NCBI GenBank assembly: GCA_002412925.1
Contig: DHVZ01000045.1
Coordinates: 1,541 to 65,540, forward strand
Source: Anaerolineales bacterium UBA5195
GTDB taxonomy: Bacteria > Chloroflexota > Anaerolineae > Anaerolineales > Villigracilaceae
Direction of reading: 5' to 3'
Length of the DNA stretch: 64,000 nt
Shown here: in pieces, positions 1-64,000 of the stretch
How positions within the stretch are numbered: position 1 is the first letter of the stretch
How the letters are laid out: each line of letters opens with the position of its first letter
Program-made: the position numbers and the translations under genes
The notes under the pieces: generated by a model
What the model was told of the DNA's origin: nothing
Databases searched by the model: none
What the model saw: only the letters and a program-made list of their open reading frames with translations

Positions 1-98
1 TGTTCAAAGCAGCCGATCAGCGCCTGTACCAGGCCAAAAAGAGCGGACGCAATACGGTCAATGGCAATCTGACCGTGAACGACTTTGCATCCCAGTGA
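1..98 (+). CDS. C-terminal end of a GGDEF-domain diguanylate cyclase (partial; starts upstream of window)
   Basis: Reading from nt 3 gives FKAADQRLYQAKKSGRNTVNGNLTVNDFASQ, ending at TGA 96-98. ADxxLYxAKxxGRNxV is the canonical last helix of GGDEF domains. Confidence 0.6.
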   Translation, partial: FKAADQRLYQAKKSGRNTVNGNLTVNDFASQ

Positions 99-131
99 AT
101 AAAGAAATCAGGGGTGAGTAATAGGGAAAAG

Positions 132-156
132 CGCTGCGGGTTTTCGCGGCGTTTTT
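132..156 (+). terminator. Intrinsic terminator after the partial GGDEF gene
   Basis: 7-bp stem CGCTGCG/CGCGGCG (one G-U pair), 6-nt loop, followed by TTTTT. Confidence 0.5.
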
Positions 157-258
157 CTGTATCATCGACTGCCTGAGGTTTGCAGTTGTGGGGATTCTGT
201 GGCAGTTGAAAACCAGTGCGAAAATTCATTGTGTTAAATTGTTGCGACGAATTGATTA

Positions 259-287
259 TTGACCCTCATCCTGTTTCATCTTACAAT
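259..287 (+). promoter_or_regulatory. Candidate sigma70-type promoter for kamA
   Basis: TTGACC (259-264), 17-nt spacer, TACAAT (282-287). It leaves a leader of about 130 nt before the ATG at 426. Confidence 0.4.
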
Positions 288-425
288 ACCTTTATGGTAT
301 TGATAACCTGTCATTTTGCAGGGTTTTTCCGGCCAGATCACGACCCTCCCTTCGTTCGAATCCGGTATACATGCTTTTAATCGACTTTAGACGTATTCCC
401 ATTTAATAATTCCCCGGAGGATAAA

Positions 426-1760
426 ATGTCACAACCCTTTGTTTCAAAACGCGCTCCAATTTACCAGGATGTACCCGAAGAGAAATGGAATGACTGGCGC
501 TGGCAATTAAGCAATCGTCTGAATAGCACCGAAGATATCGAAAAAGTATTAAGGCTGAGCGAGAGCGAACGCAAAGCGCTCAACACCAGCGGTCTGTTCC
601 GCGTGGATGTGACGCCCTACTTCATCTCCTTGATCGACCCAAACGACGCCGAAGACCCTATCCGCAAGCAGATCATCCCGTTGGCCGATGAAATGCAATC
701 TTTTACCGCCATGATGGAAGATTCGCTGGCCGAGGATCGTCACTCACCTGTGCCCGGGCTTGTCCACCGTTACCCGGACCGAGTGCTGATGCTGGTGACA
801 ACCCAGTGCGCGTCTTACTGCCGTTACTGCACCCGTTCGCGCATTGTCGGCGATCCTGGCCAGACCTTCAACCGCCAAGAATTCGAGATGCAGATCGAGT
901 ACATCAAAAACACCCCGCAGGTGCGCGATGTGCTGCTTTCTGGCGGCGACCCGCTGGTGCTGGCCCCGAAAATCCTGGAAGAGCTGCTCGGCCGCCTGCG
1001 TGAAATCCCGCATGTTGAGATCATCCGGATCGGCTCGCGTGTGCCAGTTTTCATGCCTCAGCGCATAACGCAGGAACTTTGTGATATGCTGGGTAAGTAT
1101 CACCCGCTGTGGTTGAATATCCACGTTAACCACCCAAACGAGATTTCTGCAGAACTGGAAGCGGCCACAGACCGTCTCAGCCGGGTGGGCATCCAGTTGG
1201 GCAACCAGTCGGTTTTGCTGGCGGGTGTGAACGACTGTGTCCATATTCAACGCGACCTGGTCCAAAAACTTGTTCGCATCCGTGTGCGCCCATACTATCT
1301 CTACCAGTGCGACCTGGTCGAAGGCGTTGGACACTTCCGTACCCCGGTGGCAAAGGGCATCGAGATTATCGAAGGCTTGCGCGGGCATACATCAGGATAT
1401 GCGGTGCCGCAGTACATCGTTGATGCGCCTGGCGGCGGCGGGAAAATCCCGGTCATGCCCAATTACCAGGTCAGTTCCTCGGATCACAAGGTTATTTTGC
1501 GTAACTACGAAGGATATATCACCACCTACGAAGAACCGACTGAGTATAAATCGCACGATCCAAAAACCTGCAAAGCCTGTCAGAACAAACGCATGGAACC
1601 TGGGCAGACTGGCATAACTGGCTTGCTGGATGGCGATGCCCTGTTTATTAAGCCCGAAGGTTTCGATGATTTACACAATCGTGGCGGCGGCCAGCACCGT
1701 CTCAGGGACGAAAGCAAGTGGAAACCGTTGGGCATCGGTTCCGACGATTCTGCAGACTAA
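426..1760 (+). CDS. kamA: Lysine 2,3-aminomutase (radical SAM, KamA/AblA family)
   Basis: 444-aa ORF with a GGAGG RBS. Radical-SAM cluster motif CASYCRYCTRS, SGGDPL motif, and KamA-like length with a C-terminal extension. Confidence 0.9.
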   Translation: MSQPFVSKRAPIYQDVPEEKWNDWRWQLSNRLNSTEDIEKVLRLSESERKALNTSGLFRVDVTPYFISLIDPNDAEDPIRKQIIPLADEMQSFTAMMEDSLAEDRHSPVPGLVHRYPDRVLMLVTTQCASYCRYCTRSRIVGDPGQTFNRQEFEMQIEYIKNTPQVRDVLLSGGDPLVLAPKILEELLGRLREIPHVEIIRIGSRVPVFMPQRITQELCDMLGKYHPLWLNIHVNHPNEISAELEAATDRLSRVGIQLGNQSVLLAGVNDCVHIQRDLVQKLVRIRVRPYYLYQCDLVEGVGHFRTPVAKGIEIIEGLRGHTSGYAVPQYIVDAPGGGGKIPVMPNYQVSSSDHKVILRNYEGYITTYEEPTEYKSHDPKTCKACQNKRMEPGQTGITGLLDGDALFIKPEGFDDLHNRGGGQHRLRDESKWKPLGIGSDDSAD

Positions 1761-1844
1761 TCCATCCCGAAAGATAGGGCACAGGCAAGCAGCCTCCAGA
1801 TTGACTTGTCTCTGCCCTGCCGGGAAACCTGTAAAGGAGTAAAA

Positions 1845-2405
1845 ATGAAAACTATCCGAGTATTCTCAATTGCCATAGCACTGGCTCTGTTTGTGGGAGC
1901 CATGGTTCCCTTTGCAGCCCAGCCTGTTGCCGCGCAAACCGGCCAGACTGTGCTGGTCACATCCCCAGTCCAGGCCTTTCTGGATGCTGCGAGCGGCATG
2001 TCGCTGCTTGCGCCGATAAGTATGACTGCTCCGTTGATCACGATGAGCGTCGAAAGTGCCCCCGCGGCCTCTGATTACGCCTGCGCGTTGGTCAAACAAA
2101 GCCCCAAGGATTACACCAAAATGAAGACACGCCAGTATTTTGATATGAAGTGGACTGTCCAGAATACCGGTACCCGCATTTGGTATGCCAATTGGGTTCC
2201 TTTCAAGTATATGGGCGGGGCAAAAATGCAAACTCGCGGCAGTACGTTTGGGTTGCCTGGGGACATCCATCGCGGCAAGAGAGCTACACTGGTTGTTGAT
2301 ATGGAAGCTCCCAAGACACAGGGCATTTACAGCACCACTTGGGGTCTTTACTCAGGGAGAAATGCCTTTTGCAGGGTTACCCTAACCATAGGTGTTTCTA
2401 AGTAG
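1845..2405 (+). CDS. Secreted protein with C-terminal NBR1-like (FW / Ig-like) domain
   Basis: AAGGAG RBS before ATG 1845. Signal peptide MKTIRVFSIAIALALFVGAMVPFAA. The C-terminal domain (MKWTVQNTGTRIW ... GIYSTTWGL) is paralogous to the next gene. Confidence 0.6.
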   Translation: MKTIRVFSIAIALALFVGAMVPFAAQPVAAQTGQTVLVTSPVQAFLDAASGMSLLAPISMTAPLITMSVESAPAASDYACALVKQSPKDYTKMKTRQYFDMKWTVQNTGTRIWYANWVPFKYMGGAKMQTRGSTFGLPGDIHRGKRATLVVDMEAPKTQGIYSTTWGLYSGRNAFCRVTLTIGVSK

Positions 2406-2441
2406 TAAGTGGACCATGCTCATGATCCTGCTGGATGGGCA

Positions 2442-3146
2442 ATGAACAAGTCAAAAGCTTTTGTTATGCTTGCATTGGCTATGGTGCTGGTAACGTCGGC
2501 CTGCTTGGTGACCTTGCCAGCACCGGCCTCTGTACCGGTCACGCTTACGCCTGACTTGGCCCAGACAGGAAACGCGCAAACCCTGACGGCTGTGCCTACA
2601 GCCACCCATACTGCGGTCCCGTTCCTTGCGACTGACACGCCTACAATCACGTTGACACCTTTTCCAAGCATAACACCGCTACCTAGCGCCACATCGACCG
2701 CGACTGAGACGCCATTCGGGTATTTTGAAACTTCCACACCGGTACCCCCCTCCGTCACAGTGCAGCCAACAGCTGAACCTCCAGACCCGGTTGAAGGCGC
2801 TAGCAACGAGCGTGGGGATTATCGGTGCAGGCTTGTTACAAAATCTCCCGCAAATTGGGCGGTTCTGCCAGCGCGCAGCTTGTGGAAGGTTTCGTGGACA
2901 TTGATCAACACCGGCCCAAAAACATGGGATAACAGTGTTGTGATTGCCTGGATTGAAGGTAATAAAATTGGTGTGGAAAAACAATACAATTTCATCAAGG
3001 ATGTCAAGCCTGGCCAGGATGTCAAGGCAATTATCTCGGTTTTGACCCCGGCAAAACCTGGTAACTACAGGTCAGTCTGGGGCTTGCGCTCGCTGAAGAC
3101 CAATAACATTTTTTGTATGTTTACCGTAAAAATCACGATTGAATAA
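2442..3146 (+). CDS. Lipoprotein-like secreted protein, Thr/Pro-rich linker plus NBR1-like domain
   Basis: ATG 2442 gives MNKSKAFVMLALAMVLVTSAC (lipobox-like). The C-terminal part, CRLVTKSPANW..WKVSWTLINTGPKTW..PGNYRSVWGL, parallels the preceding gene. Confidence 0.6.
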   Translation: MNKSKAFVMLALAMVLVTSACLVTLPAPASVPVTLTPDLAQTGNAQTLTAVPTATHTAVPFLATDTPTITLTPFPSITPLPSATSTATETPFGYFETSTPVPPSVTVQPTAEPPDPVEGASNERGDYRCRLVTKSPANWAVLPARSLWKVSWTLINTGPKTWDNSVVIAWIEGNKIGVEKQYNFIKDVKPGQDVKAIISVLTPAKPGNYRSVWGLRSLKTNNIFCMFTVKITIE

Positions 3147-4234
3147 TGACGAGCTGCTCCATGACCCGGAAAACTGTTGGTTATGTCGAATTAGAGTGGT
3201 CCTGCCCAAACTGCAATAACAAAAATCCCGGGACGCTGAAATCGTGCGGGACCTGTGGTTCGCCCCAGCCTGCGAATGTAGAATTTGAGCTTGGGCAAAA
3301 ACGTGACCTGATCGACGATGCGCAGAAAGTGTCTGCGGCTAAAAAAGGTGCGGATCTTCATTGTCCATACTGCAATACGCGCAATACGGCTGATGCGCAG
3401 GTTTGCATCCAGTGTGGCGGCGAGCTGAAAGAAGGGGTCAGGCGCGAAAGCGGGAAAGTGCTCATGGGCGAGCCAGTGGCCGTCGGAGCAGAAATAAAAT
3501 GCCCTGGTTGCGCCACCGTCAACCCGGCGGGGAGCGGAATCTGTCAGGCTTGCGGCGCTTCGTTGAGGGGGGCAAATCCGCCAACTCAAACGGTGACACC
3601 GGCTCCGGGTGCGAAATCTGCTTCCCTGCGCCCTTGGATGGCGCTTCCTGTGGTCGCTATCCTGGCCTTGTGCTGTCTGGTTGTCGGTTTTCTGTTCTTT
3701 CGAACTACATCCCTGAGTGGCACAGTGCAGAGCACTCGATGGCAGCGGATAATTGACATTGAGGCACAGCGCGAGGTGACCAAGGAAACCTGGCGCGACC
3801 GGGTTCCCGCTGGCTCAGAAGCCTTTTCTTGTTATGAAAAATACCGCAACCGCCAGGATGACCCTGCGCCGGGCGCCAAAGAAGTTTGTTCAACGGAATA
3901 CGTGGACCAGGGTAACGGTTCTGCCCAGGTTGTTGAAACCTGTTACTATGAAGTCTATGCTGACTACTGCAAATACAAGGCTTTGGAATGGCAAAAGACA
4001 GATCAAGCTGTGGCGCAAGGCGCTGATTTACAGCCTTATTGGCCGCAAGTGAACCTTGTCAGTGGACAGCGCGAAGGCAAGCGCATTGAAGAGTACAGCG
4101 TAGATTTCGACACCAGAGATGGTATTAAGCAATTCATAACCACCGATGCGGCTTTGTTCGTTCAATTCCAACCAGGCTCCCAATGGGCGCTTAGCGTAAA
4201 TACTTTTGGAAGTGTAGTGGATGTTTCCCCTTGA
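3146..4234 (+). CDS. Multi-zinc-ribbon membrane protein (unknown function)
   Basis: TAATG junction with the upstream gene. Four CxxC pairs (CPNC..CGTC, CPYC..CIQC, CPGC..CQAC), one TM (LPVVAILALCCLVVGFLFF), then a Cys-containing extracytoplasmic domain. Confidence 0.6.
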   Translation: MTSCSMTRKTVGYVELEWSCPNCNNKNPGTLKSCGTCGSPQPANVEFELGQKRDLIDDAQKVSAAKKGADLHCPYCNTRNTADAQVCIQCGGELKEGVRRESGKVLMGEPVAVGAEIKCPGCATVNPAGSGICQACGASLRGANPPTQTVTPAPGAKSASLRPWMALPVVAILALCCLVVGFLFFRTTSLSGTVQSTRWQRIIDIEAQREVTKETWRDRVPAGSEAFSCYEKYRNRQDDPAPGAKEVCSTEYVDQGNGSAQVVETCYYEVYADYCKYKALEWQKTDQAVAQGADLQPYWPQVNLVSGQREGKRIEEYSVDFDTRDGIKQFITTDAALFVQFQPGSQWALSVNTFGSVVDVSP

Positions 4235-4246
4235 GCAGGAGGTAAG

Positions 4247-5212
4247 ATGCATTATCGACGGTTAGGTCGTTCAGGCCTGAAAATCAGCGAAATTTCGCTC
4301 GGCGCGTGGGTCACATTCGGTTCACAAATAGATGAAAACACATCCATTGATCTGATCCAGGCTGCCTATGATGCTGGCGTCAACTTCTTTGATAATGCCG
4401 ATATTTATGCCAACGGACAAGCTGAACTTGTGATGGGCAAAGCCCTCAAGAGCATGCCGCGCGAAGCACTTGTCATCTCGTCAAAGGTATTTTGGCCCAC
4501 CATGCCAGGTCCGAACGGACGTGGGCTTTCCCGTAAACACATTATCGAATCTGTGAATGGCTCCCTCAAGCGCCTTGGCACCGATTACATCGACCTTTAT
4601 TTTTGCCATCGCTTCGACCCGGATACTCCCATTGACGAGATTGTCTTTACGCTGGATGCGCTGGTGCGTCAAGGTAAAATTCTATACTGGGGTACGTCTG
4701 AGTGGCGAGCCTGGCAAGTCTCAACAGCTTTTTCCATTGCCACCCAACATCATCTTATGCCACCATCCATGGAACAACCTCAATACAATATGTTCCATCG
4801 TCGCCGCGTGGAAATGGAGCTCTCTTCGCTCTGCAAAGAGTACGGATTGGGTCTCACAACCTGGAGCCCGCTATACTACGGCATTTTGACCGGCAAATAT
4901 AACGATGGCATCCCCGAAGGCAGTCGTGCCTCCATGGAAAGCATGGCCTGGATCCGTGACCGGATTACCCCCGAACGTGTGGCGATTGTCCGCGAGTTGA
5001 CGAACTTGGCGACTGAAATGGATATTACAACCGCTCAACTGGCAATCGCCTGGTTGTTGCGCCGCAAAGAAGTCAGCAGCGTGATCACAGGCGCCACCAA
5101 TTTAAACCAGCTACAGGATAACCTGGATGCTGCCGAAGCGCTGGAAAAACTGAACGATGACGTGCTCGATAAGATCGAGGCCATCTTGGGAAATTATCCC
5201 GACGAAGATTAA
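4247..5212 (+). CDS. Aldo/keto reductase (Kv-beta-like subfamily)
   Basis: AGGAGG RBS. N-terminus MHYRRLGRSGLKISEISLGAWVTFG, plus DNADIYANGQAE and WGTSEW motifs typical of AKR. Confidence 0.9.
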   Translation: MHYRRLGRSGLKISEISLGAWVTFGSQIDENTSIDLIQAAYDAGVNFFDNADIYANGQAELVMGKALKSMPREALVISSKVFWPTMPGPNGRGLSRKHIIESVNGSLKRLGTDYIDLYFCHRFDPDTPIDEIVFTLDALVRQGKILYWGTSEWRAWQVSTAFSIATQHHLMPPSMEQPQYNMFHRRRVEMELSSLCKEYGLGLTTWSPLYYGILTGKYNDGIPEGSRASMESMAWIRDRITPERVAIVRELTNLATEMDITTAQLAIAWLLRRKEVSSVITGATNLNQLQDNLDAAEALEKLNDDVLDKIEAILGNYPDED

Positions 5213-5273
5213 GCCTGTTGACCTTTTAGGACTTGCACAAAAGCACGGACGACCCCAAGCATAGAATACCTAA

Positions 5274-5304
5274 CCGCCCCAAAACTTGATTTGGGGCGGT
5301 TTTT
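5274..5304 (+). terminator. Intrinsic terminator
   Basis: Stem CCGCCCC/GGGGCGG with a 12-nt loop, followed by TTTTT. Confidence 0.7.
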
Positions 5305-5394
5305 GGCGTATTCGTGTGCCAAAAACAAAATTTGTCCTTGATTTTGACTCGCGTTTGTGCTATCTATAGGCTATCTTCTTGAATAAGGATTCCT

Positions 5395-6249
5395 ATGCAT
5401 CGCGAACGTGTCTCCGAGAATGTTTTCTGGTTTCAAAGCGAACTATACGCGCAGGTTACTGCAGGGGTGATTGCTGGACCTCAATGGGCAATCGTGATCG
5501 ATACGCTGGCCACCCCTGAAGAGACTTTAATCATGCGCGAGTTTGTTGAGCACGAGCTTGGACTGCAAGTCCGCTATGTGATCAACACCCATTACCATGC
5601 CGATCACACCTGGGGAAACTGTTTCTTCCCTGGCGCCACAATCGTAGCTCACTCCCTGTGCCGGGAATGGATGCGCGAAAAAGGCACTCCCTCGCTCGAA
5701 ACCGCCAAAAAGCAAAATAATGCCCTGCGGCAGGTCAAAATTGTCCTCCCACACCTGACATTTAGCGATGGCGAACTGACCTTGCGCGTTGGCAAGAAGA
5801 ACCTGATTCTTTCTTCGGTGAAGGGCCACAGCGCCGATGGCATCTCTGTTCTGGTTGAGGAAGACCGCATCTTGTTTGCCAGTGATGCTTTCATGCCCAT
5901 GCCATATATTGTCGATGGAGACCTTGACGAGCTGGCAGCTTCCATCAAGAAAATTGGCCGCATGGGGCTCGAGAATATTGTCCAAGGACATGGTGACATT
6001 ATTTTGCGCGGGGAGATTGATGCGGCAGTAAAAGAAAACCTGGCATATCTTTCAGCAATCCGTAAGGCGGTACGCGTGGCGATTAAACGTAAGTCGCCCC
6101 TGGAATATCTCGATGAAGTTGGCATTGAGGAGTGTGGCAAGAGTCGCGTATACCTGGGCGGTCTTGCCGAGTCGCTTCACAGGCGCAACCTGCGCGCCCT
6201 TTACCGGCAAATGCTTGAAAACAAAGACAATCTCAATGTTGAAGAGTAA
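5395..6249 (+). CDS. MBL-fold metallo-hydrolase
   Basis: The HYHADH motif (HxHxDH) and downstream His/Asp ligand pattern. 284 aa. Confidence 0.85.
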   Translation: MHRERVSENVFWFQSELYAQVTAGVIAGPQWAIVIDTLATPEETLIMREFVEHELGLQVRYVINTHYHADHTWGNCFFPGATIVAHSLCREWMREKGTPSLETAKKQNNALRQVKIVLPHLTFSDGELTLRVGKKNLILSSVKGHSADGISVLVEEDRILFASDAFMPMPYIVDGDLDELAASIKKIGRMGLENIVQGHGDIILRGEIDAAVKENLAYLSAIRKAVRVAIKRKSPLEYLDEVGIEECGKSRVYLGGLAESLHRRNLRALYRQMLENKDNLNVEE

Positions 6250-6251
6250 CC

Positions 6252-6300
6252 CTCTGGAAACAAAAACCGGCTCATTGTGAGCCGGTTTTTGTTTCCAGAG
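6252..6300. terminator. Bidirectional terminator, long perfect palindrome between convergent genes
   Basis: CTCTGGAAACAAAAACCGGCTCA / TGAGCCGGTTTTTGTTTCCAGAG is a perfect inverted repeat of about 23 bp. The inner GC stem is flanked by an A-run and a T-run. Confidence 0.75.
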
Positions 6301-6306
6301 ACTATG

Positions 6307-7020
6307 CTATTCCACGTCTTCGATTGCATCAGACGCCTCACGCTGTTCTTGTTTTGCCTTGAGTCGCCCGTGAAGGCTGACGCTGACCACCCGTTCGGTG
6401 CCATTCAACAACTTTTTTATATTTGGTCTCAACGCCCAGGTAAGCAATGCCCCTGCAATCACACCGTAGAAGATACCGCTCCAATTAGCTTCGGAAGCGC
6501 CCAGCGCCAGTCGCAGGCTGAAGACCAGGATGGCAAAAAATGCCACGCTGAGGGTAGTCACAGAAGCGTATCCCAGGGTAAAAAACACCAGCGCCCCCAG
6601 CGGCAAGATGATCAGCACTGAAGGTATCCATAACCCAATCGCGCCACCCAAGGCTGGGGCGCCTCCAGCTCCTCCGCGCAGACGTTTGAAACGGCCCTTT
6701 TCGTCATATTCTGGCAAATACAGGGAATAGTTATGGCCAAGGATGGCGCCAATTGGGGCCAGGATATGCACCCATTGACTGGCTGGGCTGAGCCATTGCG
6801 CCAGCCAGACGGCTATCGCCCCTTTTAAGATGTCCATCAGCGCCGTCAAAAGCCCGGCCCAGAATCCGGCTGCGCGCATGGCATTTGTCCCGCCGGTGCG
6901 GCCGCTTTCCACCTGGCGAATATCTTTCCCGGTTTTTAATTTAACAATAATCAGCCCGGATGGAATCGAGCCGATCAGGTATCCTAAGAGAACTAAACCG
7001 ATATCAATTAAAAGTTGCAT
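6307..7020 (-). CDS. plsY: Glycerol-3-phosphate acyltransferase PlsY
   Basis: GSIPSGLIIVKL, SGRTGGTNAMRAAG and GHNYSLYL motifs in a polytopic membrane protein. GGAGG RBS. Confidence 0.9.
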   Translation of the reverse strand: MQLLIDIGLVLLGYLIGSIPSGLIIVKLKTGKDIRQVESGRTGGTNAMRAAGFWAGLLTALMDILKGAIAVWLAQWLSPASQWVHILAPIGAILGHNYSLYLPEYDEKGRFKRLRGGAGGAPALGGAIGLWIPSVLIILPLGALVFFTLGYASVTTLSVAFFAILVFSLRLALGASEANWSGIFYGVIAGALLTWALRPNIKKLLNGTERVVSVSLHGRLKAKQEQREASDAIEDVE

Positions 7021-7071
7021 CCTCGCGCCTCCAATGGGTCTATGTTCGAAAACACAAAAACAGGTACGAAG

Positions 7072-7482
7072 TTACACATCAATCACCGTCAGCGGTACCT
7101 CTGCCGCATGACCTGCCTCAATCCAAAAACCGCGCGCTTGCCAGCGGCGTCCCACTTTTGACCAGATGATGTTCACCACCCGGTAAGATGCCTCTGCGAT
7201 ATCCGTGGGAGACGGCACTGACGGGCCTTTTGGGTGGGAATGGAAAATTGCGACGATTTCTAACCCTTCAGATTCGATTTGCTCGATAGCCCTTAATTGC
7301 GCTTTGGGATCCATCTGGAAACGAACCCGGCTCCCCGCGGCATTTTTGACCGGCAAAACAACCTCCACGGCCCCGTTTTTACCTCCCAGTAAACCACAGG
7401 CCTCGAGCGGCGCCTCGTTATTGACATGGTGCTTCATCGTAAAAAGGTGTTCGCGCCTCAGTGCCAACAAATGATCTTCCAT
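7072..7482 (-). CDS. JAMM/MPN+ family metalloprotease (Mov34-like)
   Basis: E..(CG) upstream glutamate plus the HSHPKGPSVPSPTD JAMM motif (HxHx7Sx2D). 136 aa. Confidence 0.8.
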   Translation of the reverse strand: MEDHLLALRREHLFTMKHHVNNEAPLEACGLLGGKNGAVEVVLPVKNAAGSRVRFQMDPKAQLRAIEQIESEGLEIVAIFHSHPKGPSVPSPTDIAEASYRVVNIIWSKVGRRWQARGFWIEAGHAAEVPLTVIDV

Positions 7483-7484
7483 GC

Positions 7485-8345
7485 TTATCCTCGGAGTAAG
7501 AAAGCTGCAGCCCAGAAGACAACCAGTTCGATGGCGGCTTCGATACCGGCCCGGCGCGGTGAAATTTCATCACTCAGGTTCAGCGCCAGTTCTGTCAGCG
7601 CATACAGAGGTCCCAGCAACAACAATCCATACTGGATTGGCGTCACCGGCCAGTAATGCAGCGCAGCGGCGAGTTGCGTCAGGATAATGGCGATGCCAAT
7701 CGCCCAGGCAAATTTCCATTCCCGCGTGCGCAAGTGCAAGGCGCGCAGGGCAACCAACCCCGCAGCCGGGAAGACTGCCAACGCGATCAGCACAAGGCGT
7801 CCCGCTGCAAGGGATAGGGTCGTGGCCAGGATCAGGAAAAGCGCATATGAAAGCGCAACCAGTCCTGCAGAGGCCGCTGGGTGGCGAACATCCGAAGCGT
7901 CGAGGGCAATATATTCAGCCAGAAAAACCAGCAGCAGCAAAACCCCTCCGAGACCAAAACTCAACCACCAGGCCGGACCAAATGACAAGTTGTACAGCGG
8001 TACGCCAAGCACAAAAGCAGTCAGGGATGGCAGAATCCAGTGCTGGAAAGTATTCTCGCCTTCAAAGTGTGGATGCCCGCGTAAAAGCCAATCCATACCT
8101 GCTGCAGTCAACCCGGCAGCCATCAAGGTCGCCGCAACAGTCAAATTCAAGGGGACTGCAATCACAATCCCCATTAGATTGAGATTAAGAGCATAGCGCT
8201 GCGTCTCGATCAAATGCGCAAGAGCATATGCAAGTAAGACAACCGCAATCAAGACACTCAACCGATTGGAATCGGGCATGTGACGATGTTCTTCTGGCAT
8301 GTTTTCATTGTACCTGTCCCTGTCAGGGAGGGGAAGGGCGCACAA
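7485..8345 (-). CDS. Polytopic membrane protein, unknown function (start uncertain: TTG 8345, ATG 8300 or ATG 8279)
   Basis: Long hydrophobic ORF with at least 7 predicted TM segments. Its stop lies 2 nt before the JAMM gene start. Confidence 0.5.
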   Translation of the reverse strand: MCALPLPDRDRYNENMPEEHRHMPDSNRLSVLIAVVLLAYALAHLIETQRYALNLNLMGIVIAVPLNLTVAATLMAAGLTAAGMDWLLRGHPHFEGENTFQHWILPSLTAFVLGVPLYNLSFGPAWWLSFGLGGVLLLLVFLAEYIALDASDVRHPAASAGLVALSYALFLILATTLSLAAGRLVLIALAVFPAAGLVALRALHLRTREWKFAWAIGIAIILTQLAAALHYWPVTPIQYGLLLLGPLYALTELALNLSDEISPRRAGIEAAIELVVFWAAAFLLRG

Positions 8346-8412
8346 ACCGTGGCGGTTTGTTATGGCTTCGTTATCGGGCTAAAAATCCTGCCTGTGGTAG
8401 AATCAGGTGACT

Positions 8413-11362
<2,950 letters not shown>

Positions 11363-11374
11363 CACGTCAGACCG

Positions 11375-14300
11375 GTGAGTGTCGCTATGAATAAAAATTC
11401 CGGGATCATGGGGTTGGTTGATCAAGTTACCAGATACCTGGTGGTGGTCTATCAGGCTATTGCTATATTAGCCATGCTAGCTGTCCCTTTCTGGGCAATC
11501 CAATTCTTTCAACAGCCGTTCATCGGTGTGTTTGTTGAACATACCCTGGTCACCAATGGCGTTGGGCCCGAAGGGAATTCTGAAGCCTGGCCCATTTACA
11601 ACCAGGAGCGGGAGTTTGGCAGCCAGTTAACTGCACTATCCATACTGGATGCAACTAACAACCCAATCCAAACCATCCAGCCGAAGAGATTCAGTCAGAT
11701 TAGTGCGCTTATCCAAGGCCATTCTGTGGGGGAAAAGATTTCAGCCACGTTTGTGGACCAACAAGGACAGCAAAAAACCTACATCATCCCCTTAACCGCT
11801 TTTCCTTTTGCTGACCAGATGCGCTATTTTGTCTTACCCTATCTTGTCGGTATCGTCTACCTGTTCGTCAGCTTGTGGATTTTTGGCCTGAGGCGCTCTG
11901 AAACAGCCGGGCGGGCTTTCTCCATCCTGGCGAGCTCTGGGGCAATTGTAGCAGGTTGCCTGCTGGATATTTACACCACCAATCACCTGATTATTACCTA
12001 TCTTTGGATTGCATCTGTATCCCTGGCGGGCGCTGCGCTTATTCATTTGGCCCTCGTTTTTCCTCAAGAAGCCCGCATGGTTGTACGTTATCCTTTTTTG
12101 CGTTGGTCCGGGTATGTGATTGCATTTATATTAACGATTGTGCAATTCTCGACACTGTTTGATTTTTCAAACCCGACAGTTTATGCGACGACATGGAAGT
12201 TTAGCTATATTTTTGTTGGCCTGACCGCCCTGTTCTTTTTTGGCTCAACAATCTACCGGCTTTTTTGGTCTCCGTCACCCGTCGTGCGGCAACAGGCGCG
12301 CACAATCCTGGTTGGAACGATTTTAGGATTTGGCCCGATCACCATCTGGCTGCTGTGGACCTCTGTTTCCACCATGAATTTCAATCCCTACCTGGGTTTT
12401 TTGCCATTGGTGATTTTCCCGGTGACAACGGGTTATACGGTCTTACGGTACCGTCTTTTACGGACTGATTATTTATTAAGCCGTGGCGTATTGTATACCG
12501 TGCTGACGATCCTGGCTGTGGGCGGTTATGTTTTGCTGGTTCTTGGCCCGAGCATGATGCTTGGTGTGGTAATTGGCCCTGATAACCCAATTTTGATTGG
12601 CCTGGGAGTCTTCCTGGCGGCCCTGCTGCTCAACCCGGTCCGCATTTATTTGCAAAAATCAATCGATAACATGTTCTTCCGTGGTGAGGGTGCCCACCAG
12701 GATCGCTTGAAGATATTTACGCGGGAGCTAACGAATGCTGTTGCGCTGAATGAAATCCTGCGCATCCTGCGCGAGCAGATTTCGGTCAGCCTGCTGCCTG
12801 GCCTGCTCCATATCTACATCTATGACCAACTCAGTGACCAATATCTCGCCACAGCGGATGAAACCGGACAAGTGACAAGCGACATCCGCTTTACGGCAAA
12901 TAGTCCCTTGCCCACAGTCCTGCGCCGTGAACTATTGCCTATTTTTGCGGATCAAGAGCGCATGCCCGAATCTGTTCGCGCCGAACGCGGGCGGTTGGCG
13001 CTATTGGGCACGCAGCTCTTCATCCCCATGCCCGGGCGTGACCGGCTGGTGGGTTGGATTTCCCTGGCGGAACGCCTCTCAGGTGAAAACTATGCCAGCC
13101 ATGATGTCGCTTTTCTCGAAGCTTTGGCCAGTCAGGCTGCGGTGGCTCTTGAGCGGGCGCAGGTTGTTACAAACATGGAGCGCCGGGTCCACGAGATGAA
13201 CGCCCTCTCTCGGGTGGCCCAGGGTATTAACATTACCCTGAACTTTGATGATATCCTGGAATTGATCTATGCCCAGACAGCCCAGATCATCCCCAGCTCA
13301 GATTTTCACCTGACCCTCTTGAACCAGGCCGGACAATTTACATATTACGCGTTTTGTCTTGAAAACGACGAGCGCATTGCAGCCAGGGAAAATACCCCGC
13401 TGCTTGTCAAAACTACTCTCGACCAGGAAGTAATCAATTCTCGCAGGCCGATTTTCGCACAGGATTTTAACAGCCAGTGCCAGGTATTGGGGGTGACACC
13501 GCAGACCAAAGGAATTTATGCCTGGATGGGCGTTCCTTTGAACGCTGGCGTGGAGACAATTGGCGTGGTAAGTGTTGCCTCCAACAACCCCTCGATTTCT
13601 TATACCAGCGCCCAGTTGGATTTACTTCAATCGATTGCCGATCAAACCGCGGGGGCGATTGTCAAGTCGCGTCTGTTACAAGAGACCGAACGTCGCGCCC
13701 AGCAGCTCTCATCGCTGAACGTCATTACCCGCCAGTTGACCTCCACTCTGGAACTTCAGCCGCTGCTGAAAAACATCCTTGAAAGTGCGGTCGACATCTT
13801 GAATACCGAGGCGGGCAGCCTTTTCCTGGTGGATGCGCAAACGGATGAACTTATCTTTCAAGTAACAGTTGGGCCTGTGGCCCAAAACCTTGCAGGCCAG
13901 CGCCTGCCGCCGGGGACAGGTTTTGTCGGCAAAGCTGTCAACAACCGAAAACCGGTGATTGTTAATGATGTGGCCTCTACCACCACCTGGAATCCCGCGC
14001 CAGATAAACAGACCGGTTTCATCACACGGGCCATTCTGGCTGTTCCAATGGAAGTCAAGGATCGCGTGATCGGTGTGATCGAAATCATCAATAAAAAGGA
14101 CGGGAATCCATTCAATGATGATGACCAAAACCTGCTTTCGGCCTTTGCGGGCCAGGCAGCGGTGGCCATCGAAAACGCCCGTTTATACACCCTAACCGAT
14201 CAGGAATTGACCGCCCGCGTGGAAGAACTTTCGGTGATGCAACGGATTGACCGCGAGTTAAACGCCAGTCTTGAAGAAAGCCGTGCCATGCGCATCACCC

Positions 14301-15427
14301 TGGAATGGGCCATGCGCCAGTCGAACGGCGAAGCCGGTTTAATTGGCTTTGTGGAGGCCAAGGGCATCCGCGTCATGGCTGACCAGGGCTATGACAAAGA
14401 AGTGGAAGCTTTTAAAGAGGATTACCTGCCACTCGACCACCCCGCCGTGAGAGAAGCCCTCGAAACGGGGCTTCCGCAGCGGGTCGTTTTCAACTCTCCC
14501 GACCCCTCTCGCATTTTCCTCGATGACGCCCACAGTCAACTGGTTATCCCCATCCGGCGGGAAGCCAAAGCGATTGGCTTGTTCCTGCTCGAAAGCACCA
14601 AGCCGGAGGCTTTCCAACAGGATGCCCTGACTTTTCTCAACCGTCTTGCGGATCATGCGGCAATTGCCATTTCGAATGCCCAGCTCTATGCCGAAGTGCA
14701 ACAGGCCAATATCGCCAAGAGCGAATTTGTTTCCTTCGTGGCACATGAATTGAAGAACCCGATGACGCCCATCAAGGGCTTTACGGACCTTCTCGCCAGT
14801 GGAGTGGTTGGGCCGGTTAATGAAAACCAGGCAAAATTCCTGGCAACCATCCGCTCTAATGTGGAACGCATGAAAACCATCGTGGAAGACTTGAACGACA
14901 ATTCCAAGATTGAAGCTAATCGCATGGAATTGAAATTCAAGGAAATCGATGTTTATGACTTGGTGGAGACGGTTGTCCGTTCGAACACGCGGCAGATCGA
15001 GGAAAAGCAACAAACCCTTGAAGTTATCCTGCCACCAAACCTGCCCAATATCTGGGCAGACCGCGTTCGCACAGAGCAGGTTTTGGTCAACCTGGTAAGT
15101 AATGCCTATAAATACACGCCGGAAGGCGGCCACATCATCATCCAGGCTGAAAAAGCGGAAAACCAGTGGGATCCGCAAGGCTCACCCCAGGTCATACACA
15201 TGTGGGTTCAAGATAACGGGTTTGGGATCAGCCCCGAAGACCAGAAAAAGATTTTCCAGAAGTTCTTCCGCTCGCCGGATGAGCAGGCCCGGAAATCACC
15301 CGGCACTGGCCTGGGATTGAACATCACGAAAAGTCTGGTTGAGATGCAGGGTGGGCGCATCTGGTTTGAAAGCGAATTCCGCAAGGGAACTGCCTTCCAT
15401 ATCACGCTCCAGGTCTCTGAGAACTAA
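11375..15427 (+). CDS. Very large sensor histidine kinase (multi-TM N-terminal module, several GAF domains, HisKA, HATPase_c)
   Basis: About 10 TM segments in the first 430 aa. Repeated GAF-like blocks, H-box FVAHELKNPMTPI, and G-boxes DNGFGI and GTGLGLNITK. Confidence 0.9.
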   Translation: MSVAMNKNSGIMGLVDQVTRYLVVVYQAIAILAMLAVPFWAIQFFQQPFIGVFVEHTLVTNGVGPEGNSEAWPIYNQEREFGSQLTALSILDATNNPIQTIQPKRFSQISALIQGHSVGEKISATFVDQQGQQKTYIIPLTAFPFADQMRYFVLPYLVGIVYLFVSLWIFGLRRSETAGRAFSILASSGAIVAGCLLDIYTTNHLIITYLWIASVSLAGAALIHLALVFPQEARMVVRYPFLRWSGYVIAFILTIVQFSTLFDFSNPTVYATTWKFSYIFVGLTALFFFGSTIYRLFWSPSPVVRQQARTILVGTILGFGPITIWLLWTSVSTMNFNPYLGFLPLVIFPVTTGYTVLRYRLLRTDYLLSRGVLYTVLTILAVGGYVLLVLGPSMMLGVVIGPDNPILIGLGVFLAALLLNPVRIYLQKSIDNMFFRGEGAHQDRLKIFTRELTNAVALNEILRILREQISVSLLPGLLHIYIYDQLSDQYLATADETGQVTSDIRFTANSPLPTVLRRELLPIFADQERMPESVRAERGRLALLGTQLFIPMPGRDRLVGWISLAERLSGENYASHDVAFLEALASQAAVALERAQVVTNMERRVHEMNALSRVAQGINITLNFDDILELIYAQTAQIIPSSDFHLTLLNQAGQFTYYAFCLENDERIAARENTPLLVKTTLDQEVINSRRPIFAQDFNSQCQVLGVTPQTKGIYAWMGVPLNAGVETIGVVSVASNNPSISYTSAQLDLLQSIADQTAGAIVKSRLLQETERRAQQLSSLNVITRQLTSTLELQPLLKNILESAVDILNTEAGSLFLVDAQTDELIFQVTVGPVAQNLAGQRLPPGTGFVGKAVNNRKPVIVNDVASTTTWNPAPDKQTGFITRAILAVPMEVKDRVIGVIEIINKKDGNPFNDDDQNLLSAFAGQAAVAIENARLYTLTDQELTARVEELSVMQRIDRELNASLEESRAMRITLEWAMRQSNGEAGLIGFVEAKGIRVMADQGYDKEVEAFKEDYLPLDHPAVREALETGLPQRVVFNSPDPSRIFLDDAHSQLVIPIRREAKAIGLFLLESTKPEAFQQDALTFLNRLADHAAIAISNAQLYAEVQQANIAKSEFVSFVAHELKNPMTPIKGFTDLLASGVVGPVNENQAKFLATIRSNVERMKTIVEDLNDNSKIEANRMELKFKEIDVYDLVETVVRSNTRQIEEKQQTLEVILPPNLPNIWADRVRTEQVLVNLVSNAYKYTPEGGHIIIQAEKAENQWDPQGSPQVIHMWVQDNGFGISPEDQKKIFQKFFRSPDEQARKSPGTGLGLNITKSLVEMQGGRIWFESEFRKGTAFHITLQVSEN

Positions 15428-15438
15428 AGGAGACAATC

Positions 15439-16617
15439 ATGACATTGACAGCCGCAGTTGGACACGCACAGACGCTGGATGCTCGCGAAGCAGGCATGCA
15501 GGCCGCGCACCAGGCACTGAACAGCCTGGGGGCAGCCTCCCCGTCCCTGGGGTTGATTATCGTTCCGCATCGTTACGACCATCAACAGGTTATCAACGGG
15601 GCTGCAAGCCTGATGGCGAATGTTCCCATGATCGGATTCAGCGTCTCAGCCGGGCTGACGCAGACGGGCACCAATTCCCATTCAGTGATTGTTGCCATGC
15701 TTGCCGGGGATGAACTCCAGGCCGAAACTCACTGGTTTCCTTCATACAGCCAGGGCAGCGCAGAAACCGCCACACGTATTTCGCAATTATTGGGTTATGA
15801 ACAGCGCCCCGCTGAAAGTGTGATCTTTTTTGCCGATGGCTTGAATGGAAATGCCGAAGAGTTTTGTGCCGCACTGCCTGCCGGGATGCCGATTTTGGGA
15901 GGTCTCTCCAGCGGCGACCCGCAAGGCGCAAATAGCTTTCAGATTGCAGGCTTACAATCAGGGATGGGCAGCCTGGCGGCTGCTTTTCTGAGAGGAAATT
16001 TAAAAGTGGGGGTTGGCCATGGGCACGGCTGGCACCCGGTGGGCAGCCACTTTCGCGTAACTCGCTCACGCGGGTTTTGGCTGCGGACACTGGATGGACA
16101 ACCGGCATCTGAAACTTACTCCAAATTATTTGGACAGCAACCCCGTGAATGGGCTTCCCCGCCACTTAATTACATGGCCCGGATCTATCCACTTGGCTTC
16201 GAGCAGGAACACGGTGATGAATTATTGGTGCGCGCGCCGCTCAGGGTGGAGGCCGATGGCAGTTTTCGAATGAACTGCGGCCTGCGGGATGGCAGCGATG
16301 CTTACTTGATGGTTGGCAGCCCGGCTGATTGCCTTGCAACCGCCAGGCAGGCGACCCAGGATGCGCTTTTGGCCCTGGGTGACACCAAACCGGTCTTTGC
16401 CCTGGTGCTTGTCGATACTGCCTGGCAAATGCTCTTGCAGGCGCAAAGCGGCGCAGAGCTTAAGGCTGTTCAGGATCTGCTTGGAGAAGCTGTGCCGGTG
16501 GCTGGCGGGTACACGATTGGGCAAATCGTTCCATCTGTTCAAGTTAATGGACACCCGGGGTTTTTGAACCAGAATATTGTTGTGGCTGTCTTTGGCGAGA
16601 AAGAACCGACAGAATAA
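15439..16617 (+). CDS. FIST-domain sensory protein
   Basis: 392-aa soluble protein 11 nt downstream of the kinase, with an AGGAG RBS. The layout is consistent with FIST_N/FIST_C, judged by pattern recognition only. Confidence 0.6.
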   Translation: MTLTAAVGHAQTLDAREAGMQAAHQALNSLGAASPSLGLIIVPHRYDHQQVINGAASLMANVPMIGFSVSAGLTQTGTNSHSVIVAMLAGDELQAETHWFPSYSQGSAETATRISQLLGYEQRPAESVIFFADGLNGNAEEFCAALPAGMPILGGLSSGDPQGANSFQIAGLQSGMGSLAAAFLRGNLKVGVGHGHGWHPVGSHFRVTRSRGFWLRTLDGQPASETYSKLFGQQPREWASPPLNYMARIYPLGFEQEHGDELLVRAPLRVEADGSFRMNCGLRDGSDAYLMVGSPADCLATARQATQDALLALGDTKPVFALVLVDTAWQMLLQAQSGAELKAVQDLLGEAVPVAGGYTIGQIVPSVQVNGHPGFLNQNIVVAVFGEKEPTE

Positions 16618-16621
16618 ACTT

Positions 16622-16651
16622 AACCGCCCGCCTTCCGGCGGGCGGTTTTTT
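16622..16651 (+). terminator. Intrinsic terminator
   Basis: Stem CCGCCCGCC, loop TTCC, stem GGCGGGCGG, followed by TTTTTT. Confidence 0.75.
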
Positions 16652-16660
16652 GTAAGCTGA

Positions 16661-18034
16661 TCAGGCGGGCAGTGCAACTTGCGGCAAATCCTTCAAGGCT
16701 TCCTGGATTGCCCCGGTGGGATATTCATAATCGATCAGTTCGTTGTTTAAGTAGGACTGATAGGCCATCATATCGAAGTGACCGTGACCTGACAGGTTGA
16801 ACAGGATCGTGCGCTTCTCGCCTTTGGCTTTGGCATCCAATGCCTCGTCGATGGCCGCGCGGATGGCATGTGACGATTCGGGCGCGGGCAAAAAACCTTC
16901 GGTCTTGGTGAACTGAATGGCAGCCTCGAAAGTGGCAGTTTGTTGAACAGCGATAGCTTCCACCAGGCCGGCATCATAGAGCGCCGAAAGGCTGGGAGCC
17001 ATACCGTGATAGCGCAGCCCGCCCGCATGGATGCCCGGCGGCATGAAAGTGTGGCCGAGGGTGTGCATCTTGACAATCGGGGCCATCTGGGCGGTATCGC
17101 CATAGTCGAAGGTGTAGGCTCCCTTGGTCAGGGAGGGGGTTGCCGTTGGTTCAACGGCCAGCAGGCGGGTGCGCTGCCCGTTTTTGAGATTCTCGCGCAG
17201 GAACGGGTAGGCGATCCCGGCGAAGTTCGAGCCGCCGCCCACGCAGCCGATGACCACATCCGGGTATTCCCCGGCCAGGTCCATCTGCTTCAGGGCTTCT
17301 TCGCCGATGACGGTCTGGTGCATGAGCACATGGTTGAGCACCGAGCCCAGGCTGTATTTCTTCGTTCCGCCCGAGGTAGCGGCCACTTCCACCGCTTCCG
17401 AAATGGCAATCCCCAGCGAACCATTGTTATCAGGGTCAAGATCGAGCAGGGAGCGCCCGTAATTGGTGCGGTCCGTTGGGCTGGCATAGACCTGCGCGCC
17501 GTAGGTCTCCATGAAAATGCGGCGGTAAGGCTTCTGGTTGTACGAGACCTTGACCATGTACACTTCCAGGTCGATCCCAAAGAAGTTGCAGGCCATCGCC
17601 AGCGAGGTGCCCCACTGCCCGGCCCCGGTCTCAGTCGTCAGGGCCTTCGTCCCGGCGGCTTTGTTGTAAAAAGCCTGGGCAATGGCAGTGTTCGGCTTGT
17701 GACTGCCTACCGGCGATTCGCCTTCGTATTTGTAGTAAATATGTGCGGGCGTGCCCAGCGCCTTCTCCAGCCGTATGGCTCGGACCAGCGGGGTGGGGCG
17801 ATAAAGCCGGTAAATCTCGCGCACTTCCTCGGGGATCTGAATGTAGCGCTCAGTGCTGATTTCCTGCAGGATCAGTTCCATCGGGAACAGGACCGAGAGA
17901 AAATCAGGGGTGACCGGTTCCTTTGTACCAGGGTGCAGCACCGGGGCGGGCGGGACGGGGCTGTCGGCGTGGATGTTGTACCAGAATTTCGGCAGGTCGT
18001 TCTGGCTGAGGAAGAAACGGGTTTGGTCGGTCAT
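16661..18034 (-). CDS. trpB: TrpB2-type tryptophan synthase beta-like PLP enzyme (stand-alone)
   Basis: 457 aa with the long N-terminal extension typical of TrpB2. PLP-lysine region ESPVGSHKPNTA and the GGGSNFAG glycine loop. No trpA is adjacent. Confidence 0.9.
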   Translation of the reverse strand: MTDQTRFFLSQNDLPKFWYNIHADSPVPPAPVLHPGTKEPVTPDFLSVLFPMELILQEISTERYIQIPEEVREIYRLYRPTPLVRAIRLEKALGTPAHIYYKYEGESPVGSHKPNTAIAQAFYNKAAGTKALTTETGAGQWGTSLAMACNFFGIDLEVYMVKVSYNQKPYRRIFMETYGAQVYASPTDRTNYGRSLLDLDPDNNGSLGIAISEAVEVAATSGGTKKYSLGSVLNHVLMHQTVIGEEALKQMDLAGEYPDVVIGCVGGGSNFAGIAYPFLRENLKNGQRTRLLAVEPTATPSLTKGAYTFDYGDTAQMAPIVKMHTLGHTFMPPGIHAGGLRYHGMAPSLSALYDAGLVEAIAVQQTATFEAAIQFTKTEGFLPAPESSHAIRAAIDEALDAKAKGEKRTILFNLSGHGHFDMMAYQSYLNNELIDYEYPTGAIQEALKDLPQVALPA

Positions 18035-18067
18035 GGGAGACTCCTTGTTTGGGTATGGGTGGATTTT

Positions 18068-18247
18068 TCAGGGGATAAATATCGGGGAAGCGGCGTCGCC
18101 GTTTAACGAGATTTCAGCGAGGCGTTGGGCGTAGACCTGGTCCGCCGAGAGCGCCAGACCAGACTCCCCGCCAGCGGCCACCCGTTCTTGAGCAGGCAGC
18201 TCCTCCGTGCGGACATCGTCCAAAACAGCTATAGATTGCGGGTTCAT
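18068..18247 (-). CDS. Small acidic ORF (59 aa) between the T-box terminator and trpB2
   Basis: AAGGAGG RBS 5-6 nt before ATG 18247. Translation MNPQSIAVLDDVRTEELPAQERVAAGGESGLALSADQVYAQRLAEISLNGDAASPIFIP, stop TGA 18070-18068. It is below the ORF-track length cutoff and has no recognisable family. Confidence 0.35.
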   Translation of the reverse strand: MNPQSIAVLDDVRTEELPAQERVAAGGESGLALSADQVYAQRLAEISLNGDAASPIFIP

Positions 18248-18261
18248 AAGATCCTCCTTGG

Positions 18262-18636
18262 CAGGTTAAACAAAAACGCGTTCGTCCGTTGAACGGGACG
18301 AACGCGAAGTCCGTGGTGCCACCCGAATTAGGCTGCTGTTTTTTAACAAAAAATCCCGCGATGTTGCATCGGGATCCGGCCAGCCTCACTCTTTTTGGGT
18401 ACGCTCTCCGAGAGAGTTATACCCTCGCCCGCTAACGGGGGCTTCCGGCGCAGGTTACTTCCTTTGAACCGATCCCATCCGAGTCTCCGTTTGGGTATCC
18501 GTTATCAGGTTTCGCCCTGCAACTCCGAGGTCCATTCTGCGCTGTCGTTTCGGGCAGGACTCACACCGCTGGCTGCCTGCTCTCTGAACCGTCGTACCGC
18601 GCGTACTCGTCCTCATCGACGTTTTTTTATATATTG
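18262..18636 (-). promoter_or_regulatory. T-box riboswitch leader, tRNA-Trp specific
   Basis: Read on the minus strand. Stem I begins CGAUGAGGACGAGUA, with AGAGA (GA motif) and a distal GGUGUGA loop. The specifier loop is GAA-UGG-A (UGG at 18532-18534). The T-box sequence AAUUCGGGUGGCACCACGG lies at 18311-18330. The antiterminator is GGG[UGGCACC bulge]ACGGAC..GUUCGUCCC and is mutually exclusive with the terminator. Confidence 0.85.
18272..18306 (-). terminator. T-box expression-platform terminator
   Basis: CGCGUUCGUCCCG..CGGACGAACGCG hairpin followed by UUUUUG on the minus strand. Confidence 0.75.
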
Positions 18637-18642
18637 GGGCGT

Positions 18643-18670
18643 ATTATAGCCCTGTCTGTTTTCCTGTCAA
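18643..18670 (-). promoter_or_regulatory. Consensus sigma70-type promoter driving the T-box leader
   Basis: On the minus strand: TTGACA (18670-18665), 16-nt spacer, TATAAT (18648-18643). Confidence 0.7.
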
Positions 18671-18731
18671 GGTTTGGCCAAAATTTCTCCAGCCCCTCCC
18701 GCCGGTTTGTTATCGCCTGTATAATGGGGAG

Positions 18732-19202
18732 ATGATTGAATTAGTGATTCCCGGGCGCGGCGCGCTGATCCTCGAACATCTTGTCATGGATGTGAACGGT
18801 ACGCTGGCGGTGGATGGTATACTATTGGAGGGTGTCGCCAGGCGCATCGGCGCGCTGCGTAATCGGCTGACGATCCACCTGCTGACGGCTGATACGCATG
18901 GCGGGCAGGCAGCCATCGATCACTTGCTAAATTTGCAAGCCGTGCGCATCCGGCAGGGTGATGAAGCCGGGCAAAAAGCGGCTTACATCCGGCAACTGGG
19001 CGCGGAGTGCGTGGCAGCCATTGGCCAGGGCGCAAACGATGCCCAGATGTTGAAAACCGCGGCGCTGGGGATCTGCGTCCTGTCTGAGGAAGGGCTGGCC
19101 ATTGAAACCCTGACCTCGGCCGATTTGCTGATGCCCGATATTTTAAGCGCCCTGGATTTGTTCGATAAACCTTTGCGATTGATTGCGAGTTTGCGCAAAT
19201 GA
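18732..19202 (+). CDS. HAD-superfamily 'soluble P-type ATPase'-like hydrolase (COG4087-type)
   Basis: MIELVIPGRG..LVMDVNGTLAVDG..HLLTADTHG..AIGQGANDAQMLKTAALGICV..ALDLFDKPLRLIASLR matches this small family along its whole length. Confidence 0.8.
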   Translation: MIELVIPGRGALILEHLVMDVNGTLAVDGILLEGVARRIGALRNRLTIHLLTADTHGGQAAIDHLLNLQAVRIRQGDEAGQKAAYIRQLGAECVAAIGQGANDAQMLKTAALGICVLSEEGLAIETLTSADLLMPDILSALDLFDKPLRLIASLRK

Positions 19203-20614
19203 CCTTTCCTGAAGATGAAAACTCCCTGAATGATGGCCAAGAGCCATCGGAACAGCCTGAATCCAACCCATTGGAGACAGGCGCTGAATTTGAGTTATCT
19301 GGGGAACAAGTTGTGCCGCCTTTCCCATCCGAGGAAGAGGCCGCGCCAGAATTTGATTTCCCCGATATGGAAGCAGAAGTGGCGGCCTTTCACCGCGAAC
19401 TGGGCGAACGCCAGTTCACCCCGGCTGTGCGTTCGCTCGAGGATGAACCGGCCCGGGAAAGTGCGCCGCGCCGCCGTCGCCGCAGCCAGCGCATCATCGA
19501 ACGGCCTGATGCCAGCGAGCTTGCTGAACGGCTTGAGTCGATTGCTTATCGCGCCGCTCCTACTTTTGATTTCTTCGTGTTTTCCTTCCTGGCCGGATGT
19601 ATCCTTGGGCTGGGTTATATCATCGATATGCCCGCCATCCTATTGCTCGGCATCCTGGTTGCGCCAATTGTTTCACCCTGGGTGGGAGCTGCCCTGGCTG
19701 CCTCCACTGGGGAAGTGCGTTTCTTCGGTCAGACACTTGGCGGATTCATCTCTGCGCTTGTCATGGTTTTTGTGGTCGGCCTGCTGGCCGGGCTGGGTTC
19801 GCGCATCTTCCAACCGCTCACCTCGTCACAGGCTTTTTTGCATTCCCGGTTGTGGTGGCCTGACCTGCTCCTGCTGGTTCTTGGAACGGTCATCCTGGTG
19901 ATTGCTTTTATTCAGACTGAAAACAAACCAGCCCTGGCCAGCCTGATGGTGGCCTACGAACTCTATCTGCCGGTCAGCGCTGCCGGTTTTGGGCTGGGAT
20001 CAGGTGTTCAAGGCTTATGGCCCGAAGCCGGGCTGGTCTTCTTGATCCACCTGGCGCTTTCGCTGATTGTCAGCCTGATCGTGTTTTTCTATATGGGTTT
20101 CCGCCCACTGGAGCCTCGGGGATATTTGCTGACTGCCGGTATCGTGGTGGCTTCGCTGGTCATCGTGGCGGGATGCAGCCTGATCAATATCCGCGGCGAC
20201 CAGGGAGAGACCACGCCCATCATGGCAGCTGCAACCCCGACCCTCAAGCCTTCCCTACAGACGGTGACACCCACTCCCGCTGCTATCCCGCCTACCTCTA
20301 CGCGCCGGGCGACCACGCCAACCGCAGCCGCCACGCCGACGGAAGGCTTTACTCCCGGCCCCACGTTGTTGCCCACCCCGGTCTATGGACGGGTGCAATC
20401 GCAATCTGGCGGTGTATATATTCGTGTCAAACCGGGTGGGCAGACGATCACCACTGTTGAGAATGGCTATCTGGTCGAAATTCTGGGTGACGCGCCAGTC
20501 ATCCTGGAAGGCAGCACCTGGATCCACGTCATCGTCAAAACGCCTGCGCGTGATATCGACGGGTGGGTGTTATTGAATTTGATTACCACCGCAACTCCCT
20601 CTGGTTCGCCGTAA
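19199..20614 (+). CDS. Membrane protein with acidic N-terminal region, multi-TM core (possibly DUF389-like), Pro/Thr linker and C-terminal SH3b-like domain
   Basis: ATGA overlap with the upstream gene. About 6 TM segments. C-terminal GGVYIRVKPGG..GYLVEILGD..WIHV..DGWV resembles bacterial SH3. Confidence 0.5.
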   Translation: MTFPEDENSLNDGQEPSEQPESNPLETGAEFELSGEQVVPPFPSEEEAAPEFDFPDMEAEVAAFHRELGERQFTPAVRSLEDEPARESAPRRRRRSQRIIERPDASELAERLESIAYRAAPTFDFFVFSFLAGCILGLGYIIDMPAILLLGILVAPIVSPWVGAALAASTGEVRFFGQTLGGFISALVMVFVVGLLAGLGSRIFQPLTSSQAFLHSRLWWPDLLLLVLGTVILVIAFIQTENKPALASLMVAYELYLPVSAAGFGLGSGVQGLWPEAGLVFLIHLALSLIVSLIVFFYMGFRPLEPRGYLLTAGIVVASLVIVAGCSLINIRGDQGETTPIMAAATPTLKPSLQTVTPTPAAIPPTSTRRATTPTAAATPTEGFTPGPTLLPTPVYGRVQSQSGGVYIRVKPGGQTITTVENGYLVEILGDAPVILEGSTWIHVIVKTPARDIDGWVLLNLITTATPSGSP

Positions 20615-20690
20615 AAATATATTTTCTGCTTTGAAAATCCCTTGAGTGCAGAAGCTGGCTTCCGCACATCTTTCTGTCTGGAGATTTAGC

Positions 20691-22145
20691 ATGCCTATTC
20701 ACTTTGGTACCGACGGTTGGCGCGCCGTCATTTCAGATACGTTCACGTTCAGTAACCTGCGCATGGTTGCGCAGGCGATTGCCGATGCCGCCGCCTCCGA
20801 GCATTGGGACATCAGTTCCACGCCAGATATCGACCCGAGGAAATTTGTTGTCGGCTTCGATACGCGTTTTCTCTCGGACCGTTACGCCACGGATGTCGCT
20901 CGTGTCTTGACCGCAAACGGGTTCACGGTTCTGCTGGCCCATGCCGACGCACCCACCCCAGCCATTTCTTATGCTGTCAAATATCACAAAGCCGCGGGCG
21001 GGGTAATGATCACCGCCTCACATAACGCCCCCCGTTATAACGGCGTGAAACTCAAGGCGGCGTATGGCGGCTCCGCACTCCCTGAGCAATGCCGCCGCGT
21101 GGAAGTGTATATCAACGACAACGAAGAGCAGGCGCGCGGTCCGAACCTGATGGACTACAATCAGGCAAAAGATGCCGGGTTAATCCAAAAATTTAACCCG
21201 CTCCCGGCATATTTCGACCACTTGCGGACACTCATCAATACGGATGTAATTGCTGAAAATCCCCAGCACTTTGTGGTTGATTCGATGTATGGTTCAGGAC
21301 GAGGCGTTATTCGCTCGTTTTTGCAGGGGACTGGCTGTGAGATTGCCGAAGTGCGCGGTGAGATGAACCCCGGCTTTGGCGGAGTCCACCCGGAGCCGAT
21401 TGCCAAAAACCTGGGGGCCCTGACCGGCGCCTTGGGTGCCGGGCTGGGAAATTTCGGCCTGGCCACCGATGGCGACGCTGACCGCATCGGCGCGATGGAT
21501 GAGCGCGGGGTTTTTGTGGACCCGCACAAGATCATGGCACTTTCCCTGCGATACCTGGTGGAACAGCGCGGCTGGAGCGGCGCCGTGGTACGCACAGTCT
21601 CCACCACCCGGATGATCGACCGGCTGGCAAAGCGCTACGGGCTGAAAGTTTATGAGACTCCGGTGGGTTTCAACCACATTGCCGACTACATGATGAGTGA
21701 AGATGTGCTCATTGGCGGAGAAGAATCAGGCGGCATCTCTTTCAAAGGACATATCCCCGAGGGGGATGGTCCGGCCATGGGCCTGTTGCTGGTTGAAATC
21801 ATTGCCCAGGCGAAAAAGACTCTCGGCCAACTGGTCGATGAGTTACTGAATGATGTTGGCCCCGCTTTTTACGAACGCGCCGACCTGCGTCTCAGCCGTC
21901 CAGTCGCGAAACAAGAAATGACAGACCTGCTGGTAAAACAGGCCCCTGCCGAAATCGGCGGAGAGAAAGTGGCTGAGATTACCTCCACAGATGGCGTGAA
22001 ATACATCATGAGCGATGATTCCTGGCTGCTGATTCGCCCATCGGGCACAGAGCCGGTTTTGCGTGTCTACGCTGAAGGCCGGTCGCTGCAAATCGTCAAG
22101 GATTTGCTCGGTTATGGCCAGAAAGTGGCCGAAAGCGTCGTTTAG
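20691..22145 (+). CDS. Phosphoglucomutase/phosphomannomutase family protein
   Basis: MPIHFGTDGWR N-terminus, active-site TASHNAP, metal loop ATDGDADR, and GGEESGG sugar-binding loop. Confidence 0.9.
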   Translation: MPIHFGTDGWRAVISDTFTFSNLRMVAQAIADAAASEHWDISSTPDIDPRKFVVGFDTRFLSDRYATDVARVLTANGFTVLLAHADAPTPAISYAVKYHKAAGGVMITASHNAPRYNGVKLKAAYGGSALPEQCRRVEVYINDNEEQARGPNLMDYNQAKDAGLIQKFNPLPAYFDHLRTLINTDVIAENPQHFVVDSMYGSGRGVIRSFLQGTGCEIAEVRGEMNPGFGGVHPEPIAKNLGALTGALGAGLGNFGLATDGDADRIGAMDERGVFVDPHKIMALSLRYLVEQRGWSGAVVRTVSTTRMIDRLAKRYGLKVYETPVGFNHIADYMMSEDVLIGGEESGGISFKGHIPEGDGPAMGLLLVEIIAQAKKTLGQLVDELLNDVGPAFYERADLRLSRPVAKQEMTDLLVKQAPAEIGGEKVAEITSTDGVKYIMSDDSWLLIRPSGTEPVLRVYAEGRSLQIVKDLLGYGQKVAESVV

Positions 22146-22166
22146 CGCCAGCGACGAATGCAAACG

Positions 22167-22201
22167 AAAACGCCCGGACAGGGGAAACCTGTCCGGGCGT
22201 T
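22167..22201 (-). terminator. Terminator of the minus-strand operon (hairpin shared with the convergent PGM gene)
   Basis: 12-bp stem CGCCCGGACAGG/CCTGTCCGGGCG with a 5-nt loop. The minus-strand reading is followed by UUUUCGUUU. Confidence 0.75.
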
Positions 22202-22217
22202 ACTCTAGCTTAAGACC

Positions 22218-22892
22218 TTAGTGAGAGAGCGGTGCCTGGCGTAAGCGCCGCGCCAACAGGATCACAGCGACGAGGATAATCGAAAGGATGAACAGGCCGG
22301 GCAGCCCGACCTCATCGGCAAAACCGGTCTTGGCAAGCTGGCTGGTACCCGTGGCCTCAGGCGTGCCTGGCGTCCCGGCAGATTTGACAGCTGCGCCGGG
22401 TGTACCTGAAGTAACCGCTTGCTGGGCAGTGGTTGTTTCTTGCGCCGCGGCCAATTGGGTTTGCAAGGCTTGGACGGTAGCCGTGGCCGGGTCGCTGGAT
22501 GGAACCGGGGAAGCCGTGCTGGTGGCAAACACAACCACAGGCGTTTCGGTCGGTTCAGGGGTGGCCTCTTCGGTTGGTGGCAGGGTCGGCGTGAACAAGG
22601 CCGCTTCCTGGGTCTGCTGATCAACAAAAGCTGTCTGGGTAAAAGCCGCGATATTGGCTTCCTGGGTGGCGGCCCGCATCGCATTTTGGCCTGGTAGCCA
22701 GACCACAGCAAGGACGGCCATACAGATGAGCGAGAGCAAGACAATGGCCCCCAGGATAATCGCAGCAATCAGGAAGGTGCGATTGTTCCCTTCGCCTTCT
22801 TCTGGCTGTTCGGGGTCAGTTGATCCGGGTTCAGGAGCGCCCAGATTATCGGGTTGCGGTTCATCATCGTCGAAAATGAATGTGTTGGCCAT
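22218..22892 (-). CDS. Ala/Thr/Pro-rich envelope protein with N-terminal TM anchor and C-terminal LAKTG-TM-basic tail (sortase-signal-like)
   Basis: GAGGAG RBS. Acidic N-terminus, TM FLIAAIILGAIVLLSLICMAVLAVVW, and a low-complexity region. The C-terminus is LAKTG + GLPGLFILSIILVAVILLA + RRLRQ. Confidence 0.6.
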   Translation of the reverse strand: MANTFIFDDDEPQPDNLGAPEPGSTDPEQPEEGEGNNRTFLIAAIILGAIVLLSLICMAVLAVVWLPGQNAMRAATQEANIAAFTQTAFVDQQTQEAALFTPTLPPTEEATPEPTETPVVVFATSTASPVPSSDPATATVQALQTQLAAAQETTTAQQAVTSGTPGAAVKSAGTPGTPEATGTSQLAKTGFADEVGLPGLFILSIILVAVILLARRLRQAPLSH

Positions 22893-22925
22893 GATTCTTT
22901 TCTCCTCGCTGGTTATACTTATATT

Positions 22926-23981
22926 TTACCCCAGCACTTCCAAATTGGTGAGTGGAACAATGATTTCATCGCCAGTTTCCAGGCGTATTTCGGCGACCTT
23001 GGCCTTCAAACCATTTGCCAGGGTGGCCGGGTTTGCAGGCATTTGCATCAGGGTGCCAACCTGTGATGGGGCAATCAGATTAATGACCCGTACAACCTGA
23101 CCGGGCGCGAAAGTTTCCACTTCGCGCAGTTCGGGCGGTTCCTGGGAGACCGGCAGGGGAATGAAGACCTCGGGGCGGGTGCCATTTAAACGATCATAAA
23201 CCTCGGCGTTCAGGGCAACATCGCGCTTGATATTGGTTGAGAGCAGTTTATATGCAATGGAGTTCATCGGACGGCGGCCAAAACCATCTGTGAGAACAAT
23301 TGGAAATGCCGCTTGCAAGGCCAGGGGCAACAATGCCGGAGACATGCTGGACAAGATTAATCCGCGTACTGGAAGCTCCATGGCATTTTTGATGACTGCC
23401 GGGTCTTCGGCGCAGCCTCCCAGGATGATCGAACCGCGAATGCTGACATCCAGCCGGTTGGGAGCGAAGATTTCATCAGCGCGTTCCATCACACTGACCA
23501 TGACACCGGTTTCCAGCCGCCCATTCCCCCACAGGCCCTGAACGACAGACCCGGTCGAGCGAATGACCACACCGCGTTCTGGGATGATTTCTGTAACAAC
23601 GCCGGGAATTGCCGCCGCCAATTCGAAGGATGAGCCGCCAGTCTCGAGGATGAGTTTTCCACCGCCCATCGCCACCACGCGCCCGTCTTCAGGAGATTTG
23701 GCTTCACGGGCAAACAGGCCCGTTGATTCAGCAATGAGCTCCCCTTTGCCGACCTTTTGGCCTTTTTTGACTTTGATGAAACCCGCCGCACTGCGAGGTG
23801 AGACGCGCAACAATTTGGCCACGTCCACAATCAGGTGCTTGCGTCCAATCAGAGCTTCGGCCACGACATCTGTTGGGCCGACTTTTTGATCAAGTTTTGC
23901 GATGACGCGCCCGTCCACAGGCAAGAGGCGCTTGCGGATGATCGTGGTCAGGGGCAGGATATGCGTGATGGGGGCTAACAT
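22926..23981 (-). CDS. Unknown protein with a barrel-sandwich-hybrid (lipoyl/HlyD-like) segment; last-but-one gene of the operon
   Basis: ATG 23981 with a GGAGG RBS, 1 nt after the upstream TGA. IKVKKGQKVGKGELIAES is a hybrid-barrel-like hairpin. No catalytic motif was recognised. Confidence 0.55.
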   Translation of the reverse strand: MLAPITHILPLTTIIRKRLLPVDGRVIAKLDQKVGPTDVVAEALIGRKHLIVDVAKLLRVSPRSAAGFIKVKKGQKVGKGELIAESTGLFAREAKSPEDGRVVAMGGGKLILETGGSSFELAAAIPGVVTEIIPERGVVIRSTGSVVQGLWGNGRLETGVMVSVMERADEIFAPNRLDVSIRGSIILGGCAEDPAVIKNAMELPVRGLILSSMSPALLPLALQAAFPIVLTDGFGRRPMNSIAYKLLSTNIKRDVALNAEVYDRLNGTRPEVFIPLPVSQEPPELREVETFAPGQVVRVINLIAPSQVGTLMQMPANPATLANGLKAKVAEIRLETGDEIIVPLTNLEVLG

Positions 23982-23982
23982 C

Positions 23983-25734
23983 TCAACCTCCCAGGGTTTC
24001 AAGCCACTTTTGGGCCAGTTCGCGGCGTAGGGCGGGTTCGGCGGGCAGGCGCAAAGGACGCCCGCGTGCATCGATGACGATACCCAAAGATGATCCAATC
24101 ACTTCCACTTCCCCGGCGCGGCCAGGGCCGAGTCCCACGTCAGCGCGCAACAGGGGGCGGAGTTGCAGGCGGGCATTCTGGCCGTTCTCCAAGGGCAGAA
24201 CTTGCAGGTTGCCCATTTTCACTTCAGAAGTCATTTCGGTGCCATCATCGCGCATCAGCTTGGCGCGCACGATTGGAGTACCGTAACTGGCATTGCTGAC
24301 CGGGGAGATAACTGTTGCAAGATAAGCCAGCGCGCCAGAATCGATGACCTGGATAGGCAAAATATTGTTTGCTTCAGCGCTCGCGCCGAGCATCGCCAGC
24401 ATGTTGTTCTGGTCAAGAGCCAGTGTGGCAATCCCGGCTGGCTGCAAACCGTCGAGCAGCATGAGCAGTTTCTGGCCCGGGGTGGGCGCACCGGTGACAG
24501 CTGCGCCGCCTGCCAGGATGGGTTCAAACGCGGGCAGGAGCCCTGTACGCGGCCGAAAACGTCCTGGCAGGCGCTGGAGCATCCAGCGCGCAGCGAGCTG
24601 CAGGTTTTGGCGCACAATGGCCTGTTCGATGGCTAATTCTTCAACCGTTGCCGGGATAAAGGCGGGGTAAAGTGATTTTTGATAGAGATAATTCCGAACG
24701 ACATCGGCGGGCAGGTCAAGTGGCAGCCAGCGGGCTATTTCATCCACTGACGTGTACTTGAGCAAACCAGCCAGCGCCTCGCCCAACCCCAGTTGCGGGA
24801 AGACATTCAGGTGCAAATCGCCGCTGAAGGATGCGCCCATCGAGATTGCCGAAGCGCCTACATCAATGCTCAGAACGCCCTTCCCGGAGCGAAAATAGCT
24901 TGAGAGGAAGCGCACCATCCGTCCCTGCGCGTAAGACGAAGGCATGACCATGCCACCAGATAGCGTACGAATTTCCTCAAGCTCTGGCATTTGCTTCTGG
25001 CGGATATTGACCACCATACTGGCTAACTCACGTTGGGCCGGGGCGAGATCTTCAACTTCCAGCGATGGTCGGATATTGGGGCTGACCTGCACGATGGAAG
25101 CGATGCTGCTCAACGTGGCTTGCGCGTCTTGTGCCAATGCCTGGTTCCCGGCATATAAGACCGCCGGACGTTTGGCTTCAGGAAGCAGATATGCACCCAG
25201 CCCGATAATCTCCAACATCTTGGAAACGGAATGGGAAGCTCCTCCGTCTACCCCGCCTGCAACCAGGATCAGTTCTGGGCTGTAGCGCGAAATGACATCG
25301 ACCTGCTCGTCAGAATCACGCCGATCATTCAGACTGAGGCTGCCTACTACGCGCGCATACGTGGTTTGGGCCAGGCTCTCAGCGGATTTCAGCGATATAT
25401 CCGGCAATAATCCAACGATCAGGGTCTTGATGACCGGGCCAACGGACAAGGTGGTGACCATGCTGTCTACACCGGCTCCATCCGGCTGGGATGGGATCAG
25501 TAGCCGCCCTTCATCATCCATCAGCGGTTTGCCAATCAGGGTTTGCAGGTTTTCGAGAGCCAACTGCACACCAATCATCACGTTGCGCACAGCCGCGCCA
25601 GAGGTGGTGGGTGATTGGCCCATGCCGATGAATCTGTAACCGTTTTCGACCACATCAAAATACGCAGCGCGCGTGTTGACTGCGCCGATGTCGACTGCCA
25701 GCAGGGAATTACCTTCTACAAGGGAAGTGGGCAT
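23983..25734 (-). CDS. ASKHA-fold ATPase resembling GlmL/MutL (glutamate mutase accessory) / EutA-type proteins
   Basis: Phosphate-1-like LLAVDIGAVNTRAAYFD, PELILVAGGVDGGAS (compare the ILLAGGTDGG motif of GlmL), and a second nucleotide-fold motif VLSIDVGASAISMG. 583 aa. Confidence 0.6.
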   Translation of the reverse strand: MPTSLVEGNSLLAVDIGAVNTRAAYFDVVENGYRFIGMGQSPTTSGAAVRNVMIGVQLALENLQTLIGKPLMDDEGRLLIPSQPDGAGVDSMVTTLSVGPVIKTLIVGLLPDISLKSAESLAQTTYARVVGSLSLNDRRDSDEQVDVISRYSPELILVAGGVDGGASHSVSKMLEIIGLGAYLLPEAKRPAVLYAGNQALAQDAQATLSSIASIVQVSPNIRPSLEVEDLAPAQRELASMVVNIRQKQMPELEEIRTLSGGMVMPSSYAQGRMVRFLSSYFRSGKGVLSIDVGASAISMGASFSGDLHLNVFPQLGLGEALAGLLKYTSVDEIARWLPLDLPADVVRNYLYQKSLYPAFIPATVEELAIEQAIVRQNLQLAARWMLQRLPGRFRPRTGLLPAFEPILAGGAAVTGAPTPGQKLLMLLDGLQPAGIATLALDQNNMLAMLGASAEANNILPIQVIDSGALAYLATVISPVSNASYGTPIVRAKLMRDDGTEMTSEVKMGNLQVLPLENGQNARLQLRPLLRADVGLGPGRAGEVEVIGSSLGIVIDARGRPLRLPAEPALRRELAQKWLETLGG

Positions 25735-25740
25735 AAGGAT

Positions 25741-26430
25741 TTAGAAGATCAAGTTGGCAATAAAATCGATGACCGATTGAACCCGGTCGACCAAAGCTGT
25801 CAGCGAGGCTGCCAGCACCCCGGCGAAAATTGCGCCGAGTGTGATTACGATAAAAACTTGCCCGAGCAGGGCAAAGAAACCTACAAACCAGCCGCGTTTT
25901 CCACTGGAGGTGTTTTTCCCACGGATCGTAAACTGGAAATATGCCAGTGTCGTGACAGTGCCGATCAGGGCAAACAATCCGGCTGCCAGGTTTGTCGCCA
26001 AGCCGCCAACCGTCTCGCTGGATTGCGTGTCAAACATCCCGGCTGCGGCGAAGACTTGCGGGAAGATTGTTCCCAAAACAGCCCCGCCGATGGCAGCGGC
26101 TGTTCCCACCCCCACCAGAAAGGCAACGACCGGACGCCCAACCCACTCGGTGCCAGCAAACATCTTTCCCAGCAGAAGCAGGCTCAAGACGAGGGGAAAA
26201 GCCAGGAAGATACGTTCGCCCAGCCCCCCACTGACCAGCGGCAGGAGCATTTTTTCGACAATCACAAGCCGGAAAACTGCCACCGCAATATAACCGGTCG
26301 AAACCCCCACAAATGCGTGGACCGCCGCCCGAAACGCCGGGTTATCGCCGACCACGTAGCTCAGGATCAGCAGGGTGAACAGGAAGCTGAGCAAACCAGT
26401 GATGAAATCTATCGAAATAGCGCCCAGCAT
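25741..26430 (-). CDS. Polytopic membrane protein (unknown)
   Basis: 229 aa with about 6 TM segments. Its ATG abuts the upstream TAA (26433-26431). Confidence 0.6.
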   Translation of the reverse strand: MLGAISIDFITGLLSFLFTLLILSYVVGDNPAFRAAVHAFVGVSTGYIAVAVFRLVIVEKMLLPLVSGGLGERIFLAFPLVLSLLLLGKMFAGTEWVGRPVVAFLVGVGTAAAIGGAVLGTIFPQVFAAAGMFDTQSSETVGGLATNLAAGLFALIGTVTTLAYFQFTIRGKNTSSGKRGWFVGFFALLGQVFIVITLGAIFAGVLAASLTALVDRVQSVIDFIANLIF

Positions 26431-29370
26431 TTATGCCTCATCCTGTTCCATTTTTTTAGCGCGGCGGGTGCGGGCGCCTTCTATCAGGCCCCAGACCCCG
26501 CCAACCATGATCAGCAGTTCGGCGGCGAAGACAGCCACCCCGAAGGCATCCCAGGAGGAACGCGCCTGCCCGGAGCCTGTCATCTGGTTTTCATAAAGTA
26601 TGCCATCCTCCAGCCCGGCCAACAAACCCTTCAACTGGCCCGAAACCAGATATGGGCGGATCATTGGTTCAGCCTGGGCGCTGACGACCATCAGCATTGG
26701 TTGTGGCCGCAGGGATGGTTCGGCCTGTTCGATCCACAGGCGTCCTGTGTCAGGATTGTCCGTCAGCACGAGCAGCGTGGAGAAATAAGAGAGCTTTGTG
26801 ACATTCTCAATTGTCACGGCTTTGAGCGCATCCTTATCCCATAGATTTCCCAGGAATAAATCTTGCCCAACAGTTTTTCCAGGTAGTTCAGCAAAGACTT
26901 GGATACCGCCTGCACCGCCTGGCAAATAACCCAGGTTGACATATTGCGCGCCCAATTCGTAGGGATACTGCGCTGTAAATTTTTGCAGGAAACGTTCTGC
27001 CAGATATGAGCCGATGGGTGAGGTGGAAATGAATGCCAGACGCACATTTTTGCTCATCAACTGTTTGATCACTGGTCCTGCGGCGAGTTCCAACTCTCCG
27101 GCAAATCCGGGTTGGTAATCAACCACCACAAGCACTGTCGCGTCATCAGGTAAACCGGCAATCGTATCCTTGAAAGCGCCAATTCCGCTCTGACCGGCGG
27201 GCATGTCAGGAGCCGGAAAAACGGGGCTGCCGACGATATCTTGCAGCAATGCCCCCAGCAAAACGGCTGCCAACAGCACTCCCGCAATTGCCCAACGCAG
27301 CGGACGAATGATAAGCGCTTCAGGATGCCGTGAGACCGCCTGGGGCGTGCTTTCAGAATTCAAGATGTTCTCCAGCAGGGCAGCCTGCGCCCGCTGGGTT
27401 TCATCAACCTGCAATTTGATCGAATAGACTTTGGGTTTGTGTACGTCAGGGATGCCCGGTTGGACGGGTAAGACATTGCGCAAACCGGCCAGGGGGCCGT
27501 GGCTTTCAACTTGCTGTTCTTCCGCTTCGTCAATTCTTTCGCCCATCACATCTTCCACCGGACGCATGGCCTGCACCCAGGAGGGCAGGTCTGCGGGGCG
27601 GAGATTGTCTTCGGTCAGTTTTTCAGCGGCGACCGCATCGCTCAATTCTGCTTCGGTTGGTGTAAACCCCGAAAGCCAATCTGGCATATCCAGGGAAAGA
27701 ATGGAATCCAGGTTCTGTTCTTCGCCGTATGCCGGGAGCGGGGCTGGCGTTCCCGCCTCGTCTGGTGCGGGTTCAATCGCAGCGGGCTCTGGTGGCAGAA
27801 CCACCTGTTCCCCGTCTTCAGCCGTTATTCCTGCTTTCTGGTCGGCTGCCGCGACTGCATCTATTGTTTCGAACGAAACAGGTAATTCTGCTTCACCCGG
27901 CGCCTCGCCAAGCGCCGATTCTTGCGAAATTTCGACAGGTTTCGGGATTTCGATTGACTCGCCAAGCTTGGACATCCAATCAGGCAGTTCCCCGCCATCA
28001 TCCAATGGGCCAAGTTCTCCCAGCGCGCCTGTTTGGAACGGTTTGCGCGGGCTGGGTGGTTCTTCGGGTTGATCTGCAGGTTTTTCTCCCATCGCCGCAG
28101 CCAGCCAGGATGGCAGTTCGCCAGTTACCGGGGCGGGTTCGACAAGATCTGCTGGTTGGCTCTCAGGTTCGGGTTGTTCTCCCTGAATACCAGAGATCCA
28201 ATCGGGGACATCAGCTGCCGGAACGGCTTCTTCAACATCCGATTCATGGGCGGCGGGCGGGGCTTGCAAATCCATCATCCAGGATGGGGCATCGCTTTCA
28301 ACAGGTTGGGATTCGCCTGGAACAGTTCCCATTTCGAGAGTTGGTTCAGCAGCCACCGGTTCTGCGGGCTGAGAAGCGCTCATCAGGCTTGCCAGCCAAT
28401 CAGGGGCTTCAGCAGCCGGGGCATTGTCTGCCGGGGTTTGTTCAGGCGCAGTTTCGGCAATCTCTCCGAGGCTTGCCAGCCAATCGGGGGCATCTGCAGC
28501 CAGGGCATTGTCTGCCGGGGTTTGTTCGGGTGCAGTTTCGGTGATCTCCCCGAGGCTGGAAAGCCAATCAGGGGCATCTGCAGCCAAGGCATTGTCTGTC
28601 GGGGTTTGTTCGGGTGCAGTTTCGGTGATCTCCCCGAGGCTGGAGAGCCAATCGGGGGATGTGCCATCGCTTGGAGGTTGTTCTCCATCTATCTGGCTGG
28701 TGGAGGTTGAGTCTTTTTGAGTTGGATGGGCGGCCTCATCCTGGGCTTTAAGCGCGGCCAGCCAATCAGGCATAGCTTCGGAAGATTGTGAAGCTGCGTT
28801 GGCGTTTTCATCAAAGTTGTATGTGGCTGGCTGATCGTCAAAACCCCAATTTAGCTCGCTTGCCACAGGCGGTTGATTGGATTGGGCTTCCGATTCCAGG
28901 CTGGAAAGCCAATCTGCTGGTTGTTCGGCTGGCGGTTCAGGAGCCGGGATAGGTTCCACCGGCGCGGGCATACTATTTTGGAGGCTTTTCAACCAGTCGG
29001 GGGTGTCTTCTTCGTCGTCACTGGCCTGCGACAACCCGGCCAGGAAATCGAGCGGGGAGGCGGGTGCTTTTTGTTTTGGCGGAACAGGTTTTTCTGGCGG
29101 TAATGCAACCGGCTCGACAGGTTCAGACACCTCGCCTGGTTCCGCTGCGAGCTGGTTGTCCCCTTCACTGGAGGCCTTGCGCACATCCCTCAGCCAGCCG
29201 GGCAGGGTACGTTCCAGGTCGGAGGTATTCTTTTTTACCGGCATATCACCGGGGTGCAGGGGGGGCAGGGGTTCGGTGGCGCTTCGCTTCAGGGCAGTTC
29301 CACAATACTGGCAAATTTCGACAGTATCGGGGTTGGGCTTCCCACAGGAAGGGCAATTCGATGTGTTCAT
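26431..29370 (-). CDS. Zinc-ribbon protein with a long acidic PDWL-motif repeat region, TM, globular domain and C-terminal TM
   Basis: N-terminal CPSCG..CQYCG. About 15 copies of [LMAV]P[DS]W[LMIV]xx[LI] across roughly 640 acidic residues. TM WAIAGVLLAAVLLGALL, a domain of about 270 aa, TM FGVAVFAAELLIMVGGVWGLI, and a basic tail. The ATG at 29370 forms a TGATG junction with the upstream gene. Confidence 0.7.
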   Translation of the reverse strand: MNTSNCPSCGKPNPDTVEICQYCGTALKRSATEPLPPLHPGDMPVKKNTSDLERTLPGWLRDVRKASSEGDNQLAAEPGEVSEPVEPVALPPEKPVPPKQKAPASPLDFLAGLSQASDDEEDTPDWLKSLQNSMPAPVEPIPAPEPPAEQPADWLSSLESEAQSNQPPVASELNWGFDDQPATYNFDENANAASQSSEAMPDWLAALKAQDEAAHPTQKDSTSTSQIDGEQPPSDGTSPDWLSSLGEITETAPEQTPTDNALAADAPDWLSSLGEITETAPEQTPADNALAADAPDWLASLGEIAETAPEQTPADNAPAAEAPDWLASLMSASQPAEPVAAEPTLEMGTVPGESQPVESDAPSWMMDLQAPPAAHESDVEEAVPAADVPDWISGIQGEQPEPESQPADLVEPAPVTGELPSWLAAAMGEKPADQPEEPPSPRKPFQTGALGELGPLDDGGELPDWMSKLGESIEIPKPVEISQESALGEAPGEAELPVSFETIDAVAAADQKAGITAEDGEQVVLPPEPAAIEPAPDEAGTPAPLPAYGEEQNLDSILSLDMPDWLSGFTPTEAELSDAVAAEKLTEDNLRPADLPSWVQAMRPVEDVMGERIDEAEEQQVESHGPLAGLRNVLPVQPGIPDVHKPKVYSIKLQVDETQRAQAALLENILNSESTPQAVSRHPEALIIRPLRWAIAGVLLAAVLLGALLQDIVGSPVFPAPDMPAGQSGIGAFKDTIAGLPDDATVLVVVDYQPGFAGELELAAGPVIKQLMSKNVRLAFISTSPIGSYLAERFLQKFTAQYPYELGAQYVNLGYLPGGAGGIQVFAELPGKTVGQDLFLGNLWDKDALKAVTIENVTKLSYFSTLLVLTDNPDTGRLWIEQAEPSLRPQPMLMVVSAQAEPMIRPYLVSGQLKGLLAGLEDGILYENQMTGSGQARSSWDAFGVAVFAAELLIMVGGVWGLIEGARTRRAKKMEQDEA
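28385..28665. repeat. 84-nt tandem repeat (about 3.3 copies) inside the PDWL protein gene
   Basis: The anchor GCCAATC recurs at 28395, 28479, 28563 and 28647, exactly 84 nt apart. It encodes the near-identical 28-aa units PDWLSSLGEITETAPEQTP(T/A)DNALAADA. Confidence 0.85.
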
Positions 29371-29993
29371 CAATTCCCCCCGTAAGGCCGGTCAGCGCCA
29401 AACAGGATGCGCAAACCGGTGGTGAGCGTGCCCAGCGCCACTCCGATTAAGATGCCGCGCGCGCCGCCCGTAGCCAGGACATCTGAAACCAGGGGGCGCA
29501 CTTTGTCACTCATGAAGGGTAATTGGCCAATATAGGGCAGCGGCCCCAGGCCGAGCAGAATGAGCAGTGCCGCTGCCAGGAACAAAATCGAGGCCCAGTC
29601 AGCGCGGACGCGTAATAACCGCACGCTGGCATAGAGCAATGTGACCGCCAGCACAGCCATCAGGCTGATTTCGGCAGGAATCATGATGCCATCCAGCATC
29701 ATTTTTTGTAAAGGCTCCAGGCCGGGCACCAAGCTGAAGGTCATCGTAATGAGCATAAAAAATAGCAGGATCAGGCTGTTGATCGAGCCGGGGCGCCGCT
29801 CGCGGATTTTTTGCAGGTGGACCGAAAACAAATTCCAGATCCCAATAAACACCGCAACCCCGGCCAAGATGACCGCCCACTGGAGCAGGATGAATCGGAA
29901 CGGATTAACAGCCGGAACAAAGTATCCGAGCAGGACAATCATCCCGACGCTGATGGCGATAACAGCATTGGCTGCAGAAAATATGCGTTTCAC
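29370..29993 (-). CDS. Polytopic membrane protein (unknown)
   Basis: GTG 29993 forms a GTGA overlap with the upstream stop. About 6 TM segments. The longer ORF to 30050 would overlap the upstream gene by 60 nt. Confidence 0.55.
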   Translation of the reverse strand: MKRIFSAANAVIAISVGMIVLLGYFVPAVNPFRFILLQWAVILAGVAVFIGIWNLFSVHLQKIRERRPGSINSLILLFFMLITMTFSLVPGLEPLQKMMLDGIMIPAEISLMAVLAVTLLYASVRLLRVRADWASILFLAAALLILLGLGPLPYIGQLPFMSDKVRPLVSDVLATGGARGILIGVALGTLTTGLRILFGADRPYGGN

Positions 29994-30736
29994 AGAAGAC
30001 CTGCCAGTTTTAGGACTGCTCCGGCAACCAGGGCTGCAATAATCAACCATCGCAATAGATCTTGCACCACCAGGCTGGCAGCGTGGGTTGCCCCGGCCTG
30101 GACGTAGGCCCCCGCGGCGAACAGTTCTTCCCCAATCAGCGGTTCGGCGGAGGCGGCATACAGCACTGCCTGGGCCGGCAGGCTTTCACTGGCAGCGATG
30201 ATTGGAGCGTTCTGACGGTCAGCGGCCTCGATCAGCAAGCCAACTTCCGGGCCAAAGCTCCCAATCAATATATTGGTGGAGATATTTTCATCACGGATGG
30301 AAGGCATAACCCCCGCCGCATAGGAAAGCGGGGTCAAGCCGGTCAGGCGGGCATGATTCATATCGAAAAGTTGGTCAACTGCCACAGACTCGTGGGCGGA
30401 GCGCAGCGTATCCTGTGCCAGCAAGTTGAGCACCCCGCTGCCGGTCGTAGCCACTGGCGGACAGTCGCTCAAGGAGGTGATCTCGCCCAGGCGGCGCAAC
30501 AATGCCAGGCCAGCCAGCGCAGAGGCGCCTGCCGGGGTCAGGACGCTGGCGCTGCCAAGTGAAACGTGCAAGCGTGTCCCATCCTCGACAACCATGCTGG
30601 CTGCGCGGCGGACGCGTGAAAAAGCGCGGATATTGCGAAATGAAAATGGGGAGCGCCGGTGAATGAAAGCAAATACCGCCATAAAAACGGCCACCAGCCC
30701 AACGATACCAAGCCCGGCAAAACCTATGGGGGTCAC
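29990..30736 (-). CDS. Bitopic protein: N-terminal TM, soluble domain, C-terminal TM (unknown)
   Basis: GTG 30736 forms a GTGA overlap with the upstream stop. TMs GLGIVGLVAVFMAVFAFI and LIIAALVAGAVLKLAGLL. Confidence 0.55.
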   Translation of the reverse strand: MTPIGFAGLGIVGLVAVFMAVFAFIHRRSPFSFRNIRAFSRVRRAASMVVEDGTRLHVSLGSASVLTPAGASALAGLALLRRLGEITSLSDCPPVATTGSGVLNLLAQDTLRSAHESVAVDQLFDMNHARLTGLTPLSYAAGVMPSIRDENISTNILIGSFGPEVGLLIEAADRQNAPIIAASESLPAQAVLYAASAEPLIGEELFAAGAYVQAGATHAASLVVQDLLRWLIIAALVAGAVLKLAGLL

Positions 30737-30981
30737 TGCGGCTTTCCTTTCAGCAAGTTGATAAAAGCCCTGGCTTCATCTTCCTGCTCCAACAAGTCTG
30801 CCAGCGCGCGCAATCCCTGATTGGCAGAAGCCGGGGCAAAGGGCTGACCAAGGTAAAGCGCCTGCGCACCCAGAACATTCAACGGGCCTCCGGCTTCGAG
30901 AAACCAGGCTGCCAGATCAGTCAACCCCTGCCTGCGCAGGAAATCCGTCCATATCGGCCAATACGCGCGTGACGAATTCAT
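30733..30981 (-). CDS. Small soluble protein (82 aa), first gene of the operon
   Basis: ORF with coding-like composition whose stop overlaps the next start. No recognised family. Confidence 0.45.
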   Translation of the reverse strand: MNSSRAYWPIWTDFLRRQGLTDLAAWFLEAGGPLNVLGAQALYLGQPFAPASANQGLRALADLLEQEDEARAFINLLKGKPQ

Positions 30982-31188
30982 ATTATTTTAAAGTATAGCA
31001 TATTATAGAACAAGCGTCACAGGATTGCATATCGTCTTTATTACAAGCCTCAAGAAGCTTCGCTCTTTGGGAATCTCCGCGGTAAGCCCCGCATACAACG
31101 GGGGAGGCCCTATATCCAGATTGGGAATTGTGAGTGATAATTGGGATGGTTCGATAAAATTCTTTGTACAGATGTTCCCGGAGAATAT

Positions 31189-31626
31189 ATGCAAACGATC
31201 AGTTCACTCGGCCATGCCGAGGCCCAGAAAGCCATCGAAGTTATCCAGGCTGAAATGCTCAAACGAGGCCAGGCTGCCGTCATCGCTGTTGCGGATGCGC
31301 ATGGTGAGTTGATTGCCCTGCTACGCGTGGACGGCGCGCCGTTTACCTCGATCCAGATTGCGGCGAACAAAGCCTATACCGCAGCGCGTGACCGCAAGGC
31401 CTCGCGTGATATTGGTCAAGCCTCCCGTGATCCCCAGAATGGTTTTGAGATTGCCTATTACGGTGACCCGAAAATCCTGGGCTGGGGCGGCGGATTACCC
31501 GTTGTGCTGGAGAACGCTGTCGTTGGCGCGGTTGGCGTCAGCGGCCTGCCTGAAGCCGAAGACATCGAGTTGGCTCAGATGGGTGTCGAAGCGATTCGGA
31601 ATATGGCGGGGAATTTTCAGAGATGA
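31189..31626 (+). CDS. GlcG/HbpS-like (DUF336) haem-degrading/haem-binding family protein
   Basis: ATG 31189 with a GGAG RBS. AVIAVADAHGELIALLRVDGAP..SIQIAANKAYTAA..GGGLPV..GAVGVSG is the typical DUF336 pattern. Confidence 0.75.
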   Translation: MQTISSLGHAEAQKAIEVIQAEMLKRGQAAVIAVADAHGELIALLRVDGAPFTSIQIAANKAYTAARDRKASRDIGQASRDPQNGFEIAYYGDPKILGWGGGLPVVLENAVVGAVGVSGLPEAEDIELAQMGVEAIRNMAGNFQR

Positions 31627-32234
31627 ACGAAGAGGCCTCCCTTGACCGGCGGATTACCCGTACCAAAGTTGCCATCCGCGCGGCGTTGGTGGCTTTGATC
31701 GAGGAGAAAGGGTTCGAGGCGTTATCGGTGAGCAATATCACCAAGCGGGCGGATATCAACCGCGGCACATTTTACCTGCATTACAAGGATAAGTTTGACC
31801 TACTTGAACAGACCGAAGCGGATATCATCCGGGATTTCGAAGAAATCATCCTGCGGGCCAATGCCTTGAATTTTGCGGATTTCAACAGCGTGGATAAGCC
31901 GCTGCCGGTGGTGGTGGTTTTGTTCGAATATTTGAAGGAGAATGCCGCCTTAATGCACGCCATTTTGGGTTTGAAAGGCGGCATCGCCTTTCAAACCCGG
32001 CTGAGACAAACGGTGGAGAAAAACCTGAAGCTCGGCTTCCTGGCCGGGATAAAAGCCGAAAACTTCCTGGTGAAGAGTGAATACCTGATTTCTTATGCGC
32101 TTTCCGCCCATTTTGGCGTCATCCAGACCTGGCTGCAAAAGGGTTGCATGGAATCTCCGCATGAGATGGCAATTGTCCTGTCGAAATTGTCGTTGTATGG
32201 ACCGCTGCGCATGACAGGTTATGTTTTGCCATAA
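31623..32234 (+). CDS. TetR/AcrR family transcriptional regulator
   Basis: ATGA overlap with the upstream gene. N-terminal HTH TKVAIRAALVALIEEKGFEALSVSNITKRADINRGTFYLHYKDKFDL. Confidence 0.85.
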   Translation: MNEEASLDRRITRTKVAIRAALVALIEEKGFEALSVSNITKRADINRGTFYLHYKDKFDLLEQTEADIIRDFEEIILRANALNFADFNSVDKPLPVVVVLFEYLKENAALMHAILGLKGGIAFQTRLRQTVEKNLKLGFLAGIKAENFLVKSEYLISYALSAHFGVIQTWLQKGCMESPHEMAIVLSKLSLYGPLRMTGYVLP

Positions 32235-32258
32235 CTCTGTTCGACGGGCAACTCGCAG

Positions 32259-32290
32259 AAAAACAGCCCTTTCTATCCGGGCTGTTTTTC
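32259..32290 (+). terminator. Intrinsic terminator
   Basis: A-run, stem CAGCCC/GGGCTG, 9-nt loop, TTTTT. Confidence 0.65.
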
Positions 32291-32426
32291 GTTAAGGGAT
32301 GTCAAGCAACCTTGTTGGCCTGTTTGTGTTTTTAATTTTTGGATACTTGTCTACGCAAGTGGCTGGAGATAATGAACATTTTCCAGAAAAATGTTTATTA
32401 TTCATCAGAAAAGCTGGTTTTGTTTG

Positions 32427-32455
32427 TTGACGCGCGCCGCCCATATCCCTATACT
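32427..32455 (+). promoter_or_regulatory. Candidate sigma70-type promoter for the activase-fusion gene
   Basis: TTGACG (32427-32432), 17-nt spacer, TATACT (32450-32455). Confidence 0.5.
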
Positions 32456-32464
32456 AAGGCAGAT

Positions 32465-32483
32465 AATCAACAAGCTGTTGATT
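32465..32483. promoter_or_regulatory. Perfect 8-bp inverted repeat just downstream of the -10 (operator candidate)
   Basis: AATCAACA-AGC-TGTTGATT, located 10 nt after the -10 hexamer. A TetR gene lies immediately upstream. Confidence 0.4.
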
Positions 32484-32616
32484 CGTTAATCGAAAATCAT
32501 TTTTTTGCAAGTGCGTTGCCCTAGCCCGAAAGGTGATCGTTGTTGAACGGGTTCATGCCAGGCGAAAGGACCTTTTCAACTGGGTGTGGCGCACTCAATC
32601 TGTTCGTGGAGTACCT

Positions 32617-35600
32617 ATGAAGACTTATTCTTACCGATTGGGGGTCGACATCGGTTCGATGACCGCAAAAGTTGTCATTCTTGACCGAAACGGTGAAATC
32701 AGTTTTTCAGCCTATCGTCGTCACAACACGGAAACGCTGGCGACACTGCAATCCATCCTGTGTGAGGCGTTGGAAAAACTTGGCAATGCCAATATCGAGT
32801 TCCTGGTGACCGGTTCTGCCGGGATGGGCGTGGCTGAAAAATATGACCTGCCGTTCATTCAGGAGGTGGTTGCCTCTGCCGAGGTGATTCACCAGCGCTA
32901 TCCGCAGGTGCGGACGCTGATCGACATCGGCGGGGAGGATGCGAAAGTCATCTTTTTCGATGAGCAGTACCGTCCCGACATCCGCATGAATGGTTCGTGT
33001 GCCGGGGGGACGGGCGCGTTCATCGACGAGATGGCAACCTTGCTGGGAGTGCCCGTCTCGGATTTGGACAGCCTTGCCAGCCGTTCTACCACTATTTATC
33101 CGATGGCCTCGCGCTGCGGGGTCTTTGCCAAAACCGATTTACAGAATCTGCTCAGCCGCCAGGTGCCGAAGGAGGATATAGCCGCGTCTGTCTTTCATGC
33201 GGTGGTGCTGCAAACACTGGCAACCCTGGCGCGTGGGCGGGATCTGCGCCCCACCTTGTTATTTAGCGGCGGGCCGTTTACGTTCATGCCCTCGCTGAAA
33301 ACGGCGTTCCTCAGGGTGTTGAACTTGTCGGAAACCGATGTGGTCAACGCGGAATCACCGGAGTTGCTGCCAGCGTTGGGAGCGGCACTTGCACAGAACG
33401 TGAGCCGAAGGGCGGGAACGATTCAGGGGTTGATCGACACTTTAGCGGAGGAAAAAGTCCATGCCCAGGCGCAGGTAAACCGGCATGAGCCTTTGTTCGA
33501 GTCAGCAAAGCAGTATCAGGATTGGGTTGAGAATCACAAAAATCAGCGGATTGAAAGAATTGACGTAGCAGATTGCGCTGATGATGATTATTTCCTCGGA
33601 ATTGATTCGGGCTCGACAACCACCAAGGTGGTGCTGATTGATGCGCAGGGACGGGTGGTCTTCAGCTATTATGCCAGTAATGGCGGGAATTCCATCAAAG
33701 CGGCACAAAACGGGCTAACGAAGTTGCGCGAGGCATTTGCCCCCCTGTCCTTCGGACATCCCCCCATTTTAGACTGCACTTCGTCGAAAATGGGGGGAAC
33801 GAGAGGGGTGGGGGAGGCAGGGAGGGGATCGGTGCCGCGCATCGCCCGCAGTGTGGTGACCGGTTACGGGGAGGATTTGATCCGCGCGGCGTTTGGCATG
33901 GATGAGGGGATGGTCGAGACGCTGGCGCATTTTCGGGCCGCGCAGGCCTTCGATCCGCAGGTGACTTTTATCCTGGATATCGGCGGGCAGGATATGAAGG
34001 TGATTTTCATCAAAGACGGGCAAATCCAGAAGATCGAGATCAACGAGGCCTGTTCATCGGGCTGTGGCTCGTTCATCGAGTCGTTTGCGCGCAACATGGG
34101 CTACGGGGTGGCAGATTTTGCCGGGCTGGCTTGCACCGCCGAGTCGCCGTATAACCTGGGAACGCGCTGTACCGTCTTTATGAATTCGCGCGTCAAACAG
34201 GCGCTGCGCGAAGGTGCAAAAATCAACGATATTTCGGCAGGGCTGGCTTATTCGGTCATCAAAAATGCGCTCTATAAGGTTTTGAAAATCACCAATACGG
34301 ATATTTTGGGCGAACAGATTGTGGTGCAGGGCGGAACCTTCCGCAACCCGGCGGTGCAGAAAGCGCTGGAAACACTGATTGGCCGCCCGGTGGTCTGCCC
34401 GGATTTGGCAGAGTTGATGGGCGCCTATGGCGCGGCGCTGACAGCACGCGATACATGGCAGGCGATGTCCCTTGAACTCGGCCCTCTCCCAGAGGGAGAG
34501 AGGGTAAGCACGTTTATTGGGCTGGAGAGCGTGGACGAGTTAGGCGAGTACCGGCGGCATGATATCCGCTGCCGGGGCTGCGAGAATAATTGTACGGTCA
34601 CAAAGCTCGGTTTCCCAAACGGGAACAGCTTCTTTTCAGGCAACCGCTGTGAGAAAATCTATTCCAATGGTGGGAAAGCCGAGCCCCGTGCTGGAACCGG
34701 GACTACCTCGCGGAAGGGCGTCAGTGTCCCGGCGCTCAAATATGCGCTGTTGTTCGACCGCGATGGTTCGCCCTCACCCTCCGCCCTCACCCAAAAGGGG
34801 AGGGGACTTAAGCCCCTCTCCCCAAGGGAGAGGAGCTGGGGTGAGGGAAATCCCCTTACGATTGGCATTCCCCGCGTACTGAATATGTTTGAGAACTACC
34901 CCTTCTGGCACGCACTATTCACGGAATGTGGGCTCCAAGTTCGGCTTTCCGCGCCATCGAGCAATGCGCTCTATCAGGGCGGGGCGGCGCAGATCATGTC
35001 GGAAAACCTGTGTTTTCCCGGTAAACTGGTCAGCGGGCATATCATGGACTTGATTCGGGCCGGGGTGGACCGCATTTTCTACCCGATGGTTTTTTACGAG
35101 AAAAGCGAATTCGCCGACGCGAACAATACCTATAACTGCCCGGTGGTCTCTGGCTACCCGGATGTTATCCGCTCGGCGATTGACCCTCAGCACAACCACA
35201 ACATCCCGCTTGACATGCCCGCGATCACCTTCCGCGATGACGATTTGCTGGATAAGGCTTGCACAAAGTACCTGCGCGGGCTAGGCATCCAGCCTGGCGT
35301 GATCAAAAAGGCGCTCAAAAAAGCGCGGGTGGCGCAGGACGAGTTCAAACAACAAGTGATTGAGATGGGTGCGGAAGTCATCCGCGATTCGGAAACCAGC
35401 GGGCGACCGCTGATCCTGCTGATGGGACGACCCTATCACATTGACCCGCTCATCAACCACAACGTCCCCGACTTACTCACCGATTTCGGCGTGGATGTGA
35501 TGACCGAAGACTGCCTCCCGATGACCGGCGAGGCGCTTAATAACCGGTATGTCATGACGCAATGGGAGTACTTGAATCGTTATTTCCACGCTGCACGCTG

Positions 35601-37122
35601 GGTGGGGCAGCATGAAAACGTCGAACTGGTGCAGCTTAATTCCTTTGGCTGCGGGCCGGACCCATTCCTGCTCGACGAAATCCGCGCGATCCTGGCGGAA
35701 TATGGCAAACGTCCTACTGTCATCAGGATTGACGAAATCGAGAGTGCCGGTTCGACGAAATTGCGTCTGCGCTCGATGATGGAATCCCTGCGACAGGCAG
35801 ACCATCACTCCACCCGTGTCCGCATCCCGCGCAAATCGACGAAATCCTACCAACCGGAGGACCGCGTCCGCACCCTGATCGTCCCCGATTTCTCCCCGTT
35901 CACCTCCCCGCCGATTGTGCGTCCGTTCATCGACCTGGGTTACCAGATTAAGCAATTGCCTGAGCCGGATCACGCTTCGGTGGATGTGGGGCTGAAATAC
36001 ACCAATAACGAAATTTGTTACCCCGGCATCATCACGCTCGGAGATTTGGTCAAGGCGCTCCAATCTGGCGATTATGACCTGAGCCGCACCGCGATCGGTT
36101 TTTCGCAGACTGGCGGGCAGTGCCGCGCAACCAGCTACCCATCTATGATCAAAAAGGCGTTGGTGGCGGCTGGCTTCGAAAATGTGCCGGTGGTGACGCT
36201 TTCCACCAACCTGGGCCTGACCAGCATGAATGACCAGCCGGGCTTCGATTTCAACCGGCGCGATTACATCTACAAAGCCGCGATTGGGATGATGTTCAAC
36301 GATGCGCTCTCGGAGATGTATCACTCGACGATCGTTCGCGAGAAACATAAAGGCGAGACGCAGGTTCTGGCAGATAAGTACCTCAACTGGTTCATGGACG
36401 GGACGATCCCTGTTACCAAGACCGCGCTGCTCGCATGGCTGGAACGCGCCGTGGAGGATTTCAATGCCATTCAAACGAACCCCGGGCAGCCTCCGCGGGT
36501 GGGGATTGTCGGTGAGATTTATGTCAAGTACAATGCTTTCTCTAACAACCATGTTGCCCGTTGGCTGATGGAGCAGGGTCTCGAAGTGGTCATGCCCACA
36601 TTCTTTGAATTTTTTGATGGCGGACTGGTCAGCAGCAATCATGCAGTCAAGACCCATGTTCAAAAGCGTGATACAAAATGGTTAATTGATATCCTCGGGC
36701 AAAAGTTGATGAGTTGTTTCCTGCGTCAGTTCGACCATGTGATGAGAGCCTACTCTCGTTACCATGCGCATCATAGCATCCACGAGGTGGCTGCGCACGC
36801 GCAGGAAATCTTGAGCCTGAACCATCAATACGGCGAAGGTTGGCTGATTGCTGGCGAAATTGCCTCCTTTGCGCGCAATGGCGTCAATAATGTCTTATGT
36901 TTACAGCCCTTTGGTTGTATTGCCAACCACGTCATCGCCAAGGGCGTCCAGAAACGCTTGCAGGAGAAGTATCCGCAGATCAACCTGCTCTTTCTGGATG
37001 CGGACGCGGGGGTGAGCGAAGTGAATTTCTTCAACCGGATGCACTTTTTCGTCAACCATGCGAAGAGTTCAGCCAACCCTGTGGGACAGTTTGCTGAATT
37101 GTCTTACGCAACGCTGGAGTAA
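32617..37122 (+). CDS. Fusion of two BcrAD/BadFG/HgdC-type activase ATPase domains with 2-hydroxyacyl-CoA-dehydratase-like (BCR/HAD family, DUF2229-type) domains
   Basis: Two ASKHA modules (LGVDIGSMTAKVV..CAGGTGAFIDE and LGIDSGSTTTKVV..ACSSGCGSFIE), a Cys cluster CRGCENNC, IGIPRVLNMFENYPFW, and NSFGCGPD. 1501 aa from ATG 32617. Confidence 0.85.
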   Translation: MKTYSYRLGVDIGSMTAKVVILDRNGEISFSAYRRHNTETLATLQSILCEALEKLGNANIEFLVTGSAGMGVAEKYDLPFIQEVVASAEVIHQRYPQVRTLIDIGGEDAKVIFFDEQYRPDIRMNGSCAGGTGAFIDEMATLLGVPVSDLDSLASRSTTIYPMASRCGVFAKTDLQNLLSRQVPKEDIAASVFHAVVLQTLATLARGRDLRPTLLFSGGPFTFMPSLKTAFLRVLNLSETDVVNAESPELLPALGAALAQNVSRRAGTIQGLIDTLAEEKVHAQAQVNRHEPLFESAKQYQDWVENHKNQRIERIDVADCADDDYFLGIDSGSTTTKVVLIDAQGRVVFSYYASNGGNSIKAAQNGLTKLREAFAPLSFGHPPILDCTSSKMGGTRGVGEAGRGSVPRIARSVVTGYGEDLIRAAFGMDEGMVETLAHFRAAQAFDPQVTFILDIGGQDMKVIFIKDGQIQKIEINEACSSGCGSFIESFARNMGYGVADFAGLACTAESPYNLGTRCTVFMNSRVKQALREGAKINDISAGLAYSVIKNALYKVLKITNTDILGEQIVVQGGTFRNPAVQKALETLIGRPVVCPDLAELMGAYGAALTARDTWQAMSLELGPLPEGERVSTFIGLESVDELGEYRRHDIRCRGCENNCTVTKLGFPNGNSFFSGNRCEKIYSNGGKAEPRAGTGTTSRKGVSVPALKYALLFDRDGSPSPSALTQKGRGLKPLSPRERSWGEGNPLTIGIPRVLNMFENYPFWHALFTECGLQVRLSAPSSNALYQGGAAQIMSENLCFPGKLVSGHIMDLIRAGVDRIFYPMVFYEKSEFADANNTYNCPVVSGYPDVIRSAIDPQHNHNIPLDMPAITFRDDDLLDKACTKYLRGLGIQPGVIKKALKKARVAQDEFKQQVIEMGAEVIRDSETSGRPLILLMGRPYHIDPLINHNVPDLLTDFGVDVMTEDCLPMTGEALNNRYVMTQWEYLNRYFHAARWVGQHENVELVQLNSFGCGPDPFLLDEIRAILAEYGKRPTVIRIDEIESAGSTKLRLRSMMESLRQADHHSTRVRIPRKSTKSYQPEDRVRTLIVPDFSPFTSPPIVRPFIDLGYQIKQLPEPDHASVDVGLKYTNNEICYPGIITLGDLVKALQSGDYDLSRTAIGFSQTGGQCRATSYPSMIKKALVAAGFENVPVVTLSTNLGLTSMNDQPGFDFNRRDYIYKAAIGMMFNDALSEMYHSTIVREKHKGETQVLADKYLNWFMDGTIPVTKTALLAWLERAVEDFNAIQTNPGQPPRVGIVGEIYVKYNAFSNNHVARWLMEQGLEVVMPTFFEFFDGGLVSSNHAVKTHVQKRDTKWLIDILGQKLMSCFLRQFDHVMRAYSRYHAHHSIHEVAAHAQEILSLNHQYGEGWLIAGEIASFARNGVNNVLCLQPFGCIANHVIAKGVQKRLQEKYPQINLLFLDADAGVSEVNFFNRMHFFVNHAKSSANPVGQFAELSYATLE
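33760..33797. repeat. In-frame palindromic element within the fusion CDS
   Basis: CCCCCCATTTT, 16 nt, AAAATGGGGGG: an 11-bp perfect stem. The same arms occur intergenically at 60405-60431. Confidence 0.6.
34482..34504. repeat. In-frame GC-rich hairpin element within the fusion CDS
   Basis: CCCTCTCCC-AGA-GGGAGAGAGGG, encoding GPLPEGER. Confidence 0.5.
34771..34850. repeat. In-frame compound palindromic (REP/MITE-like) element within the fusion CDS
   Basis: CCCTCACCC (twice) pairs with GGGGTGAGGG, and the inner CCCCTCTCCCC pairs with GGGAGAGG. It encodes PSPSALTQKGRGLKPLSPRERSWGEG. Confidence 0.6.
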
Positions 37123-37125
37123 CCT

Positions 37126-37734
37126 GTGAACGAGACCCTATCCCTTACCTTCCGCCTTCAAATCCTGGCCCTGACCCTGCTCGGCTGGCTGGTGATCTAT
37201 TTCTTTGTCAACCGTCTTCAAGTGGCTCATGACCTCCGTCTTGATTTGGGCACAGAGTGGGACCGGAAAACTCCCTACCTGCCGTTCTTTGCGCTGGTCT
37301 ATTTTTCCACCTATATTTTTGTTGTCCAGCCGTTTTTCGTTTTGTCTGACGCCCGTCAGTTTTATTTGATGCTGGTCAGTTTCGTCTCCATCAGTGTCAT
37401 TTCCAGCCTGATCCATGCCACCGTTCCCAGCAAGATTGAGCGCGTCGAACAGGTGACCACAGGGGGCGTTTCCGGCTGGATGCTTGATCTCTTTCAAAAG
37501 ACCTGCAAACCCTACGGCAATTTTCCAAGTATGCACGTTGGGCTGTCGGTGCCGGTAGTGGTAACAAACTACATGGTAGGCGGACCTGTGATCGGGAGCC
37601 TGACACTTATCTGGGCGGTTTTGATTGCACTATCCACGCTGTTTACCAAGCAACACTATGTCCTGGATGTGCTGGCAGGTCTGCTAGGTGGGGTACTGAT
37701 TTTTGCGCTGACGTTCTGGTGGATGATGGGTTGA
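37126..37734 (+). CDS. PAP2-superfamily membrane protein (lipid phosphatase/phosphotransferase-like)
   Basis: GTG 37126, 3 nt after the upstream stop, with a GGAG RBS. 5-6 TM segments. The PSMHV and QHYVLDVLAGLLGG motifs match PAP2 C2/C3. Confidence 0.7.
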   Translation: MNETLSLTFRLQILALTLLGWLVIYFFVNRLQVAHDLRLDLGTEWDRKTPYLPFFALVYFSTYIFVVQPFFVLSDARQFYLMLVSFVSISVISSLIHATVPSKIERVEQVTTGGVSGWMLDLFQKTCKPYGNFPSMHVGLSVPVVVTNYMVGGPVIGSLTLIWAVLIALSTLFTKQHYVLDVLAGLLGGVLIFALTFWWMMG

Positions 37735-37861
37735 ACCAAAACACCTTTTGAAAGGATTCTGACAAGCAATTTTTATATTCTCCATGGCCGGAAGGTTGTA
37801 TAATTTTATCAAGCCCTGCGTGTGAAGCCCAAATGCGAACCATAGCTTGAGGAGGTTTGCT

Positions 37862-40800
37862 TTGAAATGCAGCCATTGCAGCCGAGAGAATCCTGTTAAT
37901 GCGCAGGTGTGTGTGAATTGTGGACAGGTTCTGGTAGTCAACATGCAGCCCACGGCAGCCTCTATTCCCCGCTTTCTCCCAAAAGAAACCCCCCAACAAC
38001 CAGACACCTACTATCTTTGCCTGCGCTGCGGCAACCCTGTCCCTGAAGGGTTCTTTACCTGCAGCCATTGCCGCTGGGATTTGCGCAAACCATTCAAGGC
38101 GTCCTCCGGCTTTGGATGCGGCTCCTGCCTGGGATTGCTCCTGATGCGTTTGCTGGGTTTTGCCGTTGCCAGCGGAGTCAGTTTTGGGGTGGGTTTTGTC
38201 AGCGCCAGCCTGGGATTGGGAGTAACGGCCGCCAGCCTCATCACCGGCCTGATCAGCACCCTGCTCTCCCTGGTGCCATCGGTAGTCAGTTGGTTGTTTG
38301 GAAGTTTGCGGCGGGTTATGACGATGACCCTGTTGTTCATCGTCTTTTCTTTTGCCATCCTGGGGTATTGGACGCCAGCCCGCGCGCAGACGGATATCCC
38401 GAAGCAAGCGTTAAATCGGCTGATGTACGCGTATGGCATGGAGGCGATAAACTGGCGGGTGGATGAAACCCACCCTGGTTATTGGGTTGATATGAAGGCT
38501 CGCCAAAGCAATTACTCGTATACGAATACCGCTGGCGTGTTGGACGTCAGCGCGCGCTACGGAAAAAACGGCGGGGAAATCTGGGTGCAGGAAAGCATGA
38601 AACAATGGTTGAATTGCGGTCCTACGGAAGAAAACTTTCACGGGCTGGCCGCTTACTCTTTTCTTTGCCGTGATGGCGATTATATTGAAGGCTTTGTTTG
38701 GGGGATGGATAACTGGGCATTGGTAACGATTAACCGCTTGGAACTGCCCGAAGTTCCAGCTGCTAACCTGGCTGAAGACTTATATTACATCATGCTCGAA
38801 CTGGCGAAATCACCTGCCAAGCCGCCTACCATAACACCTACTGCCACCAAGCCCACCGCGCTGCCCGGGCTGCCTGCCAATCCACAACCCCAAGGCGGTA
38901 AATGGACGCAGAAAGATGTCACGCGCATGGCTGTGACAGTGATGGAAAAGTATGCCCAGGAAAAAGGGTGGGAAAAACGCGTTGTATGCTCGTCAATTCC
39001 ATGCCTGGCTAACGGGAAATATGTGTCTAATCCTCAATATGTTTTTGAGGCAAATAACGGCGAGATCACCGACGCTGGGCCTATAAAAACAGTTGGTGGC
39101 GATCTTTTGGTTAACGCAGTAAGCTCTGGTAAAGGATCCTATTACTTCGTAGCAGGCGCGGTTGAATACGACGACCAGCAGGTCAACAATGGGTTAGGAC
39201 AGGTAAGTTATAGGATAGACATAATATATTTACCGGAAAGAAATAAATTGTCCACAATTTTTGATGTTATATCAAATCAAATAATATTTAATCCTGCATA
39301 CAATAATGCCTCAACAGACGCCTTGGACCATCAAGCAATAAGCTTTCATGGGGAAAACGCCGTTTATGTTCGGCAAACGATCCACGTTCAATCGGCAGGG
39401 ATGTCGGAAGCATGGCCCCAACGCGATGAATGGTTTTTATGGATTCAATACCCTTGGATATTCCAAGTATGGGCCAATCAATCGCAAAATATTAGCGGCG
39501 TTCACACTTTGCATATCCCCTTATTTGATTCGCAGACTGAACCCGAAATCCTCTACTTACTGGCGGCACAGGCAGGCATGTTCAATCCGCCATCTGCGCA
39601 GCCTGCCCCCGCCCGGCCCGCTCCAGAGCAGCCGTACGTAGAGCCAGCCGCGCCGCCTGAAAACATTCCGCCAAGCATATCGGAAGACGACCTGCCGGAT
39701 TTCTCTGAAGAAGAATTGCTCGGGCTTTTGGCTTTGTTAAGTCCAGCCGCGCTCCTGCCCGCCCTGGGCGTTGCCGGGATTTCGACACTGCTCGACCTGC
39801 TGCGCCTCAGGTCGCAAATCCCTGCGGGCATGGTCAAATCACCCATCTTCGGCTACGGACCTGTTTCGCCCGAAGCGGCAGCATATCAGCGCAAATTATT
39901 GGAGCAAGGATATGAATACAACCCGCAAACGCGGCGCATGACTGTGCCCAAAGTTCCATCCCCTGTCGACGGGACGATGGTTTCCAAGTCGCAAGCTGCG
40001 CGCGAGCGAGAGTTCCTGTCGAAGGGCTTTAAATGGTCTGATACTTATGGCTGGAAAACGCGGGACGAGCTCGCGCATCTGCAAACCAACCTTGACCAAC
40101 AACGAAATTATGTCCAAAGCGGGCAGGCGCACCGTGACATGCAAAAAGCCGCGCGGGATGAGCTCCATCAATCGGAAGAATATAACGCCTTGCAAGAACA
40201 AATCCGGCAAGGCAAATCGCGCCGCGCCGAACAAATCCGCGCAGCGATTGAGGAACTTAACGCGTTACAAGAGCGTCACAGCGCCGACCATCAAGCCAAT
40301 ATTGATTATTTCAACACGTTGAGCGCAGGCGCAACCTGGACGGGCATTGCGGCAGGGGCTATTGTAGCAGGGCTAGGAACAGCGATTGTCGGGTTGGGAG
40401 CTGTGGCAGGCAGCGTCACGCCCACAGCTATCCAAATAGCCGGATACACGTTGCACGCTAAAACGATTGCAACCGCGTTTCCTTTTGTCACGGCAATAGC
40501 CAGTGGAGCGTCGGAAGGATACTTTAATGATTTGGGCTTACGGGGGACGTTGGATAAAATCCGAGCTAAAACCGCCAAGGCGCTTTTAGATAAATTAGTT
40601 GGGGATAAATTACTTAATCCGCTCAACAAGTACTTGACGCGCGGATTTTCCGGTCCATTCCGAGATTTTTTTGGACACGGTACGCCAAATGCTGTCATAC
40701 AACCTCTTGCAGATGGGGCGGCGGAGGAAGTTAAAGACCTTCTCTATAATGGCGTCCAACAAATAAGCGGGGCTGGGGATTACATCGAAAATGGTCTCGA

Positions 40801-40894
40801 GAAAAAAGTTATCAAGCCCGTTTTTGATAACCCACTCTCTTTGTTGCTTGGTTGGAATCCGGGAACGATTCCCAACACTCTCTTTCCCCAATAA
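37862..40894 (+). CDS. Large zinc-ribbon / multi-TM / coiled-coil protein with a glycine-zipper TM near the C-terminus (unknown)
   Basis: GAGGAGG RBS then TTG 37862 (TTG 37847 is an alternative). CSHC..CVNC and CLRC..CSHC ribbons and a Gly/Ser-rich TM cluster. A coiled-coil stretch QKAARDELHQSEEYNALQEQIRQGKSRRAEQIRAAIEELNALQERH, and GIAAGAIVAGLGTAIVGLGAVAGS. Confidence 0.6.
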   Translation: MKCSHCSRENPVNAQVCVNCGQVLVVNMQPTAASIPRFLPKETPQQPDTYYLCLRCGNPVPEGFFTCSHCRWDLRKPFKASSGFGCGSCLGLLLMRLLGFAVASGVSFGVGFVSASLGLGVTAASLITGLISTLLSLVPSVVSWLFGSLRRVMTMTLLFIVFSFAILGYWTPARAQTDIPKQALNRLMYAYGMEAINWRVDETHPGYWVDMKARQSNYSYTNTAGVLDVSARYGKNGGEIWVQESMKQWLNCGPTEENFHGLAAYSFLCRDGDYIEGFVWGMDNWALVTINRLELPEVPAANLAEDLYYIMLELAKSPAKPPTITPTATKPTALPGLPANPQPQGGKWTQKDVTRMAVTVMEKYAQEKGWEKRVVCSSIPCLANGKYVSNPQYVFEANNGEITDAGPIKTVGGDLLVNAVSSGKGSYYFVAGAVEYDDQQVNNGLGQVSYRIDIIYLPERNKLSTIFDVISNQIIFNPAYNNASTDALDHQAISFHGENAVYVRQTIHVQSAGMSEAWPQRDEWFLWIQYPWIFQVWANQSQNISGVHTLHIPLFDSQTEPEILYLLAAQAGMFNPPSAQPAPARPAPEQPYVEPAAPPENIPPSISEDDLPDFSEEELLGLLALLSPAALLPALGVAGISTLLDLLRLRSQIPAGMVKSPIFGYGPVSPEAAAYQRKLLEQGYEYNPQTRRMTVPKVPSPVDGTMVSKSQAAREREFLSKGFKWSDTYGWKTRDELAHLQTNLDQQRNYVQSGQAHRDMQKAARDELHQSEEYNALQEQIRQGKSRRAEQIRAAIEELNALQERHSADHQANIDYFNTLSAGATWTGIAAGAIVAGLGTAIVGLGAVAGSVTPTAIQIAGYTLHAKTIATAFPFVTAIASGASEGYFNDLGLRGTLDKIRAKTAKALLDKLVGDKLLNPLNKYLTRGFSGPFRDFFGHGTPNAVIQPLADGAAEEVKDLLYNGVQQISGAGDYIENGLEKKVIKPVFDNPLSLLLGWNPGTIPNTLFPQ

Positions 40895-40909
40895 ATTAAG
40901 GATATCCTT

Positions 40910-41923
40910 ATGAATGATATTCTCGTTAATCCTAAAAATCTTATTGAGCTTATCGAGGAAGTCACTCCTCATCCGTCGGTTCTTTCTCCCATGGCAGCGC
41001 TGCGCGCGGCGCTCGAGCATGATCAAACGCCGCAGCGAAAAGACATGATTCTCTCCCCGGTCACAACGCCTCTTATCCAAACGTTGGCGCAACCCTGGGC
41101 GGTGGGAACGCTGGTTTATCATGGCCGCGGTATGTATATAGATACTTCGGTTTACGTGGCTGATAAACAAGATGCACCGGTTGTGCAAGTTTCCAGCCAG
41201 GATGACAAACTGCGTTTGCAGAGTCCACCCGCCGTCGATGCAACCAGCCTGTTACTCTCCGAGCAAATCGGCGCGATGCTGACGGACCCGCTGAACGTCT
41301 CCTGGAAGTTGACGCGCTCTGAGGGGCTTCTCCTCATGGCGATCTTCGACGCTGCGCGCAGGCAGGCATTTCAAGCATTCGCCGATGACGAACCCGACTT
41401 GCAGCCTGTTCGACTGCCGCTCGATGCGGTTATCCAAATCTTGAACTCGCCTGCGCGGAATTCCCAATGGATCAGCCCTTATCTACGCGCCAGTTTGAAA
41501 CTGCCTGCCCTTGAAGAACACGCCTATCAATCTGCATTGATCAGTCTTTCACAAAAAGGACTCTTGGATGTCGCTGACCAAACTTTACAACTTGCGAATG
41601 AACTGGTCAGGTCGTTTTTAGGGTTATTGCTGATTGAAGGTCACTTCATCCTGCGGGCGGCAGTACTGGATGAAACTGCCAAAACACTTAATGGCGTTGA
41701 AATTCGTGCTTTTCAGGGACGCACCGGTGCATTCTTGTGCTGGATGTCTGATCATCAGGAGATTCAATTCTTCAGCGCCAGCGCAGCCGGGATCATTAAT
41801 CTTGCCCAAAAAATGCTCCTTGTTCCTTGGCAGGCTATCGGCATGAACATATCCGGCGAGAAAACCGTCTCTGAGCAGCAGGGTGCCACACTTTTGAATC
41901 TGGGCAAAGCCCGCCCTGCCTGA
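40910..41923 (+). CDS. Hypothetical soluble protein (337 aa)
   Basis: AAGGA RBS, 15 nt after the upstream stop. No recognised motif. Confidence 0.5.
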   Translation: MNDILVNPKNLIELIEEVTPHPSVLSPMAALRAALEHDQTPQRKDMILSPVTTPLIQTLAQPWAVGTLVYHGRGMYIDTSVYVADKQDAPVVQVSSQDDKLRLQSPPAVDATSLLLSEQIGAMLTDPLNVSWKLTRSEGLLLMAIFDAARRQAFQAFADDEPDLQPVRLPLDAVIQILNSPARNSQWISPYLRASLKLPALEEHAYQSALISLSQKGLLDVADQTLQLANELVRSFLGLLLIEGHFILRAAVLDETAKTLNGVEIRAFQGRTGAFLCWMSDHQEIQFFSASAAGIINLAQKMLLVPWQAIGMNISGEKTVSEQQGATLLNLGKARPA

Positions 41924-41974
41924 CAGTTTCTGCTAGGATTACATGGTGAAATGATCAATCAAAGGTAAGGTGAC

Positions 41975-43444
41975 ATGATGAATCTACACAAACCTTGCAT
42001 CCTGTTTATTCTTTGCGTGTTGTGTCTGACTGCCTGTCAGCCGGTTCAGCCAAGCGTCGCACCCACAACCAAACCCCCGCTCTCTGCCCCCCTCCAGCCA
42101 GCGCCCACTGAAACGCTGCCCGCTCCTGCCGCAGAGTCGCTCTCGCAAACTGGCCCCTGGATTTTGCTTTCCACCGAAAGCGGTCTCTGGGCCATCAATT
42201 CCGATGGCAGTGGGCTGACCCAACTGACGACGGAGCGCATCCTGGCCCCCTCTGATCTCAGCGCGGGGCTGGCGCGGAACAATCCACACTTGGCTTACAT
42301 CACAGCCAACGACCCGGCCAACCTGCAAGGCTTGACCCTAAAACTTCTCACCCTGCCAGAAGGCACGCTCAAGACGATTACATCGCTTACTTCTGCAGCG
42401 ACAGAACCCCAGGTCAATGCTGAGGTCTGCGACCCCAATTATGAAGCCGCGCGGGCGGCAACCATTGGAAACAGCCTGGCCTGGTCACCGGATGGCTCCA
42501 AGCTGGCCTTCACCGCCTCGATCGATGGCCCGACAGCGGATGTCTACGTTTATTCGCTTCAGGATGAAAGCCTGACCCGCCTGAGTGACGAACCCGGCCA
42601 GGCCTATGACCTGCACTGGCATGGACTGCCGGGGAGTGAAACCATCGTCTATTTCAGCGCCTCGTGTTTTGGAACCGGCGCCGGGTTTGAGATGGAGGGC
42701 GTCTGGGCAACCAATCTCAGCGCAGCCAAAGCCGAACTGCTCTACCAGCCCAACCCCGAAAGTTGGGGAGAAGAATTTATTACCTGGGTCCGTCCTGGCC
42801 GGGAAGCCTTTTTTGTCGCTACCCGCAGCGGTTGCCCTTACAGGGATTTGCGCCTGGTGGAAATTGCCACGAAAGAAATCAAGCCCCTCATCGAAGGCTG
42901 TTTTGACGACCTGGCTGTTGGCCCGACCAGTTCGCTGGCGGTGCTGATCAGCAGCGATTTTTCTCAACAACCCGGCCTGTACCTTTACCCCGAGCCTGAC
43001 ATTCCTGACCTGCCGCCTGTCTACGTCCCGGAACCCAACGGACGCAAGGTGCGGCACCTGTCGGCGAAGCTCTTCATTTCAGTGGCTGCTGAGCGCAGCC
43101 TGGAAATCCGCTCCTTTGACTGGTCTGGCAACCCGGCCTGGTACCAGGGCAGCGGCGGTTTCCCGGCCATTGCATTGGATGAAAGCGCCTGGGTCTGGGA
43201 AGAAAAAGGAGCTCTCCACCTGGGTGGTCAGGGTATGGCCTCGCCAGTTACCCTGCTGGAACAAGCAGTGAATTATCCATTCTGGTATGAAGATGTCTCT
43301 GGCGCAAACTTTGTCCAGCGCCTGCTCTTTTTCAGCGAGGGCGATCAATCGGCCCTCTACCTGGCCTCCAGCCCCGATTATCACCCAACCCTGCTGGCAG
43401 AAGATTTGAGACCGCTCTCTCCTCCAGTGATTGTTTTGCCTTAG
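41975..43444 (+). CDS. Lipoprotein with TolB/PD40-like beta-propeller repeats
   Basis: Lipobox LCVLCLTAC. The repeats SDGSGLTQLT and LAWSPDGSKLAFTASIDG..DVYVYSL are characteristic of PD40 blades. Confidence 0.6.
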   Translation: MMNLHKPCILFILCVLCLTACQPVQPSVAPTTKPPLSAPLQPAPTETLPAPAAESLSQTGPWILLSTESGLWAINSDGSGLTQLTTERILAPSDLSAGLARNNPHLAYITANDPANLQGLTLKLLTLPEGTLKTITSLTSAATEPQVNAEVCDPNYEAARAATIGNSLAWSPDGSKLAFTASIDGPTADVYVYSLQDESLTRLSDEPGQAYDLHWHGLPGSETIVYFSASCFGTGAGFEMEGVWATNLSAAKAELLYQPNPESWGEEFITWVRPGREAFFVATRSGCPYRDLRLVEIATKEIKPLIEGCFDDLAVGPTSSLAVLISSDFSQQPGLYLYPEPDIPDLPPVYVPEPNGRKVRHLSAKLFISVAAERSLEIRSFDWSGNPAWYQGSGGFPAIALDESAWVWEEKGALHLGGQGMASPVTLLEQAVNYPFWYEDVSGANFVQRLLFFSEGDQSALYLASSPDYHPTLLAEDLRPLSPPVIVLP

Positions 43445-43701
43445 TGTTGGATAAAGATCGCTTTGCTCGTATCTTCTCAATCATTGGTGGTTGAGTAGGC
43501 GGCGGCGCTTTCCCACCGCCGTATCGAAACCACCTTCGGTAATAATTACCCCGGATTATTGAAAAGATACCTTTGCCCCGTATAGCGAAGTGCCATTGCA
43601 ATCCATTGGTTATCATCACAACACCTGAAAGTGGGATAATGAGAGATGGCAAAGTCTGCTGATCTCTTGTAGTTGCTTGTTTGTTCGACCGGGAGGAAAG
43701 A

Positions 43702-46182
43702 ATGAAACTCAAGCCTTATGCGATGATTACGGCGTTCGTCTTGACCGCCCTGCTGCTTCAATTTGCCCCCGCTTTTCCCGTCTATCAGGTTGCCGCGGCA
43801 ACCCGCTGCAACTGGGTGGGTTTTGTGGCCGACGTAACCATCCCGGATGGGACCACCTTCAACGCCGCCACAGGTGCAGGGTTCATCAAAACCTGGCGCC
43901 TCAAAAATATCGGCACCTGCACCTGGAGCACGGCCTACAACCTGGTCTTTGCCCGAGGCGACCAATTATCTTATCTCTCCAGTTCTCCCCTGCCCAGGGA
44001 GGTTAAGCCAGGGGAGACGATCGATCTTAGCGTGCCAATGCGGGCGCACTTCGTGGCTGGACACTATCGCGGCTATTGGCAGCTGCAGGCAGCCGATGGA
44101 ACCTTCTTCGGGATGGGAACTGACGCTGCTGCCCCCTTCTGGGTCGATATCAATGTTGTCGATAGCGGCACTTCGACCTCGGGTTACGATTTCACCGCCA
44201 ATCTTTGCGCCGCAACCTGGCGCAGCGGAGCGGGCCTCTTGCCTTGCCCGAACAGCGGCGATGCGCGCGGTTACGCGGCCAGGATCGAAAGCCCCCGGCT
44301 CGAGGATAACAAGCTTGACCCCCTGCCCGGTATCCTGATGGTCCCCCAAAATAAGTACAATGGCTATGTCCAGGGTACCTACCCCGAATTCACTGTCCAG
44401 CCGGGCGATCGCTTCCAAACGGTGGTCGGCTGCGAGTACGGGAAGGCCTGTTACGTCACCTACCGCCTGGAATATGAGATTGGCAGCGGCGGGCCAGTCA
44501 TCCTCTGGAAGTGGAGTGAGAAAAACGAGGGACTTACCTACCGGTTGGACAAGGACCTCAGCGCGCTGGCCGGGAAGAAAGTCAAATTTACGCTGACCCT
44601 GCTGGCTGCCGGGCCAGCGACAAACGACTTCGCGCTCTGGGGCCACCCGCAGATTGTCCGCGCCGGGGGCGGCAGCGTTCCAACTGCTACGGCCAGCGGC
44701 CCGACACCCACCGCACCGGCAACAGCGATTATGACAACCACTCCGGTTACAAACGCCACGCCGATCCCCCCGCCCGCGCCGGGCGCTTACTATGACTTTG
44801 CCAGCAATGCCTGTTCCGCCTCCTGGCTGAGCGGCGCGGGCGCGCTTCCCTGCCCGGGGGCCGATGGCGATTCGCGCGGCTTTGTCCTTCAGGTGGGCAG
44901 CCCGAAATTAGAGAACGGCGCCATCGACAGTGCCATGGGTCTGGTCCTGTTCCCACAAAATAAATATGACGGCTATATCAAGGGCCGCTATCCCGAAATC
45001 GCTATCCAGGCGGGGGACCGCTTCCAGGGCATCGTGGGCTGCGCCTACGCTTCTTCCTGCTATGTGACCTTCAAGCTCGATTACCAGATCGGCACCGGGC
45101 CGGTGACAACCTTCTGGTCATGGAAGGAAAAGAACGAGGGACTCTACTATCGCGTTGACAAAGACTTGAGTTCCCTGGCAGGGAAAAAGGTCAAGTTTAT
45201 CCTGACGATCCTGTCCACCGGTTACGCCACCGGTGACCGCGTCATCTGGGGCCAGCCGCGCATCGTCCGCTCTGGGTACGCCCCGGCAACGCCGACAACG
45301 ACCGCCGAACCGCCCAAAGTGGTTGGCGCGACGGCCAATGTCTTCAAGCTCGGCACCGATATTTGCGGTCAGCCCAACCCGGTGGAAGTCAGCGGCACGA
45401 TTACCACGAACGGCCCGGCGACGGTCACCTATCACTGGGAGATGCGCGGCGATAAGACCAATACCACCGCCGACCAGGTGCTGATATTTACCAGCGCGGG
45501 CACTCAGACCATCAACGAAGGCGCTTACAAGGTGGACTGTGGGAATTACTCTGCCCGCCTGGTGATTACCACCCCGAACAGTTTTGATGCCATCACGTAT
45601 TATTCGGTCAACCCCGCCACAGGCACGGCTTCGCCTACCCCAACCGCGACGGCTATTCCACCGGGCAATGTCACGAGTGTCACGACCACCCTTAATCTAC
45701 CAGAACTTGTGGATTGCTTGCGCCCTGTGACTTTAGATTTGATCGGAAATATTTCAACCAATGGTCCGGCAGCGGTCACATATCACTGGGAACTTGGCAC
45801 AGATACGAATATCAACGACACGCTGGCCGATACTCCGGCGATCTTTACTACTGCTTCGACTCTGGCTGTCAGCCTTCCCGAATACAGCGTTTATTGTGGG
45901 AACCATTTTGCGCGGCTGGTGGTGACCAGCCCAAATGCCATCTCAGCGCAGGCCAATTTTCCACTCACCCAGCTGACCGTCTTACCGATCTATAATTTCT
46001 CCACATTCAAGCTGATTGGGACAATGAGCTGCAGCGATTTTGTGACTCACACCTGGACCCAGGAGCCCTGTAACGGCGAGTCGGGCGGTTGCTGGATCAG
46101 CCAGATCCCGCTTTTTGGAGTCGCTTATGCCGGATTTTTCAGATGGGAGGGGAACAAAATCTGTGGTCTGAACCTGCCGTAG
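43702..46182 (+). CDS. Secreted multidomain protein: NBR1-like FW domain, two tandem modules of about 160 aa, two tandem Ig-like modules of about 95 aa, and a Cys-rich tail
   Basis: GGGAGG RBS and signal peptide. FVADVTIPDGTTF..FIKTWRLKNIGTCTW..GHYRGYWQLQAADGTFFG is a strong NBR1/FW pattern. The internal duplications are visible by eye. Confidence 0.7.
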   Translation: MKLKPYAMITAFVLTALLLQFAPAFPVYQVAAATRCNWVGFVADVTIPDGTTFNAATGAGFIKTWRLKNIGTCTWSTAYNLVFARGDQLSYLSSSPLPREVKPGETIDLSVPMRAHFVAGHYRGYWQLQAADGTFFGMGTDAAAPFWVDINVVDSGTSTSGYDFTANLCAATWRSGAGLLPCPNSGDARGYAARIESPRLEDNKLDPLPGILMVPQNKYNGYVQGTYPEFTVQPGDRFQTVVGCEYGKACYVTYRLEYEIGSGGPVILWKWSEKNEGLTYRLDKDLSALAGKKVKFTLTLLAAGPATNDFALWGHPQIVRAGGGSVPTATASGPTPTAPATAIMTTTPVTNATPIPPPAPGAYYDFASNACSASWLSGAGALPCPGADGDSRGFVLQVGSPKLENGAIDSAMGLVLFPQNKYDGYIKGRYPEIAIQAGDRFQGIVGCAYASSCYVTFKLDYQIGTGPVTTFWSWKEKNEGLYYRVDKDLSSLAGKKVKFILTILSTGYATGDRVIWGQPRIVRSGYAPATPTTTAEPPKVVGATANVFKLGTDICGQPNPVEVSGTITTNGPATVTYHWEMRGDKTNTTADQVLIFTSAGTQTINEGAYKVDCGNYSARLVITTPNSFDAITYYSVNPATGTASPTPTATAIPPGNVTSVTTTLNLPELVDCLRPVTLDLIGNISTNGPAAVTYHWELGTDTNINDTLADTPAIFTTASTLAVSLPEYSVYCGNHFARLVVTSPNAISAQANFPLTQLTVLPIYNFSTFKLIGTMSCSDFVTHTWTQEPCNGESGGCWISQIPLFGVAYAGFFRWEGNKICGLNLP

Positions 46183-46208
46183 TTTTCATTCACACAAACC
46201 AATGATCC

Positions 46209-46247
46209 AAAGGGCTGTCTGCAAAACGGGCAGCCCTTTTGTTTTTT
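46209..46247 (+). terminator. Intrinsic terminator
   Basis: GGGCTGTCT..loop..GGGCAGCCC hairpin followed by TTTTGTTTTTT. Confidence 0.7.
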
Positions 46248-46574
46248 ATGTTTTGCAATTCTTGAAATCAATAACGCATGTAAAATTAATACATCTGGCA
46301 CTATCCAATTTCTGTAGACTAAAATAGTTAAAAAAATTCCCGATTTTGGGCTTCTCCAAGATGGTTCGTGAACTGTTGATTATAATGGGTGAAGGAATAA
46401 CTGACTCGGATCATCGGCGTTTCACAGACTGTTCATCGTTCTGCGAAACTGGTGCAACGCGAAGTGCCCCAAGTTTTCATAAAGATTTCTCACCTGCTCT
46501 TGCAGCGCGGGTGCAAGTGTCGCGCCTTCGCAGTTCAACAATTGAATATCCGATAACAAAAACAGGAGCCGAAC

Positions 46575-47039
46575 ATGACCACTTTTCAGTATACCGGCAA
46601 GGCCACCTCGCGGCAAAAAATCACAAGCGCCTTCCTGTTCTTTTTGTGTATTTATGTGGGAATTCGGGGCTGGGACCTGCTGACCACCTATTCACCCGTC
46701 CTGTTCCTGGCGCTGGTGACGTTGGCGTTAGCGCTCCTAAGGGGACTTGACCCATTCCTGAGCAAACCGGTCTTGAAAATTGACGAAAACGGCCTCTCCC
46801 AGAGTGGGCGCGTCTGGCCGGGCGAGAACTGGACACTCAAATGGGAAAAAGTGACCCGCGCGCGCGTGCTGGGCGGGGAAACACCCTACCTGCTGGCGCT
46901 TTCGGCCAAGCGGACCACGCGGCTGGTGATGGATTATGAATCTTTTGAGCAGGTGGTTGAACTGACCCGCGCACAGCTCGAAAAATACGGCTGCCGGGTT
47001 GAAAACGAGAAGCCACAAACAGAACAATCTCGTTGGTGA
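46575..47039 (+). CDS. Small membrane protein (2 TM plus soluble C-terminal domain), unknown
   Basis: AGGAG RBS and two hydrophobic helices. 154 aa. Confidence 0.5.
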   Translation: MTTFQYTGKATSRQKITSAFLFFLCIYVGIRGWDLLTTYSPVLFLALVTLALALLRGLDPFLSKPVLKIDENGLSQSGRVWPGENWTLKWEKVTRARVLGGETPYLLALSAKRTTRLVMDYESFEQVVELTRAQLEKYGCRVENEKPQTEQSRW

Positions 47040-47154
47040 TTAATTGAGGCTCTCCAGGAAATTCCGTGAAGAAGGCCGCATTTTGGGGCTTACCACAGGA
47101 ATTCCCAGAGAGCTTTAATTGAAGCAAGGATGCCTCTGGATCGACCTGTGCAGC

Positions 47155-48483
47155 TCATTCAGCGACCGCTACCCGGTGCTTGCCCGCCTTTTTGGCCATC
47201 ATCAAGGCTTTATCAGCCTGGTCGAGCAGGTCAGCCAGGCTGGAGGCTTTCTCGCTCACCGCCGCCGCCCCAATGCTGACCGAAATCTTCAACGGCCCGG
47301 ACCGTGTGTTGATCAGCGTATCAGAAATAACTTGGCAAATTCGTTCGGCGACTATGCGGCCTGCGCATAATTCGGTCTCCACCAGCAGGATGACGAACTC
47401 GTCGCCTCCGAAACGACCAATCGAATCAACTTCTCGTAGTTCTTTCTTGCCGTTCTCGGCAACTGCCTGGAGAGCCTGATCCCCAACCAGGTGCCCATAG
47501 GTGTCATTGATCTGCTTCAGGTCATCAAGGTCCAGAACAAGCATTGTCAGGGGGTGTTGAAAACGCTGGGCGCGTTGAAACTCAAGTTCGGCCAGGTTGA
47601 GAATGTGACGGCGATTATGAAGACCAGTCAGGCTGTCAGTAATCGCCAACTGCTCGAACATTTGGGACTTTTCAATCAACTTCGCGCGTTGGATGGTCAG
47701 GGCCGCCTGGTGGCTGATTGCCACCGCCAGTTGCACATCATGCCGGTCAAAAGGCCTGGCAGTGGGATCGGTCTTGTACGCGTAGAGCAAGGCAACCACC
47801 TCCTGCCCAATCAGAACGGGGACGCTCAAAACAGAAGGGGCAAGGGCTTGGTGATCAGCGCCCTTGGCCCGGTCATCTTGCGAGGTCAGGTTGGGGATGA
47901 TCATGATCGAGTGCTGTTCAATGGTTTGCTGGATGATTAAGCTCTGTAATTCCGAATCTTCCAGGTGGTCGAAATGCTCCGCCAGAACCACAGCGCATTT
48001 CCCGGCTCCGACTGCCAACCTCGTCATCTCCGCGATTTCTTGCAGGGCTGTCTCCAGGTCAAGGATGATGGTCAGGCGACTGGCTACAGCATCCAGAAAA
48101 ACAGCATGTCGATCAATCGACTCAAGCAGCAGTTCACGAGTGAGCTTTCGGGTATTTAAACGGCCATCCCCAGAGTTTGGAGATGCGCCTGTTGCTTGAA
48201 AGGCAACGCTAATCACGTGCTGACCGATCCGAATCTGGTCCCCTGGCTGCAAAACAAGCGGCTTGGTGATCAGCTCTCGATTTACAAACGTCCCATTCGT
48301 ACTTCCCAGGTCGTAAATAATCGCCAGGTCGTTCTGGCAATAAATCTCTGCATGCAGACGCGAAGCAGACTCGTCGGCAATCACGATCTGGTTGTCCGCC
48401 TTACGCCCAAGGGTGTTCTTCCCCGGTTTCACCCAATATTCAACCGGCACATTCAACGGAGAACGAACAGTGAGATGCCACAT
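47155..48483 (-). CDS. FHA-GAF-GGDEF diguanylate cyclase
   Basis: FHA signature GRKADNQIVIADESASRLHAEI..DLGSTNGTFVN, a central GAF-like region, and GGDEF (RFGGDEFVILL) with LTGLHNRR. Confidence 0.85.
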   Translation of the reverse strand: MWHLTVRSPLNVPVEYWVKPGKNTLGRKADNQIVIADESASRLHAEIYCQNDLAIIYDLGSTNGTFVNRELITKPLVLQPGDQIRIGQHVISVAFQATGASPNSGDGRLNTRKLTRELLLESIDRHAVFLDAVASRLTIILDLETALQEIAEMTRLAVGAGKCAVVLAEHFDHLEDSELQSLIIQQTIEQHSIMIIPNLTSQDDRAKGADHQALAPSVLSVPVLIGQEVVALLYAYKTDPTARPFDRHDVQLAVAISHQAALTIQRAKLIEKSQMFEQLAITDSLTGLHNRRHILNLAELEFQRAQRFQHPLTMLVLDLDDLKQINDTYGHLVGDQALQAVAENGKKELREVDSIGRFGGDEFVILLVETELCAGRIVAERICQVISDTLINTRSGPLKISVSIGAAAVSEKASSLADLLDQADKALMMAKKAGKHRVAVAE

Positions 48484-48551
48484 AACGCTATTCTACCCGG
48501 TTCTCCCCCAATTTTGTTGGATCGATCAAACAGCAAAGTTTTTGTAATTTT

Positions 48552-49328
48552 CTATGTTCTCACGTTTCTGCGGTTCGAATTGTTCCAGGCCAGGTAGACA
48601 AACATCCCGCTGCCCAGGAATCCAACGATGGCTGGGCCTGGCTGCGACCAGAAAATCCCCTGGCCGATGGTTTGCAGGATCCAGGTCAGCACGTAAACCA
48701 AGGCAAGCGGGCCAACCGGCAAATCTTTTGGATTGGCTACCAAGGTAATCAGAGCAGAAACGATGATCCAACCCAGGTAATTGCTCAAGGGGATGCCAAA
48801 ATACTGGCCGGGAATTTCCCAAACCCAGAAACCCCAGCCAACCATCTGTGGGTCGAGGAACAGGTCCCAGGCGGTAAAAGCCAGGGAGGAAACCAGGACA
48901 TGACAAATTGGAAATCGGGAATTGGAACGCGGCGCAATGATTTGAGCAATCGCCCAGGCAGGTGGCAGCATCATCAGCCAGGCCAGCGGAATCAGGAGCG
49001 GCACGCCCGCGATTTGCGGCTGGAGAACCTCGGTGTAGTGATATTTTCCAAACGGGATTCCCGTACTGCTGCCAAGCAACTCGGCCAGGTATGCCAATCC
49101 AGCAACAACAGCGCAGGTTTTCAGGGTGCGCTGCCAGCCCCAGGCGACGTAAAGAATAATCAAGACGGCGGCGGCCTGCATCAGCACGCCAAACGACATA
49201 CCGCGGATCAAATACCCCTCGCCTAAAATCCAGCCAAGCATGGGCAGGGAAATCATCGTCAGCACCCAAAAAATGATGGGGACGAGAGTCGAGCGCGGGT
49301 AACGGAGGTCGTTGAAGGCTTGGATCAT
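48552..49328 (-). CDS. Membrane protein resembling the carotenoid-biosynthesis (DUF422/CruF-like) family
   Basis: About 7 TM segments. GIPFGKYHYT and DPQMV..W.W..YFGIPLSNYLGW resemble that family. Judged from memory only. Confidence 0.45.
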   Translation of the reverse strand: MIQAFNDLRYPRSTLVPIIFWVLTMISLPMLGWILGEGYLIRGMSFGVLMQAAAVLIILYVAWGWQRTLKTCAVVAGLAYLAELLGSSTGIPFGKYHYTEVLQPQIAGVPLLIPLAWLMMLPPAWAIAQIIAPRSNSRFPICHVLVSSLAFTAWDLFLDPQMVGWGFWVWEIPGQYFGIPLSNYLGWIIVSALITLVANPKDLPVGPLALVYVLTWILQTIGQGIFWSQPGPAIVGFLGSGMFVYLAWNNSNRRNVRT

Positions 49329-49753
49329 CGCAGTTTGCGGGCGTAGTATCGGCTAAAGAATAGAACGAAAACCCCTTGAAGAGTAATCCCCGTTCCGGCG
49401 CCAGCCCAAAAGCTGCCGTGGGCCTGCATAAAAACAACCAACGCCAGACCGCCGAGGAGGCATAACAGACCCAGGGCGGCGCTGCCCTGAAGCAGGAGAA
49501 GCATTTTGCTGGTCTCCTCAGGCGCGGCAACCATTTTCTCTGCCAAAGTCAGTCTTGCCTGGTGACGCCGGGCGCTGAGATGGCCAAAGCCGCCAAGCGC
49601 CAGGCTGGCAAGCGCCCAACCAAAAAACTGGAAGGCCAACCCGACCCGGAAATCGCTGCCTGGCAGGAAGCAGAGAACTCCCAGGGCAATCGAAACCCAG
49701 GCCCAAATAGCCAGGCGTTGGGTGAGTGCCTTTTGAACGATCCAGATATACAC
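49325..49753 (-). CDS. Small 4-TM membrane protein, unknown
   Basis: GTG 49753 with a GGAGG RBS. 4-nt overlap with the downstream gene. Confidence 0.45.
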   Translation of the reverse strand: MYIWIVQKALTQRLAIWAWVSIALGVLCFLPGSDFRVGLAFQFFGWALASLALGGFGHLSARRHQARLTLAEKMVAAPEETSKMLLLLQGSAALGLLCLLGGLALVVFMQAHGSFWAGAGTGITLQGVFVLFFSRYYARKLR

Positions 49754-49944
49754 CAGGAACCTCCGTGCCTGACAGAAATAATCAAAAACCAGTACTTGGC
49801 GAAAGTTGAAAGAATCCCCGAGATGTTTTGTGAACTACTGAAAATGGATCCTGTCAGATTATATCGGGAAACCAACCATAAACAACAAACCGCCGCCACA
49901 AACCAAAGTCTGCGGTCGGCGGTCTTATCGTTCATGGTTCGGGT

Positions 49945-50715
49945 TTATTCGTGCAGCGCCTTCACCTGTTCCTGGCTCATGCCCTTGACCACCGGGCGGT
50001 CAAGCTGCTCGGATAGGTGAATTTTTCCCTTGAAGTCTTTCAGGTCGATCAGATGACCAGATTTCTCAGCCTTGGTGCGCAAGTAGAATTCATTATACGG
50101 GTTGGTCGGCAGGATGTGCTCAATCCGCCCGTTGACCTGGATGCCGTATTTGGTCAGATCGTTGATTTTCTTGGGATTATTGGTCATCAGCCGGATCGAT
50201 TTGACCTTTAGCGATTGGAGCATGTGCGCCGCCACGGCATAATCGCGCTCATCGTCGCGGAAACCGAGCGCCAGGTTGGCTTCCACCGTGTCCATGCCGT
50301 AATCCTGCAAACCATAAGCGCGGATTTTGTTGGTCAAGCCAATCCCTCGCCCTTCCTGGCGCAGGTAGAGCACAATCCCCTTCTCCAGCTTGCCGATGGC
50401 GGTCAATGCGGCCTCGAGCTGGTCGCGACAGTCACAACGCAGGGAGCCAAAGGCATCGCCGGTGAGACACTCGGAGTGCAGGCGCACAACCACATCCTCG
50501 CTGTTGGTCACATCGCCCCTAACGATGGCGGCATGTTCCTTGCCATCCTGGTTATTGTAGAACGCCACGATGTGAAAATCACCAAAACGGGTGGGCAGTT
50601 CGGCAATCGACGCAATTTTAACGCAGACATGTTCTTCACCGCAGCCATCGCATTCGTGTGCGCGGTTTTCGTCGAGCAGTTCTTCTATGGGCAGGTGCAG
50701 ATGGTCTATTGTCAT
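49945..50715 (-). CDS. ribA: GTP cyclohydrolase II (monofunctional, with N- and C-terminal extensions)
   Basis: RLHSECLTGDAFGSLRCDCRDQLEAAL, LYLRQEGRGIGLTNKIRAY, TVEAN..LGF..DERDY and LMTNNPKK motifs. An extra N-terminal CDGCGEEHVC segment. Confidence 0.9.
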   Translation of the reverse strand: MTIDHLHLPIEELLDENRAHECDGCGEEHVCVKIASIAELPTRFGDFHIVAFYNNQDGKEHAAIVRGDVTNSEDVVVRLHSECLTGDAFGSLRCDCRDQLEAALTAIGKLEKGIVLYLRQEGRGIGLTNKIRAYGLQDYGMDTVEANLALGFRDDERDYAVAAHMLQSLKVKSIRLMTNNPKKINDLTKYGIQVNGRIEHILPTNPYNEFYLRTKAEKSGHLIDLKDFKGKIHLSEQLDRPVVKGMSQEQVKALHE

Positions 50716-50759
50716 AATTTTTTCCTATTCTCCATCGCCTATCCTGGCGGGGATGATGG

Positions 50760-51443
50760 TTATTTTATACATTGATAGCGGATCAAAACGCCGCCAGTTT
50801 CATCCAGAACCCGAACATCCACCAGCTTCAGCGTCTTCGCGGCGGACTCAACCAACCCGTCGCCGTCTGCTAGTGTTGGGGCCGAGTGCCCGCCGAAAAT
50901 TTTTGGCGCAACATACACAGATAACTCATCCACAAGTCCCAGGCGCAGCAACTCAAAATTGAGCCTGCCCCCGCCCTCGACCAATAATCGGCGAACCCCG
51001 AGCTGGTAGAGCCTCTCCAGCGCTTTTTCCAAGTCTACCCGTTTTTCGCCCAGAATGTACACTTCTGCGCCATGTTCAGATAAAAGATTAATCTGTTCCG
51101 GCGCGGTTTGTGAAGTAGTAAAAATCACCCTGCGCGCCGGGCCGGCCATCATAAAATCGCCATCCAACCGAAGATCTGCCCTGCTGACTACGCCGACCTT
51201 CATCGGGTTTTCGGGCAGGCCCTTTGCAACCCGTTCGGCGCGCAGTTCCGGGGTTTTTACCGTCAGCTTTGGGCTTTCGGCAAGCAGTGTCTGCCCGCCA
51301 ACCATGACCGCATCCGCCTCCGCGCGTAGGCGCAGGACCCGCGTCTTATCCTCCGTGGACGAGATCGACGAGCTTTTCCGCTCGAAAGTATCCATTTTGC
51401 CATCCGCGCTGACGGCAACGTTGATAAAAACAAAGGGGCGCAT
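50760..51443 (-). CDS. RibD C-terminal-type pyrimidine reductase (2,5-diamino-6-ribosylamino-pyrimidinone 5'-phosphate reductase-like, no deaminase domain)
   Basis: MRPFVFINVAVSADGKM start, ..VMVGGQTL.. and LLVEGGGRLNFELL, typical of the stand-alone reductase form. Confidence 0.75.
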   Translation of the reverse strand: MRPFVFINVAVSADGKMDTFERKSSSISSTEDKTRVLRLRAEADAVMVGGQTLLAESPKLTVKTPELRAERVAKGLPENPMKVGVVSRADLRLDGDFMMAGPARRVIFTTSQTAPEQINLLSEHGAEVYILGEKRVDLEKALERLYQLGVRRLLVEGGGRLNFELLRLGLVDELSVYVAPKIFGGHSAPTLADGDGLVESAAKTLKLVDVRVLDETGGVLIRYQCIK

Positions 51444-51457
51444 GGTCTGTCTACTTC

Positions 51458-51964
51458 CTACTCATGAAACTTCTTCTCCCCAGCTTCGATTCGCGCCATC
51501 AACCGGTTGGCAGCCGGGGGCAGCGGGCAGGACCAGCGCTCGTTGTAGGCGCAGTACGGGTTATAGGCCAGGTTGAAATCGACCGCCAGCAGGTCGCCGC
51601 CCAGGTTGTGGGGTTCGAGATAACGCCCGGCCCCGTAAGTGTCGTCAGGGGCGGTAGCGTCTGCAAAAGGCAGGAAAAAACCATAATCCGCCTCGTAGAC
51701 CTGTAAAATGGCTTCCTGCCCGGCCACTTCAAAACGAATTTTCCCAACATGGAAATAGTCCTGTTCGTCACCGGTGGAGGTGGGCAGGACAACCGGTTCG
51801 GCCTGGGCGAAACGCTCCAGCTTGAGTTCCAGCCGCAGGGACGGATTTTCGGGGTAATAGCGCAGCCCGGTGAAGTCACGTTTCTGCTCCATCGACAGCG
51901 GCGACTGGCGGCTGGTTTTGAAAAACTCATCCTTCTCTTTTCGAAACAGTTTCAAGTCGCTCAT
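51458..51964 (-). CDS. DUF1684 family protein
   Basis: FRKEKDEFFKTSRQSPL..FTGLRYYPENP..AYNPYCAYNERWSCPLPP pattern. Confidence 0.65.
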   Translation of the reverse strand: MSDLKLFRKEKDEFFKTSRQSPLSMEQKRDFTGLRYYPENPSLRLELKLERFAQAEPVVLPTSTGDEQDYFHVGKIRFEVAGQEAILQVYEADYGFFLPFADATAPDDTYGAGRYLEPHNLGGDLLAVDFNLAYNPYCAYNERWSCPLPPAANRLMARIEAGEKKFHE

Positions 51965-52021
51965 CTTTGCTCCACTACTGTTCCAGCACTGATTAATGAT
52001 TACTTGGTAACTGATTACTGC

Positions 52022-52795
52022 CTATCCGATCTTCACCGACCTCATCGAAATCGCGCCATAAGTCACTTTATCAGCAAAAAAGCTGACGGGGTCGCCTTCA
52101 TCTTTCACGCCCAGGGTATAGAGCAGCGGCAGGTAATGTTCGGCGCTGTTTATCGCCAGCTCTGCTTCGCGTCCCTGCTTTTCGTATTCGATTAGGGGAT
52201 CGTGATCGTTGGACAGGATCCACTGCCTGACTTTGGCGTCAAAGGCCTCAGCCCAGTCAAATTTCAGGTTGTCATCGAAGACCGTCATACGCAGGTTGTG
52301 GACGATGTTGCCAGAACTGACAATCAGCACGCCCTCCTCGCGCAGTTCCTTCAACTGCTGGCCGAGCTGGTAATGATACTGCGGGCCCTGGCTGCGGTCG
52401 AGCGACATCTGGACGACCGGTAAATCCGCTTTGGGAAACATGCGGTGCAGCACCGACCAGGTGCCGTGATCCAATCCCCAGGTCATATCCGGCTGGATTT
52501 CGGTCAATTTGATGACTTTTCGCACCGTTTGGACGAGGTCCGGCGAGCCGGGAGCAGGGTAGGTGACTTCGTATAGTTCCTTTGGGAAACCATAGAAATC
52601 ATAGATCGTCTTGGGTTTCTCCATCGCAGTGACTTTTGTCCCGCTGGTCTCCCAGTGCGCCGAGATGGTCAGGATGGCCTTGGGGCGGGGCAGGCTTTCA
52701 CCCGTCGTTTCCCAGGCGCGGCTGAATTCGTTGTCTTCGATGGCATTCATCGGGCTTCCGTGCCCGACGAACAGAACAGGCATTTTTGTTGTCAT
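52022..52795 (-). CDS. 4,5-DOPA dioxygenase extradiol-like (YgiD family, class III extradiol dioxygenase)
   Basis: ATG 52795 with an AAGGAA RBS. PVLFVGHGSPMNA, SAHW and DHGTWSVL motifs. Confidence 0.85.
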   Translation of the reverse strand: MTTKMPVLFVGHGSPMNAIEDNEFSRAWETTGESLPRPKAILTISAHWETSGTKVTAMEKPKTIYDFYGFPKELYEVTYPAPGSPDLVQTVRKVIKLTEIQPDMTWGLDHGTWSVLHRMFPKADLPVVQMSLDRSQGPQYHYQLGQQLKELREEGVLIVSSGNIVHNLRMTVFDDNLKFDWAEAFDAKVRQWILSNDHDPLIEYEKQGREAELAINSAEHYLPLLYTLGVKDEGDPVSFFADKVTYGAISMRSVKIG

Positions 52796-52837
52796 TTGTT
52801 CCTTTATGAGACGCAAACGTCTCCAGGCTTTCGAGAT

Positions 52838-53269
52838 TCAAATGTCAGGAGACGTTTGAATCCGAATTTCACTCAACACATCTGCCACTGTAAACCCGCT
52901 CAAGGAATCGTGCATGGCCTTCTCAGCCTGACCGAAAACTGCCCCCAGCGCAGACCGGATGTGCGCCCCAATCGGGCAGTCAGCGTTGGGATGGGGGTGT
53001 ACACCCAGCAGGCTCTCGCGGTTAATCGCATCGTAGATGCTGCACAGGTGGATTTCACCCGGCGCGCGGGAGAGCTTCCAGCCGCCGCTCGCGCCGGAGC
53101 GCGATTCCACCAACCCCTGTTTGCGCAGCTGTCCCATAATCCGGCGGATGACGACCGAGTGGGTGCTGACGCTCTCCGCGATTTGCTCGCTGGTTAACGC
53201 CTGCCCAGGCAGGGCCGAGAGCAGGGTTAGGATGTGAATGGAGACGGCAAATTGATGGTTGGTATTCAT
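52838..53269 (-). CDS. Rrf2 family transcriptional regulator
   Basis: FAVSIHILTLLS..LTSEQIAESVSTHSVVIRRIMGQLRKQGLVESRSGASGG is the Rrf2 winged helix. ATG 53269 (TTG 53278 also possible). Confidence 0.85.
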   Translation of the reverse strand: MNTNHQFAVSIHILTLLSALPGQALTSEQIAESVSTHSVVIRRIMGQLRKQGLVESRSGASGGWKLSRAPGEIHLCSIYDAINRESLLGVHPHPNADCPIGAHIRSALGAVFGQAEKAMHDSLSGFTVADVLSEIRIQTSPDI

Positions 53270-53293
53270 TTGTAACAATTGTAGTTACAAATG
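53267..53293. promoter_or_regulatory. Perfect 10-bp inverted repeat overlapping the Rrf2 start codon (operator candidate)
   Basis: CATTTGTAAC-AATTGTA-GTTACAAATG. Confidence 0.45.
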
Positions 53294-53350
53294 AGCGACT
53301 GTCAAGTTAGCGTTTTATTAAAATCCCCCGGCACTGTCTTTGCCAGGGGA

Positions 53351-56203
53351 TCAGAGCGTGAAGTAAAATGTCGCACCTTTGTTTTTTTCGGCTTCGGCCC
53401 AAACTCGCCCTCCATGTTTGTGAATCACGCGCTGCACAATCGCCAGCCCAATCCCGGTTCCGGGGAAATCCTCCGTGCTGTGCAGGCGCTGGAAAGCGCC
53501 AAATAATTTACCCGCATAAACCATGTCGAAGCCCACACCATTATCGCGGATGTAAAACGCTTCTTTGCCCCCGATTTTGACCCGTCCAACCTCGATTCTT
53601 GCTGCTGCGGTTTTCCCGGTGAACTTCCAGGCATTGCTCATCAAGTTTTCAACAGCCACCCGCAGCAGGCGCTCATCGGCCAAGGGATGCAAACCAGGCG
53701 CAATCTCCACACTGACAACGCGCTCAGGCTCCTGGTTTCGCAGTTCGTTGACAACAGATAGAGCCAGCTCACTCAAATCGACCGGATCGAAGCGGATTTC
53801 AGCGCGGTTGATGCGCGAAAGTCTCAGCATATCGTCAATCAGCTGCGCCATTTGGGCAGCAGCCCAACGGATCTTTTTCAGGTAATTGACTCTGTCATCA
53901 GGCAGCGCTGAATGGAAATCGTCCATCAGGATCCGGCTGTAGCCGTCGATAGCTCGCAGGGGTGCACGTAAGTCATGCGACACGGAATAGGAAAAGGCTT
54001 CCATTTCCTGGTTGGCAACCTGCAAATCCTGCGTGCGCGACTGTACGCGCTCTTCCAGGTCGGCATTCAATTGCCTGACTTCTTCTTCTACGCGTTTGCG
54101 TTCTTCCAATTCTTTTCCCACCTGTTCATAGAGACGCGCGTTCAAGATGGCATTCGCCAACTGGTCAGCCATGGTCTGGAAAGTCTCGATATCTTCCTGG
54201 GTAAAAGCGGCTTCCCCGTTGCTTTGGATGCCTAATGCGCCCAACGCCTGGCCGCGTGAAATCAGCGGCAGGGCCAGTTCAGAGCGCGTTCCTGGCAATA
54301 AGGGATTGCTAAAGCGTACCGCGTCTTCGCCCACATCCAAGGCAATCCGCGCCCGTTGGTTTGCGAGGCACCAGCCGACCATGGAAGTATTTCCGATTGG
54401 CAATTTGTGACCGTTTTTTAGCATTTCCCGCCCGGCCTTGCCAGTGCCGGCCTGTAAAACAGCAAACTCAAAATTCTCATCCACCAGGAATAACCCGACA
54501 TAGTACAACCCAAACCGTTTGCGGACGATATCAACCACTTCTTTGCTCAACACCGGTGGGTCGAGAATGGCGCTGGCAGCGCGGGAGACTTCAGCCGCGA
54601 CCTGGAGCAGGGTACTGCGCCGTTTAAGCATGACCGTATCACGCTCCAGGCGTTTGTTTGCTTTTCGAATCGAATCCTCAGCCAGTTTTCGAACAGTGAT
54701 ATCCGTGATCGTTCCCGCTATTCTGAGCGGATTGTAATTTTCATCGAGATAGACCTGCCCTTTGCTCTCGGCCCAATGGATACTCCCATCCTTCCAAATC
54801 ACACGATGCTCGATGGAAAAAGGGGTCTCCGGGTTTTTCAAGCTCTTTTCGAAGGCCTTCTGGATTTTCTCGCGGTCTCCTGCTGCAGTCTGATTGATGA
54901 AATCGGCAAAGGTTTGGACCGCCTGCATTTCGTCCAGCCCAAAAATGTCACAGGCCGCATCTGACCAGATCATTTGATTAGTTGCCAGTTCCCAATCCCA
55001 GGTTCCCATGCGGGCTGCGTTCAGTGCCAGCCGCAAATTCTCCTCCGAGCGCAATAAAGCCTCTTGCGCTCGTTTGCGTTCGGCCAACTCCTCCTGGGCA
55101 GCCTGATACAGGCGCGCATTTTCCATGGCCAGTGTGGCCAGCTCAGAAAGCTGTTCCAAGATCTCCAACTGGGCTGTCGAAAACCTGCGCCCAAACTCGG
55201 TATGGGCCAGGCCGATAATGCCGACAACCTCTCCCCGCATGCTCAGTGGGAAGGCTGCGACAGCCTGGAAACCCGCTGAAGCATAGGCCTGGATACGCTC
55301 GGGCCACATCTGGTAATTGTCGACCGACTTTCTTTCACCCGTTGCCAGGACCAGCCCGTCCAATCCCTGCCCAGAAGGGACGATGATTCCATCCATCTCT
55401 TTAAAAACGCCATGCCCCACAATTTGTTGCACCGTTTGATGATCTGGCGTGAGCAGATCGATATAAGCATGCTCTGTATCAGCCAAAGCTTCTGCCCGGG
55501 ATAAAATCGACTCAAAAAGCGGCAATAATTCCCGCCGGTTGAGAATAGCCAGCGCTGTTTCGTGAAGCGCAGCCTGGTACTGGCTTTTTTCGCGCAGTTC
55601 ACCTTCCACCCGGCGGCGCTCGGCAATTTCAATGGACGCCTGGCGCATTGAATTGCGCACCTGTCGGGCGGCAATTCCCAGCAGCGTGGCCGCCATAATG
55701 AAAATCAAAGCGTTGGCGAACCAACTGCTGAAAGGTGTTAAAAATTCATTACCAGGCTGGTAAGTACCCTCCAACTCAGCGATTAATAAAAACAACCCCG
55801 CAATGATGCTGGCGGCAGTTGTTAGCGCTGTCAACCTGCCTCTCAGGAACATGCCAGAGATGATAATAACGATCACCAAAGAACTATAGCTGGCGCTGCG
55901 AACACCGCCAAAATAATAGGTTGCGAGCAATAGCCCAAGAATCCCACTCAAACTAAACAGCAGGCTGACCAGGCGCACAAACCCCCGATTCAACATCCAA
56001 TTCAACCCCGCAAAGGCGGCCAGGTACAGGCAGATAAAAATGTAAACTTCAGGGGTGAGATCTCGGAAGAAGGCAATCAACGTATAGCACGCAAGAATCC
56101 CACTTGCAACCAGAAAAATTCGCCTCAACCAGAAACTCAGCAGGCGGTTTTCTTCTTCAGATGAACTGGGGAGCAAGAAAAAATCTATGATGGGTTTCGA
56201 CAT
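53351..56203 (-). CDS. Sensor histidine kinase (multi-TM N-terminus, GAF, PAS, GAF, HisKA, HATPase_c)
   Basis: H-box SYSVSHDLRAPLRAI, N-box NLMSNAWKF, and G-boxes DNGVGF and GTGIGLAIVQ. 950 aa. Confidence 0.9.
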   Translation of the reverse strand: MSKPIIDFFLLPSSSEEENRLLSFWLRRIFLVASGILACYTLIAFFRDLTPEVYIFICLYLAAFAGLNWMLNRGFVRLVSLLFSLSGILGLLLATYYFGGVRSASYSSLVIVIIISGMFLRGRLTALTTAASIIAGLFLLIAELEGTYQPGNEFLTPFSSWFANALIFIMAATLLGIAARQVRNSMRQASIEIAERRRVEGELREKSQYQAALHETALAILNRRELLPLFESILSRAEALADTEHAYIDLLTPDHQTVQQIVGHGVFKEMDGIIVPSGQGLDGLVLATGERKSVDNYQMWPERIQAYASAGFQAVAAFPLSMRGEVVGIIGLAHTEFGRRFSTAQLEILEQLSELATLAMENARLYQAAQEELAERKRAQEALLRSEENLRLALNAARMGTWDWELATNQMIWSDAACDIFGLDEMQAVQTFADFINQTAAGDREKIQKAFEKSLKNPETPFSIEHRVIWKDGSIHWAESKGQVYLDENYNPLRIAGTITDITVRKLAEDSIRKANKRLERDTVMLKRRSTLLQVAAEVSRAASAILDPPVLSKEVVDIVRKRFGLYYVGLFLVDENFEFAVLQAGTGKAGREMLKNGHKLPIGNTSMVGWCLANQRARIALDVGEDAVRFSNPLLPGTRSELALPLISRGQALGALGIQSNGEAAFTQEDIETFQTMADQLANAILNARLYEQVGKELEERKRVEEEVRQLNADLEERVQSRTQDLQVANQEMEAFSYSVSHDLRAPLRAIDGYSRILMDDFHSALPDDRVNYLKKIRWAAAQMAQLIDDMLRLSRINRAEIRFDPVDLSELALSVVNELRNQEPERVVSVEIAPGLHPLADERLLRVAVENLMSNAWKFTGKTAAARIEVGRVKIGGKEAFYIRDNGVGFDMVYAGKLFGAFQRLHSTEDFPGTGIGLAIVQRVIHKHGGRVWAEAEKNKGATFYFTL

Positions 56204-56247
56204 ACCCTATCCTTGGGCCCAGCTGATATCGCTAAAATTATTATACG

Positions 56248-57546
56248 TTATTCATCATCACGCCGGGTTAAATCTTCGACAGTTTCTCGCACCCGAATGA
56301 CATGCGCCTGCCCATCCTCAAGCATCAAGGCCATCGGACGGCGCGCGCCGTTGTAATTGCTCGCCATACTCAAATGATACGCCCCGCTGACCGGAATGGC
56401 GATCAGTTCATTTTCTTCGACAACCCGCAGCGGAATCTGCTCGATGAGCACATCCCCGCTCTCACAGTATGGCCCGGCGATGGAAACCACCTGGGTCGAA
56501 CTCCCCGAAACCTTTTCCACCGTTAAACAGGAGTATTTCGCCTCATACAAGGCGTGGCGCGGATTGTCGGCCATGCCGCCGTCGATCAGCAGCCAGGTTT
56601 TGCCTGCAGTCTGTTTCACCGTCCCGACGCGATAGACCGCCACCCCAGCCTTCGCCACCAGGCTGCGGCCAGGCTCCAGGTGCAGGTGCGGGAGCGTCAA
56701 CCCGCGCTTTTTGCACCCTGCCATAATGTTTTCTGCCACAAAGCGCACGTATAACTCGATCGGCGGTTGGGGCAGATCGTCTTCGTGGTAAGCAACCCCC
56801 CAGCCGCCACCGGGAGAGAGATGCCAGTTGTCTTTGAAGCCAATCTCTTTGGCAAGGTCAAGCGCCCTGTCGATGCCATCACCCAGCGGTTCCGGGTCGC
56901 GGAATTGGGAGCCCTGATGGAAATGCAGCCCCACCAGCGGCAGGTCATTTTGACGACAAATCCTGACCGCTTCGAGCAGCTCTTCCCGGCCCATGCCAAA
57001 TTTACTATCCGCGTGCCCGGTCTGGGTATAAGCGTGAGTCGCCACCGACGAGCCAGGCTGGAAGCGCAGCCACAGTTCAGGGATATTGGCGCGCGGCAGT
57101 TCAGCACAGAGCTTCTGCAGCCTTCCCAATTCTGACAGGTTATCCACTACAATCGTCCCGGCATGCTTAATGGCAGCCCGCAAATCTTCTGCGCTCTTGT
57201 TCACGCCATGCACCAGGATGTGTTCTTTGGGCAGGTCTGATTTGAGAGCGATGCCGATCTCGCCCGCGCCGGTACAGTCGATGATGAAACCTTGTCCCAG
57301 CGCCCACCGGGCAATGGCAGTACACAGGAAGGCTTTCCCGGCATAAGTAACCGACCAGCGCCCGGCCCAGGATTCATCCAGGAAACGACGGTACAGACCA
57401 GCGGCTGAGTCCAGATCCGCCCGATCGTAGAGATAAAGTGGCGTGCCATACTGTTCGGCCAGGGTCCGAACATCACATCCGCCAATCGTCAATTTATCGT
57501 CAATAATTTTCGTGCTGACAGGGAAGAGGGAGAGTTTTTTGTCCAT
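56248..57546 (-). CDS. lysA: Diaminopimelate decarboxylase
   Basis: ATG 57546 (MDKKLSLF). Motifs YAGKAF (PLP Lys), HFHQGSQ, GGGWGVAY, EPGRSLVA and CESGD. Confidence 0.9.
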   Translation of the reverse strand: MDKKLSLFPVSTKIIDDKLTIGGCDVRTLAEQYGTPLYLYDRADLDSAAGLYRRFLDESWAGRWSVTYAGKAFLCTAIARWALGQGFIIDCTGAGEIGIALKSDLPKEHILVHGVNKSAEDLRAAIKHAGTIVVDNLSELGRLQKLCAELPRANIPELWLRFQPGSSVATHAYTQTGHADSKFGMGREELLEAVRICRQNDLPLVGLHFHQGSQFRDPEPLGDGIDRALDLAKEIGFKDNWHLSPGGGWGVAYHEDDLPQPPIELYVRFVAENIMAGCKKRGLTLPHLHLEPGRSLVAKAGVAVYRVGTVKQTAGKTWLLIDGGMADNPRHALYEAKYSCLTVEKVSGSSTQVVSIAGPYCESGDVLIEQIPLRVVEENELIAIPVSGAYHLSMASNYNGARRPMALMLEDGQAHVIRVRETVEDLTRRDDE

Positions 57547-57587
57547 AAAAAAAGAAACCCCGGTTGGGGCTGCTGCCAAAGGGGTTT

Positions 57588-57971
57588 TTATTTGCCAAGG
57601 ATGAGAATCATCCAGACATCCCATTTGGTCATATCGGTCAAGATTGGGGTTGCTATAGGGGTGGGCTGCGGGGTGGAGCCAGGAGCCGGCAAGACAATGA
57701 AAACCTTGTCGCCGGGCTGGGCCATGCGTGCCTGGTTGCGCGCGTATTCTTCGGCAGAGGCCGGGGAGGTTGCAATGGCCACCTGGGTCTCCAGGGCCGC
57801 TTGTGTGACCATGATGGCCGTGGCCTGGGCGCGCACCGTGGCAGCCTGGCCCTGCAAGCGTGCAAGCTCTTCGAGGCGCACATTGAAATTCATCACCAGT
57901 ACCAGGAAAATCCCGATGGAAATAAACACACTCAGGCGGCGCAGGTTGATTTGAAGCGGGCCGATTTTCAT
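57588..57971 (-). CDS. Septum-formation-initiator (FtsB/DivIC)-like bitopic protein
   Basis: N-terminal TM followed by a coiled coil (LEELARLQGQAATVRAQA) and ..EEYARNQARMAQPGDKVF, typical of this family. Confidence 0.55.
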   Translation of the reverse strand: MKIGPLQINLRRLSVFISIGIFLVLVMNFNVRLEELARLQGQAATVRAQATAIMVTQAALETQVAIATSPASAEEYARNQARMAQPGDKVFIVLPAPGSTPQPTPIATPILTDMTKWDVWMILILGK

Positions 57972-58043
57972 GGGCTTATTTTACCACTGAGAACTTTGGA
58001 GTGCAGAAGCTTGCTGTGGGGTATAGCGCAAAACTGTTGGCAA

Positions 58044-58070
58044 CAAAAAACCCGCATTTCTGCGAGTTTT
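58044..58070 (-). terminator. Weak terminator downstream of tRNA-Leu
   Basis: On the minus strand: CUCGCA-GAAA-UGCGGG followed by UUUUUU. The stem is short with one mismatch. Confidence 0.4.
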
Positions 58071-58076
58071 TGTGTG

Positions 58077-58160
58077 TGCCGAAGGAGGGACTTGAACCCT
58101 CACTCCCTTGCAGGAACTAAGCCCTGAACCTAGCGCGTCTGCCAATTCCGCCACTTCGGC
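58077..58160 (-). tRNA. tRNA-Leu (anticodon CAG)
   Basis: The reverse complement folds by hand into a cloverleaf. Acceptor GCCGAAG/CTTCGGC, D-arm GCGG..CGCG, anticodon arm CTAGG-TTCAGGG-CTTAG, a long variable arm, T-arm GAGGG-TTCAAGT-CCCTC, discriminator A. No encoded CCA. Confidence 0.9.
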
Positions 58161-58222
58161 TTGAGCGGATGGTATTTTACTCTAAATTGGGGATTTGTCA
58201 ACCTGATAACGGTTTTTGCACA

Positions 58223-58251
58223 TTGACACCCAGTGTACCGATTGGTATACT
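58223..58251 (+). promoter_or_regulatory. Near-consensus sigma70-type promoter for the TetR gene
   Basis: TTGACA (58223-58228), 17-nt spacer, TATACT (58246-58251). The inverted repeat AGTGTACC-GATT-GGTATACT (58232-58251) lies within it. Confidence 0.6.
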
Positions 58252-58258
58252 CCGAGGC

Positions 58259-58828
58259 GTGAAAAACAATCGTTTAAAACTCCTTGAGTGCGCGTTAGAA
58301 CTATTCTCATCGCGCGGGTACGACGCGGTGGGCGTGCAGGCAGTTGCGGATGCCGCCGGTTTGAAAAAACCGACGCTCTATCATTATTTTGGCAGCAAAA
58401 GCGGCTTGCTGAAAACCCTGCTCGATACGCACTTCGAGGAGCTTTTCATGGCTTTGGAAAAAGCCGCCGATTATCAGGGCGACGTCAAAACCACGCTGAC
58501 CACTGTATGCGCCGAATATTTCGATTTCGCCCAGAAAAACCGCTCCTTTTACCGGATGCAGTTGGCGATGTGGTTCTCCCCCCCCAACAGTGACTCTTTT
58601 AGGGCAGTGGCAGTCATCAACGCGCGGCAACAGCAGATCCTGGAAGGGTTGTTCCTCAAGGCTGCTCAGGATCATGGGAACATGCGCGGGCGTCACCAGG
58701 CCTACGCGGCCACCCTTTTGGGCATGGTCAACACCTACATTGCGCTGGGGCTGAACGATTTCACCGTGCTGGATGCCGAACTGGTCTCCAAAGCTGTTCA
58801 CCAGTTCATGCACGGAATCTTTTCCTGA
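58259..58828 (+). CDS. TetR/AcrR family transcriptional regulator (probably leaderless or near-leaderless)
   Basis: GTG 58259 is 7 nt after the -10. HTH LLECALELFSSRGYDAVGVQAVADAAGLKKPTLYHYFGSK. The upstream extension to 58169 would cover the promoter. Confidence 0.75.
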   Translation: MKNNRLKLLECALELFSSRGYDAVGVQAVADAAGLKKPTLYHYFGSKSGLLKTLLDTHFEELFMALEKAADYQGDVKTTLTTVCAEYFDFAQKNRSFYRMQLAMWFSPPNSDSFRAVAVINARQQQILEGLFLKAAQDHGNMRGRHQAYAATLLGMVNTYIALGLNDFTVLDAELVSKAVHQFMHGIFS

Positions 58829-58995
58829 AGCCATATTTTTGGCTCTCTGGGAATCTCTGTGGTAAAGCGGTGCTATTCACCCCGTACCCTGCAAACGCAT
58901 CAGGGCAAGCGCCCATCGGGGCAGACGGGAAAACTCTGGAGATCCATTTTTTTATCAAAAGATTGTACCTACTGGTAGGCATACAAGGAGAAGCA

Positions 58996-60363
58996 ATGAA
59001 GCAACACTGGTCACAAAACGCGATTTTTTATCACATCTACCCACTGGGGTTTTGCGGTGCGCCGGAACAGAACGATTTCCATTCGACGGCGGTTCCACGG
59101 CTGGACAAAATCAAGGATTGGATCGGGCATTTGCGCGATTTACAGGTTAACGCACTTTACCTGGGCCCGGTTTTTGAATCAACAGCGCATGGTTACGATA
59201 CTGCCGATTATTTCTGGGTCGACCGGCGGCTGGGAACAAACGAGACCCTCCGCGAACTCGTCCAGGAATTGCACCGTAACAACATCAGGGTTATCCTGGA
59301 TGGCGTTTTCAACCACGTGGGGCGCGATTTCTGGGCCTTCCGGGATGTTTTGCAGAACCGGGAAAACTCTTTGTATCGGAACTGGTTCAAAGGTTTGAAT
59401 TTCGGTGGTCACAGCCCTTATGGCGATCCGTTTGCTTATGAAAGCTGGAACGGCTCCTATGACCTAGTGGCGCTTAATTTCAACGAGCCAGCGGTGAAAG
59501 AGCATTTGCTCCTGGCCGTTCGGCAGTGGATTGTGGATTTCGAAATCGACGGTTTTCGCCTGGATGTGGCCGATTGCCTGGATTTGCAGTTCCAGCGCGA
59601 ACTGGGCTCTTTCTGCCGCAGTCTGCGGCCTGATTTCTGGCTGATGGGAGAGGTCGTCCATGGCGATTACCGGCGCTGGGCCAATCCAAAAACGCTGGAT
59701 TCGGTCACAAATTACGAGGTTTACAAGGGACTGTATTCCAGCCTGGTGGACAAGAATTATTTCGAGATAGCCTATGCCCTCAACCGCCAGTTCGGCGCGG
59801 GTGGGATTTATCGCAATCTGCCGCTCTACAACTTTGTCGATAATCACGATGTCAACCGCGTGGCGAGCAACCTGCCAAACCCGGCGCATTTATACCCACT
59901 CTATACCTTGTTGTTCACCATGCCAGGTGTGCCATCGATTTATTCTGGCAGTGAGTGGGGCTTGGAAGGAAAACGCACTGAGACGGACGACCGGCCCCTG
60001 CGGCCAAACCTTGACCTGGAAACCATCCGTCAAAACGCCCCGCAGCCGGGACTCGAAAAAACGATCGGCCGGTTGGCCCAAATCAGACAGGGTTCCACGG
60101 CGCTGAAAGCCGGGAACTACACCCAGCTCTTTGTCAGCCATGAGCAGTTGGCCTTTTCCCGACAAAAGGATGACGACCAGGTGCTGGTCCTGCTCAACGC
60201 GGCAGAAACGCCAACGGCGTTTGAGTTTCCCATGCCACTGGATGACGGCACCCGGTTTGTGGATTTGCTCAACAGCGGGGAGAGCTTTTCCATAACGGGA
60301 GGTAGATTGCGGGTGGAGTCGGTTCCCACACACTGGGCGCGGATTTTACAAGTCGCACACTGA
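58996..60363 (+). CDS. GH13 alpha-amylase-family glycosidase
   Basis: AAGGAG RBS and ATG 58996. Conserved GH13 regions DGVFNHVG, GFRLDVADC, MGEVVH and FVDNHD. Confidence 0.9.
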   Translation: MKQHWSQNAIFYHIYPLGFCGAPEQNDFHSTAVPRLDKIKDWIGHLRDLQVNALYLGPVFESTAHGYDTADYFWVDRRLGTNETLRELVQELHRNNIRVILDGVFNHVGRDFWAFRDVLQNRENSLYRNWFKGLNFGGHSPYGDPFAYESWNGSYDLVALNFNEPAVKEHLLLAVRQWIVDFEIDGFRLDVADCLDLQFQRELGSFCRSLRPDFWLMGEVVHGDYRRWANPKTLDSVTNYEVYKGLYSSLVDKNYFEIAYALNRQFGAGGIYRNLPLYNFVDNHDVNRVASNLPNPAHLYPLYTLLFTMPGVPSIYSGSEWGLEGKRTETDDRPLRPNLDLETIRQNAPQPGLEKTIGRLAQIRQGSTALKAGNYTQLFVSHEQLAFSRQKDDDQVLVLLNAAETPTAFEFPMPLDDGTRFVDLLNSGESFSITGGRLRVESVPTHWARILQVAH

Positions 60364-60404
60364 TGAGGTTGCCAGTTTCGTCAACTCAAAGAGGTTCTTG
60401 GCAT

Positions 60405-60431
60405 CCCCATTTTCCGGGTTTGAAAATGGGG
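60405..60431. repeat. Intergenic palindromic element of the CCCCATTTT/AAAATGGGG type
   Basis: 9-bp perfect stem with a 9-nt loop. No T-run follows, so it is not a typical terminator. It shares its arms with 33760-33797. Confidence 0.5.
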
Positions 60432-60582
60432 AGAAGATAGAGCAGATTTTGCGGATATGCCAAAAAGAATAATGGGAATTGCTAACACCAAGTTTCCCAA
60501 GGCTTCTAATTCCGGACGTTAAAAACGCCCGGATGGAAGGGATTTGACGCTATAATCAATCCAATATCTTCAGATTCTCGCA

Positions 60583-61836
60583 GTGTACAAAAAATTTCTC
60601 AAGATGGCAGACAAACTCAAATCTTTTTTTGAAAAATTTGTAATTTTGTTCATACAACCACTCTGGAGTTTCCTGTTCAGCTTCAGCGTCTATTTGGGCA
60701 TCTCCACCCTCAGAGGCTCTCCGTTTCGCGTGAGCGAATTCCCCTACTATAGCTATCTTGCAGATGCCTTTCTGCACGGTCAGCTCCATCTGAGATTAAT
60801 CCCTAAGATTCTCCACGACCTATCCTATTTTGGCGGAAAACATTATCTCTACTGGCCCCCCATGCCAGGTGTAGTTTTAATGCCCTTCGTGGCCATCTTT
60901 GGGGTGACCTTCAGCGATGTTCTCTTTTGTCTAACGCTGGGCGCAGTAAATGTTGCCTTAATCTCGCACCTGTTATCTCTCGCCCAGCACGAGGGCTTAA
61001 TCAACCTGAGCGTTTTTCAACGCGGGATTTTGGTTATCTTTTTTGCTTTTGGAACCGTCCAGTTTCCTATTGCGCCTCTCGGCCAGGTCTGGTTCATCGG
61101 GCAACTAACTGGTTTTTGTTTTGTAGCGCTGTCCTATATTGCCGCCCTCAGCTTGCGGGGGAGCAAAGCTTTCTTTTTTACCGGGCTGGCGATCGCCTGC
61201 GCCATGTTAACCAGGAACCATTTGATTTTTTTAGGGATCTGGCCCGGGGTCTATCTGATCTCAAAACACTGGGCTGACAAACCTCTGCTTTTACGTAACA
61301 CCGTACTCGCCTTGATCCCGCCCTTTCTGCTTGGAGTCCTTTTTCTGGTCTATAACTACCAACGCTTTGGGAGCTGGACGGAAGTCGGAATATCCTATCA
61401 CAAGATGGCAGAGTTTTTCATCGCCGATTACAAAAAATATGGCTATTTCAATATCCACTATGTTCCGATCAACTTCTATTACCAATATATCTTTTATCCA
61501 CTCCCCTTACGGCCAGAAACTCTCATGGGCGGCTCCTTGTTTCTGTTGAGCCCAATTTTCGCTGGGGTGTTTTTAGTCAACTTCAAGAAGGATCGGAAAC
61601 TGGATCTGATCACACTGCTAATTTCAATTTTGCTTACCAACCTCCCGATTTTATTATTAATGGGGACAGGTTGGGTTCAATTTGGACCACGATACACGCT
61701 CGATTTTACCGTCCCGTTGTTGCTCTTCTGCGCAATGGGCATCAAAAGAATGCCCAATCTCCCGCTTATCCTTTGTACAGCGATCTCTATTTTGCACTAT
61801 TCGATTGGTGCTTACTTATTTGCTACCGGTCTATGA
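60583..61836 (+). CDS. Polytopic membrane protein, GT-C-fold glycosyltransferase-like (ArnT/PMT-type); start uncertain (GTG 60583 or ATG 60604)
   Basis: At least 10 TM segments. The first periplasmic loop YLADAFLHGQLHL resembles GT-C loop motifs. Confidence 0.45.
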   Translation: MYKKFLKMADKLKSFFEKFVILFIQPLWSFLFSFSVYLGISTLRGSPFRVSEFPYYSYLADAFLHGQLHLRLIPKILHDLSYFGGKHYLYWPPMPGVVLMPFVAIFGVTFSDVLFCLTLGAVNVALISHLLSLAQHEGLINLSVFQRGILVIFFAFGTVQFPIAPLGQVWFIGQLTGFCFVALSYIAALSLRGSKAFFFTGLAIACAMLTRNHLIFLGIWPGVYLISKHWADKPLLLRNTVLALIPPFLLGVLFLVYNYQRFGSWTEVGISYHKMAEFFIADYKKYGYFNIHYVPINFYYQYIFYPLPLRPETLMGGSLFLLSPIFAGVFLVNFKKDRKLDLITLLISILLTNLPILLLMGTGWVQFGPRYTLDFTVPLLLFCAMGIKRMPNLPLILCTAISILHYSIGAYLFATGL

Positions 61837-62050
61837 AGGACAAACTATGCCCGATCAAACCAGCCCATTCTCTAAATTCTTAAAATTTCGGTTTTCGCTA
61901 AAAGCGGACAAACTCAAACGCCGGAAGTTGCTTTCGATAAGTTCGGCTCTTACAACCTGTTTTCGGGCAAACCCTGTTTACAAGGGGCGGAAAGTAGGTA
62001 TCTATGCCCAGGTATGAAAAACTTGCCGTCAAACCTGTGCAGGGAGTGAG

Positions 62051-63400
62051 ATGACAAAACCAGTCAGCCACACCATTCTGTTATTAACCGGTTCTTTATT
62101 TTCCATCTTTGCAGTCATGGCCCTGCCAGGATTCTATTTCCATAAAGACCTGGAAACCTTTTGGGCCTGGAGTCAGGCCTGGAATCGGGGCTGGCAAGAA
62201 ATTTATGTCACCTGCCCAGAATGTAATTATCCAATCATCGGGTTGTTCAGCTCGGCAGGTCTGACCGGCCTGACCGGCCTGTTGCAGAAGCTCGGGTACG
62301 AAAAGGCGGTCTTTGTTTTCAGGCTTTTCCTGGCCTTCGTAGATGGCCTGAACGTCTTCCTGGTTTACTGGATTTTGAAAAAACTATCCATTGAAAAAGC
62401 GGCTTTCTGGGCCGGGGTGATGGGTGTTTCCATCTCTTCCTGGGTGGGTGGAGCGCTCTGGGGACAAATCGATGGGGTCAGCCAGTTTTTTATCCTGGCC
62501 ACGCTGGCCTGGATTGTGAAAGGAAATGTCGATCGCTGGCCTTCCAGGGCGGCTTTTAGAATCTACTTGGCTGGCACAGGTATTCTATTGGCCTGCATTT
62601 TGCTGACCAAGCAATTGACCCTCTTTAGCGTGTTTTCCATTAGTCTGTTGGTGGCGGCCAATCTTCTGTTCTATTCCCGGGCATGGAAACAGGTTACACT
62701 GCACTCGGCGCTGGCGCTGGCAGCCTTCCTTGCAACCGTTTCTGTCTGGGATCTTTTCTTGAAATTACCCGCGCCTTATTTCTCCCACCTGCATTACATT
62801 GTGCAGGAGGGGGTTTACCGAGGCGACATCATTTCTGGCAACGGGTTCAATCTCTGGATGTTCTTAGGACGGGATATGTGGAGCTCCGCGTATGTTCCGT
62901 TGACAGCGAATCTCCCATTTTTCACGCCATTCTGGATAGGCAGGTTATTCTTTGTCATTTTTGTCGGCCTGATTACGTCTTCGCTGTTGCTTTTCCTGCA
63001 GGAGCATTTGCGTGGCAGGGAAACGTTTTTAAACAGGGAGGTGATCCTAAACTTTATTTTTTTTCTTGCGCTGGTGAACTTGGGATTCAATATATTCCTG
63101 ACCGGAACCCACGAACGTTACCTGTATCACTTTTATCCCTACATCATCGTTGCGGTAGCGGGCCTGGAAAGTTACAGCCCTATTTTTACGGCAAAAACCC
63201 GCTCCCTATTGGTGTTTGGCGCCAGTTTTTATGGAATCTTCATCCTGATGATCTTATCGCAGATTGATTTCAGGCTGGGTTATCTGCCGCATTGGGTGAT
63301 GGGAATCTTCCATCTTGGCCTTTTAATCTATCTCACAGCGGTCATTTTGCGTTACCAGAAATTCACAGCCAGAGCAGTTTCGCTCAAAGAAAGCGTGTAA
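62051..63400 (+). CDS. Polytopic membrane protein, GT-C-fold glycosyltransferase-like
   Basis: GGGAG RBS. About 12 TM segments and a first loop with acidic/aromatic residues (FYFHKDLETFWAW). Confidence 0.45.
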   Translation: MTKPVSHTILLLTGSLFSIFAVMALPGFYFHKDLETFWAWSQAWNRGWQEIYVTCPECNYPIIGLFSSAGLTGLTGLLQKLGYEKAVFVFRLFLAFVDGLNVFLVYWILKKLSIEKAAFWAGVMGVSISSWVGGALWGQIDGVSQFFILATLAWIVKGNVDRWPSRAAFRIYLAGTGILLACILLTKQLTLFSVFSISLLVAANLLFYSRAWKQVTLHSALALAAFLATVSVWDLFLKLPAPYFSHLHYIVQEGVYRGDIISGNGFNLWMFLGRDMWSSAYVPLTANLPFFTPFWIGRLFFVIFVGLITSSLLLFLQEHLRGRETFLNREVILNFIFFLALVNLGFNIFLTGTHERYLYHFYPYIIVAVAGLESYSPIFTAKTRSLLVFGASFYGIFILMILSQIDFRLGYLPHWVMGIFHLGLLIYLTAVILRYQKFTARAVSLKESV

Positions 63401-63405
63401 AACCC

Positions 63406-63699
63406 ATGACTGACCATCAGCCGCGGCATACCAAAATCGAAAAGGAAATCGTTACCAACCTGGGAACTGTCATCCTGGAACATCCGGTGGGATACGCGCG
63501 TGGCAAGTCGAATCTGTATTGTGTTTCCAGTGATGACAAGGTTCTCTGGTTTGCCGAATTACCCGAGGAAAATGTGCTCTATACGCGCGTCAGATTCGAT
63601 GACCAGGGTGAAAAACTGCTCACCTACTCGGTTCGCGGGCACGCCTGCGAAATCGACCTGAAAACAGGTAAGTTATTGAGCAAGATTTCGATCTCCTAA
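63406..63699 (+). CDS. Hypothetical small protein (97 aa)
   Basis: The ATG is 5 nt after the upstream stop. No motif recognised. Confidence 0.4.
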   Translation: MTDHQPRHTKIEKEIVTNLGTVILEHPVGYARGKSNLYCVSSDDKVLWFAELPEENVLYTRVRFDDQGEKLLTYSVRGHACEIDLKTGKLLSKISIS

Positions 63700-63740
63700 C
63701 TGTAACTGCTTCCATAATTATCGACATAAGGAAATAAACC

Positions 63741-64000
63741 GTGCTTGACTATCAATCTGTGCATGAAAAGAAAATTACGTTCAATGACCTGATCGAAGAT
63801 TTGAGCTTTGCCGACCTGCGCCGCGAAACCAATGAAATGATTGATGAAATCCAGCGCTTGATCACAAACTGCGAAGATGCCGATGTGATCTTTCAACCCG
63901 TCGATCCAAAGGCGGATGACCCGTTTGCCGTTGAAGGTGAGCGGAAATTGGCCTGGAGCCTGGGCCACGTGATCGTCCACTGCACAGCTTCATCAGAAGA
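63741..64000 (+). CDS. DinB-family-like protein (partial, continues beyond window)
   Basis: GTG 63741 after an AAGGAA RBS. Open frame VLDYQSVHEKKITFNDL...KLAWSLGHVIVHCTASSE with a DinB-type His-containing helix. The listed minus-strand ORF 63696-63980 is its antisense shadow. Confidence 0.5.
   Translation, partial: MLDYQSVHEKKITFNDLIEDLSFADLRRETNEMIDEIQRLITNCEDADVIFQPVDPKADDPFAVEGERKLAWSLGHVIVHCTASSE

Follow-up and report, generated by a model that had tools for sequence, protein, structure and literature searches.

The window analysed here, a 64,000-nt stretch of contig DHVZ01000045.1 from Anaerolineales bacterium UBA5195, carries on its minus strand a unit in which a promoter and a tRNA-Trp T-box leader, identified by covariance-model match, precede a 59-aa small open reading frame (sORF) and the gene for a TrpB-like enzyme, TrpB2. 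Read in the direction of transcription, with the shared hairpin at the end, the features are:

18643..18670, minus strand: sigma-70-type promoter (-35 TTGACA at 18670..18665, 16-nt spacer, -10 TATAAT at 18648..18643)
18291..18628, minus strand: T-box leader RNA, tRNA-Trp specific, 338 nt, by match to RF00230
18531..18537, minus strand: specifier-loop core GAA-UGG-A, with the UGG Trp codon at 18534..18532
18345..18377, minus strand: hairpin (GGAUCCCG...CGCGGGAU) and U6 run within stem III, upstream of the antiterminator
18294..18325, minus strand: predicted antiterminator, CGGG/CCCG and ACGGAC/GUUCGU around the 7-nt bulge UGGCACC
18272..18306, minus strand: intrinsic terminator, an 11-bp stem (18306..18277; 11 pairs, 8 of them G-C) plus U-run
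18253..18259, minus strand: SD sequence AAGGAGG of the sORF, 5 nt upstream of its ATG
18068..18247, minus strand: sORF, 59 aa plus UGA stop, MNPQSIAVLDDVRTEELPAQERVAAGGESGLALSADQVYAQRLAEISLNGDAASPIFIP
18068..18079, minus strand: codons UUU-AUC-CCC-UGA (Phe57-Ile58-Pro59-stop), the near-invariant family end and proposed slow-termination site
18035..18067, minus strand: sORF-trpB2 spacer, 33 nt, 39% C and 9% G, unstructured, containing the trpB2 SD sequence
18046..18041, minus strand: SD sequence AAGGAG of trpB2, inside the spacer
16661..18034, minus strand: trpB2, TrpB-like PLP enzyme of 457 aa with the PLP-lysine motif GSHKPN (NF009057, TIGR01415, PALP)
16622..16647, no strand assigned: G+C-rich 11-bp hairpin just past the trpB2 stop, common to the convergent FIST gene

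Profile scores identify the downstream gene as a true TrpB2 and an orthodox member of TIGR01415. Specifically, its product reaches 716 bits against NF009057 (cut-off 366) and 621 bits against TIGR01415 (cut-off 519), as against 152 bits with the TrpB1 model TIGR00263, which is below that model's cut-off of 392; likewise, the nearest solved chains (6hul_B, 4qys_B, and 6hte_B) score 407–455 bits and TrpB1 chains ~115 bits. None of its neighbours in the window is a trp gene, and the enzyme is locally stand-alone, in line with the first-pass annotation. Going by family membership, it would make Trp from indole and serine or phosphoserine. It resembles other TrpB2 family members (TIGR01415, NF009057) in its full-length match, its PLP-lysine motif, and its location outside a trp operon, and differs from them in being bacterial (Anaerolineae), in its predicted direct control by tRNA-Trp, and in having a leader ORF. 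The hairpin past its stop codon was detected on both strands, with a good U-run on the plus strand and a weak one on the minus strand, and is a probable bidirectional terminator.

The T-box leader and its tRNA-Trp specificity

Both promoter hexamers match the consensus fully (TTGACA-16-TATAAT; 12/12 positions) and are also kept in close relatives. Together with the full-length Trp T-box that follows, the promoter occupies 18670..18272 of the minus strand. The first-pass annotation had read this segment as a consensus promoter followed by a complete and canonical T-box leader and had proposed an RF00230 scan as the check, with a mixed outcome. The promoter and the completeness of the leader held up, the match covering model positions 1–219 of 219 (E = 1.4e-20), but at 91.6 bits the leader falls 1.4 bits short of the Rfam gathering score of 93 bits; a scan of the whole window at the gathering threshold returned no T-box, and the match appeared only when an E-value threshold was applied to the sub-region. 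The leader measures 338 nt instead of ~219 because it carries three clade-typical insertions (~46, 31, and 38 nt), and it is these ~115 nt of insertions that account for the missing 1.4 bits. Despite the sub-threshold score, we still file the leader as a T-box on the strength of its homologues, which reach 93–114 bits in 13 of 20 relatives. The word “canonical,” by contrast, does not suit an RNA that exceeds the Rfam consensus by ~120 nt, scores below the gathering threshold, and holds an internal hairpin and U-run in stem III. This hairpin, itself one of the three insertions, is kept in all nine of nine close relatives, with compensatory changes in the stem and the U-run retained, and reads as a terminator-like or pause element.

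The specificity determinants are those expected for Trp. Aligned to RF00230, the leader shows the AGAGA box, GGUG..A, and the specifier GAA-UGG-A, the last at 18537..18531 (minus strand), and GAAUGGN follows the AGAGA box in the same place in the other 48 of 50 related leaders with the bulge motif (the exceptions being L075, which has CAAUGGA, and L001, which has no exact AGAGA box and was left unscored). At the other end, the antiterminator bulge UGGCACC lies at 18321..18315 (minus strand), and the motif GGTGGNACCRCG has a single copy in the window, where 0.07 would be expected. Across 63 leaders the antiterminator helix takes 18 variants, with compensatory changes at pairs 4–6, and the bulge base that faces the tRNA discriminator is C in 62 of them. 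The UGGC of the bulge would be complementary to GCCA at the 3′ end of a tRNA. Bacterial tRNA-Trp generally carries G73. The window and the 88 loci examined contain no tRNA-Trp gene, the single ARAGORN call (in L058) having been rejected as a false positive. Sequence, covariance model, and covariation thus show a leader made for binding uncharged tRNA-Trp, with a UGG specifier at one end and a UGGC bulge at the other.

The 3′ strand of the antiterminator overlaps the 5′ arm of the terminator, and the two predicted structures are mutually exclusive, as expected of a switch: folded alone, the antiterminator reaches -9.9 kcal/mol, as against -28 kcal/mol (z = -3.1) for the 76-nt region with the terminator. 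The earlier readings of the specifier loop, the bulge, and the shared arm were all recovered, and the two alternatives folded as expected; supported too is the broader proposal of a Trp-specific terminator/antiterminator switch placed so as to control a small ORF and a locally stand-alone TrpB2.

Wels et al. (2008; PMC2494555) described Trp T-boxes before “trpE and trpB-like” genes in Dehalococcoides, a member of the Chloroflexi, i.e., in the same phylum and before the same class of regulated gene. A Trp T-box ahead of a trpB-like gene is hence already known in Chloroflexi, and the window adds a further member; taken alone, the T-box/trpB2 pairing extends the 2008 observation to Anaerolineae, where the T-box would give direct genomic evidence for TrpB2 expression upon Trp-tRNA starvation. 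With known Trp T-boxes (RF00230; PMC2494555) the leader has in common the stem I GA motif, the AGAGA box, the GAA-UGG-A specifier, stems II, IIA/B, and III, the 7-nt UGGN bulge, and the competing intrinsic terminator. What sets it apart from the RF00230 consensus is, beyond the extra length and the stem III hairpin with its U-run, a conserved ORF before the enzyme gene.

A peptide family ending in Pro-stop

The new part of this locus is that ORF, a member of a family with an almost invariant Pro-stop end that lies between a T-box sensor and an enzyme of the Trp pathway. The ORF begins 30 nt past the terminator stem, without overlap, and the first-pass description of it as an acidic 59-aa ORF with an AAGGAGG ribosome-binding site before trpB2 is accurate (9 acidic and 3 basic residues), as is the statement that it has no Trp codon. 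Two further remarks stand in part. From the missing Trp codon it had been concluded that the ORF is no leader-peptide attenuator; trpL-type attenuation through Trp codons is indeed excluded, but an arrest-type leader peptide still fits. The ORF had also been called unannotated, whereas some MAG records list it as a “hypothetical protein.” Conservation upstream of trpB2 in relatives had been set beforehand as a test that could refute the proposal, and there the ORF is both conserved and intact.

Homologues of 47–81 aa were recovered in numbers (42 close ones and ~100 by profile). A family search of 1.84 billion representatives gave 116 matches, ~110 of them small proteins matched up to their C-terminus; scanning metagenomes with the 59-aa peptide gave 2 loci, and no relatives were found in Pfam, NCBIfam, or PDB. 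On these searches the family is previously undescribed and lineage-specific, comprising ~110 clusters (at 50% identity) from Anaerolineae. Only the last ~39 residues are conserved, at a tightly kept distance from the C-terminus; the N-terminal part differs between members in both sequence and length. Within the conserved part lie the motifs LQE[QR], D.SLPA.QVL.E[QR], and AP.F[IV]P, and the nearly invariant positions are Q(-37), E(-36), A(-23), V(-20), F(-3), [IV](-2), and P(-1). The end takes the form [FY][IVL]P-stop (FVP in 49 and FIP in 45 representatives), with Pro as the last residue in 107 of 109, and the three final positions carry 4.4, 2.9, and 3.4 bits of information, respectively. The predicted structure of the window peptide (pLDDT 64) has one helix at residues 35–48, with moderate confidence (~80 pLDDT) at residues 31–40, and is otherwise disordered, with no fold.

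Selection acts on the peptide. All synonymous codons for the F, I/V, and P of the family end are in use, as are all three stop codons; every member examined starts with ATG behind a strong SD sequence, and dN/dS is 0.26–0.54 for the sORF as against 0.04–0.08 for trpB2. By these measures the sORF is a genuine translated gene, and purifying selection acts on it, though less tightly than on trpB2. That the ORF arose by chance in a long 5′ UTR, or is a trpL-type attenuator read through its Trp codons, might be suggested by the leader location, the shortness of the ORF, and its lack of a Pfam or NCBIfam family. However, length, start, SD sequence, and C-terminus are kept in >100 diverged clusters with dN/dS <1, Trp makes up 0.1% of family residues (with any Trp in only 8 of 107 members), and the sORF, lying wholly downstream of the terminator, does not overlap the alternative hairpins as a trpL-type ORF would. 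Codon variation, dN/dS, C-terminal conservation, and Trp scarcity thus effectively refute this explanation, the least probable of those considered.

The genomic setting is constant in one respect and labile in others. In 8 of 8 looked-up contexts, one of them with different synteny, no ORF intervenes between the sORF and the Trp T-box before it; in two loci (L018 and L009) it precedes trpS, which sits between sORF and trpB2. Among TrpB2s of 78–90% identity the sORF occurs patchily, with no TrpB2 residue tracking its presence, and TrpB2 identity between loci with and without it is 71–92%. The spacer to trpB2 ranges from 18 to 209 nt across the family, with inserted repeats tolerated, and narrows to 23–33 nt in the window's subfamily. 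Leaders of the same type in relatives carry mini-ORFs of 8–10 aa that end in FHPP-UGA or RPP-UGA, too short for ordinary proteins; the window has no mini-ORF of the FHPP-UGA type. Fusion of the sORF or a mini-ORF into trpB2 by +1 frameshift or read-through was rejected on frames and downstream ORFs that are inconsistent across loci. Two candidates involving TrpRS tails were likewise set aside: that of L029 (...QRVLAQ...YLFVP*), suggestive by eye of a fusion with the C-terminal half of the sORF, gives no match to the family HMM, and an association of tail length with a position upstream of trpB2 cannot be separated from phylogeny, all upstream cases belonging to one clade.

Candidate roles of the peptide

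The sORF could be no more specific than a translated spacer, which would shield the read-through transcript from Rho or RNases or feed termination–reinitiation at trpB2, the conserved residues being secondary (e.g., tuning translation speed). The short distance to trpB2 in the window's subfamily would suit such a role, as would the unstructured, C-rich intergenic stretch, the optional and labile nature of the element, and the relaxed dN/dS. Yet residues that stay near-invariant across >100 clusters (50% identity) while synonymous sites change freely are hard to square with a generic function, and coupling is implausible over the 100–200 nt spacers of many members. We regard this role as quite unlikely.

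A conserved C-terminal motif beside an enzyme gene is also what a RiPP-like or carrier-like precursor or scaffold would present, with the TrpB-like PLP enzyme modifying the C-terminus. This we hold to be very improbable: TrpB2 is an orthodox TIGR01415 enzyme and 71–92% identical with or without the peptide, there are no linked tailoring, transport, or protease genes and the neighbours vary among loci, and regulation through tRNA-Trp speaks for a role in ordinary Trp supply.

A more serious candidate, although we think it on balance unlikely, is a trans-acting, disordered acidic micropeptide whose helix and C-terminal F-[IV]-P dock on TrpB2, TrpRS, or another Trp-pathway protein. Such a peptide, which corresponds to the “partner protein” of the first-pass annotation, might activate, inhibit, or tether its target, with stoichiometric co-expression from the T-box transcript. 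It would explain the strong SD sequence and ATG of its own, the purifying selection at the peptide level, and the predicted helix (SLPAxQVLxEQ), and docking motifs anchored through a carboxylate likewise typically end in an invariant residue. The sORF is, in addition, always co-transcribed with trpB2, even in the two operons with an intervening trpS, and the variable spacing and absent coupling RNA structure are irrelevant to a trans-acting product. Against it, the peptide is missing beside many TrpB2s that are 78–84% identical and interleaved with the others on the TrpB2 tree, with no co-varying TrpB2 column; its N-terminal third is unconstrained and conservation ends at about tunnel length; by dN/dS it evolves ~five times faster than TrpB2; and ORFs of 8–10 aa ending in Pro-Pro-stop occupy the same place in sister leaders. 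If the sORF does encode a TrpB2-binding micropeptide, it would offer a long-sought handle on the regulation of stand-alone TrpB2 without TrpA.

The best reading, which we hold at a little under even confidence, is that the sORF encodes a cis-acting nascent peptide that slows its own termination in the style of TnaC or the NSP-stop peptides. The Pro end (107/109), the ~39 conserved residues, the lack of a fold or relative, the patchy presence, the position as first ORF, the low Trp content, and the mini-ORFs of sister leaders together suggest a function in cis. Two of the features looked for in an arrest peptide are present here, namely a position upstream of, and co-transcription with, the gene to be regulated (first ORF past the terminator in every locus examined) and a Pro directly before the stop with conservation over about the length of the exit tunnel. 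For a downstream coupling element such as a Rho site masked by the stalled ribosome, the window offers a spacer that is C-rich and G-poor but only 33 nt long. The anatomy of the sORF points to an arrest-type leader peptide at least as strongly as to a partner protein because conservation is C-terminal and Pro-stop terminated, no fold is predicted, presence is patchy, and no TrpB2 residue tracks it.

In this reading, RNA polymerase would transcribe the long-form T-box leader from the strong sigma-70 promoter, and binding of uncharged tRNA-Trp would stabilise the weak antiterminator against the much stronger terminator. Low Trp charging would then lead to read-through and a bicistronic sORF-trpB2 mRNA, as in the established T-box mechanism. 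When the sORF is then translated, the conserved part of the peptide would still lie in the exit tunnel as the stop codon is reached, and peptidyl-tRNA-Pro would be released slowly. The ribosome would thereby pause 20–30 nt upstream of the trpB2 start, from where it might tune how trpB2 translation is initiated or re-initiated, or shield the transcript.

Several observations count against this nascent-peptide mechanism. No conserved RNA structure joins the sORF stop to the trpB2 SD sequence; a hairpin between the sORF 3′ end and that SD sequence was rejected, since folding and comparison with relatives gave weak and inconsistent pairings and nothing stable. The wide range of spacers (18–209 nt, with repeats inserted) also argues against coupling in cis. 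Arrest at termination is further disfavoured by the unconserved stop codon and 3′ context. The motifs, which reach up to 38 residues from the C-terminus, and the predicted amphipathic helix would equally suit a short-linear-motif binding peptide, and in L018 and L009 it is trpS, not trpB2, that directly follows the sORF.

A bolder version, which we consider improbable, would unite the sORFs and the FHPP-UGA mini-ORFs as one new family of termination-arrest peptides, responsive to a metabolite or to tRNA charge, that act in series with the T-box and gate an indole-salvaging TrpB2. Uncharged tRNA-Trp would gate transcription and the nascent peptide would gate translation of TrpB2, sensing free Trp, indole, or Trp-tRNA (the last via competition at UGA). 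If this two-input version were true, Chloroflexota would possess a logic gate built from RNA and ribosome that evolved independently of TnaC. Even the simpler arrest peptide would be a rare case in a metabolic pathway outside Proteobacteria, an independent parallel to TnaC in indole/Trp metabolism, and an instance of a T-box and a nascent-peptide sensor in tandem.

Comparison with described arrest peptides shows where the resemblance lies. TnaC, the leader peptide of tnaCAB in E. coli, stalls in response to Trp at Pro-UGA; its last Pro is essential, termination is inhibited, and it acts from within the exit tunnel (PMC8450073). Both it and the sORF are small ORFs upstream of a gene for an indole/Trp-metabolising enzyme, and in both the last residue is a Pro directly before the stop. 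The two nevertheless lack sequence similarity and differ in length (59 aa for the sORF, 24 aa for TnaC); the sORF family uses all three stops where TnaC uses UGA and RF2 only, and the sORF lies downstream of a T-box with no evident Rho-site arrangement. For NSP-stop and NAP-stop peptides, which precede secA and secDF genes, stalling occurs while the A site holds the stop codon (Fujiwara et al., 2024; PMC10987492); in common with the sORF family they have the conserved x-x-Pro before the stop, the patchy phylogeny, and the variable N-terminal part. They are secretory or membrane monitoring substrates, with protein-localisation genes and SD-sequestering stem-loops, whereas the sORF has no signal sequence, a metabolic target, and no conserved stem-loop. 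A third case, PepNL of E. coli (14 aa), arrests at an obligatory UGA and is relieved by read-through with Trp-tRNA-Trp (Ando et al., 2025; PMC11890864). There is no sequence similarity to PepNL, and the window has no comparable mini-ORF; its relevance is to the 8–10-aa FHPP-UGA mini-ORFs of the relatives, with which it shares a very short peptide and a UGA end.

The Trp T-box leader and trpB2

The locus lies on the minus strand and reads, in the order of transcription, from a promoter through a T-box leader and a 59-aa ORF (hereafter sORF) to trpB2, which encodes a tryptophan synthase beta-like protein (TrpB2).

Features of the trpB2 locus (window coordinates)
18670..18643, minus strand: sigma-70-type promoter TTGACA-16-TATAAT, 12/12 consensus positions matched
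18628..18291, minus strand: T-box leader RNA, matching RF00230 end to end (model positions 1-219, 91.6 bits, E = 1.4e-20)
18537..18531, minus strand: specifier loop GAA-UGG-A within the T-box leader
18345..18377, minus strand: hairpin GGAUCCCG...CGCGGGAU followed by U6, within stem III, ~25 nt upstream of the antiterminator
18321..18315, minus strand: antiterminator bulge UGGCACC, in its expected place in the T-box sequence
18306..18272, minus strand: intrinsic terminator, an 11-bp stem then a U-run, whose 5' arm is the 3' strand of the antiterminator
18247..18068, minus strand: sORF, 59 aa, with Shine–Dalgarno sequence (SD) AAGGAGG 5 nt ahead of its ATG
18034..16661, minus strand: trpB2 (NF009057, 716 bits; TIGR01415, 621 bits; both over cut-offs)

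The first-pass annotation had claimed a consensus promoter followed by a canonical Trp T-box. The promoter was borne out, as were the specifier, the bulge and the strand shared between antiterminator and terminator, and the identity of the T-box held through the full-length covariance-model match and the presence of the GA motif, AGAGA box and distal GGUG..A. "Canonical," however, is too strong—the score falls 1.4 bits short of the RF00230 gathering score (93 bits), which is why a curated-threshold Rfam scan of the whole window passed over it, and the shortfall is attributable to three insertions (~46, ~31, and ~38 nt), one in stem II, one following stem IIA/B, and one within stem III, which bring the leader to 338 nt. 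Folded in isolation, the antiterminator adopts the predicted shape at -9.9 kcal/mol, and the 76-nt terminator-containing region reaches -28 kcal/mol (z = -3.1). The motif GGTGGNACCRCG has a single occurrence in the 64 kb, where 0.07 would be expected. The stem III hairpin and its U-run, kept in 9/9 close relatives with compensatory stem changes, look like an internal intrinsic terminator or RNA polymerase pause site.

Comparison with 80 species-level loci placed GGTGGNACC no more than 1.1 kb upstream of trpB2 in 50 of them (position N is C in 49 and T in L049). Among those 50 leaders, L075 has CAAUGGA, L001 lacks an exact AGAGA box and was left out of the scoring, and GAAUGGN follows the AGAGA box in the other 48. 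The gathering score was reached by 13 of 20 related leaders. Across 63 leaders the antiterminator helix comes in 18 variants that show compensation at pairs 4–6, and the putative discriminator-pairing base is C in 62. Bacterial tRNA-Trp carries G73. A tRNA-Leu(CAG) gene (58076..58160, minus strand) is the sole tRNA gene and the sole Rfam gathering-level match in the window. No tRNA-Trp gene turned up there or in the related loci; a 91-nt ARAGORN tRNA-Trp(CCA) call in one of these (L058, 199..289, minus strand) was rejected as a GC-rich, coding-like false positive lacking an Rfam tRNA match. Transcription attenuation by the T-box in dependence on tRNA-Trp, with an sORF–trpB2 mRNA as its product, is strongly supported.

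The trpB2 product scores far under the cut-off of the TrpB1 model, its closest solved structures are 6hul_B, 4qys_B, and 6hte_B (407–455 bits; TrpB1 chains, ~115 bits), and its best matches come from uncultured Anaerolineae/Chloroflexota (identity up to 90–91%). The flanking genes (HAD-like protein, DUF389, phosphoglucomutase, FIST protein, GAF histidine kinase, GyrB) are unrelated to Trp metabolism, so trpB2 is locally stand-alone, as had been proposed. Synteny is conserved in the closest relatives (15439..16617 and 18732..20614, plus strand), with the FIST-domain gene convergent with trpB2 and the 156-aa HAD-like and DUF389 genes divergent from the T-box promoter; no functional tie of these genes to Trp metabolism is evident. 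A related locus, L006, carries a SAM riboswitch (6599..6706, minus strand; RF00162, 84 bits) ~2.2 kb downstream of its trpB2.

In Dehalococcoides, T-boxes were reported ahead of "trpE and trpB-like" genes (Wels et al., 2008; PMC2494555), and the pairing of T-box with trpB2 is therefore already known in kind; the addition made here is the leader-peptide family. Our search, which covered only part of the subscription literature and in which absence is not proof, found no paper on T-boxes in Anaerolineae or on trpB2 genes preceded by a leader ORF or an arrest peptide.

The sORF family

The sORF was first described as an acidic ORF with a strong ribosome-binding site and no Trp codon, all of which is seen in the sequence (9 acidic, 3 basic, and no Trp residues), and its conservation, proposed there as a check, was borne out: there are 42 close homologues of 58–70 aa. 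A profile picked up ~100 clusters at 90% identity, and a profile search of 1.84 billion representatives gave 116 matches, ~110 of them proteins of 47–101 aa aligned to the last residue. Homologues named in the sources are "hypothetical protein," and Pfam, NCBIfam, and PDB hold no relative of the family. All copies in the examined loci start with ATG behind a strong SD, every synonymous codon is used for the conserved Phe, Ile/Val, and Pro, and each of TAA, TAG, and TGA serves as a stop. Between the window and four close relatives plus two more distant loci with estimable dS (L002, L005), dN/dS was 0.26–0.54 for the sORF vs. 0.04–0.08 for trpB2. The synonymous variation and these ratios thus show the peptide to be under selection, though relaxed.

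Most of the information content falls in three blocks:

Conserved sORF blocks (residues counted from the C-terminus)
-38 to -35: LQE[QR]
-28 to -16: D.SLPA.QVL.E[QR]
-6 to -1: AP.F[VI]P

In 80% of members their distance from the C-terminus shifts by no more than 1–2 residues, and the N-terminal residues (at least 18) are free to vary in sequence and length. The last residue is Pro in 107/109 representatives (FVP 49, FIP 45, the remainder [FYL][IVLG]P), and Trp makes up 0.1% of family residues. AlphaFold (48-sequence alignment; mean pLDDT 64) predicted a single helix at residues 35–48 and disorder elsewhere. We conclude that a previously undescribed Pro-stop leader-peptide family is well supported.

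A gene directly follows the sORF in 8/8 contexts looked up, one of which has entirely different neighbours: a full-length 457–458-aa PALP (TrpB2) in six and a truncated, unannotated start in two (P0037, P0144). The family HMM also places the sORF upstream of the TrpRS gene trpS in L018 (~421..616) and L009 (2..97), giving the arrangement T-box, sORF, trpS, mini-ORF (an 8–10-aa leader ORF), trpB2; the order T-box, trpS, trpB2 is found in about a dozen loci besides the 50 with GGTGGNACC near trpB2. What is invariant across contexts, therefore, is that in a trpB2 operon no other ORF comes between the terminator of the Trp T-box and the sORF. From the sORF stop to the next start there are 14–209 nt (23–33 nt in the window's close relatives). 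In L084 (2678..2808) and L007, long inverted repeats (REP-like hairpins) stretch this spacer from ~25 to 98–131 nt, with sORF and trpB2 both intact. In the window (18034..18247, minus strand) the two share a frame 213 nt apart, with a UGA and 11 sense codons between them; a read-through fusion is nevertheless unlikely because the arrangement is not conserved in relatives.

Leader peptides and possible modes of action

Mini-ORFs of the form M-x(3-6)-F-H-P-P occur in at least 13 loci (L008, L010, L012, L014, L015, L017, L018, L025, L032, L037, L086, L087, L088) and are lacking in the window. They lie between sORF and trpB2, alone, or between trpS and trpB2; their variation is confined to third codon positions (TTY CAY CCR CCY), and the stop is always UGA, then (A/G)GG. 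Variants are ...FRPP-UGA in L027 and, in L009, a TTG-started copy with the stop replaced (LHIITFHPPGTQPNQKT*). PepNL, for which it is experimentally established that the peptide arrests at UGA and that read-through by Trp-tRNA lifts the arrest (PMC11890864), shares the obligatory UGA and would offer a ready explanation for it; by this analogy, mini-ORFs may sense Trp-tRNA through competition at UGA.

For the sORF, we tentatively favour a nascent peptide acting in cis: T-box read-through would yield the sORF–trpB2 mRNA, and the peptide would then slow termination at its own Pro-stop. The grounds are as follows: the terminal Pro is invariant, conservation spans about the length of the tunnel, the peptide lacks a fold, the element is labile and does not co-vary with TrpB2, and it co-occurs with Pro-Pro-stop mini-ORFs too short for ordinary proteins. 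Specifically, loci with sORF, mini-ORF, both, or neither are interleaved on the TrpB2 tree, and no TrpB2 alignment columns were found to track sORF presence. The main rival, which we consider somewhat less likely, is a disordered peptide acting in trans, whose predicted helix and C-terminal FIP would bind TrpB2 or TrpRS. Against action in cis stand the variable spacers, the unconstrained stop codon and 3' context, and our finding no conserved SD-sequestering structure. Were the sORF to act in cis, the transmission of the pause, the sign of the effect, and any ligand are points that we could only infer.

Precedents for arrest of this type are, besides PepNL, experimentally established in NSP-stop and NAP-stop peptides (PMC10987492) and in TnaC, which undergoes Trp-induced arrest at Pro-UGA (PMC8450073). 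Like TnaC, the sORF has Pro directly before the stop.

Several of the TrpRS proteins whose genes precede trpB2 have 16–33-aa C-terminal tails past the usual ...KMGL(L) end (L009, L018, L029, L044, L046, L047, L051, L059), and four tails end in G[VIA]FC-stop; the association of these tails with a place upstream of trpB2 is confounded by phylogeny. By eye, the L029 tail (...QRVLAQ...YLFVP*) looks like the sORF, a likeness set aside because the family HMM does not match it. Between trpS and trpB2 in L031 (~2817..2864) and L042 (~2825..2872) lies a third type of leader ORF, of 15 aa, MNQ[YF][AF][IV]IPPK[KQ]DRPP, then UGA-AGG; the ATG of the L042 copy overlaps the stop codon of trpS.

Follow-up and report, generated by a model that had tools for sequence, protein, structure and literature searches.

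An eight-gene operon common to filamentous Anaerolineae appears to encode an unstudied cell-envelope machine

Eight minus-strand genes within the window (the whole stretch of 64,000 nucleotides that was analysed) form a real, tightly packed operon. The cassette is common to the filamentous Anaerolineae (Chloroflexota), with its gene order unchanged, and it matches no known system; we regard it as real and novel. We tentatively propose that the eight genes, G1 to G8 in Table 1, encode one envelope-spanning multi-subunit machine with a role in envelope or cell-wall organisation, a possibility that we take seriously without calling it probable.

Operon structure and conservation

The eight ORFs, which occupy 22218-30981, were all listed in our ORF scan. 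A preliminary description of this DNA had reported eight packed, coupled minus-strand genes, and the coordinates and junctions match the sequence. Read from the sequence, the G1/G2 and G2/G3 junctions are GTGA overlaps, the G3/G4 junction is TGATG with a 1-nt overlap, and the ATG of G5 comes immediately after the TAA of G4. Gaps of 6 nt (G5/G6), 1 nt (G6/G7) and 33 nt (G7/G8, with a GGAG inside) make up the remainder, giving six of seven junctions with a start/stop overlap or a gap of 0-6 nt. Two related loci (L001 and L003) have an identical junction pattern among their called genes. For G3, counted here from a GTG, there is an alternative upstream ATG at 30050.

The same description placed a terminator at the end of the unit and an AT-rich divergent promoter region before it, and both are borne out (Table 1). 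Promoter-like hexamers are present on both strands of the divergent region, among them a minus-strand -35/-10-like pair, GTGACG-17-TATACT, at 31020-30992. The distance from the -10 of this pair to the G1 ATG is only 11 nt, and the G1 start is without a Shine-Dalgarno sequence.

Table 1. Positions of the eight genes and of associated features in the window
Feature	Position	Strand	Description
G1	30733-30981	-	82 aa
G2	29990-30736	-	248 aa, GTG start
G3	29370-29993	-	207 aa counted from GTG
G4	26431-29370	-	979 aa
G5	25741-26430	-	229 aa
G6	23983-25734	-	583 aa
G7	22926-23981	-	351 aa
G8	22218-22892	-	224 aa
G4 zinc ribbon, aa 6-27	29290-29355	-	CxxC...CxxC; PF13240, E=5.7e-6
G4 motif array, aa 55-605	27556-29208	-	14 copies within acidic disordered region
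Tandem repeat inside G4 motif array	28385-28658	-	84-nt repeat, 3.3 copies, 28-aa unit
G4 C-terminal module	26482-27315	-	TM1 aa ~686-716, extracytoplasmic (inferred) aa ~717-944, TM2 aa 945-963
G8 sorting signal	22218-22337	-	LAKTG, GFADEVGLPG, TM segment, RRLRQ tail
Intrinsic-terminator-like hairpin closing the unit	22169-22201	-	14 bp stem, 10 G-C
AT-rich divergent intergenic/promoter region	30982-31188	.	41.5% GC vs 57.2% in the operon

Of the related loci, 21 extend across the block, and each of these has all eight genes in the same order; three loci of a remote clade have the same layout at about 30% G7 identity, so that the neighbourhood co-conservation raised earlier as a check is intact. 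Wherever a contig reaches the position in question the gene is present (28/28, 28/28, 32/32, 36/36, 71/71, 49/49 and 41/41), G1 being found in 28 of the 28 loci that reach its position, and the co-conservation extends to loci with as little as about 50% G6 identity. Homologues are labelled Anaerolineae or Chloroflexota, and the taxonomic range of the cassette is defined by MAG labels only. One of the remote-clade loci is labelled Acidobacteriota.

The GC content of the operon is close to that of the adjoining 2-kb segments (0.56-0.58). Downstream, a PGM/PMM gene and a DUF389 gene form a conserved flank; upstream, most relatives have B12-binding and MeaB genes. No defence families were matched in a PADLOC search. 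The cassette is most likely part of the core genome that Anaerolineae inherit vertically, and it has a native, housekeeping character.

Only three of the eight proteins match any family in Pfam, NCBIfam or PADLOC: G6 (PF13941), G2 (DUF6754) and G4 (a zinc ribbon). Sequence and profile searches of the PDB with G6, G7, G2, the G4 C-terminus, G3 and G5 returned nothing meaningful. Our literature search found nothing on DUF6754, on PF13941 or on GlmL together with ASKHA, and only unrelated work on PDWL. Together with Foldseek, these searches uphold the earlier view that no characterised system accounts for the cassette.

Membrane proteins and G7

G1 matches no family. Its invariant residues are W8, W11, L28, P33, Q40, P47, L64, F73 and L77, and its centre, LAAWLLEAGxPLxxLGAQ, is moderately hydrophobic. 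G2 matches DUF6754 (PF20539, E=2.7e-19) and has the TM-domain-TM layout previously ascribed to it, with TM segments at 7-25 and 223-241. From the R/K-rich flank that comes after TM1, the loop of about 195 aa between the two segments is predicted to lie in the cytoplasm. About 38 residues of G2 are invariant, many of them polar; G2 may thus have catalytic activity, and in that case a metabolic or biosynthetic function would be favoured over a structural one. In G3 there are six TM peaks and a conserved C-terminus, LRVLFGxDRPYGGN, that is placed in the cytoplasm, and G5 has about six to seven TM segments, in keeping with the roughly six originally assigned to each. Neither matches a family, and no relationship between the two is detectable.

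G7 is, in our proposed layout, a cytoplasmic partner with a barrel-sandwich-hybrid (BSH) region, an alpha/beta domain and a KOW/Tudor-like barrel. The BSH hairpin noted earlier in this 351-aa protein finds support in a weak match to the RnfC_N barrel-sandwich (E=0.0017), and PF13375 is precomputed on several orthologues. At E<=1e-30 the family divides into 643 clusters (50% identity). Almost every one of the 150 best homologues has a length of about 350 aa, which confirms the 351-aa start and, with the number of clusters, points to a large, old family of a single architecture. Foldseek searches with confident AF2 models of G6 and G7, suggested at the outset, gave generic ASKHA neighbours for G6 (see below) and no full-length structural relative for G7, only low-probability BSH echoes of BesA, RnfC (8ahx_C) and NqrA (8acy_A).

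BSH regions are found in membrane-fusion and RnfC/NqrA proteins, G3 and G5 are two polytopic proteins with conserved charged residues, and a sugar-phosphate mutase gene is the conserved downstream neighbour. The cassette could therefore be read as a transport or secretion apparatus, with G3/G5 as the conduit, G6 providing energy or gating, G7 as adaptor and either G8 or an envelope polymer as cargo. We consider this unlikely. No transporter, ABC, secretion-ATPase or MFP family is matched by any of the proteins or by 29-60 orthologues, and PDB profile searches with G3 and G5 are empty. G7, having neither a TM segment nor a signal peptide, is excluded as a periplasmic adaptor, and we know of no ASKHA ATPase, the class to which G6 belongs, that energises transport.

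The ATPase G6 and the motif array of G4

G6 matches PF13941 (MutL/GlmL) over aa 12-464 (E=6.5e-54), as expected from its initial assignment as a GlmL/MutL/EutA-like ASKHA ATPase. The nucleotide-binding motifs are DIGxxxTR (15-22), GGVDGG (160-165), DxGA (291-294) and G410, in which D15/G17/T21/R22, G160-G165, D291/G293 and G410 show little or no variation. With these motifs conserved G6 is predicted to be ATPase-competent, hydrolysis itself being inferred. The 120 best homologues are 63-91% identical to G6 and nearly all 581-585 aa long. About 120 extra C-terminal residues form a beta domain (~470-556) and, at the very end, a conserved helix, RRxLxKKW[LI]WxLGG, which is basic and only moderately amphipathic (muH 0.24).

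The AF2 model of G6 (pLDDT 90.7) has an ASKHA core, for which Foldseek finds only generic ASKHA neighbours with TM-scores near 0.3 and roughly 10% identity. In the ranking PilM and FtsA come below subunits of acetone and acetophenone carboxylases; Hsp70s and the FtsA:FtsZ-peptide entry 4a2a are also among the neighbours. PilM and FtsA dock on membrane-protein peptides, and Hsp70s clamp peptides. With neighbours this generic and scores this low, the fold does not tell a scaffold, a chaperone and an enzyme apart.

G4, described beforehand as a zinc-ribbon/PDWL-repeat protein, proves to be one: an N-terminal zinc ribbon, whose CxxC..CxxC is present in 45 of 45 orthologues, is followed by an acidic disordered region, TM1, a domain some 230 aa long, TM2 and, at the C-terminus, a short basic stretch. 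The motif of the disordered region has the consensus [DE]-Φ-P-[DS]-W-L-x-x-L, defined by 545 instances, and the copies here comprise 13 strict [PA][DS]W[LMIV] sites and LPGWLRDV. Under a motif PSSM these 14 sites score 11.5-25.4 bits, against 6.2 bits for the best site outside G4 in the window's long ORFs. Copy number varies from 5 to 26 among the 45 orthologues, with the first and last copies kept in position. The 84-nt tandem repeat inside the array shows that the array grows by duplication, and a motif specific to G4, conserved in kind, variable in number and fixed at the ends is typical of multivalent docking sites.

The domain between the G4 TM helices faces outside by inferred topology. 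This C-terminal module has no Pfam match in 53 orthologues and none in the PDB. Its loose resemblance to G2, which the preliminary description had suggested, does not hold up (BLASTP E=0.33; hhalign probability 2.7%). No kinship is detectable, and the positive-inside rule also puts the two loops on opposite sides of the membrane.

The array invites a divisome- or cytoskeleton-like reading, in which G6 polymerises or acts like FtsA, as an actin-fold protein that the array brings to the membrane. The consensus, as [DE]-Φ-P-x-W-L, resembles the FtsZ C-terminal peptide, which we take to be D-I-P-x-F-L from the E. coli and B. subtilis sequences. FtsA, PilM and 4a2a are among the structural neighbours, the conserved basic C-terminal helix of G6 ends in GG, and the lineage is filamentous, going by homologue labels. 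This too we hold to be quite unlikely: G6 falls in PF13941 and not in the FtsA, MreB or PilM families, its structural scores are as low as given above, its tail is only moderately amphipathic, no FtsZ or dcw gene is found in any of 90 fetched loci, and polymerisation is without evidence.

G8 as a putative wall tether

The N-terminus of G8 is a conserved acidic tail with 'NNRTF', followed by a TM segment (45-63) and an Ala/Thr/Pro-rich spacer; a second TM segment (195-213) belongs to the C-terminal sorting signal. The LAKTG tail pointed out earlier in this envelope protein is of the LPxTG type and is conserved: L[PA]x[TS]G occurs in 40 of 49 orthologues, with near-variants in the remainder, and the hydrophobic stretch and RRLR tail in all 49. 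The NCBIfam LPXTG-anchor model did not report G8, and no sortase is encoded in the window. A sortase whose gene lies elsewhere probably attaches G8 to the cell wall, the processing being inferred. The conserved N-terminal 'EESNNRTF' and TM segment argue that the anchor is retained, uncleaved.

Could G8 be the wall anchor, and G4 the GltJ-like component, of a gliding or surface-motility system of the Agl-Glt type? The gliding machinery of Chloroflexota is unidentified, G4 has the zinc ribbon, disordered region and TM layout, and the G8 spacer weakly matches the NCBIfam GltJ model (E=2.7e-4). That match reaches 20 bits against a 450-bit cut-off and lies within low-complexity sequence. A GYF domain is lacking, as are Agl/Glt, MotA/TolQ-type and adhesin genes, and the conservation of the cassette is housekeeping-like. 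Cultured Anaerolineae are, to our knowledge, described as non-motile. We find this reading very improbable.

The upstream flank and G6 together raise another idea, that G6 acts on a B12-dependent mutase as its GlmL-type chaperone or reactivase, the membrane genes being passengers or serving cofactor traffic. G6 does match PF13941, and genes for a B12-binding domain and MeaB lie divergently upstream in about 23 related loci. On the NCBIfam models, however, G6 reaches 70.8 bits where the cut-off of the GlmL equivalog is 475 bits, and 49 bits where that of the GlmL family is 204. The cassette has no glmE/mutE-like gene, no cobalamin riboswitch was found, and G6 is coupled with seven non-metabolic proteins. 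Neither the window nor the remote clade has the B12/MeaB neighbours, while the eight genes are still together in both, and we give this idea hardly any credence.

A degenerate Rnf/Nqr redox pump (G7 as RnfC/NqrA, G3 and G5 as RnfA/E, G8 as RnfG) can be practically dismissed, since the weak matches seen for G7 (RnfC_N, TIGR01945) and for the N-terminal TM of G8 (RnfG) are all far under cut-offs, the low-probability RnfC and NqrA hits of G7 have TM ~0.17 and rmsd >20 Å, no Rnf-Nqr, FMN_bind, Fer4 or Complex1_51K family is matched, and G3 and G5, though sized like RnfA/E with the same TM count, have no cysteine among their (nearly) invariant residues.

A possible envelope machine

In the envelope-spanning machine that we propose, the ASKHA-fold ATPase G6 and the tightly coupled G7 would sit in the cytoplasm and dock on a membrane platform of G2, through its cytoplasmic DUF6754 domain, the polytopic G3 and G5, and possibly G1. 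G4 would be the scaffold: on the cytoplasmic side its zinc ribbon and acidic disordered region would present 5-26 docking motifs, and its inter-TM loop of about 230 aa would face the wall; that the motifs bind G6 or G7 is inferred, as is the membrane topology. G8 would keep its N-terminal anchor and cytoplasmic acidic tail, have its C-terminal LPxTG-type signal cut by a sortase from elsewhere, and so tie the complex covalently to peptidoglycan via the flexible Ala/Thr/Pro spacer. ATP binding and hydrolysis by G6 may power cycles of assembly or of conformational change on the multivalent array of G4, and G4 and G8 would relay these cycles to the wall side.

That the eight proteins form a stoichiometric complex is an inference from gene order, without direct interaction evidence. 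The biological role is likewise inferred: it is most likely morphogenesis or maintenance of the envelope or wall in these monoderm filamentous bacteria, and this rests on architecture and phyletic distribution only.

Comparison with known systems

G6 resembles GlmL/MutL and the hydantoinase-A/GlmL branch of ASKHA in its PF13941 match and its conserved phosphate and adenosine motifs, and its best Foldseek matches are the hydantoinase-type subunits of acetone and acetophenone carboxylases. It differs from GlmL/MutL in falling far under the equivalog cut-off, in its extended C-terminus, and in lying always between membrane-protein genes, with no glutamate mutase genes nearby. G7 shares an N-terminal BSH motif with Rnf/Nqr, whose RnfA/E are echoed in size by the two small six-TM partners, although cofactor-binding domains, Rnf-Nqr family matches and conserved G3/G5 cysteines are absent.

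GltJ of the Myxococcus Agl-Glt system has a zinc ribbon, a disordered linker and a TM segment. G4 is similar in its N-terminal zinc ribbon, long disordered linker and TM segment and in its proposed place in an envelope-spanning assembly; it has no GYF domain, however, the sub-threshold GltJ match falls on G8 and not on G4, and the cassette is without other Glt or Agl components. With the LPXTG surface proteins of monoderms G8 shares the L[PA]x[TS]G motif, hydrophobic stretch and basic tail, conserved across clades. It departs from them in its unusually conserved post-motif GFADEVGLPG and in having, in place of a typical cleavable signal peptide, an acidic cytoplasmic tail and a long TM helix, from which we infer that mature G8 is anchored at both ends, in membrane and wall.

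The PilM, FtsA and MreB systems differ in that the cassette proteins belong to none of the partner families, pilus, dcw and mre genes do not adjoin the cassette, and those systems are without a counterpart of the motif array, DUF6754, G3, G5 or G7. The logic that PilM-PilN-PilO, FtsA-FtsN/FtsZ-tail and MreB-RodZ share with our proposal is that of a cytoplasmic actin-fold ATPase engaging short cytoplasmic peptides of wall-reaching bitopic membrane proteins, and G8, with its cytoplasmic tail, TM segment and then spacer, is laid out like RodZ or PilN. What the cassette encodes is apparently a cell-envelope machine, so far unstudied, with an actin/Hsp70-fold ATPase, a giant multi-motif protein and a putative wall tether as its central parts.

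Organization of the operon

An ORF listing recovered eight consecutive minus-strand reading frames, G1 to G8, where the preliminary description had placed them, and the junctions read from the sequence are those reported there. The G1/G2 and G2/G3 pairs overlap at GTGA, G3/G4 at TGATG, and the TAA of G4 is followed at once by the ATG of G5; the G5/G6, G6/G7 and G7/G8 gaps are 6, 1 and 33 nt, with a GGAG inside the last. A simple hydropathy scan also reproduced the transmembrane (TM) topologies claimed for the proteins.

Genes of the eight-gene cassette and their positions in the window
Gene	Coordinates	Strand	Protein length
G1	30733-30981	-	82 aa
G2	29990-30736	-	248 aa
G3	29370-29993	-	207 aa
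G4	26431-29370	-	979 aa
G5	25741-26430	-	229 aa
G6	23983-25734	-	583 aa
G7	22926-23981	-	351 aa
G8	22218-22892	-	224 aa

The unit is closed, as had been proposed, by a hairpin at 22201-22169 (14 bp, 10 of them G-C), and the upstream intergenic region at 30982-31188 is indeed AT-rich (41.5% GC, against 57.2% in the operon), and promoter-like hexamers occur in it on both strands. For the operon, the best such site (window 30982-31020) places its -10 element, TATACT with TG, just 11 nt before the ATG of G1, and G1 lacks a Shine-Dalgarno sequence; this suggests, from sequence alone, that the transcript may be nearly leaderless. No Rfam match to a riboswitch or leader RNA was found upstream of the operon.

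Conservation of the cassette

All eight window proteins were used as queries against 90 fetched loci. The block is co-conserved: every locus that spans it (21 of 21) carries all eight genes in the same order, and per-gene presence, where the contig reaches the position, was complete in each count (28/28, 28/28, 32/32, 36/36, 71/71, 49/49 and 41/41). Co-conservation extends down to about 50% identity in G6. This protein has more than 1,600 homologues; the best 120 are 63-91% identical to it and nearly all 581-585 aa long, and those among them that carry labels are named Anaerolineae or Anaerolineales, the taxonomic range of the cassette being taken from MAG labels. Identity to the window proteins ranks roughly as G6 > G2, G7 > G3, G1 > G5, G8, G4. 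A profile search with G7 against 1.84 billion representatives gave 643 clusters at E<=1e-30, of which the top 150 have identities down to 30% and are nearly all about 350 aa long; since nearly all of the listed homologues have this length, the shorter G7 start chosen in the preliminary description is correct.

Three loci (L088-L090) from the remote clade among these G7 clusters have the same eight-gene layout. In L089 (4518-7533) the G4 orthologue is present as two overlapping ORFs, one of 270 aa with the zinc ribbon and one of 741 aa with the remainder; the division is either natural or the result of a frameshift or an assembly error. L090 (GCA_035464315.1, DATHSI010000065.1) carries a full cassette in a MAG labelled Candidatus Sulfomarinibacteraceae (Acidobacteriota), and may represent mis-binning or a horizontal transfer outside the Chloroflexota. 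No plasmid-borne copies of the cassette were found.

G4 and its motif array

Only three of the eight proteins (G6, G2 and G4) match curated families. In G4 the match is to an N-terminal zinc ribbon (E=5.7e-6), whose CxxC...CxxC pattern is present in all 45 G4 orthologues. The disordered region of G4 carries a net acidic charge (median -0.13 per residue), and in the window protein 14 of its 15 tryptophans lie within one short motif with the consensus [ED][ED][ED]-[L/D]-P-[D/S]-W-L-x-x-L-[G/R] (n=545 instances); one 15-mer example is ADAPDWLSSLGEITE. Copy number ranges from 5 to 26, while the ends of the array are fixed in position, the first copy being LPxWLRDxR and the last ELPSWVxAMRP. An 84-nt tandem repeat inside G4 (window 28385-28658; 3.3 copies, 91% matches) encodes the 28-aa unit PDWLSSLGEITETAPEQTPxDNALAADA, and thus the motif array is expanding through recent duplication.

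With a position-specific scoring matrix (PSSM) as yardstick, the true sites, the 14 in window G4, reach 11.5-25.4 bits, and the background does not exceed 6.2. Six-frame ORFs from the 90 loci, about 858,000 residues in all, contain the array in no protein other than G4, to which the motif is thus essentially confined. The C-terminal helix of G6 (KWLETLGG) and the N-terminus of G1 were considered as extra copies and rejected, at -3.5 and 4.5 bits.

Downstream of the array, G4 has a conserved GPLAGLRxVLP segment and then a well conserved domain of about 230 aa flanked on each side by a TM helix; the protein ends in a short basic tail. As both the ribbon and the basic tail are expected to be cytoplasmic, we infer that the 230-aa domain should face outward. 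The likeness of this C-terminal module to G2 that had been noted did not hold up, and homology between the two is rejected (BLASTP E=0.33, hhalign probability 2.7%). G3 and G5 were likewise rejected as duplicates of each other (BLASTP not significant, hhalign probability 0.3%).

The G6 ATPase

G6 was described at the outset as a GlmL/MutL-like ASKHA ATPase, and this assignment stands: aa 12-464 match the Pfam family PF13941 'MutL' (E=6.5e-54, 183.8 bits against a gathering score of 27), the nucleotide-binding motifs are invariant or nearly so, and the AF2 model (pLDDT 90.7, pTM 0.90) has the ASKHA fold. Of the three parts of the model, the ASKHA core runs to about residue 465 and is followed by a beta domain (about 470-556) and a terminal helix. 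Every clade, the remote one among them, conserves the extreme C-terminus, RRxLxKKW[LI]WxLGG (aa 568-583, window 23983-24030). MinD and FtsA have C-terminal membrane-targeting helices, which the terminal helix of G6 loosely resembles; its hydrophobic moment is only moderate (0.24).

Foldseek against the PDB returned only generic ASKHA neighbors of G6 (TMq 0.27-0.31, 9-11% identity), ranked as acetone and acetophenone carboxylase subunits, N-methylhydantoinase, PilM, FtsA and Hsp70s, and so the predicted fold cannot separate an enzyme from a scaffold or a chaperone. Among Pfam and NCBIfam families, G6 does not belong to those of FtsA, PilM or MreB, PF13941 being its only match at E<=0.1.

G2, G7 and the G8 sorting signal

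G2 matches DUF6754 (E=2.7e-19, 69.7 bits against a gathering score of 27, with 231 of 257 model positions covered), a family without known function, on which we found nothing in the literature.

For G7, the AF2 model (pLDDT 87.7) suggests a barrel-sandwich-hybrid region, a swivelling-type alpha/beta domain and a KOW/Tudor-like barrel; PF00467 is a precomputed match on some G7 homologues. Foldseek against the PDB and BFVD found no full-length structural relative and no match at E<=1e-3. Assignment of G7 to a known fold was rejected, as Foldseek gave only domain-level echoes and the PDB profile search only a match of the invariant motif QGLWGNG (aa 148-154, window 23520-23540) to the CW_7 cell-wall-binding repeats of Cpl-7 lysozyme (PDB 5i8l). 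The whole-sequence E-value of this match is 7.7e-6, with each repeat alone at E>1, and it is probably coincidental because the predicted secondary structure of the motif is a beta hairpin.

G8 runs from an acidic N-terminal tail through a long TM helix and an Ala/Thr/Pro-rich spacer to a sorting signal at the C-terminus. The LAKTG tail pointed out in the preliminary description proved to be part of this signal, which comprises an LPXTG-like motif, a hydrophobic segment and a basic tail (LAKTG...RRLRQ in the window protein). L[PA]x[TS]G occurs in 40 of 49 orthologues, mostly as LPNTG, with near-variants in the others. Without exception, GFADxVGxPG, a hydrophobic stretch and ARRLR come after the motif. 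The N-terminal tail, about 40 aa long and ending in 'EESNNRTF', precedes a 26-aa TM segment. In the absence of a signal-peptide prediction, the N-terminus looks like a retained anchor, and the conservation of the tail argues for retention. If a sortase processes the C-terminus, which we infer, one end of G8 would be fixed by the membrane and the other by peptidoglycan. No ORF with the sortase TLxTC motif was found in the 64-kb window.

Flanking genes

The flanks of the cassette are partly conserved. Downstream lie a PGM/PMM-type mutase gene and a DUF389-related gene, whose synteny with the cassette is kept in many loci. In the DUF389-related membrane protein (window 19199-20614), which gave no NCBIfam match, a Pro/Thr-rich linker is accompanied by a small C-terminal domain. 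In the remote clade, two loci have a PspA/IM30 gene (membrane-stress/ESCRT-III-like) beyond the cassette, at a distance of two to three genes downstream (L089:14482-15177, L090:14219-14953), adjoining response-regulator and histidine-kinase genes; the gene directly after G8 in L088 and L089 encodes an AAA_22 plus Trans_reg_C regulator. Upstream in the window, a 1529-aa plus-strand ORF (32533-37122) has an N-terminal BadF/BcrA-type ASKHA motif, GVDIGSMTAKVV; by eye and without a family scan, it looks like a fused activase/dehydratase-type protein.

A proposed membrane-spanning complex

The operon structure, the invariant co-occurrence of the genes and the complementary topologies of their products argue for one membrane-spanning complex, whose parts and conservation are observed and whose interactions are inferred. 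G6, G7, the G2 loop, the zinc ribbon and array of G4, and the G8 tail would lie on the cytoplasmic side, G3 and G5 would be integral to the membrane, and the G4 domain and G8 spacer would lie on the outer side. In this scheme the multivalent array of G4 is the site on which G6, together with G7, would cycle, and the cycles would be linked to the wall through G4 and G8. Our tentative reading of the role, which is inferred and which we consider quite possible without being persuaded of it, is that the cassette is a peptidoglycan-tethered housekeeping envelope machine, most likely for wall or envelope organization in filamentous monoderms.

Several other readings were considered. The membrane proteins could belong to a device for transport or secretion. 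Neither G2, G3, G5 nor the C-terminal module of G4 matched any PDB sequence in sequence and profile searches, and Pfam scans covering 53 orthologues of the G4 module and 29 of G3 were also empty.

The cassette could instead be a divisome-like system with FtsZ-tail-like motifs. The C-terminal peptide of FtsZ is D-I-P-x-F-L in E. coli and B. subtilis, and the G4 motif resembles it, a resemblance noted without a same-genome FtsZ to compare, as no FtsZ gene was found in the fetched DNA. A bolder reading, which we think unlikely, makes the cassette an unrecognised morphogenetic machine of elongasome or divisome rank, in which G6, as an Hsp70/FtsA-like ATPase, would with G7 act on the FtsZ-tail-like motifs of G4 and be mechanically coupled to peptidoglycan through G8, a sortase substrate of a new, doubly anchored type, organizing wall growth or septation in filamentous Anaerolineae.

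From its family, G6 could also be read as a chaperone for a B12-dependent mutase. G6 is rejected as an equivalog of GlmL, the glutamate mutase accessory protein, on score (NCBIfam NF040745 and TIGR01319; 70.8 bits against a cut-off of 475 and 49.2 against 204) and on context, its cassette neighbors being membrane proteins and not glutamate mutase S/E subunit genes. In about 23 loci (L001:2341-3806, L003:3246-4669 and about 21 others) a divergent gene with a B12-binding domain, 86-98% identical between loci, lies upstream of G1 together with MeaB. The pair is not glmE, and it is missing from the remote clade and from the window (31141-32234), where its position is occupied by a GlcG/haem-degrading-like gene and a TetR regulator. 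The B12 neighbor is intriguing given the glutamate-mutase B12 accessory family to which G6 belongs, but the link is not obligatory.

A gliding machine like the Agl-Glt complex finds little support: there is no GYF domain, no neighboring glt or agl gene and no GltJ-level score, and G8 was rejected as GltJ (20.1 bits against 450 for the NCBIfam model, on low-complexity sequence). For a degenerate Rnf/Nqr complex there is only a sub-threshold match of G7 to the RnfC_N barrel-sandwich (E=0.0017, 18.8 bits against 25.6) and a match of the N-terminal TM of G8 to RnfG, with no cofactor-binding domains and no Rnf-Nqr family match in G3, its 28 orthologues or the window G5. A defense system was rejected, PADLOC-DB giving no component match and a sole chance-level hit on G8 (E=0.036).

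The Anaerolineae are among the most abundant and least cultured bacteria of anaerobic digesters, activated sludge, sediments and the subsurface. To our knowledge, the assembly of their multicellular filaments, and of their unusual monoderm envelope, is not understood. The unit is intact from about 90% to about 30% protein identity and matches nothing described, and thus it is a strong candidate for lineage-defining cell biology. A complex of the kind proposed would extend the roles of GlmL-branch ASKHA/actin-fold ATPases beyond B12 enzymology and add to the multivalent short-linear-motif arrays in bacteria, such arrays being well known in eukaryotes. It would also include, in G8, a sortase substrate that may stay membrane-anchored, giving a covalent membrane-wall tether. 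With its parts list, motif consensus and conserved residues now described, the system can be tested directly.

Comparison with known systems

The earlier failure to recognize a known system in this combination of genes was upheld, as family, profile and structure searches matched the cassette to no characterised system, and the literature is likewise silent. Literature searches returned nothing on PF13941 or on GlmL with ASKHA, nothing describing such a system in Chloroflexota, PDWL only in unrelated papers, no papers on conserved signature proteins, and nothing relevant on Anaerolineae FtsZ, Chloroflexota actin-like proteins or Chloroflexi sortase. We rate the cassette as new in kind, with the caveat that the searches behind this rating were negative ones and that the libraries did not include AFDB. 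Among sequence families, GlmL/MutL comes closest, and for G6 alone. In design, the cassette is most like the actin-fold scaffolds whose docking sites are peptides of bitopic membrane proteins, namely PilM-PilN, FtsA with FtsN or the FtsZ tail, and MreB-RodZ, and its zinc-ribbon, linker and TM layout is also like that of GltJ, although its proteins meet the family membership of none of PilM-PilN, FtsA, MreB-RodZ or GltJ, and the likeness is one of architecture.

Follow-up and report, generated by a model that had tools for sequence, protein, structure and literature searches.

In eukaryotes, arrays of short peptide motifs include the W-acidic motifs read by the TPR domains of kinesin light chain and the DPW, NPF, and WxxF arrays of endocytic adaptors. 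In bacteria, the conserved C-terminal peptide of FtsZ (D/E-I/V-P-x-F/Y-L-R/K) is a docking peptide for FtsA, ZipA, and SepF. To our knowledge, long disordered tethers bearing motif arrays typify eukaryotic scaffolds and have rarely been documented in bacteria, and a literature search for PDWL arrays or bacterial Trp-motif arrays found no relevant paper. Here, we describe such an array in a membrane protein of Anaerolineales bacterium UBA5195, a member of the Anaerolineae, a widespread class in anaerobic digesters, sediments, and hydrocarbon sites. The window, i.e., the whole stretch of DNA analyzed, comprises 64,000 nucleotides. Going by its sequence, the array appears to be a multi-site docking platform of a bacterial type not yet described, and its motif is conserved throughout the class.

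Layout of the scaffold gene and its operon

The ORF of the array-bearing protein, here termed the scaffold, spans 26431-29373 on the minus strand and specifies 979 aa when counted from the ATG at 29370; a TTG codon lies one codon 5' of this ATG. The features of the locus, including those predicted from AlphaFold2 (AF2) models, are the following:

22218..30981, minus strand: conserved eight-gene operon including the scaffold gene (Pfam/NCBIfam searches, topology)
26431..29370, minus strand: scaffold gene, encoding a zinc ribbon, an acidic disordered tail with the PDWL array, a transmembrane (TM) segment, an alpha/beta domain, and a further TM segment
29290..29355, minus strand: zinc ribbon CPSCG...CQYCG, residues 6-27 (Pfam PF13240; AF2 pLDDT 82-91)
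29167..29205, minus strand: first motif, residues 56-68 (LPGWLRDVRKA; helix predicted at 58-68), within the conserved N-terminal box
29032..29049, minus strand: second type of conserved island, DFLAGL, residues 108-113 (conservation)
27553..29007, minus strand: main PDWL array, residues 122-606, with 13 further motifs and acidic Pro/Ala/Glu-rich spacers (motif counts, conservation, AF2)
28385..28658, minus strand: 84-nt (28-aa) in-frame tandem repeat, 3.3 copies, spanning motifs W241-W325 (Tandem Repeats Finder)
27466..27507, minus strand: juxtamembrane box E..GPLAGL...LP, residues 622-635, invariant (conservation among homologues)
27352..27402, minus strand: conserved helix before TM1, residues 657-673 (AF2 models)
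27232..27306, minus strand: TM1, residues 689-713 (hydropathy; helix in AF2 models)
26581..27189, minus strand: Rossmann-like alpha/beta domain, residues 728-930 (AF2 pLDDT 92-97; Foldseek DUF6754 relatives)
26473..26568, minus strand: TM2, residues 935-966, followed by the basic tail RTRRAKK (hydropathy, AF2)

The original prediction of an N-terminal zinc ribbon, followed by an acidic Pro/Ala/Glu-rich stretch ahead of the first TM segment, is borne out by both Pfam and residue counts. Residues 6-27 pass the gathering score of Zn_Ribbon_1 (PF13240; score 26.4 bits, cut-off 25), with C6, C9, C20, and C23 invariant across 61 homologues, and residues 29-655 contain 123 Asp and Glu against 27 Lys and Arg, along with 89 Pro and 86 Ala, giving a net charge of about -96 across 627 residues. 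No NCBIfam model matched the scaffold protein. The juxtamembrane box is kept even in short homologues that are devoid of the array. Because the zinc ribbon lacks a signal peptide and basic residues are found before TM1 and after TM2, the tail would be situated on the cytoplasmic side; by the same topology, the alpha/beta domain would be extracytoplasmic.

The eight genes of the operon encode, in order, an 82-aa protein, a DUF6754 protein, a 6-TM protein, the scaffold, a second 6-TM protein, a GlmL-like ASKHA ATPase, a 351-aa protein, and a 224-aa 2-TM protein, and an identical gene order is seen in L001 and L002. The true DUF6754 gene (Pfam PF20539) is thus two genes from that of the scaffold, whose C-terminal module is, according to its predicted structure, a fold-level paralogue of the DUF6754 product. 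The AF2 model of this module (pLDDT 85) displays the TM/Rossmann-like domain/TM layout of DUF6754, and a Foldseek search of AFDB with the alpha/beta module recovered four named DUF6754 models with E values of 6e-6 to 4e-4. At the sequence level, PF20539 gave no match to the C-terminal module at E<=0.01, and BLASTP of the scaffold against the neighboring DUF6754 protein yielded an E value of 0.37; a fold search of the PDB with the C-terminal domain returned nothing below E 1e-3. The two proteins differ in that the positive-inside rule sets their domains on opposite sides of the membrane, even though the predicted structure of the TM-alpha/beta-TM module matches. A literature search found no paper mentioning DUF6754.

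Conservation and expansion of the PDWL motif

The strict pattern P.W[LIMV] occurs 13 times in residues 31-660 of the scaffold, whereas 2,000 shuffles of the same residues gave a mean of 0.38 and a maximum of 4 copies. The addition of PADWL (W154) brings the count to 14 and that of a degenerate ELNWGF to about 15, the number originally predicted for the acidic tail. The array region contains 15 of the 20 Trp residues of the whole protein, those of the main array being at positions 126, 154, 203, 241, 269, 297, 325, 364, 391, 422, 465, 565, and 598. A peptide of the PDWL type is GGELPDWMSKLGES. The earlier claim that each motif is followed by xx[LIM] was slightly overstated: the residue at +4 is Leu, Ile, or Met in 11 of the 14 motifs but Val, Ala, or Phe in the other three. 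In the full-length AF2 model, pLDDT drops below 50 over most of residues 71-652, with about 580 residues predicted to be disordered and the sole structure taking the form of small islands or short helices, 4-8 residues long, that start at the motifs.

Each of the 119 homologues listed, which are 37-79% identical over the C-terminal module, carries 3-22 PDWL-type motifs, with the consensus [ED]-[LTV]-P-[DE]-W-L-x-x-L, in which Asp is the main residue at -1. A logo built on 1,573 Trp residues from the tails shows Pro at -2 in 82%, Asp at -1 in 68%, Leu at +1 in 74%, and Leu at +4 in 54%. The mean frequency of the top residue is 0.62 in the motif cores versus 0.29 in the spacers; hence, conserved short islands are embedded within a disordered, nonconserved region, as is characteristic of short-linear-motif arrays. 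As for the islands outside the main array, P57, W59, and L60 of the first motif are 90% conserved among homologues, and D108, L110, G112, and L113 of DFLAGL are conserved at 93-97%. Given its conservation in every homologue examined while the spacers drift, PDWL is a real, selected short linear motif, and the concern that orthologues might retain composition alone does not hold.

Two further observations on the motif bear on how it might be used. First, it is specific for Trp (1,274 instances of P.W[LIMVF] versus 35 of P.F and 3 of P.Y), despite the presence of 1,122 Phe residues in the tails, and its logo is also informative upstream of the helix, with Glu or Asp at -4 and Leu, Thr, or Val at -3, as would suit a peptide that is part extended, part helical and is held in a pocket. 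Second, none of 1,019 neighboring motif pairs are spaced by less than 16 residues, against about 250 expected under random placement; this fits room for one folded domain per site. However, part of the conservation may reflect helix folding propensity instead of a pocket, because P-[DE] at the N-terminus of a helix is also favored by simple helix capping, and the minimum spacing could stem in part from duplication of units of at least 17 aa.

The 84-nt repeat within the array has an exact period without indels, as originally predicted, with 91% matches reported by Tandem Repeats Finder. Its units had also been called nearly identical and their expansion recent. Both descriptions go too far: pairwise identity is 87% between the two closest units and falls to 61-69% for those on the outside, and units that are only 87-91% alike suggest an expansion that is not very recent. 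Independent Logan contigs from the source sample, a hydrocarbon community, match the array along its full length with zero mismatches; their sole break is at a perfect 45-nt duplication (28516 and 28600), where depth is 2-3x that of the flanks. An assembly artefact, which had been named as a possible undoing of the original prediction, is therefore unlikely on the support of these short-read contigs, which by nature cannot reveal copy-number variants. Related contigs in coal and groundwater metagenomes (X5 and X6) end before the repeat. Close relatives have the first and last motifs at orthologous positions, while the middle block ranges from 4 to about 10 copies between species, with lineage-specific periods. 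This indicates that array length has been altered between species by tandem duplication.

A second array family in the Anaerolineae

With a cut-off of E<=1e-3, a 31-column profile of the motif matched 1,360 cluster representatives, of which 605 also passed E<=1e-10. The best 150 matches display only two architectures: one is the zinc ribbon-array-TM-DUF6754-like architecture of the scaffold, and the other is TPR-array-TPR, in which the same motif array sits in the linker of TPR-linker-TPR proteins. The UBA5195 genome encodes one array protein of each kind, and no third PDWL array was found in it. The largest array is that of P0122, with about 50 motifs. Across 121 Anaerolineae genomes, the scaffold family and the TPR orthologue are each present in 77 and occur together in 66, i.e., in 66 of the 88 genomes that have either. 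Arrays are the rule among scaffolds from genomes that hold the ATPase, with 19 of 20 sampled carrying 2-28 motifs. By contrast, families f65, f4, and f75 possess short scaffolds (291-445 aa) without arrays, and in these either no TPR protein was found or it is reduced to an array-less N-terminal TPR. Conversely, where the scaffold family was not found, the TPR orthologues mostly have 0-2 motifs; those of G215 and G172 retain both TPR blocks and an acidic linker without PDWL. Family f92 is an exception to this pairing, in that its scaffolds bear arrays, yet no TPR orthologue was detected at E<=1e-15. Thus, the arrays of the two families are gained and lost together across the Anaerolineae, and both have been lost together in three families (f65, f4, and f75), although on the TPR side the protein itself was in part not found. 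As the compared genomes are related, this co-variation represents about three to five independent lineages.

Relaxed searches showed that f75 retains a divergent ATPase and its 351-aa partner without the array. This rules out that the arrays simply track the presence of the ATPase; it also means that the core machine can do without the array and that the motif may have a reader other than the ATPase module. The 82-aa protein was considered as a candidate reader and was not detected in the operons of f75. However, a single-sequence search found it in 29 of the 121 genomes, and its sequence diverges too fast for such absence to carry meaning.

Proposed multivalent docking and alternative readings

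The reading that we prefer, on which we are evenly divided between acceptance and doubt, is that the tail constitutes a multivalent docking array for a putative folded partner at the membrane complex. Some 14 short peptides, each forming a helix, would be strung along a strongly acidic disordered cytoplasmic tether, anchored in the membrane by the DUF6754-like two-TM module of the eight-gene ATPase/membrane operon. Each motif would offer a docking site for one copy of the partner, with several sites occupied simultaneously, such that many copies gather at the membrane complex. A soluble protein, the TPR-linker-TPR protein, would engage this same partner through the motifs in its linker, and this proposed sharing is what would make the two families one system. 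Copy number would be tuned over evolution by in-frame tandem duplication and loss of units of 17-40 aa. The multivalent cytoplasmic platform originally predicted agrees with the conserved motif, the disordered region, and the topology, but no partner was identified. A complex prediction combining the GlmL-like ATPase, residues 1-385 of FtsA, and a 31-mer around ELPDWMSKL, each chain supplied with an alignment, scored 0.01 against a mark of 0.32, with the three-chain design departing from the calibration of the tool; this score weighs neither for nor against any partner. A bolder extension, which we advance only tentatively and consider doubtful, is that PDWL serves this bacterial class as a shared docking code with its own putative reader, wiring an ATPase-driven membrane machine to a TPR scaffold via dozens of sites per molecule.

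That no folded reader was found would also fit a model that has none, with the Trp-Leu mini-helices acting as stickers that self-associate, both inside the scaffold tail and the TPR linker and from one to the other, to form a membrane brush, mesh, or condensate. The joint coming and going of the two families' arrays, without a third array-bearing family, would also follow from this, as would the very high copy number of some members, such as P0122, and helix capping would explain P-[DE] at the helix start. Nevertheless, we consider self-association unlikely, as the strongly negative spacers (net charge about -96 across 627 residues) should oppose it, the conserved acidic (-4) and hydrophobic (-3) residues before the Pro are outside the helix, and the strict Trp and fixed register resemble pocket recognition.

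The same register raises the prospect that the motifs mimic the C-terminal peptide of FtsZ and bind FtsA or another such binder, and so couple the division machinery to both the membrane complex and the TPR protein. The C-terminus of UBA5195 FtsZ is EDLDIPTFLRNRR, whose core [DE]-[ILV]-P-x-aromatic-L aligns with [ED]-[LTV]-P-D-W-L; ftsA adjoins ftsZ, and a search of the genome for SepF found none. However, this likeness spans four defined positions only, and the FtsZ peptide has Phe or Tyr where the arrays have Trp (1,274 against 35 Phe and 3 Tyr). Moreover, the motifs are internal and continue with S/A-x-L in place of a basic tail, making such mimicry improbable. We rate just as low the proposal that the TPR-array-TPR protein reads the motif with its own TPR domains, cross-linking itself and the scaffold tail. 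Peptide binding is a classic role of TPR domains, the array occurs elsewhere only in TPR proteins, and the two families co-occur in 66 of 88 genomes. Yet the motif-less orthologues of G215 and G172, with their intact TPR blocks and acidic linker and no scaffold found, imply that the TPR domains have a job independent of the motif, and the array-bearing scaffolds of f92 lack a TPR orthologue at the threshold used. Finally, it is highly improbable that the motifs are weak interfacial membrane anchors, Trp/Leu amphipathic turns holding the tail and the TPR protein to the inner membrane face: Trp does favor membrane interfaces, W, L(+1), and L(+4) share one helix face, and many-copy avidity would account for an array in a soluble protein, but known bacterial membrane-targeting helices are basic, whereas the conserved Asp/Glu at -1 and -4 and the very acidic flanks should repel anionic lipids and the model helices are merely 4-8 residues long.

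Hundreds of species retain this one Trp motif, which occurs in two unrelated architectures that acquire and lose it jointly. A 10-residue peptide of the motif provides a concrete experimental handle on the conserved eight-gene membrane/ATPase operon, and identifying the reader would probably reveal the role of the whole operon. Among described systems, the FtsZ peptide shares with PDWL an acidic-hydrophobic-Pro-x-aromatic-Leu sequence, presented at the end of a disordered linker (UBA5195 FtsZ ends DLDIPTFLRNRR). It differs in that FtsZ has just one copy, at its C-terminus, in which the aromatic residue is Phe or Tyr and a basic tail follows, whereas the scaffold has 14 PDWL copies, all internal, and its relatives have up to about 50; there, the Trp is near-invariant and is followed by S/A-G/S-L after the motif. 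An analogy may also be drawn with the eukaryotic arrays, which likewise combine Trp motifs in many copies, acidic disorder, drifting spacers, and the involvement of TPR proteins. Here, the distinction is one of polarity as well as of organism: the kinesin-light-chain W-acidic pattern [LM]-x-W-[DE] is not matched, as the PDWL logo has Asp or Glu before the Trp and Leu after it, and the proteins are bacterial. If the bolder extension to a docking code of the whole class is true, PDWL would represent a bacterial counterpart of the multivalent short-linear-motif hubs of eukaryotes, possibly forming a membrane-bound condensate or mesh in the filamentous Anaerolineae.

The PDWL array of the scaffold

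The scaffold is encoded by a single ORF, and the features used here are as follows.

Features of the scaffold gene (window coordinates)
26431-29373, minus strand: scaffold ORF, 979 aa from the ATG at 29370
29032-29049, minus strand: DFLAGL box, residues 108-113, conserved in the full-length alignment
27466-27507, minus strand: E..GPLAGL...LP box, residues 622-635, conserved in the full-length alignment
28385-28658: 84-nt tandem repeat, 3.3 copies, 91% matches, no indels (Tandem Repeats Finder)

A zinc ribbon at residues 6-27 is the sole Pfam match (PF13240, 26.4 bits against a cut-off of 25), and an NCBIfam search of the scaffold gave no match. The public gene call P0002 (937 aa) begins at Met44 and omits the ribbon (window 29241-29370, minus strand); a start mis-called in this way may also explain why several of the listed homologues have no ribbon. 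Hydropathy places two TM helices at ~695-713 and ~945-963. Because basic residues lie ahead of TM1 and behind TM2 (RTRRAKK), the first 690 residues are predicted to be cytoplasmic, as is the C-terminus.

Residues 31-660 hold 13 P.W[LIMV] motifs, against a mean of 0.38 and a maximum of 4 in 2000 shuffles; with PADWL as a 14th copy and ELNWGF as a degenerate one, the original prediction of about 15 was a fair count. Its description of a very acidic, Pro/Ala-rich tail also stands (123 acidic and 27 basic residues, 89 Pro and 86 Ala in 627 residues), while the xx[LIM] said to follow each motif is seen in 11 of 14 (L, I or M at +4 from the Trp) and not in the other three. In a full-length AlphaFold2 model built with 61 homologues, the ribbon (pLDDT 82-91) and the C-terminal module (93-98) flank residues 71-652, which fall below 50 over most of the stretch. 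Helices predicted in the tail begin at motifs and nowhere else (58-68, 125-131, 154-157, 202-208, 597-601), and three-residue turns are predicted at other motifs.

Searching with the last 340 residues retrieved 218 proteins, the named matches all being from Anaerolineae or Chloroflexi metagenome-assembled genomes; the search admits proteins of 540-1713 aa, so short relatives are invisible to it and were supplied by genome searches. All 119 homologues listed, of the 218 found, carry 3-22 P.W[LIMVF] motifs, gene fragments of 542-710 aa included, and in the full-length alignment the mean top-residue frequency is 0.62 in motif cores versus 0.29 in spacers. Thus, the motif itself has been kept, beyond mere composition, and the prospect that composition alone is conserved, on which the original prediction would have foundered, is contradicted. 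Conserved tail columns are nearly all motif residues, the exceptions being the two boxes, of which E..GPLAGL...LP may be the real contact with the core complex; it persists even in f75, a family whose scaffolds are short and array-less (..PLAGLTGLLP..).

Of 1573 tail Trp residues, 82% have P at -2, 68% have D at -1, 74% have L at +1 and 54% have L at +4; the logo also shows [ED] at -4 and [LTV] at -3, and is near background beyond -6 and +6. The tails contain 1274 P.W[LIMVF], 35 P.F[LIMVF] and 3 P.Y[LIMVF], with Phe nearly as common as Trp. Among 1019 distances between neighboring motifs (median 37), none is below 16 residues, where random placement would give ~250.

The 84-nt expansion is real and keeps the reading frame; with at most 87% identity between units, it is not very recent, and the recent origin that had been proposed is overstated. 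The repeat is unlikely to be an assembly artefact: Logan contigs of the source sample (a hydrocarbon metagenome), themselves short-read contigs, cover the array with zero mismatches, the sole break falling at an exact duplicate of 45 nt that has 2-3 times the depth of its flanks. Across the five closest relatives, positional orthology is seen for the four motifs at each end of the array. The central block of (T/A)PDWL(A/S)SLG, with 4 copies in UBA5195, reaches up to ~10 in these relatives, with lineage-specific periods of 28, 32 or 29+36 residues; therefore, tandem duplication changes copy number between species. The metagenomic homologue P0122 (2219 aa) has ~50 PDWL-type motifs at a regular ~25-residue spacing, followed by the usual TM, alpha/beta and TM module.

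The operon and the DUF6754-like module

The operon runs 82-aa protein, DUF6754, 6-TM, scaffold, 6-TM, GlmL-like ASKHA ATPase (PF13941, 6.5e-54), 351-aa protein and 224-aa 2-TM protein, and the gene order is identical at two distant loci. The neighbor of the scaffold is a true DUF6754 gene:

29990-30736, minus strand: DUF6754 gene (Pfam 2.7e-19)

As listed, the 226-aa 6-TM ORF shares 61 nt with the end of this gene (window 29990-30050, minus strand). As its homologues are 210-220 aa, the true start is probably further downstream, with coupling to the DUF6754 gene likely through a short overlap.

The AlphaFold2 model of the last 345 scaffold residues (pLDDT 85) comprises a TM helix followed by a Rossmann-like alpha/beta domain and then by a second, long TM helix. 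A PDB fold search with this model returned nothing below E 1e-3; AlphaFold DB clusters returned its own family and then proteins named DUF6754 (E 6e-6 to 4e-4). These modeled matches, together with the neighboring gene, identify the module as a predicted distant paralogue of the neighboring DUF6754 protein, to which direct BLASTP reaches only E 0.37. Applied to the DUF6754 protein, in which TM1 is followed by HRRSPFSFRNIRAFSRVRR, the positive-inside rule would put the alpha/beta domain in the cytoplasm; applied to the scaffold (26473-27306, minus strand), it would put the paralogous domain outside. One of the two topology calls may be wrong, since it would be unusual for homologous domains to lie on opposite sides of the membrane.

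A second array family and its distribution

A six-frame scan of the UBA5195 genome found a single other ORF with at least three motifs:

Contig C31, 19555-23400 (locus L003, 1556-5401), plus strand: TPR protein, 1281 aa, with N-terminal TPR, acidic linker and C-terminal TPR

Its acidic linker (~900 residues) has 10 PDW[LMV] motifs as well as DDAL.WLE.LA repeats related to them; four repeats of ~60 aa contain SGPGT..EQDDAL.WLE.LA..QGAK.EEL. The gene lies outside the operon and adjoins ndk in three genomes, UBA5195 and two others. A motif profile (31 columns, 150 instances), run over 1.84 billion cluster representatives, matched 1360 proteins at E<=1e-3, 605 of them at E<=1e-10. The best 150 matches include 141 further proteins, of which 103 have the DUF6754-like module and the other 38 are mostly TPR-array-TPR, a few being without class assignment. 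P0176 and P0196 have a double zinc ribbon and no TM as listed; fuller members of their clusters have the TM and alpha/beta module.

Among 121 evenly sampled Anaerolineae genomes, the scaffold family and the TPR orthologue each occur in 77, together in 66 and alone in 11 each. Motifs number 2-28 in 19 of 20 scaffolds sampled from 16 families, the 20th locus being cut by a contig end. Scaffolds of families f65 and f4 (291-445 aa) consist of the ribbon, a ~100-residue linker and the module, with zero motifs, and searches of these genomes for the GlmL-like ATPase, the 351-aa protein and the TPR orthologue found none. In family f75 the core is divergent yet complete, ATPase and 351-aa protein included, with a short, array-less scaffold and an array-less TPR protein of 290-310 aa:

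L057, G221:C1:2083000-2098000: f75 operon
L058, G261:C2:1995000-2010000: f75 operon

These loci, which have zero PDWL arrays, run DUF6754, 6-TM, short scaffold, 6-TM, divergent ATPase and 351-aa homologue, then directly gatC-gatA; no 82-aa or 224-aa homologue was detected in them, an absence that is not firm because small genes diverge fast. In genomes for which searches gave no scaffold family member, 0-2 motifs is the usual count in TPR orthologues that have both TPR blocks; the fragmented genome G165 departs from this. Thus, the two arrays are gained and lost together, a pattern seen across related genomes that represent only a few independent lineages. Both the TPR domains and the core operon also occur where arrays are absent.

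Candidate readers of the motif

We favor a folded reader of the PDWL motif because the logo carries information ahead of the helix (-4 and -3), because Trp is specific and because the motifs keep a minimum spacing. A fourth reason is the strong acidity of the spacers, which speaks against self-association of the motifs and against lipid binding. That the motifs are simple mimics of the FtsZ C-terminal peptide is unlikely: the core of that peptide, [DE]-[ILV]-P-x-aromatic-L, shares the register of the PDWL logo, but the PDWL motifs have a strict Trp, are internal and have no basic tail. PDWL lacks the defining features of an FtsZ-type motif, and likewise those of a kinesin-light-chain-type motif. 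The genome encodes the pair concerned:

Contig C68, 19956-22471, minus strand: ftsA-ftsZ pair

FtsZ ends in EDLDIPTFLRNRR, with a long Pro/Gln-rich linker and the canonical C-terminal DLDIPTFLRNRR; FtsA has the C-terminal amphipathic helix NWNTVKNLFKRLLP. FtsA is present, and a search of the genome for SepF did not find it. Complex prediction with the ATPase, FtsA and a 31-mer together in one job scored 0.01 against a mark of 0.32, a value that counts neither for nor against any partner.

Our literature search found no paper on the PDWL motif or DUF6754. By analogy, a single PDWL peptide would work like the FtsZ C-terminal docking peptide, and the scaffold as a whole like a eukaryotic multivalent short-linear-motif scaffold.
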